From the IMG/VR virus record IMGVR_UViG_3300021138_001458, positions 1 to 53,953 of that record: a stretch of DNA of 53,953 bases; one strand, given 5' to 3'. Position numbers and translations under genes: made by a program. Of the stretch, positions 1-53,953 are shown in pieces. Every line of letters begins with the position of its first letter. The first letter of the stretch is position 1. The notes under the pieces are model-generated. The model searched no databases and was not told where the DNA came from. It worked only from the letters and a program-made list of their open reading frames with translations. The stretch comes from a virus. Taxonomy: Duplodnaviria; Caudoviricetes.

Positions 1-236
1 TATCTATATTTCCTTATCAATTTAAAGATCTCTGTTATATCGGTGAACTTCATCTCCTGCCCATATCTGATTGGATAAAAGGCTACTGTGAATCCATGGT
101 TACCATAGAAGTAATCATCCTCTTCTATTTCTTTACCATTTATTTCATCGATATAAATCCAAGGAAAGTTACTGCCTAGTTTTATTTCTATTCCCAGTTT
201 CTCCATCCTCTTCATGAACACATCTAACTTTTCCAT
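1..236 (-). CDS. hypothetical phage protein (78 aa; stop codon cut by the window edge)
   Basis: Read manually: ATG at 236, MEKLDVFMKRMEKLGIEIKLGSNFPWIYIDEING...KLIRKYR, then TA at positions 2-1. Absent from the ORF track. Confidence 0.7.
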   Translation of the reverse strand, partial: MEKLDVFMKRMEKLGIEIKLGSNFPWIYIDEINGKEIEEDDYFYGNHGFTVAFYPIRYGQEMKFTDITEIFKLIRKYR

Positions 237-253
237 TTCAACTACTTTTTACG

Positions 254-326
254 TTTCCCCTAGCAGGCTTGAACTGCTGACTCCGATATTAAAAGTATCG
301 TACTCTACCAACTGAGTTAAGAGGAA
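254..326 (-). tRNA. tRNA-Lys(UUU), no encoded CCA
   Basis: Cloverleaf: acceptor TTCCTCT/AGGGGAA, D-arm ACTC-AGTTGGTA-GAGT, anticodon arm CGATA-CTTTTAA-TATCG, T-arm AGCAG-TTCAAGC-CTGCT, discriminator A. Confidence 0.93.
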
Positions 327-410
327 TTGATATGCTATCTATAAGTCCTCCTTAGCTTTTTAATTAGAGGACACTGTCTCGTTTTCGTTTCATTGTTAAA
401 TTTGTTTATG

Positions 411-482
411 TGGTACCTTGGAGTAACGATCTCCACTCTGAAGATTTTCAGTCTTCCGCTAATCCATCTCAGCTAAAGCACC
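411..482 (-). tRNA. tRNA-Phe(GAA), non-canonical T-loop, no encoded CCA
   Basis: Acceptor GGTGCTT/AGGTACC, anticodon arm GAAGA-CTGAAAA-TCTTC, T-arm TGGAG-ATCGTTA-CTCCA (A instead of T at position 54). Confidence 0.88.
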
Positions 483-579
483 ATTGTTATTATCTCTTTC
501 TATATATTAAATGTAAGGACTTTTTTTCGATCTACCTACAATTTGTTTAACAAATCTTAACTTTTTTTTTAATTAAAAT

Positions 580-608
580 AAAAAAGCCCTGATTTTGTGG
601 TCAGGGCT
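580..608 (-). terminator. Rho-independent terminator
   Basis: Minus strand AGCCCTGA-CCACAAAA-TCAGGGCT followed by a U-tract, downstream of the 636-764 ORF. Confidence 0.8.
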
Positions 609-635
609 CTTTAGTTATTGGTTATTATAGAATCT

Positions 636-764
636 TTATTCTGCTTCTCCGTCACTAATTCGCCCTTTGTTTGTATCTTTAATCATATTAAAACAATACG
701 CCACCGGTAGTAGATTTCTACTCTCTGTCTGCCAATTGCCTGTATGTAATATAGATCGTGTCAT
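636..764 (-). CDS. small hypothetical protein / possible leader peptide (42 aa)
   Basis: Read manually: MTRSILHTGNWQTESRNLLPVAYCFNMIKDTNKGRISDGEAE*. Preceded by TATTTAT (772-778) and a host-type promoter (802-832); followed by a terminator. Confidence 0.5.
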   Translation of the reverse strand: MTRSILHTGNWQTESRNLLPVAYCFNMIKDTNKGRISDGEAE

Positions 765-801
765 TGTATTAATAAATAGTCTCTGTTTCTGTTTTATTTA
801 A

Positions 802-832
802 TAAATATAAGAACTTTTTTTCTACTTTCCAA
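802..832 (-). promoter_or_regulatory. Bacteroidota-type sigma-A promoter (-33 TTG / -7 TATATTTA, 20-nt spacer)
   Basis: TTGGAAAGTAGAAAAAAAGTTCTTATATTTA; the same motif and spacing recur across the window. Confidence 0.7.
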
Positions 833-980
833 CTTTTATTTCTCTTTTTATTTGTCTAGCTAGCCATTTCTTTCTAAAATCTACTATAGGTGGTATCTTA
901 TTCCACTTCTTTGTTTTGATGTAGTGGTTTACTAACCTAGATGTTAGGTCAATGGTGAATGAGTAGAGTTTATACTTCAC
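822..980 (-). CDS. small basic hypothetical protein (52 aa, GTG start)
   Basis: Read manually: MKYKLYSFTIDLTSRLVNHYIKTKKWNKIPPIVDFRKKWLARQIKREIKVGK*. GTGA overlap with the upstream stop. Confidence 0.5.
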   Translation of the reverse strand: MKYKLYSFTIDLTSRLVNHYIKTKKWNKIPPIVDFRKKWLARQIKREIKVGK

Positions 981-1141
981 AACTTTTCTAATTCCTGATG
1001 TACATAAATCCAGTAATCTGTATCAAATACATTTTGGATTAATTCCTCAACTGTAATAATAGCATGTTGTATTGCTTCTTTTTCAATAGCAAAAACATTA
1101 TGCTTATCAATTAATTCTTGTGCTTTTTCTTTTGGTGTCAT
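977..1141 (-). CDS. small hypothetical phage protein (54 aa, MTPKEKA-type)
   Basis: Read manually: MTPKEKAQELIDKHNVFAIEKEAIQHAIITVEELIQNVFDTDYWIYVHQELEKL*. Host-type promoter at 1157-1187 directly upstream. Confidence 0.7.
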   Translation of the reverse strand: MTPKEKAQELIDKHNVFAIEKEAIQHAIITVEELIQNVFDTDYWIYVHQELEKL

Positions 1142-1156
1142 AACTTTTTATTTAAC

Positions 1157-1187
1157 TAAATATAAGGACTTTTTTTCTACTTTCCAA
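1157..1187 (-). promoter_or_regulatory. Bacteroidota-type promoter
   Basis: TTG(1187-1185)-N20-TATATTTA(1164-1157). Confidence 0.7.
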
Positions 1188-1890
1188 CTTTAAATTTACC
1201 ATCTTCCAAAATTAAATACTCACCTGATGTTGGTAACGTATCAATGAAGTAGTATCTACCTCCTGTGGCTTTACCTTCGATATCAATTTGAGATTGTACT
1301 GTATGTCCAACTACTTGGATTACTTCTTTACGTAATGTATCGTAGTTAATATGCATTAGTGATTTAGGTCTAATCCAAATTGGTGTTTGGTATATGTCAT
1401 CTCCATACGGATCTCTACCGTAGAACATAAACATCTTGGGTCTATATTTGAATAGATCGTTTAATAAGTCTGCGATACTATTTACTCTCCACCTCTCTTT
1501 ACCAAATACATCGTCTAGGTACCTACTGCTAACACCGGCATGTGTATACATTACACCATCAAATTGGTATGCCATTTGTAGATGTTCTCTATTCTCGTCT
1601 ACCACTTGAGTGATATTAGGTGCAATACCTTGTTGGTATCCGCTTGTACCGGTGTTTCCGATTTCAGGGAAGTAGTGATGATCATGATTACCAATCAGCA
1701 TTATTACTTCTGACTCTGTTGATTTCTTGTATTCAATAATCTCTTTGAAGTTAGCAATCTGCTCTACTCCACTTATATCAAATGAATCAAAGTAATCACC
1801 AATAAAGATTACCTTGTCAGGTTTCTCTTGATGTACTATTAGTTTCCATGTTGACATTCCGTGGGTATCTCCTATTATAACTGTTTTCAT
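1177..1890 (-). CDS. calcineurin-like metallophosphoesterase
   Basis: Motifs GDTHG, GDYFD, GNHD, HAG and GHT. Confidence 0.9.
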   Translation of the reverse strand: MKTVIIGDTHGMSTWKLIVHQEKPDKVIFIGDYFDSFDISGVEQIANFKEIIEYKKSTESEVIMLIGNHDHHYFPEIGNTGTSGYQQGIAPNITQVVDENREHLQMAYQFDGVMYTHAGVSSRYLDDVFGKERWRVNSIADLLNDLFKYRPKMFMFYGRDPYGDDIYQTPIWIRPKSLMHINYDTLRKEVIQVVGHTVQSQIDIEGKATGGRYYFIDTLPTSGEYLILEDGKFKVGK

Positions 1891-1894
1891 AAAC

Positions 1895-1925
1895 TAAATA
1901 TAAGGACTCTACTTTGACTTTCCAA
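1895..1925 (-). promoter_or_regulatory. Bacteroidota-type promoter, probably giving a leaderless mRNA
   Basis: TTG(1925-1923)-N20-TATATTTA(1902-1895), only 4 nt before the ATG at 1890. Confidence 0.65.
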
Positions 1926-1928
1926 CTT

Positions 1929-2678
1929 TTAGAAAGACTTTATTTCTATACTATTATCAGTAACAAGTATTGCTGTTTTATTTTCAACCCAGTCTCCTGA
2001 ATTTAAGTAGTGATCATTTCCAATATGACGATCTGCCGGTTGATGAATGTGTCCACAAATCACACCTTGACATCCGTTTTGATGTGCTAATTTAATAGCT
2101 GCCGATTCAAAGTCATTAATATAATTGGTGGCTGCTTTAACACCTGATTTGATTTTCTGTGATATAGATTGATATGGTAACTTTCTCCATACTCTATACC
2201 TGTTATACCATCTATTCAACCATAATGCTAGATCGTATCCAATGGATCCTATCTTGGCCAGCCATTTGTATTTAGTTATGAATACATCTATTACGTCACC
2301 ATGAAAGACATAGTAGCTACGTTGTGATGTTTCTAGTTTGTAGCTCTCCTTTATTTCAATTCTACCAAAGGTATTCCCAATAAATTCTGTTAGGAATTCA
2401 TCGTGGTTACCTCTAATCCAAATTGTTCTTGTTTTATTTGATAGCTTGAGTAACTTAGATACTACTTTGGTATGTTGTTTCTTCCACCTAGCACCTCTGT
2501 TTAGTGCCCACCCGTCCACTATATCTCCATTTAGTATTAGTAGATCGGTTGGATGTTTGTCTATGAATTCAATAAATTCCTTAGCCTTACTGTCCTTAGT
2601 ACCCAAATGTAGATCAGATACTATAATTGCTTTATACTTTATCCCAGTATCCATAATCTTGTTTGTACCAGTTTTCAT
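1929..2678 (-). CDS. UDP-2,3-diacylglucosamine diphosphatase-like (LpxH-family) metallophosphoesterase
   Basis: Motifs SDLHLG, GDIVDGW, GNHD, HGD, CGHIH and NSGDWV. The true start may be the second Met (MDTG). Confidence 0.85.
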   Translation of the reverse strand: MKTGTNKIMDTGIKYKAIIVSDLHLGTKDSKAKEFIEFIDKHPTDLLILNGDIVDGWALNRGARWKKQHTKVVSKLLKLSNKTRTIWIRGNHDEFLTEFIGNTFGRIEIKESYKLETSQRSYYVFHGDVIDVFITKYKWLAKIGSIGYDLALWLNRWYNRYRVWRKLPYQSISQKIKSGVKAATNYINDFESAAIKLAHQNGCQGVICGHIHQPADRHIGNDHYLNSGDWVENKTAILVTDNSIEIKSF

Positions 2679-3339
2679 TATTTCTGTTTAACCACGATGA
2701 CCATGCAAGTTTAATCATGTACCGGACACCCTTGTTAAAAAATCTTCGAGGCGAAGTATGTACATAACGGTTAATGATGCTAAACTTTCTGGGTTTAATC
2801 TTCTGAGATAAATGATAGTCCTCAGCAATCTTGTCTTCTTCATTGAAGCCTCCTAATTGGTTAAATGTTTCGGTTTTAAATAACATAAACCCACCTATCG
2901 CAAAAGGCTTTGTAATCCATGATATTAACTGTATTACGTCAAATATTCTGTACACCCAATTGTATTGACCTGTTGTTGTCTTGAATCGACACGTTACTAA
3001 GTCTAGGTCTTTTTTAATGGTTACCTGTAATGCTTTACGAATGATTTTTGTGTCCTTCAAATACATATCAGCATCTAGGAATAGAACGTAAGGTGTTGTA
3101 ACTAACTTAGCTCCATTGTTACGTGCTACTGCAGGTAACCCCCCTTCTATTATTTCAACCTCAGGATAAAAATTGTGAACTGTATTTACCGTGAGAGCTA
3201 GACGGCCTGTTGATGAATCGGCTAAAATTATTCTACATTTAATACACTGTGTGTAAAGTAGATCTAATGTACCCATCAATCTTAGCCCCTCATTCTTGCA
3301 CGGTATTACTATCGTTAGTTGATTGTTCATATTTTTCAA
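2632..3339 (-). CDS. glycosyltransferase family 2
   Basis: IVIPCKNE, ARNNGA, FLDAD (DxD), GGFNE and AEDY motifs. The true start is probably the ATG at 3330. Confidence 0.88.
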   Translation of the reverse strand: MKNMNNQLTIVIPCKNEGLRLMGTLDLLYTQCIKCRIILADSSTGRLALTVNTVHNFYPEVEIIEGGLPAVARNNGAKLVTTPYVLFLDADMYLKDTKIIRKALQVTIKKDLDLVTCRFKTTTGQYNWVYRIFDVIQLISWITKPFAIGGFMLFKTETFNQLGGFNEEDKIAEDYHLSQKIKPRKFSIINRYVHTSPRRFFNKGVRYMIKLAWSSWLNRNNENWYKQDYGYWDKV

Positions 3340-3445
3340 ATGCTTTAGCTAATTTCTCACCTAACCATTCTCCCCATTCCTCAAATGTGAATGTTGATTC
3401 TGGATGTTCCTGGAGGTGTAACTTGTATTGTCCTTCTAGTGTCAT
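3290..3445 (-). CDS. small hypothetical protein (51 aa)
   Basis: Read manually: MTLEGQYKLHLQEHPESTFTFEEWGEWLGEKLAKAFEKYEQ...*. TAATG coupling to the upstream gene. Confidence 0.55.
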   Translation of the reverse strand: MTLEGQYKLHLQEHPESTFTFEEWGEWLGEKLAKAFEKYEQSTNDSNTVQE

Positions 3446-3846
3446 TACTTATTTATTAGTAGGTGGTCATAAAAGATAACAAATACAATATCCCTTGATA
3501 TCCCTGCAATAACAAAGTATAATGTAATTAACCCAAAGTCATATGGGAATCCAATATATGCTGCAGATGCTATTGCTAGCGAATTAAATATCTCCTTTAA
3601 TGACTTAAATAGATGCCATGCATCTGTTAGAGCTACAGGTATGACTATTCCTTTCCACTTCTTGAATCCTTTGGATGGAGTGTTGTCTACATACTTGTTA
3701 GTCCAGCTAACGTTCTTATTCCAATAGTTTGGATTTTTGTTTTTGAAAATACTAATGCTAAAATGATCTGAACAAGTATCCATTAGAGCATCAAAAATAC
3801 CTCCTATACAATATAGGAGAATAGGAATTAATAGTAAGTATTGCAT
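3445..3846 (-). CDS. hypothetical membrane protein
   Basis: Several hydrophobic segments; SWTNKY...TDAWHLFK motif. Confidence 0.7.
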   Translation of the reverse strand: MQYLLLIPILLYCIGGIFDALMDTCSDHFSISIFKNKNPNYWNKNVSWTNKYVDNTPSKGFKKWKGIVIPVALTDAWHLFKSLKEIFNSLAIASAAYIGFPYDFGLITLYFVIAGISRDIVFVIFYDHLLINK

Positions 3847-3847
3847 A

Positions 3848-4147
3848 TTATTTATTTTTAGGTGGGTGATAATTTTCTCTTAACCAATCCCAGAAGGCTA
3901 ATGCGTCTTCAGGTACACCTACTGGTCTACCGTATCTCTCAATAATATCTAACCAGGTTGGTTGTTGAGGAATGATTTTAGCAAACCATAATGTTTCTAA
4001 AGCTAGGAACTTTTTTTCATACATAAACATTACTTCTTGTCCTTCTTGAAGTTTTTCGGTAATATCTTCCTCTCTTAATTTAACATCACCATATTGGTAT
4101 TTAATATTCCATACCTTATCTTCATTACGATATAGTGTACCTTTCAT
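3848..4147 (-). CDS. hypothetical protein (start revised to MKGTLY)
   Basis: ORF track gives 3848..4183, but the TATTTAT motif at 4152-4158 and an upstream mini-ORF point to the ATG at 4147. Confidence 0.65.
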   Translation of the reverse strand: MKGTLYRNEDKVWNIKYQYGDVKLREEDITEKLQEGQEVMFMYEKKFLALETLWFAKIIPQQPTWLDIIERYGRPVGVPEDALAFWDWLRENYHPPKNK

Positions 4148-4158
4148 GTATATAAATA

Positions 4159-4248
4159 TTAGTTGTTCTTCTCTTCCAAGCATTTAGGGCATGGTATATT
4201 TACTGGATGTAAAGTGCCATGTTTATCACATAGTTTCTTTTCTTTCAT
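4159..4248 (-). CDS. 29-aa putative zinc-binding mini-protein
   Basis: Read manually: MKEKKLCDKHGTLHPVNIPCPKCLEEKNN* (CxxH...CxxC). TAATG coupling to the thyA remnant. Confidence 0.45.
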   Translation of the reverse strand: MKEKKLCDKHGTLHPVNIPCPKCLEEKNN

Positions 4249-4403
4249 TAGTTACTTAACGGGAATCCATCAGACATTTTATGTCTAATTTCTCTACTGA
4301 ATACTGATAGTGTACCTGTACCTGTTCTATCTGTTTTCTTTACTCCATTATCCAATATATCTTGAAGTAAATCTGTGTATTGTTTATCTAGTTTATTGTT
4401 CAT
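4248..4403 (-). pseudogene. thyA: thymidylate synthase N-terminal remnant (51 aa)
   Basis: [51 protein letters not shown] matches the ThyA N-terminus (QY..L..IL..G..K.DRTGTGT.S.F...R..L..GFPL) and stops before the LTTK motif. Confidence 0.85.
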
Positions 4404-4663
4404 ATTAGTATACATTTTTCTCTTGGGAATGATAGTATATGTAATTTACCATCTATATAAGCATCGCCTGAATACAACTTCTCCTCTGTCCCTATAATAG
4501 TCATATTTGCTACATTTATTAATTCTAAACCTGCTTTATAAACAGTTGAATCTGGGTGTCGTTGATAGTCTTCTACTAGTCTTACTTTAATACCGTCTGT
4601 CCATCTTGTTGATTTATTCATATTCTTTATTTTAATCCCACCATCTTCTAATATTCCTCTCAA
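4400..4663 (-). CDS. hypothetical protein
   Basis: ORF track; ATGA overlap with the thyA remnant. The true start may be an internal Met (MNKS). Confidence 0.55.
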
Positions 4664-5156
4664 GGATAGTGAATAGTAATTTATGTGCTCTTTCTTCGTT
4701 GATGTGTGCTATATTCAAAGCAATACCTACTACAGTATCTTTATTGAAGATAGGTTCAGGATTGTTTATAACCTGCTTGTAGATGCGTGGATACTTTCTA
4801 AAGTATTCATCAAAACGATGATTTGGATCTTCTTCGATATCTAGTTCCCAGTAACCTGGTTGTGATTCAGAATCATTCCAATTGAACTTTGGTTCATGGT
4901 AATCCTGATATTCACCACTATACCATTCATTCTGTAGCTTATCAATCAATCTTACACATAGTCTCATAATTTGAGCATCACGTTGGGCACGTAGATGTCT
5001 GTCATGATATCCAATGTACTCTGCTTGATTCTTTAGTTTGAATTTGAGAATCTCGTAAATGTATCTGTGATCCCAATCCTGGTCATTCCATATGATTGGA
5101 AACCATCTTACTAAGTTTTTTATTCTTTTAAAGAAACCTTTAATTGTGTGTATCAT
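4632..5156 (-). CDS. hypothetical phage protein
   Basis: 174-aa ORF with a W.DQDWD..YIY..L.FKL...RRWWD pattern, in a tightly packed operon. Confidence 0.75.
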   Translation of the reverse strand: MIHTIKGFFKRIKNLVRWFPIIWNDQDWDHRYIYEILKFKLKNQAEYIGYHDRHLRAQRDAQIMRLCVRLIDKLQNEWYSGEYQDYHEPKFNWNDSESQPGYWELDIEEDPNHRFDEYFRKYPRIYKQVINNPEPIFNKDTVVGIALNIAHINEERAHKLLFTILERNIRRWWD

Positions 5157-5164
5157 AACTTGTT

Positions 5165-5689
5165 TTATTTGTTTTCTTCAATGAATGTAATTAATAATTC
5201 TTCTAGCTCTTTTGTGTATTTTGGGTTAGCAGCCCCAGCAGCCCAAGCAGCCCAAGCAGCAGCCTTAGCAGCCCCAGCAGCCCTAGAAGCAGCCCTAGCA
5301 GCAGCCCTAGCAGCACTAGCAATCCTAGCAGCATCCGAAGCAGCCCAAGCAGCATCCACAGCATCCTCTAACTCCTCTACACCTATCTCACCTGCTAGGT
5401 ATAACCTAGCAGCTTCTATTGCTTTACGAGGTCTGTTATCACTAGGGTACTCCTCTTCAAAGATAGGAAGAACAGCTTCTGCTATTTTAATAGCAAGATG
5501 TTGGTTCTGACTATTTGTAAAAACTCTACAACAAAAGAACCAGTACTTATCCTGTAAAGGAATACTACTCTGTAGTATATCTTCATAGCTAACTACTTCT
5601 CTTTCTTTTGGAAATAGATTTTCTATTTGCTCACTTTCATAACATCCTATATTTTCTAACAGGAACTCTAAATTGTATTCTGTTTGCAT
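5165..5689 (-). CDS. Imm5-like (putative immunity protein family) helical protein with an Ala-rich tail
   Basis: AE.VLPIFE..YP.DNRPRKAIEAAR motif followed by AAWAA/AARAA repeats. Confidence 0.65.
   Translation of the reverse strand: MQTEYNLEFLLENIGCYESEQIENLFPKEREVVSYEDILQSSIPLQDKYWFFCCRVFTNSQNQHLAIKIAEAVLPIFEEEYPSDNRPRKAIEAARLYLAGEIGVEELEDAVDAAWAASDAARIASAARAAARAASRAAGAAKAAAWAAWAAGAANPKYTKELEELLITFIEENK
5227..5365. repeat. degenerate tandem repeat (gcagccc[c/a/t]a units) encoding Ala-rich repeats
   Basis: Seen directly: gcagccccagcagcccaagcagcccaagcagcagccttagcagcccc... Confidence 0.8.
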
Positions 5690-5692
5690 AAC

Positions 5693-6085
5693 TTATTTGT
5701 TTTCGTATTTTACTTTTAATGCTTCGTATTGAGCTCTTTCTTTTACTTCCAATTCTGCTTCTGATATTCTACGAGCTTCTGCTTGTTTTTCTTTTAACAG
5801 TCTAACTCGTTCATCTCTCTCGGTTATTGCTTGTGCTTTAATCTCTTCATTTGATTTATAAAGTAGTTCTAGTTTAAAGCTAAATCCTACAGGATCATCA
5901 TAGTAATGAGCTGTTTCTGATCGGATAAAAATCTCATCTTCGTCGATTTCAACCTCTCTACATGCTTTATAAAGTGGATATCTATCTTTATCTACTTCAT
6001 TTAATATCTCAGCTACTTGAAGTGCTTTGTCTTCTATTGCTTCTTTAGCAGCTAGGTAACTTTCAAACTGTTCTTTTGTTATCAT
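5693..6085 (-). CDS. hypothetical protein
   Basis: 130-aa ORF; host-type promoter at 6101-6131. Confidence 0.75.
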   Translation of the reverse strand: MITKEQFESYLAAKEAIEDKALQVAEILNEVDKDRYPLYKACREVEIDEDEIFIRSETAHYYDDPVGFSFKLELLYKSNEEIKAQAITERDERVRLLKEKQAEARRISEAELEVKERAQYEALKVKYENK

Positions 6086-6100
6086 AATTTTCTATTTAAT

Positions 6101-6131
6101 TAAATATAAGAACTATTCTTTGACCAAACAA
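6101..6131 (-). promoter_or_regulatory. Bacteroidota-type promoter
   Basis: TTG(6131-6129)-N20-TATATTTA(6108-6101). Confidence 0.7.
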
Positions 6132-6142
6132 CTTTATTTTAT

Positions 6143-6165
6143 AAAAAAACCTCCTAAAAAGGAGG
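6143..6165 (-). terminator. Rho-independent terminator
   Basis: CCTCCT-TTTT-AGGAGG followed by T7. Confidence 0.75.
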
Positions 6166-6191
6166 CTTAATTTTGGTTTTGTAGAAATTAA

Positions 6192-6449
6192 TTATTGGTT
6201 TTCTTCGGGTTGTTTTGGTTGCTGGTCTGGTTTACTTAGTCCTTTTAAGCTAAATTTATCTACCGTATCTGCACCAATACCTACTACTGCTAATAATAAT
6301 ACAGCATTTAAAGCTGTGGTATCGGGTGTATACTTTAAAAATACTATAGTACATAGTACTAATGTACATATAAAGCCGGCTACTGGTTTGATTGATATTG
6401 ATCCTCTCTCGTCTTTAAAGAGACTGATTACAAATTCTTTAAATGTCAT
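6192..6449 (-). CDS. small two-TM membrane protein (holin-like)
   Basis: Two hydrophobic helices and a charged C-terminus; TATTTAT late-type motif at 6465-6471 and its own terminator. Confidence 0.55.
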   Translation of the reverse strand: MTFKEFVISLFKDERGSISIKPVAGFICTLVLCTIVFLKYTPDTTALNAVLLLAVVGIGADTVDKFSLKGLSKPDQQPKQPEENQ

Positions 6450-6547
6450 ACTATTTAATTTATTATAAATAGTAAAAAAACATCTTTCTCGTTTAAAAAG
6501 GTAATGTTTGCGAGCCTTTTTTGCTCCCTCGACCTTTTTTAAGTTTA

Positions 6548-6712
6548 CTACTTAGTTGTAGGTAGTATTACTACTGTACCGCTATCTAAGCTTGTAGTGT
6601 CTACTTTTACTGAATCTACCTTTGTAGAATCGGTAGTGGGAGTTGGTGTTGAACTGTTTACGCAAGCTACTAAGAATAATGCGATTACAGCTGCTGTGAT
6701 GATTGCTTTCAT
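6548..6712 (-). CDS. small lipoprotein (54 aa)
   Basis: Read manually: MKAIITAAVIALFLVA|CVNSSTPTPTTDSTKVDSVKVDTTSLDSG...; lipobox LVAC. Confidence 0.75.
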   Translation of the reverse strand: MKAIITAAVIALFLVACVNSSTPTPTTDSTKVDSVKVDTTSLDSGTVVILPTTK

Positions 6713-6733
6713 GTTTTTATTTTGTTTAGTTAG

Positions 6734-6991
6734 TTAAATTAGGGCAGCTAGGGTGTTTGCTAAAGCACTCTTTGCCATTGCTCCAGTGTGTCTGAATACA
6801 GTTTGGCCATTCTTTGCTGCTATGATTGTTGGAACTGAGGTTACTCCAAACTGTTGGGCTAGTGCTTGGTTATGTTGAGCATCTATAAACTGCATTGGAA
6901 TGTTTTTCTCTGCTACAACCTCCTGTACTACAGGTTTAAATGCCTTACAAGGTCCGCACCAAGCAGTGCTAAAATAGTAAAATTGTGTCAT
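6734..6991 (-). CDS. trxA: thioredoxin
   Basis: WCGPC active site and a VPT cis-Pro motif. Confidence 0.92.
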   Translation of the reverse strand: MTQFYYFSTAWCGPCKAFKPVVQEVVAEKNIPMQFIDAQHNQALAQQFGVTSVPTIIAAKNGQTVFRHTGAMAKSALANTLAALI

Positions 6992-7001
6992 GTGTTATTT
7001 T

Positions 7002-7346
7002 TTATTTCCAGAATAATTGTAATAATATAATCGCTAATCCTAAAAGAAGACAGGCTGCTGTCTTAAGTGTTATTGGTTCTTTGAACAAGAGAGTGGAAAG
7101 TGTTGTAAAAATGATTACTCCAACTCCAAAACCGATTAATCTAGAGGGCCATAGCTGACCATCGTAGGCAGCTACCATGTACTTAACTGATATCATAAAT
7201 AAGTATGAGATCGGTATGCCTAGTAATATTACGAAGTTTTGGTTCTGCTTTAGGATTGGAATCTTTAGACTTCCCTGTAATTGAAAAAAAGTTATGATAT
7301 TTGCGATAACTCCACAAATAATCCCCTTTATTAAGTTGCTTACCAT
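7002..7346 (-). CDS. four-TM small membrane protein (DMT/SMR-like)
   Basis: 114 aa, four hydrophobic segments, C-terminal FKEPITLK pattern. Confidence 0.6.
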   Translation of the reverse strand: MVSNLIKGIICGVIANIITFFQLQGSLKIPILKQNQNFVILLGIPISYLFMISVKYMVAAYDGQLWPSRLIGFGVGVIIFTTLSTLLFKEPITLKTAACLLLGLAIILLQLFWK

Positions 7347-7486
7347 ATTTTAAAATAAGCTTTTAAGTATAGGATAGCAAAGTGAACTTCAGGATTACTT
7401 GCTGTTAGAAGTCCTAGGAGATCAAAGTGATTGTAAGAATCACCACAAAGTCCTAGTAAGTGTAAGATTGGGTCCATTGTAAACAT
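7340..7486 (-). CDS. small hypothetical protein (48 aa)
   Basis: Read manually: MFTMDPILHLLGLCGDSYNHFDLLGLLTASNPEVHFAILYLKAYFKIW*. Promoter at 7500-7530 upstream. Confidence 0.55.
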   Translation of the reverse strand: MFTMDPILHLLGLCGDSYNHFDLLGLLTASNPEVHFAILYLKAYFKIW

Positions 7487-7499
7487 GTTTGTTATATAA

Positions 7500-7530
7500 T
7501 AAATATACTAATCTTTTTTCAATTTACCAA
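7500..7530 (-). promoter_or_regulatory. Bacteroidota-type promoter
   Basis: TTTG ending at 7528, N20, TATATTTA(7507-7500). Confidence 0.7.
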
Positions 7531-7533
7531 AAG

Positions 7534-7561
7534 AAAAAAAAACTCCTCACTTAGGAGGAGT
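7534..7561 (-). terminator. Rho-independent terminator after groEL
   Basis: ACTCCTC-CTAAGT-GAGGAGT followed by a U-tract. Confidence 0.85.
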
Positions 7562-7579
7562 CTTCTTTATAGTTTTACT

Positions 7580-9217
7580 TTAGAATCCCATATCCATTCC
7601 TGCCATCGGATCTGCCTTATCTTCTTTCTTTTTCTCAAAAATTACAGATTCTGTAGTTAGGATGGTACCTGCAACCGATGCTGCGTTCTCTAGTGCTGTA
7701 CGAGTTACCTTAGTCGGATCTAATAATCCAGCCTCAATAGCATCAACCACTTCTTGAGTTTTAGCATTGTAAGTTTCGAAGGTATTAGCCATATTAATCG
7801 ATCCTAATATTGAAAAGGTATCTTCTACCCCACAGTTTGTTAGAATCGTTTTAAACGGTGCAAAACAGGCTCTTTTAACGATCTCATATCCTTTCAGATT
7901 GTCATTAGTTGAGTCCTTATCTAATACAATAGCTTTTACAGCTCTAATCAAAGCAATACCACCACCTGGAACGATTCCTTCTACGAGGGCTGCTTTGGTT
8001 GCAAATAAAGCATCTTCCACTCTATCTTTCTTCTCTTTTATTTCGATGTCTGAGTTTCCTCCAACACTTATGATAGCAACTCCTCCGACTAGTTTACCTA
8101 AACGCTCTTGTAGCTTTTCTTTTTCGTAGAAAGATGTTGCAGCTTCGACTTGCTTTTTGATTTCTTCAACTCTTGATTCTATTGCCTCTACAGTACCTTT
8201 ACCATCAACAACAGTTGTCGTTTCTTTTGTAACTGTAACCGTTCTTGCTTTTCCCAACAAATCACTAAGTTGTGCTGGAGTTAGTTTATCTAGTTTATGG
8301 CCTTTCTCTTTTGTAATCACTTGACCGCCTGTCATGGTTGCTAGATCCTCTAATAATAGAGTCTTTCTTTCTCCAAAGTCAGGTGCCTTAACTGCACAAA
8401 CCTTAACGATCCCTCTCATCTTATTTACAATTAGAGTTGCAAGAGCTTCATCACCAATATCCTCAGCAACAATTAGCAACGGCTTATTCTCAGCGTTTGC
8501 CTTTGTTAGGGGGTTTAATAGTTCTGCAGCAGTTGTAATTCTACCATCGTAGATTAGAATATACGGATCATCTAACACAGACTGCATTGTGTTGTTGTTA
8601 GTAACAAAGTAAGGAGATTTGTAGCCTCTGTCAAATTGCATACCTTCAACAACTTCTAAACTAGTCTCACCCGTCTTAGATTCTTCAATCGTAACAATTC
8701 CTTCTCTTCCAACTTTTTCAATTGCTGTTGAGATTAAGGTACCAACTTCTACGTCATTATTAGCTGAGATTGTTGCAACTTGCTTGATTTGATCTTGTGA
8801 TGAGATATCTTGTGAGATTTCTTTTAGTTGCTCTATAACCTCTCTTACATAAACATCAATCCCCTTCTTTACTTCAACAGGATTAGATCCTTGGTTAATT
8901 AGTTTTAATCCCTCTTCAACCATCGTAGTTGCAAGTAGGGTTGATGTTGTTGTACCATCTCCTGCTTCATTTGCAGATTTTATGGATACTTGCTTTACTA
9001 ACTGTGCCCCTAAGTCCTCCACTTGATCTTCAAGCTGTCCAAATGCTTTCGCACAGCTTACTCCATCTTTTGTAACTTTTACCTCTCCGTTAGGTCCCTG
9101 TATTAGAACTGTTCTACCTCCAGGTCCTAGAGTAGAAGATACTGAGTGGTTTAGTTGTTTGATACCACTTAATAGTTTGTTTTTTAAATCAATGCCGAAA
9201 ACTGTTTGTGTACTCAT
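7580..9217 (-). CDS. groEL: chaperonin GroEL
   Basis: [41 protein letters not shown] and GIVPGGG motifs; GM-rich tail. Confidence 0.97.
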
Positions 9218-9221
9218 GTTT

Positions 9222-9527
9222 TTAATTTGTTGTGTCGTTTACTAATACTGAAAAAACATCTTGCTCTTTGCAGATGAAATACTCTTCACCTTCTAAGGTG
9301 ATACGTGAAGCTCCTAGTTTAGGAATTAACACTTTTTGTCCAACTTCAAGTTGTGACTGTATCCAAGAATCAGAGTTGTAGTTATAGGTTGCTGATACAG
9401 CTACTACCTCTCCTATCTCAGGTCTCTCTTTTCCTAAGTCAGGAATTACTATGTTTCCATAGGTCTGTTCCTGCTCTTCAATTGGCTTCATAATCAGATA
9501 GCCATTAACTGGTTTTAATTTACTCAT
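9222..9527 (-). CDS. groES: co-chaperonin GroES
   Basis: LKPV..Y.I.KP, mobile loop TYGNIVIPD.GKERP..GEVVAV; directly upstream of groEL. Confidence 0.92.
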   Translation of the reverse strand: MSKLKPVNGYLIMKPIEEQEQTYGNIVIPDLGKERPEIGEVVAVSATYNYNSDSWIQSQLEVGQKVLIPKLGASRITLEGEEYFICKEQDVFSVLVNDTTN

Positions 9528-9539
9528 ATTGTTGTTTTA

Positions 9540-9743
9540 TTATATAACTTCTACCTCTTCTACTTTTTCTATTTCTAGGTCTGGGATTGATTCTAGAAAA
9601 TATAGAATACCGTCTTTTCTTAATACTAAATCCGTTCTTAGATGCTCTTTCCAGGTATCGATGTTAGGATTATCCTCCTCCCTTATGAGCTTCTTTATAA
9701 CATACAGATTTTCATTGAAATTTAAAAATTTTTTTGCAAACAT
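9540..9743 (-). CDS. hypothetical protein (67 aa) in the chaperone operon
   Basis: ORF track; lies between hsp20 and groES. Confidence 0.7.
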   Translation of the reverse strand: MFAKKFLNFNENLYVIKKLIREEDNPNIDTWKEHLRTDLVLRKDGILYFLESIPDLEIEKVEEVEVI

Positions 9744-9771
9744 AACAGAGATTTTTGGTAGGTCGTTTTAA

Positions 9772-10194
9772 TTATTTACTTGTAGGTGTCTTGATTTCAA
9801 TCTTTCGTACAGAGGTATTTTCAGCTGTAGGGATTGTTAAAAGCAGTAGTCCCTTATCTAAGGTTGCTTCTAATTTTGTTAAATCAAATTTGGATGATAC
9901 TTTCCAGGTCAGATCAAATGATGATCTCTTGATACCTCTGTAGATTACAGGACGATCTTCTTTTGTTGGTTTTTCATAACGAATACGTAGCTGCTCTCCC
10001 TCAGTAAGGATTTCAATATCCTCTTGAGATAGGCCAACTGCGGCTATTTCAAAAATAATTCCGGTTTCTGTGTCGTAGATATCGACAGGATGTGTTACTC
10101 TTTGCGTAATTGCTGAGAAGTGTGAGTTTGTCTCGAAGAGGTCTTTCCAGAGCAGGTCAAATGGATCAAGCTCAAATGGTCTAAATATGCCCAT
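9772..10194 (-). CDS. small heat-shock protein Hsp20 (alpha-crystallin domain)
   Basis: PVDIY...EIAAVG...DIEI...YRGI..SSF...ATLDKGLL.LTIP pattern. Confidence 0.9.
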   Translation of the reverse strand: MGIFRPFELDPFDLLWKDLFETNSHFSAITQRVTHPVDIYDTETGIIFEIAAVGLSQEDIEILTEGEQLRIRYEKPTKEDRPVIYRGIKRSSFDLTWKVSSKFDLTKLEATLDKGLLLLTIPTAENTSVRKIEIKTPTSK

Positions 10195-10312
10195 AGTTTT
10201 AAGTTTTGTGTTCCCTTCCGGTGAACGATTAATTAATAAAATTCATAACAGAGACCTACCAAAGTATCTCTTTGTTATAAATATATACGAATTAAGAAAA
10301 ACAAGAGATTTT

Positions 10313-12625
10313 TTAGTGACCGTCTCTCATATTAGTTGTTACTTCAGGGATTGCTATCAGCTGAACTCCATCTAGTGTTGTTGTGTTTTCCATACAATCC
10401 TGTACAATCTCACAAGCTCTCTTTGTATCCTCATCCTTTACTTGGCAAACTAATTGGTCATGTATCTGAGCTATTACTTGTCCATCGATTCCTTCCTCTA
10501 TAAATCTTCTATTGATTCTAAGAGCAGCTCTGTTTACTATGCTTGCAGAATAACTCTGGATCTGGTAGTTGAGGCAATTATTTAGAGCATTCTTATAATC
10601 CCTATACAGTTTAGTTATTTCTTCTACTCCATACTGTCTTTCCATTTCTTTTTTAAACTTCCAGTCCTCGAGAAGCTTATCACCCATTGCAGCATAAATC
10701 TCCTTTGCAACAGGTAAATGTCTAACACGACCTACTTTATTCTTAATATAACCGTTCTCCTTCACAAAAGCTCTCGATCCTTCTCTCCATTTCCTAAGAT
10801 CTGGAAATCCATCCAAGTAACCCTCCACTAATCTCTCTCCTTCTTTCTTGTCTACAGATAAAGTCATTGCAAGTGCATATCCTGACATGCCGTAAGCAAC
10901 CCCTAACGAATAAGACTTTGCAGTTTGTCTTTTGACAGGATCTACTTTCTTTAGAAAGTTTGGTGCTTTTGTATGAGCACTAACCCCTTCTAATTTTTCA
11001 GTCTTGATAGCAATAAAGGAGTAGAAGTCTAAGTCTTCACGGAAGATAGTCTTTAATCCCTCATCTCCTGTTACAGCTGAGAATACTCTCGGTTCTAGTG
11101 ATTGATAGTCGGTGTCAATTAGCTTATAACCTTCATCCGAAATAAAGAAAGCCCTTACTACATTAGTGTAGTCCATTACAATTTGATCATCTTGACCATC
11201 CTCTAATGGTTTTGGTAGCTGCTGTAGATCTGATCCATACCTTCCTGATACTGTACCGTTCTGTTTGAAGTACGGATGAAATCTTTCATTATCCGCAGCA
11301 TCTAGAAATCTATCAATATATGCTGATTTGATCTTAGTTAGCTTGTTATAAATTCTAAGATACTTTGCCCACGTATGTTCATCTCCTATGGACTGAATTA
11401 GATCCTCGTCGAACTGGTCTTTGCCTTTCGTGGTTTGTGATTGTGGTTTGATTCCTAGCACTCCAAAAGCTATCTGACCTAGTTGATCTTTGGATTGAAT
11501 GTTAAAGAACACTCCTCCATTATCTTCTTTCCAAAGTCCTAAGCTAACTTTTACAATCTGCTCTTTCGTTAGAAACTCAGAATCTCCAGTCAAAAGAAAA
11601 CTCTTGATTGGACCATCCGGTAGTCCTGCTACAGTTAATTTGTTTATAGAAAATTTTCCCGTCTTTTCGGATCTTGGAAGCTCCACTCCTTCAATCTCTA
11701 ATAAACGCTGAGCAAAGGTTCCAGCCTTCTTAGGAGGATATTCCGTAGTTGCTTTTTCAATAATCCAAGTTCTAACCTCAGGAAGACTTAGCAATTCCTG
11801 TACTACTAAGTCAGCATGCTTCTGTAAGTCTGCTGTAATGCTCTTTTTAGTTTCTTCTATTAGAGGAATGTTAAGTCTAACACCGTGTTCTTCCATTCTA
11901 ATCGTAACTTCTCTGTAGAGAGGCATTACCTCATCCTCAAAGAAAAACTTCTCAAGTCCTTCCTCCTTCAATATCTCTAGGAAGTGGTTACATATTCTAA
12001 GAGTCAAGTCAGCATCCGCTGCTGCGTACTTAGCTAGAATGTCCATGTCTGCTTTGAAGATCTCATAGTTATCTCTACTCGTACTGCCACCACTTCTCTT
12101 GATGCTCTCTTTTAGTTCTAACTGCTCTTCATTCGCTGCTTTCTCAACATCAATACCGATCTTGTCCTGAATTAGTCTTGCTATTTCCTTAAGACCGAAA
12201 GGCTTGCCTCCAATACCAAACGCACCTTCTTCTTTCACAGTATGCACGAGTAGTGCAGTGTCTATGTAGATTGATGGAATTAGGTTTATACCATAAAAGC
12301 ATTTCGTAAACCTTCCATCGAAAGATCCGTTATGCATCACTAACTTCTTACCAACTAGCTTTTGTATAGCATATTTAGCTAGATCGTGACACCTTTTTCC
12401 ATTTAGACTCACCTCTCTTAGAGCTTCATTCTCAAAAACCATAGTAGGCATATAGTACCCCCTTCCAACTTCGCCTGAGACAGAGAAACCGATTATCTGT
12501 CCTCTTCTAGGATTCAGACTATCGGTCTCCGTATCATAAGCTAGTATTTCGTGTTGATTTATGTGCTCTATCAGTTCTCGGAAAGTTTCTAAATCATTTA
12601 CTAAAACATAACTTTTTTCTTGCAT
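10313..12625 (-). CDS. polA: DNA polymerase family A (3'-5' exonuclease + polymerase; no 5'-3' exonuclease)
   Basis: Exo I DTET, Exo II HNGSFD, Exo III YAAAD; motif A DYQSLEPR, motif B RQTAKSYSLGVAYG, motif C IHDQ. Confidence 0.95.
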   Translation of the reverse strand: MQEKSYVLVNDLETFRELIEHINQHEILAYDTETDSLNPRRGQIIGFSVSGEVGRGYYMPTMVFENEALREVSLNGKRCHDLAKYAIQKLVGKKLVMHNGSFDGRFTKCFYGINLIPSIYIDTALLVHTVKEEGAFGIGGKPFGLKEIARLIQDKIGIDVEKAANEEQLELKESIKRSGGSTSRDNYEIFKADMDILAKYAAADADLTLRICNHFLEILKEEGLEKFFFEDEVMPLYREVTIRMEEHGVRLNIPLIEETKKSITADLQKHADLVVQELLSLPEVRTWIIEKATTEYPPKKAGTFAQRLLEIEGVELPRSEKTGKFSINKLTVAGLPDGPIKSFLLTGDSEFLTKEQIVKVSLGLWKEDNGGVFFNIQSKDQLGQIAFGVLGIKPQSQTTKGKDQFDEDLIQSIGDEHTWAKYLRIYNKLTKIKSAYIDRFLDAADNERFHPYFKQNGTVSGRYGSDLQQLPKPLEDGQDDQIVMDYTNVVRAFFISDEGYKLIDTDYQSLEPRVFSAVTGDEGLKTIFREDLDFYSFIAIKTEKLEGVSAHTKAPNFLKKVDPVKRQTAKSYSLGVAYGMSGYALAMTLSVDKKEGERLVEGYLDGFPDLRKWREGSRAFVKENGYIKNKVGRVRHLPVAKEIYAAMGDKLLEDWKFKKEMERQYGVEEITKLYRDYKNALNNCLNYQIQSYSASIVNRAALRINRRFIEEGIDGQVIAQIHDQLVCQVKDEDTKRACEIVQDCMENTTTLDGVQLIAIPEVTTNMRDGH

Positions 12626-12627
12626 AA

Positions 12628-13149
12628 TTAGCTTGCTGTCCTTTGTTTATCGCCTTGGAATTGGCCGTTGTATAGATTATCAGCTCCAACTGGAGTGCAT
12701 TCGTGGAAGTAAATCTGAGCAACTCTTGCTCCTTCCTCTATAAATATAGTTTCATTTACAACCATAACTGTTCCCATAAACTCAGTCTCAAATCCTGGAT
12801 CAAATACTGATGAGTGTAGGACTGTACCGTTTCTTAGTAGGGATGATCTCTGTCTAATTAATCCTAGATAGTTTTCTGGTATCTTGCATCCTTCGTTGAA
12901 GGTTATGCTGTAGACTCCTTGAAACAAAAGCCATCCTGATGCTCCATCAAGATTCATTAATGGATGTGGAGTGTAGGTAGTTAGTTGAGTACTATCTTTT
13001 AGTACTTTACCAACTTTTACTGCTCCGTTTCCTCCTATCTTATCTACTTGCTTTAGTGATAAGTCGTAACCTACCTGTGCAGGTTTACCTTGCGTGTGTT
13101 CTAGTTTTAATAGTCCTTGACTAACTATCTGTTCCGCGTTTAGTGTCAT
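12628..13149 (-). CDS. dcd: dCTP deaminase / trimeric dUTPase family protein
   Basis: GYDL, RSSLLRNG, VFDPGF, RVAQ and YNGQFQG motifs. Confidence 0.85.
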   Translation of the reverse strand: MTLNAEQIVSQGLLKLEHTQGKPAQVGYDLSLKQVDKIGGNGAVKVGKVLKDSTQLTTYTPHPLMNLDGASGWLLFQGVYSITFNEGCKIPENYLGLIRQRSSLLRNGTVLHSSVFDPGFETEFMGTVMVVNETIFIEEGARVAQIYFHECTPVGADNLYNGQFQGDKQRTAS

Positions 13150-13336
13150 CTTCTTTTTTATTTTTAAATGGAAATAATTCGTTTAAGGTTTCTCTCCTTC
13201 TTTCACATCCACAATCCTCTTCTCCTACAGCATGAGCTATGTCCTCAGCTATCTTAGCTAGTCCCAATCTGTGAGTTATCTTTGCTATGATATCTCCTAA
13301 GCCTTCTGCCTCGTTATTTGGATTAAAGGTGCTCAT
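13121..13336 (-). CDS. small conserved phage protein (GLGD...DCGC.RR type)
   Basis: GLGDIIAKIT...EDCGCERRRETLN pattern. Confidence 0.7.
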   Translation of the reverse strand: MSTFNPNNEAEGLGDIIAKITHRLGLAKIAEDIAHAVGEEDCGCERRRETLNELFPFKNKKEDDTKRGTDS

Positions 13337-14159
13337 CTTCTTTTAGTATTAGGTCCTCCATGTATGCAATATTCTTTTTAATAGTTGCTTCTGCATCTCT
13401 TGAGTAAGGAGCTTTAAAATCTACTTCGATCCTAGATTTACCGTCTTTAAGTCCCCATAAACTATCATCAAACTCGATACCTAAATAACCATGCCAGAAT
13501 GGTGAAGAGCTATCATTGCTATCCATTAAACCTAACTGTCTTTGTATTAGTATTTCTCTTGGTCCTCCCCCTAAGCCTAAATAGTGATGCCACTTTTCAG
13601 GAATAGCTAAACCATTCTCTATTAGAAAGCTTGTTGCAAAGATACGATTATAGGCAATGTCACTTGTGCCTGTCAGAGAACAGAAGGCATTTGGTATACC
13701 TAAGATAGACATTCCTATTACAGCAATATCATCATTCTCAGCCATATTAGAATAACACTGTAACCAGCCTTTCCAATCACCTTTTACGCTTTGAGGTACA
13801 GCCATTACCTTGTATTCCGTGTCTCTTACTCTTTCAATAAAATCCAAAGTAGATTCCAAAGTAACTTCCCACCTCTGAAATGGGGCATCTGGAGCTACTA
13901 GATAAGTTGGGGATAAGCCAGAGTCCTCTACTATCCCAATAAGTTCCTCTGCTGGAATGCTCTTCTTTAGCTCGAAGGCCATGTTATCGCATATAATAAT
14001 ATCCCCTCTTTCCTGTTTTTTCTTGTAAAAAGCGAGATAGGTAGGATCTCTAAGATAGTAGGATAGTACTAGGTGAAAGGTCTGATGTTCTGGTATTAGG
14101 TGTAGGTAGTTAATTGGTGATATGTAACCAAATTTAATTTGTTTCATAAAATAATTCAT
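13323..14159 (-). CDS. dpdA: tRNA-guanine transglycosylase-fold protein, DpdA-like 7-deazaguanine insertase
   Basis: TGT-like motifs in the expected order: DNMAFE (cf. DSGGFQ), APD, VPQ, HHYLG, SNDSS. Adjacent to folE2 and near queD/queE. Confidence 0.75.
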   Translation of the reverse strand: MNYFMKQIKFGYISPINYLHLIPEHQTFHLVLSYYLRDPTYLAFYKKKQERGDIIICDNMAFELKKSIPAEELIGIVEDSGLSPTYLVAPDAPFQRWEVTLESTLDFIERVRDTEYKVMAVPQSVKGDWKGWLQCYSNMAENDDIAVIGMSILGIPNAFCSLTGTSDIAYNRIFATSFLIENGLAIPEKWHHYLGLGGGPREILIQRQLGLMDSNDSSSPFWHGYLGIEFDDSLWGLKDGKSRIEVDFKAPYSRDAEATIKKNIAYMEDLILKEDEHL

Positions 14160-14170
14160 TTAATTGTTTT

Positions 14171-15172
14171 TTATCTTAAACCTCCATCAACACCTTTATA
14201 AACAATAGCTGTTGCTGACCATGGATGCAATGACTCAATGTGCTCCGTTACTACTGAGAAATCATAAATCTTCCCAGCTTTAAACCACTCATCCAATCCT
14301 GCATATAATAACCTAGAAGCGTCTTCTGTGAAAATTAGATTAGATCCGTTCAACTCTGCAAATGCTTGCTCATCCCTCCTCTTTACCACTATTTGAACTT
14401 CAGTCGGTACTTGCTGCCTTGCTAGTTCAACTAAATCTTCAATCCAAACTACCTCACTGGGGTCAAACTGAACTTTTATTCGTGCTACGCTACGTTGACT
14501 GTGTCCATTAGCAGCCTTACCTCTACGCTCTCTTGCATCCTGCGATAATTCAAAAGAACATGGACAGGTACTGCTGTATATGTAATCTACAGTTAAGTAA
14601 AAAGCGTACGCATCACCATGCAATTGTCCTTCTAGTTCACAGTTGTAGAAAATGTGACCTCTTAGTTTATTGTGGCTAAGTTTAACACCCTCAACAACCT
14701 TAAATACTTCTTCGCTAGGGGCATCGGATGATAACTCCTCTCTTGTTCTAAGCGCTTCTTGATCCCACTGATAAGAGAAGCGCAGCTTGCAGTAAGCATC
14801 TTTGCAATTTTGCTTTTTTTGCAACTCTTTCAATATATCCTTAAGTCCATCAATTGATAACTTATTTGACACCTTGTCGTGCATTAGCAAGTAAAATCTA
14901 CTTAGATTCAACCCCTTTGCTTCAGGATCATCGAGAGATCCGTACAAAGAAGCCTTTGCATGTAAAGTCTGCTCAGTACCATCTCTTCGTATCAACTTAA
15001 TTGGCAAATCAACGGGACCGATGCCTACTTTCTGAATAGGTACTTTTGCTCCTGGTAGAATAGGCTGTTGTTGTGGATCTGGTAACTCTGAATCGTCTGG
15101 GTAGTACGTGTTATCGTACTTGAAATCTAAGTGCGGCATCTTGCTCGCATGGTCAATGTAATTAAGCTCCAT
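14171..15172 (-). CDS. folE2: GTP cyclohydrolase I type IB (FolE2/MptA)
   Basis: KGLNLSR, STCPCS, HSQRS, VKRRDEQ, FTEDASR and ESLH motifs. Confidence 0.9.
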   Translation of the reverse strand: MELNYIDHASKMPHLDFKYDNTYYPDDSELPDPQQQPILPGAKVPIQKVGIGPVDLPIKLIRRDGTEQTLHAKASLYGSLDDPEAKGLNLSRFYLLMHDKVSNKLSIDGLKDILKELQKKQNCKDAYCKLRFSYQWDQEALRTREELSSDAPSEEVFKVVEGVKLSHNKLRGHIFYNCELEGQLHGDAYAFYLTVDYIYSSTCPCSFELSQDARERRGKAANGHSQRSVARIKVQFDPSEVVWIEDLVELARQQVPTEVQIVVKRRDEQAFAELNGSNLIFTEDASRLLYAGLDEWFKAGKIYDFSVVTEHIESLHPWSATAIVYKGVDGGLR

Positions 15173-15207
15173 AGTTGCTTGTTATTATTAATTTATATTG
15201 AAAAATA

Positions 15208-15900
15208 CTAAATATTCTCTAATGTTCCAACTTTATTTTTACAGTTTTCAAAATGCCACTGTATCATCTGCGGTTTACCTCCTCTCTGCTTACAGTGTGG
15301 GCACTCTACTATCTCTTTTGGTTTTCCTTTATGTACCTTAGCGTATGTATTACCTATCATGGTTGGTCTAGGAGATCCTTTAATCTTTACGCCAGTCATA
15401 CTATAACAATTATCAAAGTGTAACCTTTTCATATTACTGATACCACCGACCTTGCTACAATGAGGGCACTGCACTCTTTCTTGAGGTCCCACTCTCTTAC
15501 CACGTCTAGATTGTGCTCTTTTTTCAATGGTTTCTTTCGATGGTTTATTTGTACCGTTTTTAATTCTGGTTTGTTGTCTCTTTCTGATAGAATCCTCCGA
15601 CATCTTTCCGCTTTTATCACCAGCCTTTGTTAAGTAGCAATTTAAACCCATCGAACTAGTTGATTGAAATAGCTCTTGATAGTATCTCTCCCAGTAATTT
15701 AACTCCTCTGTTTTACACTCGGTAATTATTTCGAATTTATGTGAATCAACTCCGTATTTTATAAAAGATTTATATAGTATAATTTGAGTTTTACATGCTC
15801 GCATTTTTCTATATTCGTCAAATCTTCGCTGGATGTCGATAGTTTGTCCTATGTATATTTTTCCTGTCGGACTTGTTATTTTATAAATTCCAGTTATCAT
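15208..15900 (-). CDS. GIY-YIG homing endonuclease with C-terminal zinc-finger repeats
   Basis: GIYKITSPTGKIYIGQT, R..EY, conserved E and N; two CPHC...HF.NC repeats. Confidence 0.9.
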   Translation of the reverse strand: MITGIYKITSPTGKIYIGQTIDIQRRFDEYRKMRACKTQIILYKSFIKYGVDSHKFEIITECKTEELNYWERYYQELFQSTSSMGLNCYLTKAGDKSGKMSEDSIRKRQQTRIKNGTNKPSKETIEKRAQSRRGKRVGPQERVQCPHCSKVGGISNMKRLHFDNCYSMTGVKIKGSPRPTMIGNTYAKVHKGKPKEIVECPHCKQRGGKPQMIQWHFENCKNKVGTLENI

Positions 15901-16024
15901 AGTAAATAAAAAAGGCTCTTAGTTTAAAAGAGTACGGCAATACCCAGTTAAACCTTGAGCCAAATATTTTGTTAGCTGTTGCCGCAGCTTTTACTATAAT
16001 AAATAGTTGGCAATTAACTCAAAA
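15901..16024 (-). ncRNA. structured cis-regulatory RNA leader, copy 1 (kissing-loop architecture)
   Basis: Hairpin AGCTG-CGGCAA-CAGCT; long hairpin GGCTC-AA...GGGTA-TTGCCG-TACTC...AA-GAGCC plus U6; closing stem TAGTAAA/TTTACTA. A homologous copy lies at 28882-29007. Confidence 0.7.
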
Positions 16025-16025
16025 C

Positions 16026-16505
16026 CTAACTATTATCTACAATTACTAGCCTATCTTTATACGTTTCGTAGATTTTCTGGCACTCCAACTCTATTGGTCT
16101 ATTATCTGCTACCTCGAAAGGTTCTGTATCTCTACCATCCTTTCTTGCTTCATATCGTCTCTTGCGTTCCTCTGTAGGAACCTCTAACCAAACAAGTAGA
16201 GCATCTGGAAAATGCTTTAGAACCTTCTCCACTATACTAAGCTGTCTAATACCATCTACAATGATATCATCACAATGCTCTAGTCCCTCCAACCTATGAA
16301 TATCCGATACTATCGTATTAGCTATCAAACTATCTAAGGACCTAGTGTTTTGTAGATCTGATCTAGTGCCTGGTCCTGTTAGATTTCTAACTATTGCAGA
16401 TACTGAAATTCTACGACCGGTTAGGGGATAGGTTCCTTTCCCACTGCAGATCCTACCAAATAGCAGTATTAGGCTACTCTGTTTCAACTGTTGCTCCATT
16501 TTCAA
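16026..16505 (-). CDS. P-loop nucleoside monophosphate kinase-like protein
   Basis: GRICSGKGT Walker A, IIVDGIR and a RKRR lid motif. Confidence 0.75.
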   Translation of the reverse strand: MKMEQQLKQSSLILLFGRICSGKGTYPLTGRRISVSAIVRNLTGPGTRSDLQNTRSLDSLIANTIVSDIHRLEGLEHCDDIIVDGIRQLSIVEKVLKHFPDALLVWLEVPTEERKRRYEARKDGRDTEPFEVADNRPIELECQKIYETYKDRLVIVDNS

Positions 16506-16824
16506 GGTCCTCCCACACCGTTACTGACTTACAGTCAAATTGTTTTTGAATATCCTTTGCTATCTTTTCACAGCTCATAGCTCCAAAGTCATGAGCTCTT
16601 TTCTGAGATCTATAATAAAAGGCTCTTAGGTAGTCTAGGATATCTCTCTTAAACATTACAAATTCCACATCTCTATCATCGTGAAATACTTCTTTCTTTG
16701 CCTCAATGTGAAAAACATGTCTGTGTGGATCAGACAAAAAAGCCACTTCCGGAAATACTTCTTTTGCTGCAGGCCAGCAATGTATTCCATCCACTTGTAG
16801 TCTTACTATTATGTAAGTTTTCAT
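16474..16824 (-). CDS. dpdL: QueD-like T-fold protein, DpdL-like (putative 7-carboxy-7-deazaguanine decarboxylase)
   Basis: H.WP...LSDPHRHVF (LxxxHRHxF)...DRDVEF...SCE.IA...V.ED.ENGA, inside the deazaguanine cluster. Confidence 0.65.
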   Translation of the reverse strand: MKTYIIVRLQVDGIHCWPAAKEVFPEVAFLSDPHRHVFHIEAKKEVFHDDRDVEFVMFKRDILDYLRAFYYRSQKRAHDFGAMSCEKIAKDIQKQFDCKSVTVWEDLENGATVETE

Positions 16825-16854
16825 AATTATTTATTTTTAGTTAATAAATTAACC

Positions 16855-17118
16855 TTACAAACTTTTTTCGAATTCTCCAACAATTTCATAAAATTCAGGA
16901 GTACCAGGAAAGGCTAGGAAGTTTGGATGCTTCATAGTCCTCTCTAGTATCTTGAGTGTTAGATCTCGGTTTGTGGTATCTATTAAAACTGATTCTAATA
17001 TCATCTCTCCCTCCTTTCCATCTTTTTTCTTGGCAAGGTAAAAGAGAGTTCCAGCTCCTCTATCTTCTATAAAAGTAAAATAGTTATCTGCTGTTGTTAA
17101 TGCTTTACTTAACTTCAT
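16855..17118 (-). CDS. hypothetical protein
   Basis: ORF track, 87 aa. Confidence 0.65.
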   Translation of the reverse strand: MKLSKALTTADNYFTFIEDRGAGTLFYLAKKKDGKEGEMILESVLIDTTNRDLTLKILERTMKHPNFLAFPGTPEFYEIVGEFEKSL

Positions 17119-17239
17119 TATCCCAATCTATGTTAAATTGTTCAGGAGGTACACCACCTCTTTTCTTTTTTGCTTTCTGTACTCCAAGTACAAGTACTGC
17201 TACTACTAGTACTACTAATGTTAAAAATGCTACTGTCAT
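17105..17239 (-). CDS. small single-TM protein (44 aa)
   Basis: Read manually: MTVAFLTLVVLVVAVLVLGVQKAKKKRGGVPPEQFNIDWDNEVK*. Overlaps the Ser-rich tail of 17142..17405. Confidence 0.6.
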   Translation of the reverse strand: MTVAFLTLVVLVVAVLVLGVQKAKKKRGGVPPEQFNIDWDNEVK

Positions 17240-17405
17240 ATTTGTTTTTATTGTTTAATATTAATTCAGGATGTTCTTCTAATATTCTAGCAATAGCATA
17301 TACTATCTCTTTAGGTCCGAAATGAGTTTTCCATTCATATTCATCTGCTACTTTATCTACCCATTCCATGTAGAGCTTATATAGCTCTGTTTTATCTATT
17401 GTCAT
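17142..17405 (-). CDS. hypothetical protein
   Basis: ORF track. The C-terminal Ser-rich part is probably run-on over the next gene. Confidence 0.6.
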   Translation of the reverse strand: MTIDKTELYKLYMEWVDKVADEYEWKTHFGPKEIVYAIARILEEHPELILNNKNKYDSSIFNISSTSSSSTCTWSTESKKEKRWCTS

Positions 17406-17476
17406 ACTATACGTTTAAGGTCTTATAAATTATAGGAATATACACTATCCGGTAAATAATACTTGCTATCATAATT

Positions 17477-17507
17477 TAAAGATATGTTATTTATTTCGAT
17501 TTTCCAA
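17477..17507 (-). promoter_or_regulatory. Bacteroidota-type promoter
   Basis: TTTG ending at 17505, N20, TATCTTTA(17484-17477). Confidence 0.65.
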
Positions 17508-17526
17508 ATATTCGTAAGGGTTGACC

Positions 17527-18384
17527 TCAAAGAAATTTCCAGATAAACCCGTAGGCAGTTTTTTGTTTACCAGCGCAGCAATTGCTGATATTACCTTTGA
17601 TTCTATGAGAGGACTTATTAAATGCTATCTCAGCATCCTTAACACTTCTGTATGATCGTACTAAGTCTCCGGTAACTTTATCATACTGCCCGACCGGTTT
17701 TTTGACTTTTTCAGATGCTTTTTTTCTTCCTTCTGTAATATTTGCTTTTTTCTTTTCAGCTTTGGTTTCGTACATTTCTAAATCAGAGATACGCTCCTCT
17801 TTGTACTTCCACAAAAACCCTCCTGCTTTTTTCTGATATCCTCTTAAAACTCCGGCTATATTATTTATTCCTGTGTTTTTAAAGGCTTCTTGAATCGAAT
17901 AGTACTCCTGTACTGTTCTACTAGTTTCCGGATCTACTTGTAGCACTGCTCTTGCTCGTTTCATTCTTGTATCTTTACTTACAGTTTTACCTGTGTGTAC
18001 CTGTCTTATTTTAGCTATCTGCTCTACAGTGTGGTAGCTTTTGCCTTTGCGTGCTGATGACTGCTTATTACGTGTATCTAACGTAGTTACATAACCTACC
18101 CTTTGATCAGTCACGTACTTGCGAATGTTGTACTCAGGTTGATGAGTATCTATATAATACTGCTCTCTTTCTAAGAGTTCGCTTATAGTTACAAGTTCCA
18201 GTACTTCAAAAATAAACACATCCTTACCGTATTTACAGTATGCATTTTGTAGTATAGGACTATGATGCTTACCATTCCTTAAAGATCTCCAGTGCTCCAG
18301 CTCTCTACTTCTTAGGTTTCTAGTACTTCCTATATAAACCTTATTATTACATAAATCTCTAATTTGGTATATTCCAGATTTCAT
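17527..18384 (-). CDS. GIY-YIG homing endonuclease with NUMOD-like DNA-binding repeats
   Basis: GIYQI...VYIGST..R..EH, LLEREQYYID...YN; two C-terminal V.Q.D...Y.S..EA...I..C..G..K.A.GF.WK modules. Confidence 0.92.
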   Translation of the reverse strand: MKSGIYQIRDLCNNKVYIGSTRNLRSRELEHWRSLRNGKHHSPILQNAYCKYGKDVFIFEVLELVTISELLEREQYYIDTHQPEYNIRKYVTDQRVGYVTTLDTRNKQSSARKGKSYHTVEQIAKIRQVHTGKTVSKDTRMKRARAVLQVDPETSRTVQEYYSIQEAFKNTGINNIAGVLRGYQKKAGGFLWKYKEERISDLEMYETKAEKKKANITEGRKKASEKVKKPVGQYDKVTGDLVRSYRSVKDAEIAFNKSSHRIKGNISNCCAGKQKTAYGFIWKFL

Positions 18385-18386
18385 AC

Positions 18387-18413
18387 TCCACTATTTGATT
18401 ATAAATAGTTGGA
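18387..18413 (-). promoter_or_regulatory. late-type promoter (TATTTAT) embedded in an RBS-sequestering hairpin
   Basis: TCCA-A-CTATTT-ATAATC-AAATAG-TGGA, 2 nt before the ATG at 18384. Confidence 0.6.
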
Positions 18414-18424
18414 ATTACGAAAAG

Positions 18425-19183
18425 TTACACGGCAGTAGCCCTATCCCAAATAGTTACATGTAATCTATCAGTGAACCTAACTCCTTCCTTTATAGCTAAA
18501 TCAGCGGCTAATTCTCTAGTTTTACTCAACTCCTCCTGAGTTTGACCTTCCGGCATAATAACAATTTTATCTTTGCTGATAAATCCAGGCTGTATAAATG
18601 TTTCGTAGATTTCGTTCCAATCTTCTTTGCTGTTAACAACAAACTTAAAAATGGAGTTAGGCAAGCTTCCCATATACGTAAGTGTGAGCGGTTTAATTCT
18701 TACTCTCTCTTTCATTCCTGAGTTATCTAATTTCGGGCTATTGTTCCACCAGTCTACCAAATCTACAAAATCAGTTGATGGCATTAACACTGCTTCGTTC
18801 TCTACTTCAACGTATGGTTTGAAACCATATTTAGCTACAAACGCTTTTAAGAAAGCTATACACTCTTTCTCTTGCTTTAGAGGTGACCCACCTGTTAATA
18901 TTAAATGTTGACCTGACTTGAATCTCTCTACTAAATTGATTGATTCGAACAATTCAAAAACTTCATCGAAGGAGTATTCGTTACCTTCTGGCCATACGTC
19001 TATGGTATCGCACCATACACATTTTAAGGTACATCCCTGCAATCTTATAAATGTAGAGATAACCCCTGCATGTGGTCCTTCTCCTTGTATGGTATCTGAA
19101 AACATTTCAGATATTGCTAACTTGTTTTCACCTTCTACTTTCTTAGTAAAGGTGGGTTTTTGCTGTATTAATGTAACTGGCAT
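18425..19183 (-). CDS. queE: 7-carboxy-7-deazaguanine synthase (radical SAM)
   Basis: EMFSDTIQGEG, FIRLQGCTLKCVWCDT (CxxxCxxC), LTGG.P, SPKL, KFVV, MPEG and RLH motifs. Confidence 0.92.
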   Translation of the reverse strand: MPVTLIQQKPTFTKKVEGENKLAISEMFSDTIQGEGPHAGVISTFIRLQGCTLKCVWCDTIDVWPEGNEYSFDEVFELFESINLVERFKSGQHLILTGGSPLKQEKECIAFLKAFVAKYGFKPYVEVENEAVLMPSTDFVDLVDWWNNSPKLDNSGMKERVRIKPLTLTYMGSLPNSIFKFVVNSKEDWNEIYETFIQPGFISKDKIVIMPEGQTQEELSKTRELAADLAIKEGVRFTDRLHVTIWDRATAV

Positions 19184-19878
19184 GCGTTATTAATGTTTAA
19201 ATTTAATTTAATGAATTCCTCTTGAACTTCCAACTGATTTTTTGCATTGAAAGAGTACCTGAAGACTTTCCAACCTTGTGATCGTAGGTACTCATCTCGT
19301 TTAGCGTCTCTTTCAATAGCGTCTGGAAAGGAGTGCCAGTAGAATCCATCGTACTCAAAATCAAGTTTTAACTCTGGTACTGCTACGTCTAAATAATAAG
19401 TCTTACCTGGAGCTTTTATCTCGTATTCAATAACTGCAGTTGGAAATATATCTCTTATCTTTTCAAACAATAGTAACTGTCCTCTACTTATATTATTTCC
19501 TGTAAAAAACTTTCTAGGATTATCCTCCTTCCAAAATTTACTAGCTTTAGCTCTTTTCTTTGCAGCTACTTCCGGATCCATAAAATCCTCATACTTACGT
19601 CCTTTTAACGGGCTTACTTTTCCCTTGGTGGACCTACCTCCTTCTTTTTTCCCTTCTGCTTGATTTTCGATCGCTTTCTGCAAATCCTCGACTGTTCCAT
19701 GATCTTTAGTAAGCTGTTTTGCAGTTGGATAAGAGCAGAGAATTAAACCTTCGTCTTGCATTTTCTTAAAAGTCACTCCTTTCCAGATTAACGGTCTAAT
19801 TACAGTTTCGTAGTAAGCAACTCTTTGCTCTCCCATATAGTTTAACCTTCTCCAGTCCATTTTTTGAGTAAATTTCAT
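19168..19878 (-). CDS. Vsr/DUF559-like (PD-(D/E)xK) putative homing endonuclease
   Basis: C-terminal YYLDVA...FEYDGFYWH...ERDAKRDEYLRSQGWKVFR; N-terminal basic DNA-binding segment. Confidence 0.8.
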   Translation of the reverse strand: MKFTQKMDWRRLNYMGEQRVAYYETVIRPLIWKGVTFKKMQDEGLILCSYPTAKQLTKDHGTVEDLQKAIENQAEGKKEGGRSTKGKVSPLKGRKYEDFMDPEVAAKKRAKASKFWKEDNPRKFFTGNNISRGQLLLFEKIRDIFPTAVIEYEIKAPGKTYYLDVAVPELKLDFEYDGFYWHSFPDAIERDAKRDEYLRSQGWKVFRYSFNAKNQLEVQEEFIKLNLNINNACQLH

Positions 19879-19919
19879 ATCACTTTATTTATAATAAATA
19901 GTATCATTTTTACTCAAAA
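19862..19919 (-). promoter_or_regulatory. late-type promoter inside a start-codon-sequestering inverted repeat
   Basis: TTTTGAGTAAA (19919-19909) is complementary to TTTACTCAAAA (19872-19862, inside the CDS start); inner TATTTAT-T-ATAAATA. Confidence 0.65.
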
Positions 19920-19955
19920 CACCACTTACAAGCTATAGAAATACTATTTTACTCA

Positions 19956-20162
19956 TTACTTTTGCTTTTTACGTTTTAATTGCTTTTCAGCAACTGTGGT
20001 TTCTTCTACTACAGCGGGTGCTGTTACTTCTACTGTTACTCTAGTAGCCTTTTTCCATTCACTCTTAGACACATAATTCCATTTAGAACCTACCATTTGA
20101 AAGGCCTCTACATCGGTTACTCTCTTTATAGTACCGTCTGCTTTACTCTTAATACACTTCAT
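19956..20162 (-). CDS. small basic hypothetical protein
   Basis: ORF track; GGAGG upstream. Confidence 0.7.
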   Translation of the reverse strand: MKCIKSKADGTIKRVTDVEAFQMVGSKWNYVSKSEWKKATRVTVEVTAPAVVEETTVAEKQLKRKKQK

Positions 20163-20186
20163 AGTTTACCTCCATGTTTTAAATTA

Positions 20187-20459
20187 TTATTTACTTGCTG
20201 TTGCTCTCTTAGCTGCTATTTTAGCTTCATACCATTTAGTATCTGCCTCAATTGCTGCTCTGTTCTGATTATCGTTGAAGAATACTTCTAGGAACGGTCT
20301 GCGATAGAGATTTACGGTTCCTTTGTAGGTTTTTACTTCTACTTGCCTTGTCTGTATTGGCTCTTTTCTAATTGTAGCATATTTAGCTACTACAAAGCCT
20401 AAGGCTGGTCCTGCTGCACGACCTAGGTGGTCGTATAAAGAATAAAATTTGTCTTCCAT
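20187..20459 (-). CDS. hypothetical phage protein
   Basis: SLYDHLGRAAG...Y.G.V.LY pattern. Confidence 0.7.
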   Translation of the reverse strand: MEDKFYSLYDHLGRAAGPALGFVVAKYATIRKEPIQTRQVEVKTYKGTVNLYRRPFLEVFFNDNQNRAAIEADTKWYEAKIAAKRATASK

Positions 20460-20478
20460 AACGTATTATTTGCTTTTA

Positions 20479-21039
20479 TTAGTTTACTAATTTACGATCA
20501 TCATATTCAAAAATACCCTTATCTAAGGCGTACTGATTGACTTCTTTATGCCTTTCCTTGAACCAGTTAGCAGTTTCTACTGTAGAAATAGATTCTTGAC
20601 TGCATACTGTAGAGCAGTTCGGAGTTTCGTAGATGATCACTCTGTGGATACTCAAGTTCTTGTAGGGAGCAAATAGAACTTGCATTGCAAGAAACACCTC
20701 CTTAGCAATATTTTCTACTGATGGATTGCAGTACTCTCCAGCTCCGTTTAAAGACATTAGCCAATACTTGCTACCGTAGTTCTTGGTTGTTTGTATTAAC
20801 TCCATGTCTTTTGGATTAAGTAACATACCGTGATCCAGTACATCATCTATCCATTGACAGCCTACTCTCTTGATTTCCTTGAAGTCGATAGCATAGCCAA
20901 TTTCTTCCATTTCGTTAAATTCAAACTCCAGCTCATAGAGGTAAGTGTGTCCGTGTATATTGAAACACTTCATCCTCTCATTCATAACTCTGTGTCCTGA
21001 GTCAAAGGTTCCCTTACGGGTTACATACTGTTTTTTCAT
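20479..21039 (-). CDS. queD: 6-carboxy-5,6,7,8-tetrahydropterin synthase
   Basis: FDSGHR...KC.NIHGHTY (CxxxHGH), DFKEIK, LDH, NPSVENIA and YETP motifs. Confidence 0.92.
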   Translation of the reverse strand: MKKQYVTRKGTFDSGHRVMNERMKCFNIHGHTYLYELEFEFNEMEEIGYAIDFKEIKRVGCQWIDDVLDHGMLLNPKDMELIQTTKNYGSKYWLMSLNGAGEYCNPSVENIAKEVFLAMQVLFAPYKNLSIHRVIIYETPNCSTVCSQESISTVETANWFKERHKEVNQYALDKGIFEYDDRKLVN

Positions 21040-21042
21040 ATG

Positions 21043-21315
21043 CTATTTATTGCTTAATTTTGCTTGTGCTCTTTGTCTAACTAATAAACCTAGTTCTGCA
21101 TCATTAGGATGTGCATCAATTTCAAATAAATGTACTGGTAGGAATTCTTCGAAACTGTTCCAGAAGGCTTTTGCTGCTTCTTCTAGGGTAGCTCCGTCTT
21201 TTAGTTCAAGAATATTACCATCCTCTCCTACTTTTAGGAGAATATCACCTTCTGGTGTTCCTATTGCAAATAGGTAGTTATCTACTGCTTCTTGTGTTTG
21301 TTTAGCTTTTGCCAT
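21043..21315 (-). CDS. hypothetical protein
   Basis: ORF track; C-terminal HPNDAELG..VR motif. Confidence 0.7.
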   Translation of the reverse strand: MAKAKQTQEAVDNYLFAIGTPEGDILLKVGEDGNILELKDGATLEEAAKAFWNSFEEFLPVHLFEIDAHPNDAELGLLVRQRAQAKLSNK

Positions 21316-21343
21316 AATTAATTACTGTTTTATTTCTATAATA

Positions 21344-21538
21344 TTAAGACTCTTTTTCCAATCTAGCAACTTTATTTTCTAAAATAGTGTTATTTTTAAT
21401 TGCTCTTGGTTCATATGGACAATGACGACATCCATTACCACAACAGAATCCTCTTTCAGAAAGGTAAAGGGTAGTAAAAACTACCCTCCCTTCTTCTAAA
21501 TAATAATGTACTCCTTGTATAAAATCTCTCTTATCCAC
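21344..21538 (-). CDS. DUF5522-like cysteine-rich protein
   Basis: YY.E.GRVVFT..YL..RG.CCG.GCRHCPY. Confidence 0.8.
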   Translation of the reverse strand: MDKRDFIQGVHYYLEEGRVVFTTLYLSERGFCCGNGCRHCPYEPRAIKNNTILENKVARLEKES

Positions 21539-21542
21539 TGCT

Positions 21543-22568
21543 TTATACTATTTCGCATGCTCCACCAGCGCAAGCTGCTTCTGAGCGTAAGTCTGTGTTG
21601 TCTTGGTGCTCAGTTACCTGAGTTAGATCCAAGCCTGTTAAGCTCTGCATCATCTCCGTATACTTATCTTCTGTACAGTCCTCAAAAGGAGCTTGTATAT
21701 AGGTTCCTCCGTTATAAGGTAAAACTGATAATCCATTGTAGAATTTTCTATTCTCCCACATCCACTCTCCGACTTGCTTCCACTCTTCTGGTTTGATCGA
21801 GACAGTTGCTGATATGTTATGCGTATTTTGTCCAGTTCTGTGTCCAGGTTTAATCCAGCCTATATAGAAAAGTTTAACTCTCTCTAATAAATCAAGAGCT
21901 GATTCATGTCTTAGAATCGCACCTTGAGGGGCTTTTTGAGGAACTGAGATTACTGCTGTATCATGTGGACGGAAATATTCATCTTCTACTAGCTCTGGAT
22001 GAGCTGCTTTTAGGTAATCGTAGATTGCTTCGTTCTTACCTACTCTAATTCTTCTGATATAGTAGTCGTTATGCCAAGCATGGATACCTGAGGAGGTTCC
22101 TAGCGTTAGCGAAGAAGTTCCAGATGGTTTTATCGTAGTACATCTAGCTGCTGCATTAATACCTAACAACTTAGCTACTCTTTCATTTTCTTCTTTTACG
22201 ATTTCAGCTGCTTGTTTTAAGTCTAGTAGTTGAGCTTTTCCAGAACCAACTCCTGTCATTCCTACTCCAATTAGAGCATCTTTTTCGGTTGTACGTTGCC
22301 ATACTGGTCTTAGGTAGTGGAAGTTTGTGTAAGAAGCCTGTAAAGTACCGATAAAGGTAGCTGCTTTTACTCTTGCGTTTAGATCCTCTTGAGATTCAAC
22401 ATCGGATACATTTACTTCACATAGATTACAGAACTGAAAAGGACGCAAGGCGATTTCACAGTTATGCGCTAATATGTTGTTTGCAAAGAAGTTATGATTA
22501 TTCTCTACTTCTATATCATATACATCCTTCAATGCTTCTATAAACTCTATTGATACTAATCTTGCCAT
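21543..22568 (-). CDS. nrdJ: class II ribonucleotide reductase C-terminal part, fused to a C-intein (36 aa)
   Basis: VYDIEVENNHNFFANNILAHN|CEIALRPFQFCNL; TTIKPSGTSS; C-terminal ACAGGAC. Confidence 0.93.
   Translation of the reverse strand: MARLVSIEFIEALKDVYDIEVENNHNFFANNILAHNCEIALRPFQFCNLCEVNVSDVESQEDLNARVKAATFIGTLQASYTNFHYLRPVWQRTTEKDALIGVGMTGVGSGKAQLLDLKQAAEIVKEENERVAKLLGINAAARCTTIKPSGTSSLTLGTSSGIHAWHNDYYIRRIRVGKNEAIYDYLKAAHPELVEDEYFRPHDTAVISVPQKAPQGAILRHESALDLLERVKLFYIGWIKPGHRTGQNTHNISATVSIKPEEWKQVGEWMWENRKFYNGLSVLPYNGGTYIQAPFEDCTEDKYTEMMQSLTGLDLTQVTEHQDNTDLRSEAACAGGACEIV
22461..22568 (-). mobile_element. split intein C-fragment (Int-C, 36 aa)
   Basis: Block F VYDIEV..NHNF.AN, block G HN, and Cys at +1 (22458-22460). 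Confidence 0.92.
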
Positions 22569-22569
22569 T

Positions 22570-23367
22570 TTATTTTAATTTATGTTTATGTTTATGTGCT
22601 CCATAGTCCGGTATGTTTTTATAGGACCATGCTCGTAGACATTTACTGCTACAAAATTCTTTATTGCTTTTATACTTAGACTCAAAATCACTATTACATT
22701 CTTTACAGTTTTTACTCACTACTGGGTTACGCTGGCTGTTATAAGCTCTCCTCTGCTCGGAAATCCGCTGTCTCCTCTCAATGCCATCTTGCGTTTTAAA
22801 ATACTCTTTTTGTCGCTCGGAGTTGTGCTTTCGATAATCTTCAGTCTGTCTCAGCAATGCCTTCTGCCTTATAAGCTCTACTGTAGATGCCTTGTGCTTC
22901 TTACCATACATTGGATTATTCTCTCCACTAACATCCGAAATACGGTCATAAGTCTCTATAGATTTTTGAACCCAAGCCTCTACTTCTTTTTTGAGTTCGT
23001 ATTTAGCCACTATTCCTTGAAATTTCCAAACAACCTCGTAGTCGATTCCTATAGAATTAAAAAAATCTTTGTACGAAGCTAGGTACCGTAGAGCAGTGGC
23101 TTTATCATCCAGTCCTTTTATCTCTACTATTTTAGTAATCGTAGTATACGTAGAATCAAAGATAAAAAAATCTGGCTTATACCTAATTCCCCTAATATCG
23201 TAAGTGCAGCATTCTAACTTATACGGTATCTTCTCAGTATCTAGCATTCTAGCGTATATAAACTCAGCTTTGCTCCTTAAAAAGACCCTTTTATTGTCCC
23301 ACGTAGTATGGTAGCCGATATACCCTCTACTTCTACAAGTTCCCCTTTTTGCTCTTCCTCCACTCAT
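22570..23367 (-). CDS. free-standing putative homing endonuclease (PD-(D/E)xK-like, NUMOD3 and zinc-finger tail)
   Basis: RSKAE...YKPDFF...VEIKG; GENNPMYGKKH; CKEC...FCS..C. Lies between the two nrdJ halves. Confidence 0.8.
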   Translation of the reverse strand: MSGGRAKRGTCRSRGYIGYHTTWDNKRVFLRSKAEFIYARMLDTEKIPYKLECCTYDIRGIRYKPDFFIFDSTYTTITKIVEIKGLDDKATALRYLASYKDFFNSIGIDYEVVWKFQGIVAKYELKKEVEAWVQKSIETYDRISDVSGENNPMYGKKHKASTVELIRQKALLRQTEDYRKHNSERQKEYFKTQDGIERRQRISEQRRAYNSQRNPVVSKNCKECNSDFESKYKSNKEFCSSKCLRAWSYKNIPDYGAHKHKHKLK

Positions 23368-23376
23368 AGTTGATAA

Positions 23377-23427
23377 TGTTTTAGTGTTATATCTCTACTA
23401 TAAATAGTATGAAGTTGCACTAAAACA
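23377..23427 (-). promoter_or_regulatory. late-type promoter (TATTTAT 23406-23400) inside an inverted repeat
   Basis: TGTTTTAGTG / CACTAAAACA outer arms and TACTAT / ATAGTA inner arms. Confidence 0.6.
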
Positions 23428-23442
23428 CCGCTAACTTCAATG

Positions 23443-23766
23443 TTAAATCAAAGAAGGGTATACTATTATATCATCCTCATTTGTTAAGTTTTTACACTCA
23501 ACCCATCCTCTATTCGTAGTAAAAAATCGATGATCAGGGGTGCAGGTTACGGAGTAGCTTATACCGGCCTCTACTACTGTAAGCTTAACAACAACTGCAT
23601 CCTTTTTAGTAAGTTGCCCTGCTTTTACTGTATTTACTTCGATTTGACCAGTGCCTTCGTTAAACGTCTTTACCTTACAGGTCTGACCGTTATTTACAGC
23701 CTCTACTATTTCCTTAATTGACATCTTTCCAGATTCTGTTTCAATTAAAGTGTCCCCTACAAAGCA
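23443..23766 (-). mobile_element. split intein N-fragment (Int-N, 107 aa)
   Basis: Block A CFVGDTLI, block B CTPDHRF.T.RGW...L...D, then a stop codon. Confidence 0.92.
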
Positions 23767-24705
23767 ACATGGATTAGTTCCCCAATCTTTGTCGTTTGAA
23801 AAGTATATTCCTGGTTCACCAGCTCCACTTGCTTCAATTCTTTCCCATAAATCAAAGAAAAATTCCTCTGTAATCTTGTTTCTTAGTAGCACTGCAGAGT
23901 TGTTTGCACGACCTCTTTGTGGATTTAACTCCCACCAAGCTCCTGATTTAGCTGCAATCATATCCATATCATCTGCTGAGAATAGGCTGATTAAGGCAGC
24001 TCTTCTAATTCCTCCTGCAAGTACTGCATCTGCAATATGACAAACGATATCATGTACTTGAATAGGTGAAAGTTTCTCACTGTCTCGTTTGCTATCCAGA
24101 ATACTCTGTACTCTAGCTAAACAGTCCTTTAATGGTTGAGGTCCTGGTGCCTTACCTCCAGAAGTAATTAAGGCAGCTCCTTTTGGTCTAATGTCTGAGA
24201 AATCAAATACAATAGTTGATCCTCCTTCAAAGTACGACTTTAGTAATACCTTTACTGCATCTGCCCAACCTTCAATAGAATCTCCAATTAAGTATCTCCT
24301 AGTTCTGTCTGGGTTTGGTTTTCTGATTTCTGGTAGTTTTTCTATGTGATGCTTTTGCACTGAGTATCCAACCCCAGTTCCACCTAGCAACAAAAACATC
24401 GCCTCACCAAAAGCTCTCCAATCATCGATTGGTAAGTAGGCACAGTTATAAACTCTGTTTGGTGATATCTCAATTGACTTTCCTGCAAACTGCATTGAAC
24501 GCATGGAAGGTAAAGCCTTTCTTTCATAAACAAACTTATAAGCTTCTTCTATCTCTGCTTCTAACTGAGGAAACTTCTTCAGATGCATACTCTTATTCCT
24601 ATCAACTAACTCTTGCCAAGTCTCCCTACGTTCCATTAGCGGATTATACTTGGCATACTTCATGTGAACTGTTAAATCACTTAAAATGCTCTGTGAAATG
24701 TCCAT
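23443..24705 (-). CDS. nrdJ: class II ribonucleotide reductase N-terminal part, fused to an N-intein (107 aa)
   Basis: RETW, PSMRS, YNC, GTGVG, SGGKAPG, GGIRRAA and RANNS motifs; WGTNPC|CFVGDT...TPDHRF. Confidence 0.93.
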   Translation of the reverse strand: MDISQSILSDLTVHMKYAKYNPLMERRETWQELVDRNKSMHLKKFPQLEAEIEEAYKFVYERKALPSMRSMQFAGKSIEISPNRVYNCAYLPIDDWRAFGEAMFLLLGGTGVGYSVQKHHIEKLPEIRKPNPDRTRRYLIGDSIEGWADAVKVLLKSYFEGGSTIVFDFSDIRPKGAALITSGGKAPGPQPLKDCLARVQSILDSKRDSEKLSPIQVHDIVCHIADAVLAGGIRRAALISLFSADDMDMIAAKSGAWWELNPQRGRANNSAVLLRNKITEEFFFDLWERIEASGAGEPGIYFSNDKDWGTNPCCFVGDTLIETESGKMSIKEIVEAVNNGQTCKVKTFNEGTGQIEVNTVKAGQLTKKDAVVVKLTVVEAGISYSVTCTPDHRFFTTNRGWVECKNLTNEDDIIVYPSLI

Positions 24706-24790
24706 GTTTCTTCTGTGTTTTTAAATTTTAAAGATGAGGTTATCCTGCCCGTAGGCTGGTTACTCATAACTGTTTTAATAAATTAAGTAA

Positions 24791-25300
24791 TTAGTGTCCT
24801 ATTGGTAATGCGTAGCCACCATTTATGGTAGTACCATACAACACAAAGCCAAACCCAATCGTAGCTGTGTATCTCTGATCTGGTGATGGTGCTGAGGTTG
24901 TAGAGGCTGCTGTATTTGTATTTGGTACGGCGGTATCTATTGCAGCTAAGGCTACTGAAGTGACTGGTAGTTTTTCGTACTGGTTTGGGCCGAGTCTATT
25001 GACGTTGAAGACAGCATCTAGGTAGGTTGGACTATTAGCTGTTGAGCTTTGTAAATTTGAGGCACTGTTGGTTGCTGCGTTTATCTTCTGAGATTTATCT
25101 ACAAATAACTTGCTTGTATAGTTGTTATTACCGGTACCTGCAGTAGTAGGGATTCCTAAGGCAGTCAGATCTTTCGTTTTTAAAGCTGCTGATTCAAAGG
25201 TTCTGCTACTAACTCGTTGTCCGTAGTTAGCTTGTTTTGGATTTGCTGATATAGCTCCTCCGTTATAGTTAGTTCTTTTTAGTATGCCAATTAGACTCAT
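24791..25300 (-). CDS. hypothetical protein (Thr/Asn/Ala-rich, probably virion)
   Basis: ORF track; TATTTAT late-type motif at 25319-25325. Confidence 0.6.
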   Translation of the reverse strand: MSLIGILKRTNYNGGAISANPKQANYGQRVSSRTFESAALKTKDLTALGIPTTAGTGNNNYTSKLFVDKSQKINAATNSASNLQSSTANSPTYLDAVFNVNRLGPNQYEKLPVTSVALAAIDTAVPNTNTAASTTSAPSPDQRYTATIGFGFVLYGTTINGGYALPIGH

Positions 25301-25327
25301 ATCGATAGTTTTACTCTAATAAATAGT

Positions 25328-26707
25328 TTACTTTGACAATTCAAAAAACTTCTGTTGTAAATAATTCTTTTCCTGTGCACTAAAGTTAATTCCTGTTTTT
25401 TGAGGAGCCCCCCCTTGTGAACCTTCAGTCGCAATCAAATCTTCATCCATCTCAGAAGCTTCTATATCTATGTGACCATTATCAGTGTTGACCTTTGCTT
25501 GATAAGTCATACCATCAGATCCATACCTATTTTTCATGATGTGGATTCTTCCTGTCTTATTTACCTTATCCTGTCTTTTTCTTGATAAAGACATCGCAAA
25601 GTCAGCAATCATAATCTTATTATAAGACCCTGCTGCCTTGTCTCCTTCAATAACATCATCTTTCGCTCCTGCTCTATTAACCTGAGAAACAGTCCAGATT
25701 GGAATCTTAAGCTCTCTTGCCATCCCCTTGGTGGACATATAAATATCGTCTATCTCGTCTTTCTTGTCTATAGATTTTCTCTTTGATTTTAGTAGATCTA
25801 CATAGTCAATAATAACGAGATCTGGGGGATGTCCTAGATCTGTGCACTTTCTTATATGGGCTTCAATCGTAGAGATGCTTGCTTTTCCCATTGGATACTC
25901 CTTGATGATAAGCTTCCCTGTTAAACCTGCTACTGCCTGCTCAACTGCCTCTCTGTGTAAATGTATTTCTTTTACTGGTAATCCTGTAAAGATGGAGTCG
26001 TACCTTCTACCTATATAATCCTCAGCTAACTCCAGAGTGTAGTGATTAACTGTGTACCCTAGCTTTACTGCAGTTGCTCCAAGGTTAGATAACATCCAGG
26101 ATTTACCTCCTCCTGGACCTCCAAATATAAGTCCTACGTCACCTCTTCCAAGACCTCCCATCAAGAGCTCGTTAATATGATCCCAAGAAGTTGGGATTGG
26201 TCCTCTCTCTTCTGCTCGATATCTAGTTTCAACATCCTTATCGTACTCATGTCCAATATTCTTATCTTGTCCTGCTTTTAGAGCAGAGTCCATTACGTAC
26301 CTGATATCATCATACTGCCCTCCATCAAGGAGATCTGGTAATAGTAGAATTGCTTTTTTTAGCTGCTGGTTTCTACAAAAATTAGAAAATTCCTGCTCAA
26401 TATACTCCCTATCCTCGTTAGAAGCTTTATAAGCCTCTTTTAACTGATCAATAACAGATACCTTTAATACATCATTTTCTATCTTCTTGACTTCAACCTG
26501 CAAAGAATCTAGAGTTGGAGTTGCATGATACTTATAGTGATATCTCAAGATCTCCTCAACAATCCATTTATGTGCTGGATTATCGAAGTAGGATTCGTCT
26601 AGGATATCGTGAATATTCTGTAAAAATTCTCTATGCTTTAGTAAACTGGATAGTACTTTAACTTGGAAGCCTATCCCGTAATTTTGTAACTGATTCAAAA
26701 CTGCCAT
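25328..26707 (-). CDS. DnaB-like replicative helicase (T4 gp41-like)
   Basis: Walker A GGPGGGKS, TLEL, IIDYVDL, SQVNR and KNRYG motifs. Confidence 0.92.
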   Translation of the reverse strand: MAVLNQLQNYGIGFQVKVLSSLLKHREFLQNIHDILDESYFDNPAHKWIVEEILRYHYKYHATPTLDSLQVEVKKIENDVLKVSVIDQLKEAYKASNEDREYIEQEFSNFCRNQQLKKAILLLPDLLDGGQYDDIRYVMDSALKAGQDKNIGHEYDKDVETRYRAEERGPIPTSWDHINELLMGGLGRGDVGLIFGGPGGGKSWMLSNLGATAVKLGYTVNHYTLELAEDYIGRRYDSIFTGLPVKEIHLHREAVEQAVAGLTGKLIIKEYPMGKASISTIEAHIRKCTDLGHPPDLVIIDYVDLLKSKRKSIDKKDEIDDIYMSTKGMARELKIPIWTVSQVNRAGAKDDVIEGDKAAGSYNKIMIADFAMSLSRKRQDKVNKTGRIHIMKNRYGSDGMTYQAKVNTDNGHIDIEASEMDEDLIATEGSQGGAPQKTGINFSAQEKNYLQQKFFELSK

Positions 26708-26745
26708 AATCTTCCTTTATTATAATATAGGTAACTTTTTTTAGT

Positions 26746-27771
26746 TTAGCAACCTTTATTCTTAAACACCTTGAGGTTGCTGAAGGTATCGTGTAGCCAC
26801 ATTTGTGGATTTGTAATACTTCCTCCCAACATATCCTCATTGTACAACTTTATAAAAGCTGCCGAGTGTAGTTCATTTTTTGGATTTTCTAAGACCTCCT
26901 GTATAACTGCTTGATCTTCAATAGGAATATTCGGATTACTTAGATCCATTAATAACTTATTTATTTTAAGCTGATGTGCGAAGTTCGTAACATTAGTATA
27001 CACTCCTGTCTTTCCCTCAGCCTGTTCCAGTATTGTCTCTAAACTAATCACCTCTTCTTTGGCAATATCTGGAAATTTCTTTAACATCGTCTTCAAGCCA
27101 AGCCCCTGTACTCCTGGTACATTGTCAGACTTATCTCCTAATAAAATCTTCTGGATTAGGAAATTCTGAGCTGGTAGTCCGTACTCCTCCTTTACACTCT
27201 TTTGAGTATAGAATTTTTTCTTGATTGGAGAAAATACTGTAATTCGATCTGATACTAGCTGCAGGTAGTCCTTATCTGAGGAGTATATTACGACTTCCTC
27301 TTTTAGAGTTTTTGCAATATGCCCAATGACATCATCAGCCTCAATCTTATCAATTATAAGAAGATCTACAGGAAGGCATTTTAAATAGGAAATAAGACGT
27401 ACGATTTGATCTGTAATTGAATCAGACTCCTCCTCCTGAGAATCAAAGGCATCCCAGTTACTAATCTTAGAAATCTTACGATTTGCTTTGTATTCAGGAT
27501 ATAAATATCTCTTATTAGTTGATCCTCCGTGTCCATCAAACACCAGAATAACTCTTGTTGGTTGTATTAATCTTATTGCGTGTCCAATAGATTTTAAATA
27601 TCCAGCTAAACCTCCAATATGATTTCCATGTGGATTTAGGTGGTGTATCATAACAAAACTACGTAGAAAGGTATTTAGGGAGTCCACTATAAGAACTTTG
27701 CTGTTTCTGTGTAATGGCTCCTGTTTAGCTTCTTTTAGATTGCTAAATAATGCTTGAAATTCTTTGTTCAT
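26746..27771 (-). CDS. 5'-3' exonuclease / flap endonuclease (T4 RNase H-like)
   Basis: IVDS, VFDG, YPEYKANR, EADDVI, SSDKDY and GDKSDNVPGV.G.G.KT motifs. Confidence 0.92.
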   Translation of the reverse strand: MNKEFQALFSNLKEAKQEPLHRNSKVLIVDSLNTFLRSFVMIHHLNPHGNHIGGLAGYLKSIGHAIRLIQPTRVILVFDGHGGSTNKRYLYPEYKANRKISKISNWDAFDSQEEESDSITDQIVRLISYLKCLPVDLLIIDKIEADDVIGHIAKTLKEEVVIYSSDKDYLQLVSDRITVFSPIKKKFYTQKSVKEEYGLPAQNFLIQKILLGDKSDNVPGVQGLGLKTMLKKFPDIAKEEVISLETILEQAEGKTGVYTNVTNFAHQLKINKLLMDLSNPNIPIEDQAVIQEVLENPKNELHSAAFIKLYNEDMLGGSITNPQMWLHDTFSNLKVFKNKGC

Positions 27772-28156
27772 TTACCTTTCGTTTTTGTTGTGCGATAGGA
27801 TTAGCCAGCCTATCCTGTATTCTCTCTCGAACTAATTGTGTAGCTGCTTCAGGAGGACAATACTGTCCCATTAAATGAATAGGCACTCCGTCCCAAGAGC
27901 TTTCATAGTTTTGCACATTAAATCCACGAGCTATACATTCTGTATAAAGCTCTTTGTATCTCTCTTTTAAGTATCCTAATCGAGTATAGAAGAAGGATAC
28001 GTGTCCTTTACCAAGAGTAAACTCTTTTGGTGCAGTTTTTAGATTATATCTTCCTTTAGATACTACGTTCGGAACTCTCTTAAGTTCTCTGTGCTCAGCT
28101 ATCAAATGTTTGTTTGTGAGCTCTTTTGGCGGAATGCCTACATTAATCCTTGTGAT
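27743..28156 (-). CDS. denV: pyrimidine-dimer DNA glycosylase (T4 endonuclease V); start extended to ATC
   Basis: The frame reads (ATC)TRINVGIPPKELTNKHLIAEHRELKRV...FTLGKGHVSFFY...RG, matching DenV MTRIN...HL.AE.REL.R and giving 137 aa. Confidence 0.88.
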   Translation of the reverse strand: MTRINVGIPPKELTNKHLIAEHRELKRVPNVVSKGRYNLKTAPKEFTLGKGHVSFFYTRLGYLKERYKELYTECIARGFNVQNYESSWDGVPIHLMGQYCPPEAATQLVRERIQDRLANPIAQQKRKVNEQRISSII

Positions 28157-28198
28157 AGTGTTTAATTTAAGGTGTAATTTACTTTATTATATATCCTT

Positions 28199-28229
28199 TA
28201 AAGATACTCTTTTTTATTTACCAATGCAA
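28199..28229 (-). promoter_or_regulatory. Bacteroidota-type promoter for denV
   Basis: TTG(28229-28227)-N20-TATCTTTA(28206-28199). Confidence 0.6.
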
Positions 28230-28233
28230 CTTT

Positions 28234-28881
28234 TTACAAGTACTTACACTCTCCTCTCTTTATCAACCTTGTTATATAGGCCTCACTGCGATTTAGTGCA
28301 CTTGCTGCAAATCGTCGAGATCCGTAAACTGTTCCTGTAGGGAGGTGCAGCAGTTGCTTTGATTGACGCCTTGATTGTTCCGGATAAGACTGTCCCCATC
28401 TAGGGTGGTTTGCTCCACGCACTTTATTCTTAGCTGCTTCTGTTTTTTTCAGACCTGTTCTAGCTTTCACCATCTTTTGGATTGTAGCACTTGAGTGTTT
28501 TCTTCCGTACATAGGATTCTGACTTCCAATCCTTACGCTTGCCTCCAATGCATTCAGCTGCTTAGCTTCCGCATATGCCCTGCTTGATGGAGCATATCTG
28601 CCAGCTTGCCATTTATTTTTTAGATTGCAAAGTGCCCAGTAAGCGTATACTAGTTTCTGTGTACCTGGATGGATTTTGCACAATAGTCGATGACATATAA
28701 AATGTTCTTTAGCAGTAAGCAGTGTTATATTGGAGTGAGTTTTCCATTGATAAACCGATCCACCCCCTCCTAAACACTTTGGAACGATGTGGTGTGCTTC
28801 GTAGTAAACACCTTCACCTTTCCCTCTACTCTCCCTTCTAGCTCTTTCAATAATCTGATCGTAGATCCTTTGATAATTCAT
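28234..28881 (-). CDS. HNH homing endonuclease (Mob-like) with NUMOD3 repeat
   Basis: MNYQRIY..II..A, YEAHHIVPKCLGG...N...LTAKEHF.CH.LL; NPMYGRKHS. Confidence 0.9.
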   Translation of the reverse strand: MNYQRIYDQIIERARRESRGKGEGVYYEAHHIVPKCLGGGGSVYQWKTHSNITLLTAKEHFICHRLLCKIHPGTQKLVYAYWALCNLKNKWQAGRYAPSSRAYAEAKQLNALEASVRIGSQNPMYGRKHSSATIQKMVKARTGLKKTEAAKNKVRGANHPRWGQSYPEQSRRQSKQLLHLPTGTVYGSRRFAASALNRSEAYITRLIKRGECKYL

Positions 28882-29007
28882 TATAGTAAATAAAAAAGGC
28901 TCTTGGTAAATGTAAAGTACTGCAATACTTCACAAACCTTGAGCCTAATATCCTATGACTGTTGCAGCAGCCTTTTACTATAATAAATAGTGAGTTGTCT
29001 AGGATAT
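28882..29007 (-). ncRNA. structured cis-regulatory RNA leader, copy 2 (kissing-loop architecture)
   Basis: Hairpin GGCTG-CTGCAA-CAGTC; long hairpin GGCTC-AA...TGTGAAGTA-TTGCAG-TACTTTACA...AA-GAGCC plus U6; closing stem TATAGTAAA/TTTACTATA. Confidence 0.7.
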
Positions 29008-29011
29008 ACGA

Positions 29012-30091
29012 CTATTCTGATTCAGAAGCATCAAAATAATCTTTTATGTCGTTATCAGTCTCCTCCACTATCTCAAAATCTGTGGAATTTAACACCTTCA
29101 GCCAGTCTCCTGAATAGGCCTTTTTATAGTCGTCAATTGCTTTTTTGTCGTCATCTATAAAACCGTGAGCTGTCATTAAGACTTTACCGATAGAGGTTAC
29201 GTCGTTTACGTGATTCTTGTCTATAGAAATCTTGGTTCGCTTCGCAAACTCAATCTCCTTTCCATTCTTTGTAGCCTTTATTTTATTTGTACCTGAGCTT
29301 GATACATTACCAAATGTAATGACCAATGTAGCATCGAAATACATTGTGTTCCCCCCTTTATTTGCCATCCTAGGCTGTCCCATAATACTCTCAGCTTTCG
29401 CAACCCAAATCTTATTCACAGCAAGCATCGTATTGGTATACGGTTGACTTACCTTACGTGATAAAACTATTTTTTGATTGATAAAGTTACCAAACTGTTG
29501 AGACATGGCTCCTGCATTCCACTCATTGTTGTTCTTGTTAGACTCAACCGATAGACGAGATGGAATAGATCCTACAGAATCCCAAAGGAATAGTAGGTCG
29601 TAGGGTAGCCTGTTATGCTTCTGCTCATCTAGCAAGTCTGCTATAAAGGCAGCAACATCCTCAATAGTATTTAGTCTCTCTCTATCTACATAGATAAAAA
29701 ATCCTTTGTAATCTGCAATTTCTCCATCCTCATCTGCGACTTCCTCAAATTGAAGTCCCATCTGTCTTGCATGATCCCAATTCCATTTCATCTCAGTAAT
29801 AATCAAAACAGGCAAGATTCCCATCTTCTGAGCGCTTACTGCTGCTTCTAGGAGAGCGGTAGTCTTGCCTGTATCTGAGTGACCTCTTAATAAAGTTATA
29901 TGACCAATAGGAACTCCTGGTATTGATAGACATTTCTGGAAAGCTGGGGATAGGGGAATCCATTGCTGGGTTTTCATCTTTATCGATGTAGATGTAAGGT
30001 TCTTTGCTTTTAGAAAACCCTCTAAGTTAAATTCTCCCTTAATAGCTGATGTTACAGCTTGATTTAAGCTACCTCTTGTCGATTTTGCCAT
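29012..30091 (-). CDS. uvsX: RecA/UvsX-like recombinase
   Basis: G.P.GHIT.L.GHSDTGKT Walker A, WDSVG Walker B, KGG...F and KNH motifs. Confidence 0.88.
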   Translation of the reverse strand: MAKSTRGSLNQAVTSAIKGEFNLEGFLKAKNLTSTSIKMKTQQWIPLSPAFQKCLSIPGVPIGHITLLRGHSDTGKTTALLEAAVSAQKMGILPVLIITEMKWNWDHARQMGLQFEEVADEDGEIADYKGFFIYVDRERLNTIEDVAAFIADLLDEQKHNRLPYDLLFLWDSVGSIPSRLSVESNKNNNEWNAGAMSQQFGNFINQKIVLSRKVSQPYTNTMLAVNKIWVAKAESIMGQPRMANKGGNTMYFDATLVITFGNVSSSGTNKIKATKNGKEIEFAKRTKISIDKNHVNDVTSIGKVLMTAHGFIDDDKKAIDDYKKAYSGDWLKVLNSTDFEIVEETDNDIKDYFDASESE

Positions 30092-30097
30092 ATAGTT

Positions 30098-30943
30098 CTA
30101 TTTCTTTTTAAGATCAAATAAATCTTCAAATTCTTGATCAATATCAGCCTTTACTTTAGCTGGTTTGGTTTGTAGTGAATACTTCTTCTCCTCTGCTGCT
30201 ACTTCTTCCTTAATTGAAAGTGGTTTTGCAGGAGCTGTAGTGGTTGGAGTTTCCTCCTCTTCTGCATCGTCTGTAGCTTCTTCAGGGTTTAACCACTCAA
30301 GTAGAGATGCTTTCATCTCATCATAAGGATATCTCTTGAAAACAGCTAATGGATCTGGTTGGTCGTTTAACCACTTTTCTACTTGCTTTCCGTCAGTAGA
30401 TAACGGAGTTGTCTTTGTACGTACACGCACTTTTGACTGATTGAAACTAGTTCCGTTTGTTTCAGGTCCTGTAGTCTCGATTGTGATATCACGACCATCT
30501 ACTGGATCTGTGTAATCACCTACGTCCTCATCCTCTGCAATGCTAAGTAGTTCCATGTAAACTTGTTTACCAAATTCCCATAAACGAACACCCTTCTCTT
30601 CCTCTCCTCTTACAACAACAGGAGCAAATACACGCATTTTTGGCTCTAATTTCTTAGCCATAGACCAGTTTTCTTTGCTACTAGTCTGTTTTAACTGTTT
30701 AGCGAACTCCACAATCGGATCTTTCTCTCCGAAATTTACAAGAGAAATCATAGTGCCCTTACCAATACCGTAATGCATGTAGACTTCTTTGAATGGGTTT
30801 GCTTTGTCATACACGGACGGCACAATTCTCACAGAATGCTTACCTATGGCAGGCTTCCAGAAAATCTGCGACATGTCCCTCTTTTGGCCTCCTTGCTTCG
30901 TTTGCAGAGCGCCAAGCCTTGACTTAATGGCTGATAAATCCAT
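30098..30943 (-). CDS. single-stranded DNA-binding protein (T4 gp32-like)
   Basis: FWKP..G...VRIVP, DPI, GVRLWEFGK.VY, D...GRDI; acidic C-terminus; upstream of the recombinase. Confidence 0.8.
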   Translation of the reverse strand: MDLSAIKSRLGALQTKQGGQKRDMSQIFWKPAIGKHSVRIVPSVYDKANPFKEVYMHYGIGKGTMISLVNFGEKDPIVEFAKQLKQTSSKENWSMAKKLEPKMRVFAPVVVRGEEEKGVRLWEFGKQVYMELLSIAEDEDVGDYTDPVDGRDITIETTGPETNGTSFNQSKVRVRTKTTPLSTDGKQVEKWLNDQPDPLAVFKRYPYDEMKASLLEWLNPEEATDDAEEEETPTTTAPAKPLSIKEEVAAEEKKYSLQTKPAKVKADIDQEFEDLFDLKKK

Positions 30944-31021
30944 ACAAGATTTGTTTTAAAATGAAAAAATAAAAAATTTGATATTACCTCTAATATACGA
31001 CTATTATTCTAGAAATCCAAA

Positions 31022-31435
31022 TTATAAACTAACTATTTTGTGAACAGTTGTGTTTAGGCGACGTAGATCAGTGCCATTGGTAAGTAGAGCGGAATTTCTA
31101 TAATCCCCCCAGTTAATAGGGAATGTTGTATCTAACACACCGTTATTTAGGGATCTAATAAGGGTATTAAGTGAGTCGATTGTGTATAGTGTGTTTGTTT
31201 CTTTCTTTCTGTGTAGTAGGATCGTGTTTGGCAGTCTTGGAACATTACCACTCACTATCTCAATATTATAAGTACAAAGATACTCATCAGAGTCAACAGA
31301 CTCCAATATGAAGATCTTCTTATACAATACTGTATAGGTTGTTTTAATTGTGGTAAGTGTCTCCTCTAGCTTATCCTTTGTGCTGAAGGTACAAAATAGT
31401 TTATTCGCCAAATCTCCTATGTTTAGTTGTTCCAT
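31022..31435 (-). CDS. conserved hypothetical phage protein (start revised to MEQLN)
   Basis: ORF track gives 31022..31495; the TATTTAT motif at 31454-31460 favours the ATG at 31435. NKLFCTF...HRKKETNTLYTI..LN pattern. Confidence 0.7.
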   Translation of the reverse strand: MEQLNIGDLANKLFCTFSTKDKLEETLTTIKTTYTVLYKKIFILESVDSDEYLCTYNIEIVSGNVPRLPNTILLHRKKETNTLYTIDSLNTLIRSLNNGVLDTTFPINWGDYRNSALLTNGTDLRRLNTTVHKIVSL

Positions 31436-31469
31436 AACCTTTATTTCTCTTATATAAATAGTTTGTTTT

Positions 31470-32765
31470 CTATGTAAAGTCGTACGTTTCTCCAACTTTT
31501 ATTTTGACTAGGTACCCATCCTCTTCTAGGATTGATCTTATTTGCTCTAATGTTTCTTTACCATCCTCCAGTGAACAATCCACTAAAATTGAATCATATA
31601 CCACTAAAACAACCTTACTCTTTTTTTCTCGTAAAAGCTCTTTTAATTTTATTAATTTCTTAACATTGTTTACTGTCTCTAGGCACTGAATGTAGTAGTT
31701 GAACAGTTTTTGTGGGTTTGCTTTATCTTGTACTAACACTCTACCGTTTGGTAGTGTGATACTTCCTTCCTCCTTATAAGTCGTCCACATAGCCTGTATA
31801 AATTCCTCCACCTCAGCAAATAGAGGAATATGCCTAACCTCGTCTTCAACTCCGTTATACAGCTGTCTAAATGTGATTTTTTTGGATTCTTGATACTCCT
31901 CTGCAGTAAGCTCTTCTTTTCCAAAATAAAATTTACCTAGATAGGTGTGAATAGACTCTCTTGCTGGTAGCTTAACTCCGAGTAAATTTGCAATTAACCT
32001 TAAATGGTATCCATCGAAATCAAATTCTACAAACCTATCATTTCTTGGTATAAAGGCAGCTCTTGATTTATCCTTTGGTAAAGCTAGAAAGTTGATTGAA
32101 TTAAAAGCATTAGTAGGTCTTGATGTTACATTGTATAAGTTGTACTTTGTGTAGATAATCCCATCCTTAATTGAGTTAGCTTTCCAAGTAGGTTCATAGT
32201 GTTTTGCAAAGATTTTCTCATCGATTGCTATTCCTCGTTCTTCAACCCACTTATATGCCTCAATAAAACGATTTTGCCACGCTATATTCGCTTCTTTTCC
32301 TATAAGTGGTATAACTGCCTCAAACATACATTCACACCGTTCATAGTGCTTAGAAACGGGAATTAAAGTGTTTACGTTTTGAGTGTACTGAAACCTATGA
32401 TAAAAGTCTTTATGCACATTGGTATAGCAGTCAAGCACACTTAGATTTGGATAATGATCGTGGGCTGGGAAATATAGATCGGCTTGATTTGGTAAATCTA
32501 GAAAGTAGGAGTGATATTTTCCATCTAATAGGAATACTGTTTCATGCTCTGTAAGAAATTCCTGAACTTCTTCAATTGATAAACTGAAGCCCTCCGAGTG
32601 ATCTATTATTAGTATGAAGCCTTTCTCGAAATTATTATAATAAATAACCGATGCACTTGTGAGGGATGGATGAAGATCTTCTGACTTTGCTACTAGATCT
32701 ATGAAGCATTTGTTTACCTTTGGTAGCCTTTCTAGCTGCTCTTTTGTTTCAACAATAAAAAACAT
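31470..32765 (-). CDS. second, shortened family A DNA polymerase-like protein
   Basis: TSRP.N...N, motif A EFDFDGYHLRLIA, motif B SKKITFRQLYNG, NYYIQ, motif C VYDSILVD; degenerate N-terminal exonuclease; 431 aa. Confidence 0.75.
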   Translation of the reverse strand: MFFIVETKEQLERLPKVNKCFIDLVAKSEDLHPSLTSASVIYYNNFEKGFILIIDHSEGFSLSIEEVQEFLTEHETVFLLDGKYHSYFLDLPNQADLYFPAHDHYPNLSVLDCYTNVHKDFYHRFQYTQNVNTLIPVSKHYERCECMFEAVIPLIGKEANIAWQNRFIEAYKWVEERGIAIDEKIFAKHYEPTWKANSIKDGIIYTKYNLYNVTSRPTNAFNSINFLALPKDKSRAAFIPRNDRFVEFDFDGYHLRLIANLLGVKLPARESIHTYLGKFYFGKEELTAEEYQESKKITFRQLYNGVEDEVRHIPLFAEVEEFIQAMWTTYKEEGSITLPNGRVLVQDKANPQKLFNYYIQCLETVNNVKKLIKLKELLREKKSKVVLVVYDSILVDCSLEDGKETLEQIRSILEEDGYLVKIKVGETYDFT

Positions 32766-32778
32766 ACATAACTTTTCT

Positions 32779-32809
32779 TAAACATAAGGCTTTTTGATTA
32801 ATAAACCAA
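32779..32809 (-). promoter_or_regulatory. Bacteroidota-type promoter
   Basis: TTG(32809-32807)-N20-TATGTTTA(32786-32779). Confidence 0.65.
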
Positions 32810-32816
32810 CAAAAAA

Positions 32817-33449
32817 CTAAGAGGTAATAGTACCAAACTTAGCATATTCTCCGTTGATAAAGTCTAAAAGTCCGTTAAAACCTCTAGCTTTTCCTTCTGT
32901 TATTCTCTTATTTGTATCGTAAATGCCACCGTTTACTTGATACTGAGATACTCTCTGATCGTGAAGAGGTCCAGATATTTGCCATAAAAGGTCGATTGTT
33001 TCGTAATCAAGTATAGTTTGACTTGCTTGTCCACTCTTTACCAGATTCCAATCACTTGGTGATATTTCAATAATATACTGTGGACCTGTTACATTCTTAG
33101 CAAAGTATCTTGTAAAATACCCCTGAGCGTATTCAGCTTTGGTTGGTTGTGGAAAGTAAAACTTCAAAGCTGTCAAAACACCATCGCTGATCGTCGATTG
33201 AGCTGTATTCTGTTTGTTTGGAATAGGTTGACTGGTTTTTACACTTGCTTGACTGCTAGGAGCTGGTGGTGGTAGCTTAAATAATCGCTTGTTTGCTCCT
33301 TTCAAGGGATTTGCCCCTGTATAAGCTTCGTTATCGCAAGTTGTATAGTAGGTTCCTGTGTAAGGAGTTCCATCAGCAAGTACATATTCTCCTCCCCTTG
33401 TGTAAAGGTTTGGAGTTATCATTGATAGTGGATAGTATCTTATACTCAT
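32817..33449 (-). CDS. hypothetical protein (probable baseplate/virion component)
   Basis: Last gene of the tail operon; P.PT..EY..GYF.RYF and W.I.GP patterns. Confidence 0.65.
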   Translation of the reverse strand: MSIRYYPLSMITPNLYTRGGEYVLADGTPYTGTYYTTCDNEAYTGANPLKGANKRLFKLPPPAPSSQASVKTSQPIPNKQNTAQSTISDGVLTALKFYFPQPTKAEYAQGYFTRYFAKNVTGPQYIIEISPSDWNLVKSGQASQTILDYETIDLLWQISGPLHDQRVSQYQVNGGIYDTNKRITEGKARGFNGLLDFINGEYAKFGTITS

Positions 33450-33451
33450 AG

Positions 33452-36400
33452 TTATGATATTGAATTTACGTAAGCTCTAAAGTCTGCTACAGTTAAAGGA
33501 GTTCCTGGAAGTTTTCCAGCTGCTCTTGCTATTACTGGGTTTTGCTTAGATACGCTTGCTGCTGATAATCCCTTTGCTTGAACAATTGTTGTAGTGTCTT
33601 GGCTGTTGAATACCGGAACTAGTGCTGGGAAGAATACTAATCCATATATGCTTAGCATACCTTGCCCTGATATATCACGTTTGTGATGCTTCCAGTAATC
33701 AAAATACATATCAACTAGATCAAGTTGTTGAATTCCTGGCATTGTTCTAATCTGCTCTAATGTGTAGCTTGGACCTGGAGTTCCTCCTGGTGCTACATTG
33801 TCTGAAGTCCATTGAATTAATCCTGTTGCAAAAAGAGTACGACCTGGTCCTGGGTTACTGTAAGCTTTTTTATTTGCGTCATAATAAAGAGAATCAGCTG
33901 GGTTCAGTCCACTCTCTGCATTCATGACTTTTAGCACATTCTCATCACTGATATTATATTTAGCACATATTGCTTTTAGCTTTGTTCTAAAGGCTTGGTC
34001 GTTGTACAGGGCCTTACCCTTAATGACAGCTGATGCATTTCCAGTAGCCGGTGAACCTGCTGGTGCTGGTGGAGTAAATCCACTCGTTGCTGCACCTACA
34101 GCTGTTGCCTCAGCTGATAACAAAGATTTAGTTTTAATCTTTATCATTTGGCCTTTTATACTTGTAAGCCACTCATTTGCTACTATTGTATGCCTCAATC
34201 CTGAGATAATAAAGCCAACTTTTGTAAAAGTTCCATCCCCTCTAAGACTTGCTGGAAGTCTGTCATCTGGTATTGTGAAGGAGTTTCCTATGTGAATACC
34301 TGCAATACCGTCAATAGTTATATCGAGGTTCATTGGAATAAATGGAGCTGCGTTGGTTGCTGTATCTTTGTCTACTGCTTTTGGATCTCTCTGTCCTTTT
34401 AGCTTTGATAATCTTTCAATATAATAGTTTTTGGCTGTATCAACTCTGCTTAGGTCTAGGGCTGGAGTTCCATAATAGATGCTCTTTACGTGAGCATCAA
34501 ATTGAGTTGCTAAATCTTTATCTGATATTGCTTTTAAATTTGGATTGGTTCCTGGTGAAGTAGAGGCAGCTTCTGTACGGAATGGTATGTATCTGTCTCT
34601 TGTATACTCATTCTGCCATGAAAAACTTGATCCGTCCAAAGAGTTTACAGCAGCTGATCTATCTCCAGTACTCTGTGCTGATATTGCTAGCATTGAGGCA
34701 AGTCTTGTTGACATCTCTGTCTTAAACTGCATCGCTCTAACTAAGCTATCTTGCCCAAAAATTGGAATAGTCGTATACTGTCCTGGATTAACTCCATCTG
34801 GAACAATGATACCTGAATCCTCTGCTTCGTAGCCTGGGGTTGTTTGATTATCTTTTATAAATACTGTGTTACTCTCGTCATTATACGAAACTGAGAACAT
34901 ATTAAAGCAGCCCGTTGACTTGTTGATGTCATCCATTACCCTTTCTAGGAAAGGTTTTAGATTTACAGAATGTCTTGCATCGCTTCCTGATAATGAGTCT
35001 AGTAGTTTGATTAAGTAAGAAACGTTTACCAAGATTTCCATAGTCTTGCCTTGATACTTCTTAGATCTAAATTTAACACTGCCTATACCTTTACCAGTAC
35101 CATTAGTGAGTACGTTAGATATGTAGTTCTGTGTTGCTGGGTCAAACTCCCCACTAGGTACTAGATTAGCTGGGAATATGCTATCGTAATCTCCTTTAGT
35201 TCCCTGGAAAGGGATTAAACAAGTAGTCGGATCTATAGAAAGATGCTGAGGAGTTGATAGACAGAAGTTTGTTTCTGGATTAAAATCGATGTACACGAAT
35301 GGTTTTGGTGCTGCACTAACAGTTTTAGCTGCTGTCTTAGTTGCTGTCGGATCACTCTGTGAGTCATAGATTAAACACATGCTATTAAGAAAGGCAAGTA
35401 AATACCCTAACTTAATATAAACCGGATATTCAGGTATGCCATTAGAGTTTGATTGATTCAATTCATACCTAACTGCATAAGCTGTACATAGGCTGTCCCA
35501 ATCCACTGTTGGAGTTGTGGTCTTATATGTGTCTGGATCAAGCATTAAACTGCTATTAAAACCTCTATTAGCATAGGCTTTTAGATCAAAGTTATTAGCA
35601 TCTACTGCACCTGTGTAGCCGATTACTCCATTTAAGACTCCAGCACTAAATATTGTAGTTGTATTTTCTTTTGTAGATACTGGAATTACTGGAGTTTGTT
35701 GATTGGTAACAAGTGCTAGAATACCGGAACTCTGTATAGATACCAGCATTGCGTGTAAAGCAGATTGAAACTTGTTTGGATCATCTGTTTGAGTTGTATC
35801 TGCATTGTTTGTTGTTGAGTCAGCACTTCCAGATGCAGCTCCTGCTGCACTTGCAGGCTTTGCTGCTGCAGATGGTATGGACAAAGCTCCTCCAACTCCA
35901 TTCGAAGTTAAAATTAAATATGGATTATTAAACTCAAGAGTGACCGTACCTGTTGCTACTTTAGCTGCTGGATTTGTTGCCTTTCCTGTGTATTTGAGTG
36001 GTATAGTCGGTAGGTCCTGTAAGCCTACTTCAATAGTTGCTAAAAATCCGCTTCCTTTTTCAACTTTACGCACTGATCCTCGTAGAACGGATTGTTTAAA
36101 TATAGAGTCTAACCAATTCCAAACTTGCTGCCAAGTCAAACTTGCATAATCATCTGGGGAGCTTTCTATATGGTAATTGATTGTAAAATTAAAATTCTCA
36201 AGATCTCCAATCTGAAAAATCTTTCCAGTAAATGAAGGTGCATCATAGGATCTAGTTCCGTAGTTATAGTCAGCATCTCCCGGTGCTCCACTGGCGTAGC
36301 GCATCCATTGCCCCACAGTGCTACTCATTCCTGCCCCTGCAGATCCTGGTACCTTTGCAAAATTTGAAAGTTCATAGTTGATTTCAGTACCAGATAAAGT

Positions 36401-37831
36401 CACACTCGAACCATTTGTAACCTGCTTCCATCCAGCTCGTTGTCGATCTGAGGCCTTGTTGGTTATTTCAGGTATGAATAGTCCACCATACTTTTGTCTA
36501 GGTCCATATTTTGGAACAAAGTAGTAACTATAAAGAGGGTTAGTTGCTGATAGATCAGCTTGGTAGACCATTCCTGTGGCTGTATAACCATAGTCTGGTA
36601 CCCAACCAGTAAGCCATTGTTGATATGTTGTTGGAGTTTTCACATCTCCTACGTATTGTTGATACAGTTCTTGGGGATTTCTTGCGACTCTATCAAGCAC
36701 CTCTCCGCCTGCACCTGCTGTCGGAGCTACAGAGCTGCTTGGATCTAGGATGATTGCTTTACCATCAGTACCACCACAGTCATACTTTAAAACTTTTTGT
36801 AGTTTTGTGTCATAATAAGCATTGTTGTAGTAAAAAGCAAAAGAACTATACTGTCCCGTACCGTTTGCGTACTTGCTTCCATCTGTACCAGTTACAATGG
36901 AGAATTGTCTAACACAAGGAGGATAATTGTTTATATCACCTGCCGTATTAGTCTGTTGCTGTGTTTGTATCTGTTTGATTGTATTTTTATATGCCTCATA
37001 TAGGGCATTTGGCATCTGGTATGACGAGTTGATTTTAATTGTATCAATTACTGAGCCTAGTCCAGCTAACTTTAGTGTACAATCAAAGCCTCCTTCTTGG
37101 TTCATTGCGTAGTCGTAATTTACAACCATACCAAGCATCCCATCATAATTACCACTAGTATTCTTTGTATTTCTATAGACTGCTTGTTGAATTAATTCTT
37201 TTGAATTTAATCCACTACTAAATACATCTATACCGTATTGGTTAGTTTGAAATTTTCCAGTATTATCATGATACTGAACATGCCCCCACTCAATGAACAT
37301 TGAGTATCCTAATCTGAAGTAAAGAAGCTCCATGACATCTAGCTGATCCATGGTCCATATCTTGAAGCTAATAGTTGCTCCTCTCAGTGATCCGAGAGTA
37401 CCTTGTGATTCAATAGCAACATCAGTTAGACCTGGCATTGGTCTATATCCATACTTATCTAAGCTACTTCTAAACCCATAAGCGCCATCAACTCCAAGTC
37501 CGGATCTTATTCTCGTTTGAACCTGTTTATCAGCTACTGTCACTGCTGATGTACCAGCTTCCAATGTCCAGTTCTTTGCTAGTCCATCAAGTCCGTTCTT
37601 ATCGTCTGAAGTTACTATAGGTAGTTTACCATAAACCTTCTGTGCGTCCGCTTCTACTAAGTTTACAGAGGAAATAAGCCTCACCCAAGCCGTTTTATTA
37701 GCCAAGAATAGGACCTGTTCTGGAGTTCTACTTGTTGAGGTGTTGTCCTTTGCACGAAGATTTAGCTGGTCTCTTACAAAAGGATCAAAAGGAGCCCCTA
37801 TAACATTGGATAATTTATTACTATCTGCCAT
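33452..37831 (-). CDS. baseplate hub-like protein with a C-terminal lysozyme/lytic transglycosylase-like domain
   Basis: 1459 aa following the LysM-like gene; RPMPG.T...LR.ATI hub-like N-terminus; C-terminal VMNAESGLNP...ATGLIQW SLT-like motifs. Confidence 0.7.
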   Translation of the reverse strand: MADSNKLSNVIGAPFDPFVRDQLNLRAKDNTSTSRTPEQVLFLANKTAWVRLISSVNLVEADAQKVYGKLPIVTSDDKNGLDGLAKNWTLEAGTSAVTVADKQVQTRIRSGLGVDGAYGFRSSLDKYGYRPMPGLTDVAIESQGTLGSLRGATISFKIWTMDQLDVMELLYFRLGYSMFIEWGHVQYHDNTGKFQTNQYGIDVFSSGLNSKELIQQAVYRNTKNTSGNYDGMLGMVVNYDYAMNQEGGFDCTLKLAGLGSVIDTIKINSSYQMPNALYEAYKNTIKQIQTQQQTNTAGDINNYPPCVRQFSIVTGTDGSKYANGTGQYSSFAFYYNNAYYDTKLQKVLKYDCGGTDGKAIILDPSSSVAPTAGAGGEVLDRVARNPQELYQQYVGDVKTPTTYQQWLTGWVPDYGYTATGMVYQADLSATNPLYSYYFVPKYGPRQKYGGLFIPEITNKASDRQRAGWKQVTNGSSVTLSGTEINYELSNFAKVPGSAGAGMSSTVGQWMRYASGAPGDADYNYGTRSYDAPSFTGKIFQIGDLENFNFTINYHIESSPDDYASLTWQQVWNWLDSIFKQSVLRGSVRKVEKGSGFLATIEVGLQDLPTIPLKYTGKATNPAAKVATGTVTLEFNNPYLILTSNGVGGALSIPSAAAKPASAAGAASGSADSTTNNADTTQTDDPNKFQSALHAMLVSIQSSGILALVTNQQTPVIPVSTKENTTTIFSAGVLNGVIGYTGAVDANNFDLKAYANRGFNSSLMLDPDTYKTTTPTVDWDSLCTAYAVRYELNQSNSNGIPEYPVYIKLGYLLAFLNSMCLIYDSQSDPTATKTAAKTVSAAPKPFVYIDFNPETNFCLSTPQHLSIDPTTCLIPFQGTKGDYDSIFPANLVPSGEFDPATQNYISNVLTNGTGKGIGSVKFRSKKYQGKTMEILVNVSYLIKLLDSLSGSDARHSVNLKPFLERVMDDINKSTGCFNMFSVSYNDESNTVFIKDNQTTPGYEAEDSGIIVPDGVNPGQYTTIPIFGQDSLVRAMQFKTEMSTRLASMLAISAQSTGDRSAAVNSLDGSSFSWQNEYTRDRYIPFRTEAASTSPGTNPNLKAISDKDLATQFDAHVKSIYYGTPALDLSRVDTAKNYYIERLSKLKGQRDPKAVDKDTATNAAPFIPMNLDITIDGIAGIHIGNSFTIPDDRLPASLRGDGTFTKVGFIISGLRHTIVANEWLTSIKGQMIKIKTKSLLSAEATAVGAATSGFTPPAPAGSPATGNASAVIKGKALYNDQAFRTKLKAICAKYNISDENVLKVMNAESGLNPADSLYYDANKKAYSNPGPGRTLFATGLIQWTSDNVAPGGTPGPSYTLEQIRTMPGIQQLDLVDMYFDYWKHHKRDISGQGMLSIYGLVFFPALVPVFNSQDTTTIVQAKGLSAASVSKQNPVIARAAGKLPGTPLTVADFRAYVNSIS

Positions 37832-38129
37832 TATTTTCTGCGTTGTATGATGTTAAAACTTGTCTTATATCTGACGGAATTCTCAACTGAGCTCCGATTG
37901 GAGGATAAATTGAATCACCAGGTAGTGCGTTTGCTGATGCAATCACCCACCATAAACTACTATCCTGATAAAAGTCATTTGCAAGCAAATCTAATCTATC
38001 TCCAAGAGTTGTTATTACGTAGTAATCAGTGTTAGTTGGTGGAATATCTGGATAAATATTATTAGTATAGTATTGAGATCCTGTTGTATTCAACTTTAAA
38101 ACATCTATATTTTGGTATCTTGATGGCAT
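37821..38129 (-). CDS. LysM-like baseplate wedge protein (gp53/tail X-like)
   Basis: GDRLDLLA..FY.D..LWWVIA.AN...G.QLRIP. Confidence 0.8.
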   Translation of the reverse strand: MPSRYQNIDVLKLNTTGSQYYTNNIYPDIPPTNTDYYVITTLGDRLDLLANDFYQDSSLWWVIASANALPGDSIYPPIGAQLRIPSDIRQVLTSYNAENNGR

Positions 38130-38135
38130 ATAATA

Positions 38136-40271
38136 TTATTTAGGAAAAGGTGGTGGAGTCTTAAAATAATTTTGATACTCTGTATTTGCTCCAGGTTGCA
38201 GAAGTGGTTTAGAATTATTACCAAAGTACTGCTTATTGGTAGGTCTATACCCATCATACATGGTATTATTAGTCTTATCTCTTAAGGCATCCTCTTGCTG
38301 AGCAGGGAAGAATGTTGGAGTTGCTGTTGGTGGTGGTGTGGCTTTTCCTTTACTTGTATGTTTGGTCTTTTTCTGTCTATTTTTATGTTTTTGTACTGTA
38401 GGTGAAGGAATGACTCCTATTGGAGTTCCTGTTATCGGTCCTGTAGGAGTTCCTATAATTAGATCTGGTGTTGGTCTTGTGACGATGGTACCTGGTGCAA
38501 GTTGTGGTGTCGGATTCTCTATATACTCGATTGGAGTTCCTAGATAGTTTTCTCTTGATATCAGCGGAACAAATGGATTTAAGCTATTTTCTCTTCTTGG
38601 TAGTAGATCCATAATAGGTTTAAAGCTACATTGGATTGAAACTAAATGCGGTAGTTGTTGTACGATATCACGTGGATATAGTATAGGAACTCCTGGACTG
38701 TAGTCTCCGGAATGACCTTTTCTATCATATAGGCTATCTACAGCATAGTCATCGTCCTGCTGATTGCTATTTAGCAAAGTCTCCCACGAGCTGTTTTCGT
38801 CGATTGTAATGTTTACATTTTCAAGGAAGCCAGGTATTCTATATAAATAATCTCCAATCGTTAATCTTACAACTGAGCCTCTCATTAAGTTCGAAGTTGG
38901 AGAATAGTCTGGATATACTTGAGTCATTAAATGGTTTAGCTTCTTGTATAGAGTCTGCATCTCACTTCTTGTCTGTACAAACATCTTGAAGCTAAATGAA
39001 ATGGATCTATCGAACCCTTGATAGGTTCTAAAAGTTTCACCTCTACCTAGGTATTTGAAGGTATTGTATTCCGCTTGGTTGGTATCTGTAATTCCTCCAT
39101 CCATGAAGGCTCTCATGACAATAGCAATCGCATCTCCTGCAAAGTCATTACTCATACACTCAAAAGTGAACTTAATAAGATCCTTAGTCTCATTTCCACT
39201 CTCTAAGGGAGCATCCCAAGGACTATATTTAGTTGTATCGTAGTAGTATAGTCCTGTTGCATTAACAGAGTCGATTGCTTGTGGTTTTACATCGTTGTAG
39301 CTAGTTCTATCATCAGCCGCTCCTGGATTACCCACTCCATATCGAGTTTCTAAGTTATAGTCTGCGTAGTCTTCGTTGTAAACTGTTGAATCATCCGGTA
39401 GCTGTGCTCTAAAATCTTGTAGATTTGGATGTGCTGCAGTAGTACCAAAGCCAGTAGTTTGTGCAGCTATTTGGCTGTAAGAGAAGGCTAGATTAGAGTA
39501 TGCAACTCCATCTACACTTGTCTGAGCTATTGCTTTTTCTGTGCTTGTATACTTTCCTATCGAAGTAAATCCATCCCCATAAGTCGAGCCTGGGCCTCCT
39601 TGGTAGTTGAATAGCTCGCTACCATAATTAGAAATTCCATAAGCATTTGCAAAAGCAATCCCGTTTACATTAATAAGTCCTGTTAGTTTTGTTTGCTGTA
39701 AAAGGAGTAGTCTATTACTACTTTCGTCATTGTTGTATGATACAAAATACTCGTAGGTCTGAGTTGGATCATCTGCTACTGATAGATATGCTCCATGTCT
39801 CTTTAAATGAACACCAGTACCTTGTGAAGCAATCTGTGCTAACATGTTACGTCCTGTGTCATCAAACTGCTGGGTTGGTGCTAATGGTTGTGAGTTGAGG
39901 CTGTTTACTAGGTTTTCAAGAGTTGAAAAATTTAACTTTTGAGTAGCTACTAGTTGTAAGTTTGGATTCGTTTTTTGCAAGTCTGTCTGCTTTTGTAAAA
40001 ACAGTCCTCCCTTAGCAGGATCATCCATAAAAGCCTTTATTCTTGCACGATCAATGTCTCCTGCTGGAGTTGTTGTGAGTGGTCCGGCAAAAGTTAAAGC
40101 TCCTCCTCTTACAAAAGAATCAGATCCGTTAATACCCCTTGAAAAGGTATCAAATAGTATTGGGTTTATGGTTTGTGGTGTTATGTACGGCTGTCCACTA
40201 TCTCCCCCTCCAGGTAGATCTCCCCCATATTTTAAGTTTGTTAGATCCGAGTTGTAGTCAATTAAAGGCAT
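38136..40271 (-). CDS. baseplate / tail-tube-initiator-like structural protein
   Basis: MRAF...ITD...Y.GRGE...Y.GF.RSISFSF...RLTIGD module; lies between the tape measure and LysM genes. Confidence 0.65.
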   Translation of the reverse strand: MPLIDYNSDLTNLKYGGDLPGGGDSGQPYITPQTINPILFDTFSRGINGSDSFVRGGALTFAGPLTTTPAGDIDRARIKAFMDDPAKGGLFLQKQTDLQKTNPNLQLVATQKLNFSTLENLVNSLNSQPLAPTQQFDDTGRNMLAQIASQGTGVHLKRHGAYLSVADDPTQTYEYFVSYNNDESSNRLLLLQQTKLTGLINVNGIAFANAYGISNYGSELFNYQGGPGSTYGDGFTSIGKYTSTEKAIAQTSVDGVAYSNLAFSYSQIAAQTTGFGTTAAHPNLQDFRAQLPDDSTVYNEDYADYNLETRYGVGNPGAADDRTSYNDVKPQAIDSVNATGLYYYDTTKYSPWDAPLESGNETKDLIKFTFECMSNDFAGDAIAIVMRAFMDGGITDTNQAEYNTFKYLGRGETFRTYQGFDRSISFSFKMFVQTRSEMQTLYKKLNHLMTQVYPDYSPTSNLMRGSVVRLTIGDYLYRIPGFLENVNITIDENSSWETLLNSNQQDDDYAVDSLYDRKGHSGDYSPGVPILYPRDIVQQLPHLVSIQCSFKPIMDLLPRRENSLNPFVPLISRENYLGTPIEYIENPTPQLAPGTIVTRPTPDLIIGTPTGPITGTPIGVIPSPTVQKHKNRQKKTKHTSKGKATPPPTATPTFFPAQQEDALRDKTNNTMYDGYRPTNKQYFGNNSKPLLQPGANTEYQNYFKTPPPFPK

Positions 40272-40272
40272 T

Positions 40273-40464
40273 TTATATCTTTTTAGCCATTCTTAGAGTT
40301 TCTAAGTAGGTTAGGTTTACGTTATTCGTAACTACATCTATTGGATCTGGAGTTTGTTGGTTTGGTACTGTGTTTTCAGGTTTGGTTTCAAACACTCCAG
40401 TAGTTGTTGTAAGTCCTTTTTTGCTTAGATTAGATCCTTGTATTTGACTTAATACTGTGCTCAT
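40273..40464 (-). CDS. small hypothetical virion-associated protein
   Basis: ORF track; tightly packed in the tail operon. Confidence 0.6.
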   Translation of the reverse strand: MSTVLSQIQGSNLSKKGLTTTTGVFETKPENTVPNQQTPDPIDVVTNNVNLTYLETLRMAKKI

Positions 40465-40474
40465 AGTTTAGAGT

Positions 40475-42745
40475 TTAATTCATCATTTGATAATAACCGT
40501 TCTTGAATGCATAGGTAACTTGTCTACCATCAATTGCTATGACTAGTTTTGCAGGTGGTTGAGCTGCACTCTTTTGCTCAAAGCTTTCATACTGTCGTGC
40601 TTGATCTGCAGTCATTGTTTTTGGTGCTTTTTGATCTGCAACTGCTGCTGTATTCATAGGAGTTCCTACATCCGTTCCTCCTCCACCAAGACCTCTTATA
40701 TTACTTTCTGCGGTGTCGAAGAAGTCCCCAACAGCCATTTTATCTTCGTGACTTATTGCATAAAAGAATCGCGCTATTCCTGCAACTCCTTTTGCCATAA
40801 TGCCTATTGCATGTGCAATAGCTGCTGCTATATCACGAACCATGAACATCGTTTCTTTTATATGCTCTGGTTTTGATAACCAGTCAAAGGCTTGTTGCAA
40901 CTCATCCATAATTCCTGAACTTGTTATCAAGTCAGCGAATCCAGCTTTTATTTTTTCAATAAATGCATTTATTTTTTCTTGGATAGATAAAGTTGTTAAG
41001 TTTTGATACGCTCCTTCTCCTAGTGCTTTATTTATCTCTTTTTCTGAGCCGAATCTCTGCTTTGCAATTCTCAGCTGTTCTGCACTAGTTGCATTCTGCT
41101 TTGTGCCTAACCTATCCATGTAAAGCTGTGTCTTTAGCATATCGGATAGCTGATCTCTTGTCATACCAACTGACTCTGAAATCGACTCTTGCTGGATTCT
41201 ATTCATTTTACCGAACTCAAGATAATTTCCAGCATTCTTTGATATTTCTGAAGCTGCTGTTACTAGATCGTTATTTAGGAATGCCTCTCTTGCTTTTGTA
41301 AGATTTAATTGCTTTCCTGTTAAAACTTGAGCTTCAATTTCCTTTGAGATACTGCCTTCAAAATCTAAAAAGTGGCCAGCTAATCCGTCCAACTGCTTCA
41401 ACTCTAAACCAAAGGTCTTAGTTGTCACTAAAGCCTTTGCTATCTTTCCTGGATATAAGGAGAACTGAAGACCTAAATAGCCTCCTAGCTTACTTGCCTG
41501 GCTTAGTACTTGTTGATAACTTAAACCAATGCCTGTGGCTGCTTTTAGTCCAGCTACTTGAGCAAATACTGACTTGGTTAGGTCCTCTGACTTCTGTCCT
41601 GTTATAGTCGTTGATTCAGCAATGTTTTTTCTCGCCTCTTCATCGAGTCCTATAAGGTCTTTTAGTTTTATATTTGTTGATAGCTGCTCAGCTGTTAATT
41701 TATTAGTTGTTCCTAATAAGCCCACCAACTCTGTATAAGAGTCCATTAGCTTTTCAGTATTAACGAGTAGATCTCCGTTAGAATAGTTTATGCTTGCAAA
41801 TTCATTTCGTATTGCAGTTGCTTCTTTTCTTGAAACACCTAAAGCTCTTCCAAATTTAACTGTTCTATCCTCAATACCTACAATATAATCAAATGCTGCT
41901 TTTAGTCCGCTAAGAATTCCTCCTACTATAGGAATCATAGATGATACTAGAGCTACTGGGTCACTTAACGTATCTTTTATAGCTGAGCCTGCTGCACCAC
42001 CTAGAGCTTTCATCTTATCTCCGAAGTTTATGCTCTTACCTTCTTCTCTAGCCTTTCTAGCTGATTCTGTAATTCTCCTATAGTATTCGTCTCCAACCCC
42101 AAGCTTCTCTGCAAATTTACCTGCAAGGGCTCCTGTAATTCCAATGTCTTTTTGTAGCTGTTTTTCGAACTCTAATTGTTTTTTTAGGCCTTCCGTGGTT
42201 TTCTGCTGGACTTCCTGTCTTTTTTTAGCTCCTACGTAAGTTAGCTGCTCTATGTTTAAAATATCTTCCTTAGCTGCTATATTAGATTCTAGCTTAGCTA
42301 GTTGAGCTTCTATTTTAGCTCTCTTAACTTTAGCCCCCATACTAGTCGATTCTAGCTCTCTTTCTTTTTTTCCTCTTTGCTCTAGTAATTTAGAATAAGC
42401 ATCTGCATCTTTTTTCTGTGTCTTATTTAAGGCTTGAGATAGATCAGCTATTTTCTTATCTGCTAAGTATTGCTTCTCTTTATTATCCTTAAGCTGTCTA
42501 TTAATTTCTTTTATGTTAATAGTACCTCTCTCAATAGTTGCTAGTTTAGCCTCTATTTTTTCATAATACTTCAAAGTTTCAGATAGATCCTTGATACTAT
42601 CTTTTAGCTGATTTTTATAGTCACCATTTAACCTTAGGAGGTCTTTAAGACTCTCCTTAACATCTCCGACTCCAGCTGCTATAGATGGTCCTGTCGTATT
42701 TTGATTGTTAGGTTGATTTGGTGTATTTGTTGGATTTTGGGCCAT
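40475..42745 (-). CDS. tape measure protein-like
   Basis: 756 aa, helical and Ala/Lys/Gln-rich; LDFE.SI..E.EA..LTG..LNL..AR motif; follows the tube and chaperone genes. Confidence 0.75.
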   Translation of the reverse strand: MAQNPTNTPNQPNNQNTTGPSIAAGVGDVKESLKDLLRLNGDYKNQLKDSIKDLSETLKYYEKIEAKLATIERGTINIKEINRQLKDNKEKQYLADKKIADLSQALNKTQKKDADAYSKLLEQRGKKERELESTSMGAKVKRAKIEAQLAKLESNIAAKEDILNIEQLTYVGAKKRQEVQQKTTEGLKKQLEFEKQLQKDIGITGALAGKFAEKLGVGDEYYRRITESARKAREEGKSINFGDKMKALGGAAGSAIKDTLSDPVALVSSMIPIVGGILSGLKAAFDYIVGIEDRTVKFGRALGVSRKEATAIRNEFASINYSNGDLLVNTEKLMDSYTELVGLLGTTNKLTAEQLSTNIKLKDLIGLDEEARKNIAESTTITGQKSEDLTKSVFAQVAGLKAATGIGLSYQQVLSQASKLGGYLGLQFSLYPGKIAKALVTTKTFGLELKQLDGLAGHFLDFEGSISKEIEAQVLTGKQLNLTKAREAFLNNDLVTAASEISKNAGNYLEFGKMNRIQQESISESVGMTRDQLSDMLKTQLYMDRLGTKQNATSAEQLRIAKQRFGSEKEINKALGEGAYQNLTTLSIQEKINAFIEKIKAGFADLITSSGIMDELQQAFDWLSKPEHIKETMFMVRDIAAAIAHAIGIMAKGVAGIARFFYAISHEDKMAVGDFFDTAESNIRGLGGGGTDVGTPMNTAAVADQKAPKTMTADQARQYESFEQKSAAQPPAKLVIAIDGRQVTYAFKNGYYQMMN

Positions 42746-42774
42746 GTGCTATCTTTATTCTTTTAAATAAATAG

Positions 42775-43071
42775 CTATCTTCTCGATTTTGCTGTCGAGG
42801 TATAAGTAGGCTTTGCTGATATGGGAGCAGAGTCTGGGATTCCAGGCCTGCTTATGAGAGGTTTGTCGGCTGTTACTGTTTGGTTGGCTTCTTGTTTCTC
42901 TCGTACTAATTCGAGAAACTCATTGACTTTCTTGATGTTATACCTTCTAATTTGGATAGGCATATCCATAACTTCCGAGTATATGAAGCCCCCCTGGCCG
43001 TGATAGACCAGGTCAAAGACTTCAGCCATGTAAGTTGCTCTATATTCCGCTGCCGGGAAAAAAAAACTCAC
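42775..43071 (-). CDS. tail assembly chaperone C-terminal extension (probably made by frameshifting from the upstream gene)
   Basis: Overlaps the upstream ORF at a T9 run; FFPAAEYR...LVYHGQGG..YSEV..MPI..R.Y pattern. Confidence 0.7.
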   Translation of the reverse strand: MSFFFPAAEYRATYMAEVFDLVYHGQGGFIYSEVMDMPIQIRRYNIKKVNEFLELVREKQEANQTVTADKPLISRPGIPDSAPISAKPTYTSTAKSRR

Positions 43072-43801
43072 CAGTTAATGGCAAATCTAAATCAGTTATT
43101 TCTTTGCCTGATGATAGCTTGATGCTGACTGTCATGTCAATATCTGGAGTAAGCTCTGCTATGCGTGTTCTTAATTCTATTGAATCTTTCGCTATTAGAT
43201 AGTTATCTACAAAGTCTCTTACAGCTTTTGGATCATAGTCACCATTCACAGAAAGGATCTGCTTTTTAAGGCGTGTAGTGATCTCTCCAGCAGTTAAGTT
43301 TGCTTTCTTTAGACCTTTGATCTCAGCATCGATTTGCTTCTGATCTCCGACTGTAAGTAGTTTGAAAGTTACCGTGTTTTTTGAGAATGGTAATACGAAT
43401 GCAAATTCGTTTTTATTTTCATAAGCTGTGTAGTCAACTTCTTTCTCTTTTAGTTGATTCAAGTCTACAGCTACTTTTTCTGTGATTTCTGTTTCTGGAT
43501 CTGTGTAGGTGATTAGGTATTCTGCTCCGTATCCTAAGATCCTTGCAGCTATTAGTAATCCATTACGATCTCCTAATACTAAATCATCGAAGTTGATTGG
43601 GGATTTAACCAGTGCTTGCAATACTTTTTCAATTGCTATACCCTGCTTTAGTAGGTTTGGATTCGTTAGAATATCCTCCTCTCTTGCAGTCATGTACTTC
43701 ATTTCTACAGTTCCACTAGAAAGTGGATTCTCTTTTGCATAAAGCAAACCTTTCGAAGGTAAATTGATTGTCTCAGTTGGTAGCGTAAACTTTTCAGCCA
43801 T
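43040..43801 (-). CDS. tail assembly chaperone / baseplate hub assembly protein (T4 gp26-like)
   Basis: LPSKG..Y, MTAREEDIL, GDR..LLIAARI..YG and LP.SK..VTFKLLT motifs; ends FFFP. Confidence 0.8.
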   Translation of the reverse strand: MAEKFTLPTETINLPSKGLLYAKENPLSSGTVEMKYMTAREEDILTNPNLLKQGIAIEKVLQALVKSPINFDDLVLGDRNGLLIAARILGYGAEYLITYTDPETEITEKVAVDLNQLKEKEVDYTAYENKNEFAFVLPFSKNTVTFKLLTVGDQKQIDAEIKGLKKANLTAGEITTRLKKQILSVNGDYDPKAVRDFVDNYLIAKDSIELRTRIAELTPDIDMTVSIKLSSGKEITDLDLPLTGEFFFPGSGI

Positions 43802-43873
43802 AATCTTAATTTGTGTTTTATACTTATAAATATATACAGATCTAGTTTTTTAATAAAAAAATATTTGACCAAT

Positions 43874-43900
43874 AAAAAACCCCTTCCGTTTGAGAAGGGG
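43874..43900 (-). terminator. Rho-independent terminator after the tail tube gene
   Basis: CCCCTTC-TCAAACG-GAAGGGG followed by T6. Confidence 0.85.
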
Positions 43901-43923
43901 CTTGATTTTTTGATTATGTTGTA

Positions 43924-44409
43924 CTAGAAGTTTAATATACAATAATCCATTGCTATTGTAAGTTCAATTGTGATTGCGTCTTGGTTAGACCAGTCATAGG
44001 AACCGAAGTTAGACTGCTTAACAAAAGCTCCTTTAATTATCCACTCACTTACTACATCTCCAACTGGACCTAGGATTGATAAATTTAGATCTTTCTTATA
44101 GAAGTCAGAGTAACCATCTCTACCTGTAACAGATTCGTGTGATAAACGAATCCACTCCATTACTGCTTGTTGGCCTGAAGGAGAGATTGGGTTGTATAGA
44201 CTTAAAGTCATATCTTGCCACTCAGCTTTACCTTTGATTTTACGGTAAACGTTGATGTGATCAAGCTTAACTTCATTTAAGTTCACGTTTGGAGCTGAGG
44301 CAGCTTTAATCATGAAAGATGGGATACCGTCTATATACATTATAAAGCGATTCTGAACTGTAGGTTCAAAAGCTGTAAACATTATCTCATTTGGGTTCAG
44401 TACTGGCAT
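43924..44409 (-). CDS. tail tube protein (T4 gp19-like)
   Basis: FEP..QNRF...GK.EW..MTL...W......TGR..Y..YKKD..L..LGP.G..V.EW.I.GAF; downstream of the sheath gene. Confidence 0.88.
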   Translation of the reverse strand: MPVLNPNEIMFTAFEPTVQNRFIMYIDGIPSFMIKAASAPNVNLNEVKLDHINVYRKIKGKAEWQDMTLSLYNPISPSGQQAVMEWIRLSHESVTGRDGYSDFYKKDLNLSILGPVGDVVSEWIIKGAFVKQSNFGSYDWSNQDAITIELTIAMDYCILNF

Positions 44410-44468
44410 TGTTCTTATTATTTAATATAAATATCTTATGTTGATAAAATTATAACTTATGTTTAACT

Positions 44469-45251
44469 TTATTCGTCAATTCCGCCTCTATATGCTTTAT
44501 CCATAGTAGCGTGAGTGTCTTCTAGTTTTTTATAAAGCTCAGGATTCTTTTTCTTGATATAATCTTGTATCTTAGCTACAGCCATTCCACCTAATCCAAG
44601 ACTACCGATACCAGCAATAATACCAATAAGTTCTTGAGCTGAAGGCATGTCTTCGTTTAGTGTTTCTGATTCTTCTAGTTCGTTTGATTCTGCTATTTCA
44701 GTGCTACGAACTTTATTAATAAACTTTTCTAATGGTCTTGCTACTGCATGCACATCATTTATGCTACCTCTTAAGAATTTATATCCTTTAGGAGTAACTA
44801 AGATTACTACTGAAGGTGAACCTGTACCTTTGAATTCAAGACGTACAGCGTTGTTTTCTCTTTGGACGTGTATGTCACAAGTACCGCCATTACGGTACAT
44901 TTGAGATGCTATTTTATCTCCTTCGGGTTGTAGGCTTGGATCAACGTGATCTCTAGAAGTACGATATTGATCTAGTCTTCTGTACTGTTTTAACACGTCT
45001 CCTGTTTGATCTTGATCAGCAGCTTGTTGAAGAGCTTTATTCATTGCTCTCTGTTTTAGTCCTGCTGATAATTCATCAAGCTTTTCTTCTTTTGCTTTTT
45101 TAGCTCTAGTCTCATGCATTTTAAGCATCTTGCTAGTTAGTTTCATTGCATGGTCACCTTTCACACCTTTTCCCTCAGCTAATACCTCTTGTATAAGTGA
45201 TTCAAAAAGATGTTTAGGAACGTGTATTCTTAGTTTAGTATTATTTTTCAT
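44469..45251 (-). CDS. hypothetical protein between sheath and tube (possible head-packaged protein)
   Basis: 260 aa with several (L/I)xE motifs and one hydrophobic helix. Confidence 0.6.
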   Translation of the reverse strand: MKNNTKLRIHVPKHLFESLIQEVLAEGKGVKGDHAMKLTSKMLKMHETRAKKAKEEKLDELSAGLKQRAMNKALQQAADQDQTGDVLKQYRRLDQYRTSRDHVDPSLQPEGDKIASQMYRNGGTCDIHVQRENNAVRLEFKGTGSPSVVILVTPKGYKFLRGSINDVHAVARPLEKFINKVRSTEIAESNELEESETLNEDMPSAQELIGIIAGIGSLGLGGMAVAKIQDYIKKKNPELYKKLEDTHATMDKAYRGGIDE

Positions 45252-45263
45252 TTTAGTTTATTG

Positions 45264-47024
45264 TTATGCTCCGAAAGTTGCTCCGGTTGGTAAAATGTTA
45301 AAGTCTAATTGAATAAATTCAGCAGTCTTAGTTGGTTGTAGGTAGATTGCTCCGGCTAGGATATTTCTATCAATTACATCCGCTGTGTTATTAGTATCAT
45401 CCATTACAACTCTGAATGCATACAAACCTTGTTTTTGTTGTACATATTCTAGGTAAGGGTTTACTTGGCTTAAGAATTTGTTTCTTGTTACTGCAGTGTT
45501 TTGCTCAAATACTAGACTTTCAGATATTTGACCAATGTAACGTTTAAGTGCGATTAATAGTCTTCTAACGTTTATTCTATCTAAAGCTGATGCTTTTGCT
45601 TGTAAAGTCTTTTGACCATACACCACTGTACCAACTCCTGCAAGAGCAGCGATTGGATTTACTTTTCCTGCGTATAGTATGTTTCTTTGACCTACTGTTA
45701 ATCTTCTTTCTGGTTGTAATACTGTTGGTAATCCACCTCTGTTGATACCTGCTGGTGCAAACCATTCTGCAGATACTGTATCGCTATACTCGTATACAGC
45801 TGGGATAATTGTTGAGGCTGGCACATATACTAATTTACCAGTTTCAGGTGATCTTAGTTCTAACCAAGGCCAGTAAGTTGCACCGTATGAGTTATCGTAA
45901 GTTTGAGCTCCTTGAGTTGCAGAAGTTATTGATTGACCGTATCCTACTACATCAATTACAGCTATTGCATCACCACGGTTTTGTGTGTTGTCTAGTAGAG
46001 TAGCTACTTGACTAGATGCATTTTGTGAGGTTATACCAGGTACAAATATTGAATTATAGTTGTATTGATCTTTGTTTTGTAATAAGTTAAGAGCAATGTC
46101 ATAGCTAGTTGCTAATAGCCCTTGAGTATTGTTTGCATTTGAATTTGCAGCTACTATAGGAATATTACTGTACATGTTTAATGGAGCAAGTCCGTAGCAA
46201 CCGTATAAAGGTCCTGTAGCTCCACCAAATGATCCGCTATAAAGTCCTGTACCGTTTGCTGGCATAGAAGCTGTGTAGTAAGAGTATGGTTGTCCTGTAG
46301 GATCTAGGTAGTTAGGAGTTGGCATATTAACCGACTTAACTCTTACATAGTTTGAAGAGTTAGGATAGTTTCCAGAGGTTTGTAAGTAGTTGCTTCCAAA
46401 TTCATCAGTCATTACTGTTTGAGTTTGGTCACCTATTACATACTCGATGTAGTTGTTTTGGTTTGGATCTAAAGAGATATTTGACCATGTTTCTAAGATA
46501 GTCTTGCTATTTGTATAGTCATCACCTCTTCTAATTAGTAGAGTGAATAGACCTGAGCCACTATCAGATTGTGTGATCTCCCATCTAACGTTTGAATTTG
46601 ATCCTGAAGGTAGAACTCCGTTTGAAGCATACTGTGCATCACCATCATTATTCATAATAGTACCAACACTTAGGGTCTCTAAGACAAAAGAAGGGAATCC
46701 AACTCCTGCTGTGCTTGGAACATTTGCTGATGCAGGTGTGTAAGAACCTGATGCAACTCTAGTTACTAGTAGAGATGAACCTCCTTGTTGGAAGTAGTTA
46801 TAGGCTGCTAGAGAAGTTAGATACTCAAAGTTAGCTCCTCCTGAATAGAAAGTTGTTCCAAATACTGCCTTATATTGGGAGTATGAGGTTACTACAGTTG
46901 GAATGTTTTGCGGACCAACTACTGTTGGACCTACAAGTGCTGCTCCTACTGCTATTGGTCCTTGTGTTATCTGAGAGGTATCGTTTTCTCTCATGAAAAC
47001 GCCTGGTGAAAGTAATGCTTCCAT
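45264..47024 (-). CDS. contractile tail sheath protein
   Basis: SPGVF.RE.D, YWPW, WFAPAG.NRG, G.VNPI, GQKTL, DRINVRRLL, VFEQN and P.KTAEFI motifs. Confidence 0.95.
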   Translation of the reverse strand: MEALLSPGVFMRENDTSQITQGPIAVGAALVGPTVVGPQNIPTVVTSYSQYKAVFGTTFYSGGANFEYLTSLAAYNYFQQGGSSLLVTRVASGSYTPASANVPSTAGVGFPSFVLETLSVGTIMNNDGDAQYASNGVLPSGSNSNVRWEITQSDSGSGLFTLLIRRGDDYTNSKTILETWSNISLDPNQNNYIEYVIGDQTQTVMTDEFGSNYLQTSGNYPNSSNYVRVKSVNMPTPNYLDPTGQPYSYYTASMPANGTGLYSGSFGGATGPLYGCYGLAPLNMYSNIPIVAANSNANNTQGLLATSYDIALNLLQNKDQYNYNSIFVPGITSQNASSQVATLLDNTQNRGDAIAVIDVVGYGQSITSATQGAQTYDNSYGATYWPWLELRSPETGKLVYVPASTIIPAVYEYSDTVSAEWFAPAGINRGGLPTVLQPERRLTVGQRNILYAGKVNPIAALAGVGTVVYGQKTLQAKASALDRINVRRLLIALKRYIGQISESLVFEQNTAVTRNKFLSQVNPYLEYVQQKQGLYAFRVVMDDTNNTADVIDRNILAGAIYLQPTKTAEFIQLDFNILPTGATFGA

Positions 47025-47037
47025 TTATGTTATGTGT

Positions 47038-47724
47038 TTACTGTGTTTTTAATTTACAATTATCGTTATGAAACCTCTTAAATGCGCTTACTCCTTGTAT
47101 ACTCCTATTACAGTGTACGCAGGTTTGAACTTTATAGCTCGGATTACACTCCCTAAATAACTTAGTAGACTTTGCCTTTGCAGCGGTACTCTTCTTAATA
47201 TGGCCTTCTATGCAACCTTTTTTGTGAGCTTCTTTATATGATAAAGTCTTCCTCGCTTCTATAAGCACAACCTCTCTATTCTCCACTTCTTCTTTAGGTT
47301 GCACTCTTCCTCTATTTGCTTCAGAAATCTTACTCCTCGTACTTTCAGATCTACTAAGCGATCCTCTCTGTTTTTTGGTTTCTAGCAACTTTCTCTTAGT
47401 CTCCTCCTTGCTAAAGGAGTTTTCTAATCCTAATTTAACCGGTGGTCTTGTTGCTGTCGGGTTCATCATCGTATAATTCTGAACTCCGTAAAACCTATTA
47501 ATAAGTATCTGCTCTTCTAGATAAGCCTCTAGTCTCGTAGAGTGTATTGAGAGTATTTCGTAAGCGAAGCACCCATACTTGTTGTAGGCATTTTGCATAT
47601 ACTTATTACAGTGTACACCCCTCTCTAAAGCAGTGAGATGCTCTTTCATCCTACTCTCAACTCTTCCCGTAGATCCGATCTGTTTCTTAGGTCCAATTGA
47701 TATTTGATAAACGACACCCACCAT
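47038..47724 (-). CDS. degenerate GIY-YIG-like homing endonuclease
   Basis: GVVY.I...KQIGST..ESR..EH...L..G.H.N..MQ.AYNKYG...EQ; C-terminal C.HC...RFH.DNCK finger like that of 15208..15900. Confidence 0.75.
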   Translation of the reverse strand: MVGVVYQISIGPKKQIGSTGRVESRMKEHLTALERGVHCNKYMQNAYNKYGCFAYEILSIHSTRLEAYLEEQILINRFYGVQNYTMMNPTATRPPVKLGLENSFSKEETKRKLLETKKQRGSLSRSESTRSKISEANRGRVQPKEEVENREVVLIEARKTLSYKEAHKKGCIEGHIKKSTAAKAKSTKLFRECNPSYKVQTCVHCNRSIQGVSAFKRFHNDNCKLKTQ

Positions 47725-47776
47725 TTTGTTGTTTTGTTTCTAATAATAAATATCTAGAGCTGCTCTCAAAGTGATC

Positions 47777-48025
47777 TTATTGTCTTGGTTTAATCTCCCC
47801 TGTTTCCAGGTCTACTATTCCATCGCCATACTGCTGTCCGAAACTCTGTAATAGACTTTGTTCCTTAGCTCGTACCTCTTTGATCGCATTTGTTATTTTT
47901 TCCTTTTCTAGGTTGATTAAAACTTCTTGGTAACCTAATTCTCCAAGGGCTGATGCCAGTTGTAGGACTTGCTCTCTTACTGATTTTAATTGTGCTAAAT
48001 CCTCTTGTGAAATTGTTTGACTCAT
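47777..48025 (-). CDS. small coiled-coil protein
   Basis: Heptad pattern ending YGDGIVDLETGE. Confidence 0.7.
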   Translation of the reverse strand: MSQTISQEDLAQLKSVREQVLQLASALGELGYQEVLINLEKEKITNAIKEVRAKEQSLLQSFGQQYGDGIVDLETGEIKPRQ

Positions 48026-48048
48026 ATACTATATTGTTTTGTTTTTTA

Positions 48049-50640
48049 TTAAGATATTGTGATCTTAGCCCATCCGTTTCCTGCTGTAGTTGTACCTCCA
48101 GTGTAAACGTATAAGTTTAAGTTTGCACCAGTACTTCCTGACATCATCACACTACCTGTAATAGTTGTTGCTAAGGCTGGAGTTGTTGTTCTTGGTGTTA
48201 GGGTTAGTAGGTTGTTTATTGTTACTGATCCAGTTACGTTTAGTGAACCTGTTACAGTACTTGTACCTACAATCGTTTTAGATCCGCTTATGAATACACT
48301 ACCTGTGATTGTCTTAGTTCCTATTAGTGTATTTGAACCAGTCACATTTAGTGAACCACTCAATGTGCTTAATCCTATTACAGTTACACCACTACCTGAT
48401 ACTAAAAGTGAACCACTCACTGTTACAGAACCAGAACCATTTGAGCTAATGCTTCCACTGTCAAATACTACTGCTCCATTTACTGCACTGATTGATGCTA
48501 CTACTACTGGAGTAGTTGGAAGGTAGGGTGAAGCAGTACCGCCATTTCTTGTAAAATTAAAGCTACCACCTGTTCCAGAACGGCCACTAACAACGGTAAA
48601 AGTTGCACCATATCCGCTAGAAACAGCATCTCCTACGTAAGAGTACCCGTAAGTGTCGTCCGGTGTGTTATAAAATCCACTATTACTAAGGTATGCTGTA
48701 CTTCCTACATTAATAGTACTACTGACAATGTTATAAGGTGTACTGAAACCTCCTGCATTCAAAGTATTGGTAACATTTAGATCAGTAACTAATATAGCTG
48801 ATGAGGTCAATTGACCTGTTACCTTTAGTGAACCTGTTACGTTTAATGAACCTGTGATTGTACTTGTACCAACTACTGTTTTAGATCCACTTATGAATAC
48901 GCTACCTGTGATTGTTTTAGTTCCTATTAATGTATTAGAGCCTGTTATATTTAGTGATCCTGATACAGTCGTTTGACCGTTAAATACACTGCTTCCCGAT
49001 GCTTTTAGAGATCCTGATAAAGTTATAGTATTGCTAGTGATTGATGTATTGCTTCCTGATACTCCAAAGGATCCTGTAACATTTACAGCAGATCCTGATA
49101 GAGAGATTACTGTACCGTTATCAGTTATATTTGAAGATGCGATAGCAACTGAGCCACCACCAGTTGAATATTTAGTTAAAGAATATTGAGTAGATGCTGC
49201 AGAAGATACTGTTTGTCCACCGTTTACTGTTACTACCCCTGTAAGAGCTATATTAGTTGCGTTTATGCTTACTGTGCCATTTGAACTACCAGTTACAAGT
49301 AGTGAACCTGTAATTGCTAGTGATTGACTTATTACAGCATTACCTGTATATGGGAATGTAGAAGCTCCGCCTGGTGCCCAGCTTGCACTTAGTGCGTAAG
49401 ATGAACTTAATGCACGAGATGCATAAGAAGCAGTTCCTTGTAGTGAACCTGTAACTCCATAAGTTGCAGTTAATGCACCACCTATTTGAGTAGGTCCGGT
49501 TAGAGCTATGTTAGATGCTACTACGTTTACTGATCCGTTCTTCATATTTAAAGAACCAGTAAGGTTTAGTGGTCCTGTTATACCTGCACCAGCTCCTGCG
49601 CTCAGTGTACCACTTGTTCCTAGCCCTGAAGGTGTTACGAAAGTCACTGGTACTGCGTTGCCATTTCCATCGTCAAAGTAAAAAGTTGCTGCTTGGTTAG
49701 TTCCATCTACTTGTAGATAGGCTATAGTAGAGTCACTAAAAGCATCGTTCGGATTTCCTAGCTGATAGTAGTTATCCTTAAACTCTAAGACAATCCCTGT
49801 AGGGGTTCCTTCACTGTATGCAATTATTGATTCATTTGAATCGTCTATGCTTATGTGCGTATTGTTTATACCTATATATGCACCAAAATCGTATACATTA
49901 GTTCCGTAATTAAATCTAAAGCCGGCTTGTGTACCACCTGGTCCTGCTACGGTTGATAAGTTATTTGGGGTTTGGTATAAGTATCCGTATGTAATGTTGT
50001 ATGGACTTGTCCAGTATGCATTATATCCTGCAAGACCTCCGTTTAATCCAGCGGATGGTGCCCAGCTTGCACTCACTGCTAAACTTGCAGTTGATGCATA
50101 TGAGCTACTCACTGCATTCATTACATAGCTTGCTGTTTGAGCTGTTGCTGCAGCACTTGCACTTGTTGCAAAGCTTGCATATGAGGCACTTACTGCTGTA
50201 GTTGCATTGGTTGCAGTAGTGGCAGTAGTTGCAGTAGTGGCAGTAGTTGCGTTTCCTGCATTAGTTGCATAATTAGCGTTCTCAGCTGTTCCGTATATCA
50301 CTCCACCAACAACTAGATCGGTATTGATTGATGCACCTCCGTTTACTGTTAGACCAGTAGTTACTCCTAAAGCATTGACTGTAGTTGTATTGGTAGTGTC
50401 AACTACTAAAGCAGGAGATCCCTGTACATATACAGCAAGTGGATCATTTCCATTATCGTTCAACTCAGTTTGAGCTGCTGAATTACGACTGGCATCTGAT
50501 AATCCAGTAGTAAGTCTGCCCTGTAAAGCAGTTGGAATTTGATTATTAAAACTTAAGGCATCGACAATTTGTAGAATGTCGGATGGTTGCACTGGTAAGT
50601 TTACCGCAATTGACGCTGTTTGGTATTGTGTTAAAGACAT
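48049..50640 (-). CDS. tail fibre / virion fibre-like repetitive protein
   Basis: 863 aa, Gly/Ser/Thr-rich, with many ITGSLNVTGS and TASYA repeats; TATTTAT at 50671-50677. Confidence 0.7.
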   Translation of the reverse strand: MSLTQYQTASIAVNLPVQPSDILQIVDALSFNNQIPTALQGRLTTGLSDASRNSAAQTELNDNGNDPLAVYVQGSPALVVDTTNTTTVNALGVTTGLTVNGGASINTDLVVGGVIYGTAENANYATNAGNATTATTATTATTATNATTAVSASYASFATSASAAATAQTASYVMNAVSSSYASTASLAVSASWAPSAGLNGGLAGYNAYWTSPYNITYGYLYQTPNNLSTVAGPGGTQAGFRFNYGTNVYDFGAYIGINNTHISIDDSNESIIAYSEGTPTGIVLEFKDNYYQLGNPNDAFSDSTIAYLQVDGTNQAATFYFDDGNGNAVPVTFVTPSGLGTSGTLSAGAGAGITGPLNLTGSLNMKNGSVNVVASNIALTGPTQIGGALTATYGVTGSLQGTASYASRALSSSYALSASWAPGGASTFPYTGNAVISQSLAITGSLLVTGSSNGTVSINATNIALTGVVTVNGGQTVSSAASTQYSLTKYSTGGGSVAIASSNITDNGTVISLSGSAVNVTGSFGVSGSNTSITSNTITLSGSLKASGSSVFNGQTTVSGSLNITGSNTLIGTKTITGSVFISGSKTVVGTSTITGSLNVTGSLKVTGQLTSSAILVTDLNVTNTLNAGGFSTPYNIVSSTINVGSTAYLSNSGFYNTPDDTYGYSYVGDAVSSGYGATFTVVSGRSGTGGSFNFTRNGGTASPYLPTTPVVVASISAVNGAVVFDSGSISSNGSGSVTVSGSLLVSGSGVTVIGLSTLSGSLNVTGSNTLIGTKTITGSVFISGSKTIVGTSTVTGSLNVTGSVTINNLLTLTPRTTTPALATTITGSVMMSGSTGANLNLYVYTGGTTTAGNGWAKITIS
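48230..48960. repeat. internal ~128-bp duplication in the fibre gene (about 48230-48357 and 48833-48960)
   Basis: Both copies encode GSLN(V/I)TGSNTLIGTKTITGSVFISGSKT(I/V)VGTST(V/I)TGSLNVTG, with mostly synonymous differences. Confidence 0.8.
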
Positions 50641-50715
50641 TGTTAAAATCTGTTTAAAGGTTTTGCTCTAATAAATAGTGATGTCATAACACAAACCTCA
50701 ACTTGGAGATGTGAT

Positions 50716-50955
50716 TTAAGGGTTTGTTTGTTTACTTGCTTGTTTAGCTATTCTCATAGCCTCTCTTGTTTCGTCTGCAAATGCTTTCATTGATGCAGCA
50801 ATTCTATCTTTTTCTGCTTGTATAGCAGCTTCTTCTTTTTCTACTTCAGTTAATACGTCAATCTCTAATTCATCTATATCACCATCTTTTACTGCTTTAT
50901 AGATATAAACTCCAGCTACAATTAAAATCGTAAATAAAATGATTAGTCCTAACAT
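50716..50955 (-). CDS. small single-TM protein
   Basis: N-terminal hydrophobic helix and an acidic coiled-coil tail. Confidence 0.65.
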   Translation of the reverse strand: MLGLIILFTILIVAGVYIYKAVKDGDIDELEIDVLTEVEKEEAAIQAEKDRIAASMKAFADETREAMRIAKQASKQTNP

Positions 50956-50972
50956 AGTATATAGTTTTTATA

Positions 50973-51407
50973 CTAATAAATATAGTCAGAAAAGAAAATA
51001 TTACATATTTCTGATACTGTTTTATTTGTTGTATCTATACCGATAAAATTAGTAAATGGTTGTTCATAGTTAGTATGATATTTTTCTTTACTCCTAACCT
51101 CACTAGTATAAATATAATATTCTGTTAATTCATTCCCAACCTTTTGTTTGAAATTTTCACGTTGGTCTCTATAAGGTGAAACCATTGCTACTATTACATC
51201 TTTATTATTTTGATGTAGGTAGTAAGCTATATTTTGAGCTAACTCAATATTATCTCGTCTACCTTTTTCAGAATAGTCTTTATTGTTGAATAATTTTCTC
51301 ATCTGGTCACCATCTATTAAAAATGCTGATTTGAATCTATCTTTTAATAGTTCTTTGGCAATTGTGGTTTTACCAGCACCCGGTTGTCCTGTTAACCAAA
51401 TTATCAT
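50973..51407 (-). CDS. cysC: adenylyl-sulfate (APS) kinase
   Basis: IWLTGQPGAGKTT, IDGD.MR, DYS..GR..NI, VSPY...R and YE.P motifs. Confidence 0.88.
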   Translation of the reverse strand: MIIWLTGQPGAGKTTIAKELLKDRFKSAFLIDGDQMRKLFNNKDYSEKGRRDNIELAQNIAYYLHQNNKDVIVAMVSPYRDQRENFKQKVGNELTEYYIYTSEVRSKEKYHTNYEQPFTNFIGIDTTNKTVSEICNIFFSDYIY

Positions 51408-52222
51408 CTATATCTAAATTTTTCGTTATACCACTTATAGTTATTCATTATCCAGTCACAAACATCTTTACCTAGTATTTGAGTAGCTTTAGATGTTACA
51501 GGTTCTAACTTAGTTCTGATAACATGATCTCCATAAACACCGTATACTTCATCATCCTCCTTTGTAACCTGTTCTATGTTATCAAAATCGTGTTTAAAGA
51601 ACGGTATGTCTAAATAGGTATAAATTCGCTGCATTTCTCTTTCTGGGTATAGACATAGATCTTCAAACTTAACAAATAGTACTTTACTATCTATTCCCAT
51701 TCTTATCATCTCACCTAATCTCTCAAATGCCATACCAACAGGTGGATTTTGTACCCACAAGTCAATACGCTTAGGTGTTGTAGTACCTTGCATCTTAGAC
51801 CAATCTAGTAATGGACTTGCTTTATCACTAGCCTTTCTAAAATTCTTTTCCATTGAAGCAAATATATCTCTTGGATCTCTAACCATACAGATAATCTTTG
51901 GATCAGGTTGTATCATGTTTAGAAAATCGTAATGAATACCCCACCCTCTACTCTTATCAATAACATATTTCTTGTCTGTTATTCCATTGTAGAAACCATA
52001 CATTCCAGCATGACAGAAATTAAGAAAACCTAGTTTCATTAATTCTGCATCTTGTGCTTTGAATTCTGGTGAGTTAGTATAGTTACCTCTAGCTGCAAAT
52101 ACTAATTCAAGAACACCTGAAGTTGGTGTTGCATACATATCTGGATTCTGTGCTAGAATATTTTGTAATAGAGTTGAACCTGCTCTTGGTAATGAACTTT
52201 GATAAAATATTTTCTCTACCAT
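51404..52222 (-). CDS. PAPS-dependent sulfotransferase
   Basis: 5'-PSB SLPRAGSTLL, DKSRGW, 3'-PB MVRDPRDIFAS and FEDL..P motifs. Confidence 0.88.
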   Translation of the reverse strand: MVEKIFYQSSLPRAGSTLLQNILAQNPDMYATPTSGVLELVFAARGNYTNSPEFKAQDAELMKLGFLNFCHAGMYGFYNGITDKKYVIDKSRGWGIHYDFLNMIQPDPKIICMVRDPRDIFASMEKNFRKASDKASPLLDWSKMQGTTTPKRIDLWVQNPPVGMAFERLGEMIRMGIDSKVLFVKFEDLCLYPEREMQRIYTYLDIPFFKHDFDNIEQVTKEDDEVYGVYGDHVIRTKLEPVTSKATQILGKDVCDWIMNNYKWYNEKFRYR

Positions 52223-53094
52223 TATTGTTGTTTAATTGATGTAACTATTTGATCTATATTGAATACCTCTGTTTCATTGTTATACGGAAATTCTAATAAA
52301 TCTCCTGATATATTGAACTTACTTAGATAAGCTCCTTTTAATTCAGGTTTTGTTGTAAATGGATTAGATAGGATATTATCATGTAATTCATAACCAAATA
52401 CATATGGATTATTAGCTATCCAGCAAACTGTTGATTTTAATCCTAATGCAGCAGCGGTATGTTGAGCAAAACTATCTATAAATAATCTTTTAGTACTCAG
52501 GCTAATCAAAACAGATAATGATCTAAAGTTATCTGTTACCGATACAGTATTATCATACTGAAATTGGTCTTCTCTCCTTATATGTACTATTGTATACGAA
52601 TCTTTGAATTGATCTATTACTGCTGTAGCAACAGATCTTGGAATATCTCTAGCCCATGAATACTTCATGTCTGATAAAGCTCCACCATTTGTTTGTAGTA
52701 GTAGGATTGGCTTGTCAAAGTTAAACTTAGTGCTATAGAATTTCTGCTCTCTACTACTCAAATATACCTTAGGTACTTCACCGTCATACTTAATATCAAA
52801 CATATTACACCAAGTGGCTATTAGATGCTCTTCTTGTAAGAGATGGCTTGTTTCTAGGTATGGATCATGTGCAAATACTTTGAAGTCTTTACCTTCAATA
52901 TAATCCTCATAGAAATAAGAGAAACCTCCAAATGCAAATGTTCTATCTACATTTGGATTATTTAAGAATACGTCAGGATAACCTGATACTACGATTAGAG
53001 TGGATTTAGGATACTGTTTTTTAATTGCTTCGCATACGGCTGTAGCCATAATACATTTACCCATCCCACCGTTTATTTGGAAGATAATATTCAT
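52222..53094 (-). CDS. GT-B glycosyltransferase (GT9/heptosyltransferase-like)
   Basis: GGMGKCIMAT, VF.NNP.V and IDSFAQH.AAALG..S.V.W motifs. Confidence 0.75.
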   Translation of the reverse strand: MNIIFQINGGMGKCIMATAVCEAIKKQYPKSTLIVVSGYPDVFLNNPNVDRTFAFGGFSYFYEDYIEGKDFKVFAHDPYLETSHLLQEEHLIATWCNMFDIKYDGEVPKVYLSSREQKFYSTKFNFDKPILLLQTNGGALSDMKYSWARDIPRSVATAVIDQFKDSYTIVHIRREDQFQYDNTVSVTDNFRSLSVLISLSTKRLFIDSFAQHTAAALGLKSTVCWIANNPYVFGYELHDNILSNPFTTKPELKGAYLSKFNISGDLLEFPYNNETEVFNIDQIVTSIKQQ

Positions 53095-53119
53095 GTAACT
53101 AATTTAATTCTATAATAAC

Positions 53120-53464
53120 TTAGAATGACATACCAGGTATGTTAGAACCGCTTACTATACCTGTAACAGTAGTACCTACTTGACTAGCTATTATGTGTAG
53201 TGCAGTAGTATCATCTGATCCCCAGGTTGATAGCTGGTCAGAAGTTAAAGTTACTTCTTGCTGTGTTACTCTTTCAAATGCTATAACACCGTCTACTCCC
53301 ATTACTACATTACCGTATAATACTTCAAATCTTGTTTTGTCAGCACCTAATTTATATGGACGTGCTATTGCAGTCATTGCTGAACCAGATACTATTGTTG
53401 ATTCACCGAATGGTCCTTTGTTTTGGACTTGTGTTGCTGCAGGATTAATTGTTGCAAATATCAT
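53120..53464 (-). CDS. hypothetical protein
   Basis: ORF track; perfect host-type promoter upstream. Confidence 0.65.
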   Translation of the reverse strand: MIFATINPAATQVQNKGPFGESTIVSGSAMTAIARPYKLGADKTRFEVLYGNVVMGVDGVIAFERVTQQEVTLTSDQLSTWGSDDTTALHIIASQVGTTVTGIVSGSNIPGMSF

Positions 53465-53492
53465 TTGTTATTGTTTTTATGTTGTTTATAAG

Positions 53493-53524
53493 CAAATATA
53501 TGAAATCTTTTTTGACTTTCCAAA
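53493..53524 (-). promoter_or_regulatory. Bacteroidota consensus promoter (TTTG / TATATTTG)
   Basis: TTTGGAAAGTCAAAAAAGATTTCATATATTTG is an exact match to the -33 TTTG / -7 TAnnTTTG consensus with a 20-nt spacer. Confidence 0.8.
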
Positions 53525-53531
53525 ACTATTT

Positions 53532-53953
53532 TTATGTTAATCTTATTTTTAATACACCACCAGTATGGTAAACACCTCCTACCGGTATTCCTCCGGCTGC
53601 TGCTGCTGTATCATTTGCAAAGTTTTTAGTCTGTATGGTTGGTGATACTAAGTTGTTAATATAAAGAGAGTAATTACAAGCTGCGGTTAATCCGCATCCT
53701 ATTGCTGCTGAATAGTCACCTGATACTGTGTTACTTTTACCACCCGGTATTATTCCATACTTTCCAGAAATAGTGTTGTTAAATCCACCACCTATTGTTG
53801 AATATTGGGAATATTGTCCAGAAATTTGATTATTATATCCACCACTTATTGTTGAGTAGAATGAATTAGTTCCAGAGATATTATTGTTAGTTCCTCCACC
53901 TATTGTTGAATATTGGGAATATTGTCCAGAAATTTGATTATTATATCCACCAC
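53532..53953 (-). CDS. C-terminal end of a fibre-like beta-repeat protein (5' end outside the window)
   Basis: Read manually: GGYNNQISGQYSQYSTIGGG repeats ending NFANDTAAAAGGIPVGGVYHTGGVLKIRLT*. Confidence 0.75.
   Translation of the reverse strand, partial: GGYNNQISGQYSQYSTIGGGTNNNISGTNSFYSTISGGYNNQISGQYSQYSTIGGGFNNTISGKYGIIPGGKSNTVSGDYSAAIGCGLTAACNYSLYINNLVSPTIQTKNFANDTAAAAGGIPVGGVYHTGGVLKIRLT
53788..53953. repeat. exact 58-bp direct repeat, period 108 bp (53788-53845 and 53896-53953)
   Basis: ccacctattgttgaatattgggaatattgtccagaaatttgattattatatccaccac occurs twice. Confidence 0.85.

What the first reader, a model, noticed from the sequence alone, without database searches (positions are those of the whole stretch)
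15901..16024. Kissing-loop structured RNA leader shared by two unrelated homing endonucleases (copy 2 at 28882-29007)
Seen: the 5' regions of a GIY-YIG gene (15900) and an HNH gene (28881), whose proteins are unrelated, share a ~95-nt element just downstream of a TATTTAT promoter. The layout is the same in both copies. A closing stem TAGTAAA/TTTACTA abuts the ATG. Hairpin A has a 6-nt loop. Long hairpin B is GGCTC-AA...AA-GAGCC (conserved AA/AA internal loop) followed by U6. The two loops are complementary and covary: CGGCAA (15984-15979) with TTGCCG (15940-15935) in copy 1, and CTGCAA (28967-28962) with TTGCAG (28925-28920) in copy 2. The stems also differ in sequence but keep their pairing (GGGTA/TACTC vs TGTGAAGTA/TACTTTACA). 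Inference: a three-way-junction RNA with a loop-loop pseudoknot that moves as a portable module to control nuclease expression (attenuator or riboswitch-like). An RNA partner of the nuclease is a less likely alternative. I do not recognise it as a named RNA family.
Basis: partly seen in the sequence, partly recalled or inferred. Interest (0 to 1): 0.85.

Follow-up and report, generated by a model that had tools for sequence, protein, structure and literature searches.

The report
Kissing-loop RNA leader of phage nucleases
A roughly 105-base folded RNA leader, whose two hairpin loops always match each other but differ from copy to copy, travels with selfish nuclease genes of several unrelated families in uncultured phages and probably keeps those nucleases under tight control.

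Summary
Both copies lie on the minus strand, directly upstream of a GIY-YIG gene and a MobE-like HNH gene. Each folds into the described three-way junction (z about -5). The closing stem covers the start codon.

I found 6 more close copies in metagenomes and two divergent sub-architectures, giving about 40 distinct leaders. All have a CTATTTAT promoter-like motif, hairpin A, a long terminator-like hairpin B with a U-run, then ATG.

Loops A and B are perfectly complementary in every leader examined, in about 27 different sequence pairs. They are also the fastest-changing part of the leader.

Reciprocal empty sites in a syntenic contig show that the leader lies inside the inserted nuclease cassette. 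Downstream genes belong to at least five nuclease families. Rfam has no match.

Best reading (inferred, not shown): a portable cis-regulatory leader. It terminates or attenuates transcription and hides the start codon on read-through transcripts. This resembles T4 I-TevI/segB/mobE control and PeSL cassettes, with a new kissing-loop lock.

The loop diversity leaves open a trans, self-recognising small RNA. There is no evidence for a riboswitch. No transcript data exist.

The parts
15995..16006 (-). Copy 1: promoter-like motif CTATTTATTATA
   Evidence: Exact 12-mer. CTATTTAT recurs 11 times on the minus strand, and 10 of these lie upstream of an ORF start. Promoter function is inferred.
15990..16000 (-). 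Copy 1: 5' arm of closing stem P1 (AUUAUAGUAAA), overlapping the 3' end of the motif
   Evidence: RNAfold MFE; RNAalifold consensus.
15975..15988 (-). Copy 1: hairpin A (GCUG / CAGC) with 6-nt loop CGGCAA at 15984-15979
15914..15961 (-). Copy 1: long hairpin B. Lower stem GGCUC/GAGCC, AA/AA internal loop, apical loop UUGCCG at 15940-15935
15908..15913 (-). Copy 1: U6 run directly after hairpin B (terminator-like)
   Evidence: Sequence. Termination is not tested.
15896..15906 (-). Copy 1: 3' arm of P1 (UUUACUAUGAU), containing the AUG at 15900-15898
15208..15900 (-). GIY-YIG homing endonuclease gene served by copy 1
   Evidence: Pfam PF01541, E 3.6e-09; phrog_314 homing endonuclease.
28979..28990 (-). 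Copy 2: promoter-like motif CTATTTATTATA
28974..28984 (-). Copy 2: 5' arm of P1
28957..28972 (-). Copy 2: hairpin A (GGCUG / CAGUC) with loop CUGCAA at 28967-28962
28897..28946 (-). Copy 2: hairpin B with apical loop UUGCAG at 28925-28920. The U-run at 28892-28897 follows or overlaps its last pair.
28880..28890 (-). Copy 2: 3' arm of P1 (UUUACUAUAAU), overlapping the AUG at 28881-28879
28234..28881 (-). MobE-like HNH/NUMOD3 homing endonuclease gene served by copy 2
   Evidence: NUMOD3; phrog_655 homing endonuclease, E 5e-46; tblastn to T6 mobE.

Best explanation
The element is the 5' leader of a self-contained homing-endonuclease cassette: promoter-like motif, structured leader, nuclease ORF. 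The cassette inserts between phage genes.

Shown:
- It is an RNA-level structure on the gene strand.
- It has a base-paired contact between the loop of hairpin A and the loop of the long hairpin B.
- It moves with the cassette and is shared by unrelated nuclease genes.

Inferred mechanism:
- Hairpin B plus its U-run acts as an intrinsic terminator or attenuator just before the ATG. Most transcripts, whether from upstream genes or from the cassette's own promoter, would stop there.
- On transcripts that enter from upstream, the RNA copy of the promoter region pairs with the sequence around the AUG (stem P1) and blocks translation.
- Transcripts started at the cassette's own promoter should lack most of the 5' arm of P1. 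If they read through, they would be translatable.
- The A-B kissing contact locks or tunes the fold of hairpin B, and so sets how much read-through and translation occurs.

Net effect: low, correctly timed expression of a potentially harmful nuclease, with little disturbance of the neighbouring phage genes.
For: Structure:
- Both copies fold to the same three-way junction, z -5.2 and -5.35.
- Eight distinct close copies were found. Overall 94.4% of cells are paired, against 30-47% when the 3' partners are slid by 1-3 columns.
- In the close copies, the kissing helix is paired in all 8 genuine rows. Three of its 6 positions change on both sides (the only unpaired cells come from a spurious plus-strand row).
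- In type III, the 7-bp kissing helix is 100% paired in 8 of 8 sequences, with 4 of 7 positions changed on both sides. None of 500 shuffles reaches the observed values for 4 of the 5 measures; 6 of 500 do for further pair types.
- Of 27 distinct further type III leaders, 24 are complementary in register. The other 3 are complementary in a shifted register, checked by eye.
- Cognate loops share 6-7 complementary bases in 20 of 22 leaders. Non-cognate pairs have a mode of 2-3.
- The sense strand folds better in 18 of 23 leaders, and in 8 of 8 type I.

Cassette:
- L008 is syntenic with window 26200-30900.
- L008 has no insert between the recombinase and denV-like genes, where the window has leader plus HNH.
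- L008 has leader plus GIY-YIG between the exonuclease and DnaB genes, where the window has about 38 nt.
- In Flavobacterium phage immuto the recombinase and exonuclease genes abut.

Downstream genes:
- Of 28 distinct type III rows, 25 precede nuclease genes: MobE-like HNH 6, GIY-YIG 12, EndoVII-like 3, DUF723-type HNH 2, NUMOD4+HNH_3 2.
- Two of the 28 precede unknown genes and 1 is cut by the contig end.

Start-codon occlusion:
- P1 contains the AUG.
- Its 3' arm varies only to G-U in L007 and L008.
- Short-leader relatives (L157, L160) pair the promoter flank directly with the AUG, and L156 puts the motif inside a hairpin followed by a U-run.

Precedent (review PMC2988022, passages read):
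- In T-even phages a late promoter sits inside an RBS-sequestering hairpin (I-TevI, I-TevII, I-TevIII, segB, Aeh1 mobE).
- Intrinsic terminators lie in the 5' part of mobE and segF.
Against: - No transcript start, 3' end or expression data exist. The promoter role of CTATTTAT, the start-site position and termination at the U-run are all inferred.
- The consensus scan did not list hairpin B as a terminator. Its rule needs a 3-8 nt loop directly closed by the stem.
- The U-rich tract could instead be an AU-rich translation initiation region. This rests on my own knowledge of Bacteroidota and was not tested.
- P1 is supported only in type I. In types II and III the promoter flank pairs into hairpin A instead, and an A-run/U-run closing stem cannot be assessed.
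- L006 and L101 have 1-2 mismatches in outer P1.
- A purely cis structural lock does not predict that the loops should be the fastest-changing part. Loop A differs at 0.317 per site, other unpaired positions at 0.105 and stems at 0.039, among leaders whose backbones differ by less than 10%.
- Whether a 5-bp hairpin A can reach the loop of a roughly 19-bp hairpin B while P1 is formed is unclear. No 3D model was made.
- An A-less variant exists (L144).
Confidence: 0.55

Rival explanations
1. The stretch from the promoter motif to the U-run is a discrete small RNA of about 85-95 nt. Its two loops pair between molecules, loop A of one with loop B of another, as in phi29 pRNA. This would give each cassette a private 'address'. 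It could be used for dosage sensing or feedback on its own nascent leader, or the loops could have diverged so that co-resident cassettes do not interfere with one another.
For: - A promoter-like motif followed by a terminator-like hairpin and U-run is the layout of a small RNA gene.
- The loops change about 3 times faster than other unpaired positions yet stay complementary. There are about 27 distinct pairs.
- All multi-copy contigs carry different pairs: window 2, G003 2, G004 4, the L243 contig 2.
- In type II, a linker of roughly 6-11 nt joins a long hairpin A and a long hairpin B (sequences). This makes an intramolecular contact sterically awkward. That is my geometric reasoning, not a computation.
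Against: - No RNA data exist.
- With this much loop diversity, 9 same-contig pairs without reuse are expected by chance. My rough estimate is about 0.6, not significant.
- The 'unpaired' comparison class contains constrained positions, so faster loop change is not proof of diversifying selection.
- Intramolecular pairing is normally favoured over intermolecular pairing.
Confidence: 0.2
2. The conserved block matters mainly as DNA. Like the PeSL promoter/stem-loop cassettes of T4-type phages, it would supply about 100 bp of homology at which unrelated ORFs are exchanged. The RNA fold would be a by-product of a promoter plus a terminator.
For: - L101 has the same upstream gene and a leader like copy 1 (77% identity over 368 nt) but carries an HNH ORF like that of copy 2 in place of the GIY-YIG ORF.
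- The same loop pair occurs in front of different nuclease families.
- PeSLs are described as conserved promoter plus stem-loop elements that mediate ORF shuffling (PMC2839356, passages read; PMC4122927, abstract read).
Against: - DNA homology alone does not explain perfect loop-loop complementarity kept through about 27 different sequences.
- It does not explain G-U pairs confined to the sense strand.
- Hypervariable loops reduce homology rather than preserve it.
Confidence: 0.1
3. The leader is a sensor: a riboswitch, or the binding site of a phage protein that recognises the folded shape. It would switch nuclease expression in response to a ligand or factor.
For: - The internal loops of hairpin B are strikingly conserved: AA/AA in all 8 type I copies, and AAGUA/GAAA in type III.
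- This is more than a plain terminator needs, so they could be a protein or tertiary contact site.
Against: - There is no conserved multi-nucleotide unpaired core, and the junction and linker vary.
- Three different architectures keep only the two hairpins and the loop pairing.
- No Rfam riboswitch match appears even at E up to 10.
Confidence: 0.08

Closest known systems
Translational-control hairpins of T-even homing endonuclease genes (I-TevI, I-TevII, I-TevIII, segB, Aeh1 mobE), and the intrinsic terminators in the 5' part of T4 mobE and segF
   Same: - They regulate a selfish nuclease gene.
- A stem hides the translation start on transcripts coming from upstream, while a promoter sits inside that stem.
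- A terminator just at the 5' end of the gene lowers transcript level (review PMC2988022).
- The window's HNH protein is a MobE homologue.
   Different: - There is no sequence relation.
- No Shine-Dalgarno sequence is involved; the AUG itself is in the stem.
- The leader is much larger, a three-way junction.
- It has a second hairpin whose loop pairs with the terminator-hairpin loop.
- The same leader serves at least five nuclease families.
- Function here is not tested.
PeSL (promoter-early stem-loop) mobile regulatory cassettes of T4-type phages
   Same: - A composite element of about 100 bp, made of a promoter plus a stem-loop/terminator, lying between stop and start codons.
- It is repeated in front of unrelated variable ORFs.
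- It is a plausible site of ORF exchange (L101 versus copy 1).
   Different: - PeSLs carry a sigma-70-like early promoter and one G/C-run stem-loop, and they flank ORFans.
- This element has a different motif (CTATTTAT), two hairpins with covarying loops, and is tied to nuclease genes.
   Same: - Fully complementary 6-8 nt hairpin loops.
- Loop sequence acts as a specificity code that differs between related elements.
- In pRNA, two loops of one three-way-junction RNA are complementary and pair between molecules.
   Different: - Here both loops are on one transcript of the gene strand, not on a countertranscript.
- There is no Rfam pRNA or antisense-RNA match.
- The element is not at a packaging locus.
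- Several copies occur per genome.

Membership tests
Any Rfam 15 family | Covariance-model match at or near the gathering score | tested here: not met
   Over the whole window at gathering thresholds, only two tRNAs match. At E up to 10 on the two loci around the copies there are 5 matches of 14-19 bits against cut-offs of 45-75. None is on the element's strand.
T-even type homing-endonuclease translational-control hairpin | A stem sequesters the translation start signal | tested here: met
   P1 includes the AUG in copy 1 and the AU of the AUG in copy 2 and in other type I copies. This is not demonstrable in types II and III.
T-even type homing-endonuclease translational-control hairpin | The promoter lies inside the stem, so transcripts from it lack the 5' arm | tested here: inconclusive
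   The 5' arm of P1 begins in the last 2 nt of the CTATTTAT motif. In other genes the motif ends 8-30 nt before the ATG, so any start site lies close behind it. No start site is mapped.
Intrinsic terminator / transcription attenuator | G+C-rich stem directly followed by a U-run, upstream of the regulated ORF | tested here: met
   GGCUC/GAGCC followed by U6, 10-16 nt before the AUG, is invariant in all 8 type I copies. Types II and III have analogous stems and U-runs. Hairpin B was not flagged by the consensus scan.
Intrinsic terminator / transcription attenuator | Transcripts end at the U-run, with a regulated alternative fold | not testable with these tools
   No RNA run was listed. The loop pairing does not extend into the stems: flanking mismatches are conserved (sequences). 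No classical antiterminator helix is therefore evident.
PeSL cassette | Sigma-70-like early promoter plus a single stem-loop, flanking variable ORFs | tested here: not met
   The motif here is CTATTTAT, not a -35/-10 pair. There are two hairpins and a junction. The shared property is the composite promoter/terminator block in front of swapped ORFs.
Riboswitch | Conserved ligand-binding core of unpaired or junction nucleotides | tested here: not met
   The linker and junction vary, and the loops are the most variable region. Three architectures share only the hairpins and the loop pairing.
phi29-type pRNA | Rfam pRNA model match; a single copy near a genome end in a phi29-like podovirus | tested here: not met
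   There is no Rfam match. The host phage has a tail sheath gene. There are 2-4 copies per contig, each before a nuclease gene.

The most novel reading that the evidence does not exclude
Each nuclease cassette carries a private RNA 'address' made of two complementary loops. The short leader RNA, terminated at the U-run, recognises only leaders of its own kind in trans. This would give selfish nuclease genes an RNA-based self-recognition or dosage-sensing circuit. Its specificities would diversify under pressure to avoid cross-talk between the several cassettes sharing one phage genome, much as plasmid incompatibility groups diversify.
Probability: 0.18. Interest if true: 0.9.

Novelty: new variant of a known kind. 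Interest (0 to 1): 0.74.

Why it matters
- Homing endonuclease genes must be expressed enough to spread but not enough to harm their phage. So far their control is known almost only from T4-like coliphages.
- This is a compact, portable regulatory RNA that unrelated nuclease families have adopted in uncultured aquatic phages. The nearest cultured relative is a Flavobacterium myovirus.
- It offers an unusually clean natural covariation series for a kissing-loop contact, with about 27 loop pairs on near-identical backbones.
- If the loops act as addresses, it would be a new way for mobile genes to tell self from non-self. It would also be a ready-made set of orthogonal RNA-RNA interaction pairs.

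Tried and rejected
- RNA evidence: the look-up of sequencing runs listed no RNA holder.
- Cultured phages: blastn of the type I, II and III leaders against 50,697 phage records found nothing. The 2-kb region around copy 1 found nothing.
- Pattern scans gave many chance matches. One of 4 stretches was chance and 14 of 17. Three of 5 stretches were unrelated; the other two were the known copies L006 and L008 (checked).
The 80 loci listed gave 0 matches to model R2.
- Model R1 (type I) gave only weak hits, 15-20 bits, on the 66 loci of HNH relatives. Types II and III were recognised by folding.
- A third model for type II was not built because the alignment of hairpin B was poor.
- The GIY-YIG protein search returned only 3 loci, which were not analysed further.
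- Considered and rejected: guide RNA for the nuclease (HEARO/omega-RNA-like). There is no Rfam match, the loops are mutually paired, and the same loops occur with different nucleases.
- Considered and rejected: miniature transposon with inverted ends. The 'ends' are the promoter flank and the pre-ATG sequence, and the element is never found without an ORF.
- Considered and rejected: group I intron fragment. There is no Rfam match.
- A K-turn reading of the internal loop of hairpin B did not fit the consensus as I recall it.
- The papers of Gibb & Edgell on mobE (PMC1913452, PMC2655525) are not held. They are known to me only through the review.
- Literature searches for a described kissing-loop or RNA motif upstream of homing endonuclease genes found nothing relevant (listings only). 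Supplementary files were not consulted.

Full report
**Observation.** Nearly all genes of the window run on the minus strand, and so does the element.

- Copy 1 spans 15896-16006(-) and ends in the ATG (15900-15898) of a 230-aa GIY-YIG protein.
- Copy 2 spans 28880-28990(-) and ends in the ATG (28881-28879) of a 215-aa NUMOD3/HNH protein.
- That HNH protein matches PHROG homing-endonuclease families and is 31-37% identical to T-even MobE.
- The two copies align from CTATTTATTATAG to the ATG. The flanks and ORFs are unrelated.
- The record itself holds only these two copies.
- RNAfold gives both the same three-way junction: a closing stem P1, a short hairpin A with a 6-nt loop, and a long hairpin B followed by U6.
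- The energies are -34.1 and -35.4 kcal/mol, z -5.2 and -5.35, and 0 of 200 shuffles fold as well.
- P1 is 11 bp, longer than reported, and contains the start codon.
- Rfam gives nothing, either at gathering thresholds or at E up to 10 around the copies.

**Context.** The record is a fragment of a virus, about 33% complete.

- It has a tail sheath gene, a GroEL-like gene and a replication module.
- The recombinase gene is 69% identical in DNA to that of Flavobacterium myovirus immuto.
- CTATTTAT occurs 11 times on the minus strand and once on the plus strand.
- Ten of the 11 lie shortly upstream of an ORF start: 8-30 nt from motif end to ATG, or about 95 nt in the two leaders.
- Five of those ORFs are nuclease genes. 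They are the two with long leaders, plus 17527-18384, 19168-19878 and 22570-23367, which have short leaders.
- I read the motif as a phage promoter. That is an inference.

**Close copies (type I).** Two pattern scans of viral contigs gave three true copies (3 of 4 stretches, 3 of 17).

- A metagenome scan reported 105 stretches. I searched the 80 loci listed with a covariance model built from five copies.
- In all there are 8 distinct copies: w1, w2, L006 (=L058), L007, L008, L060, L098 and L101.
- Three precede GIY-YIG genes and five precede HNH genes.
- The loop pairs are CGGCAA/UUGCCG, CUGCAA/UUGCAG and CUGGCA/UGCCAG. Each is found on more than one backbone.
- On the model alignment, 94.4% of cells pair, against 30-47% when the 3' partners are slid.
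- The kissing helix pairs in all 8 genuine rows, with 3 of 6 positions changed on both sides (the unpaired cells come from one spurious plus-strand row).
- P1 varies only to G-U in L007 and L008. It has 1-2 mismatches in L006 and L101.

**The leader is part of the mobile cassette.** L008 is syntenic with window 26200-30900.

- Between the recombinase and the denV-like gene, L008 has 36 nt holding a host-type promoter. The window has leader plus HNH there.
- Between the 5'-3' exonuclease and DnaB, the window has about 38 nt. L008 has leader plus GIY-YIG there.
- In phage immuto the recombinase and exonuclease genes overlap.
- L101 carries the same upstream gene and a leader like copy 1, but an HNH ORF like that of copy 2. 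So ORFs are exchanged at the leader.

**A wider family.** I fetched 66 viral loci encoding relatives of the HNH protein.

- Eighteen loci, 14 of them distinct, have CTATTTAT 102-116 nt before the ATG, followed by two hairpins, a U-run and the ATG.
- Their sequences are too different for model R1 to find. They were recognised by folding.
- In type II the flank of the promoter motif forms the lower stem of a long hairpin A.
- Type III has a conserved hairpin B with an AAGUA/GAAA internal loop.
- In every one the two apical loops are complementary over 6-8 nt. Examples are GGGCAAU/AUUGCCC, GUGGAUG/CAUCCAC and GGUAACGG/CCGUUACC.
- On 8 type III sequences the 7-bp kissing helix is 100% paired, with 4 of 7 positions changed on both sides. 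None of 500 shuffles reaches the observed values for 4 of the 5 measures; 6 of 500 do for further pair types.
- A scan with the conserved core of hairpin B reported 86 stretches. I searched the 80 loci listed with a type III model, which gave 36 matches, 27 of them distinct and full length.
- Of those 27, 24 are complementary in register. The other 3 are complementary in a shifted register, checked by eye.
- Over all types I count about 27 different loop pairs.
- Cognate loops share 6-7 complementary bases in 20 of 22 leaders; the two lower values come from misfolded MFE loops. Non-cognate pairs have a mode of 2-3.
- Other relatives have short leaders. In these the motif flank pairs with the AUG (L157, L160) or forms a hairpin plus U-run (L156). 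L144 has hairpin B only.

**What follows the leader.** For the 28 distinct type III rows:

| Downstream gene | Rows |
|---|---|
| MobE-like HNH (one cut to 44 aa) | 6 |
| GIY-YIG | 12 |
| EndoVII-like | 3 |
| DUF723-type HNH (one protein) | 2 |
| NUMOD4+HNH_3 | 2 |
| Unknown | 2 |
| Contig end | 1 |

- These assignments rest on family searches for 12 proteins. The rest are assigned by their N-terminal motif only.
- One 102-kb contig (G004) holds four leaders with four different loop pairs. They precede two HNH genes, one GIY-YIG gene and one EndoVII-like gene.
- The same loop pair can precede different nuclease families. GUCGUAG is found before HNH and GIY-YIG genes, and GUCGGAG before GIY-YIG and EndoVII-like genes.

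**Loop diversity.** Among type III leaders whose backbones differ by less than 10%, loop A differs at 0.317 per site. Other unpaired positions differ at 0.105 and stems at 0.039. The smaller sets show the same ordering.

- These are pairwise counts on related sequences, and the 'unpaired' class includes constrained positions. The result is therefore suggestive, not a test of selection.
- Copies on one contig never share a pair (9 same-contig pairs). Given the diversity, that is expected by chance.

**Mechanism.**

*Shown:* a sense-strand RNA fold with a loop-loop helix. There are G-U pairs in the stems, and the sense strand folds better in 18 of 23 leaders. Carriage inside nuclease cassettes is also shown.

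*Inferred:*
- Hairpin B plus the U-run terminates or attenuates transcription just before the ATG.
- P1 forms only on transcripts that include the RNA copy of the promoter region, and there it hides the AUG.
- Transcripts from the cassette's own promoter escape P1.
- The A-B contact stabilises or tunes hairpin B.

This is the logic described for T-even nuclease genes in the review PMC2988022 (passages read). There, late promoters sit inside RBS-sequestering hairpins, and terminators lie in the 5' part of mobE and segF.

The direction of the kissing effect (lock or anti-terminator), and whether the contact is within or between molecules, cannot be decided here.

**Rivals.**
- A trans-acting, self-addressing small RNA would explain the loop diversity better.
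- A DNA-level, PeSL-like exchange module is supported by the L101 swap but cannot explain the loop covariation.
- A ligand or protein sensor has only the conserved internal loops in its favour.

**Novelty and limits.** No Rfam family matches, no cultured phage carries the leader, and no paper in four searches describes it.

- I file it as a new variant of known nuclease-gene leaders and promoter/terminator cassettes.
- The new feature is a hypervariable, always self-complementary kissing-loop pair.
- All functional statements await transcript mapping and mutant tests. No RNA run was listed.

Noticed in passing
window 28106-28160 (-), upstream end of ORF 27743-28105: The denV-like (Pyr_excise) gene just downstream of the HNH cassette has ATC where the syntenic contig L008 has its ATG. 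The ORF listing finds only an internal TTG start. The gene may use a non-standard start or be damaged at its 5' end.
   Followed up: partly
window 21543-24705 (-): Ribonucleotide reductase is encoded in two ORFs (23443-24705 and 21543-22568). An HNH-like ORF (22570-23367) lies between them, itself preceded by CTATTTAT at 23406. This looks like a gene split by a nuclease insertion.
   Followed up: no
window 17527-18384, 19168-19878 (-): Two further homing-endonuclease-like genes (GIY-YIG; HNH-like) have short leaders of 15-16 nt behind CTATTTAT. At 18407, 19900 and 6471 the motif is one arm of a small inverted repeat.
   Followed up: partly
window 500-550, 794-840, 1149-1196, 1887-1934, 6093-6140, 15196-15239, 53485-53532: A second repeated intergenic motif reads, on the minus strand, GTTG, about 19 nt, then TAnnTTTAG. 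It resembles Bacteroidota housekeeping promoters (recalled). One copy overlaps the 3' end of the GIY-YIG ORF and would serve the downstream FolE2-like gene.
   Followed up: no
window 14171-15172 and 18425-19183 (-): A FolE2-type GTP cyclohydrolase gene and a QueE-like gene (7-deazaguanine pathway) are interleaved with the nuclease cassettes.
   Followed up: no
window 10313-12625 and 31470-32765 (-): Two separate ORFs both match the family A DNA polymerase PHROG (phrog_17), about 19 kb apart.
   Followed up: no
L281 6020-6266 (= G004 contig, 62220-62340 region): A type III leader with an intact loop pair precedes an HNH ORF that stops after 44 aa. The leader has outlived, or is only just outliving, its gene.
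   Followed up: no
window 5227-5379: An array of 9- and 12-nt repeats (12 copies of a 42-nt register) lies inside ORF 5165-5689(-).
   Followed up: no
L218 6211-6568 and L272 4638-5483: Two low-scoring type III-like leaders with complementary loops precede non-nuclease ORFs: an 82-aa unknown and a phrog_29280 / primosomal-like protein. The leader is therefore not strictly confined to nuclease genes.
   Followed up: partly
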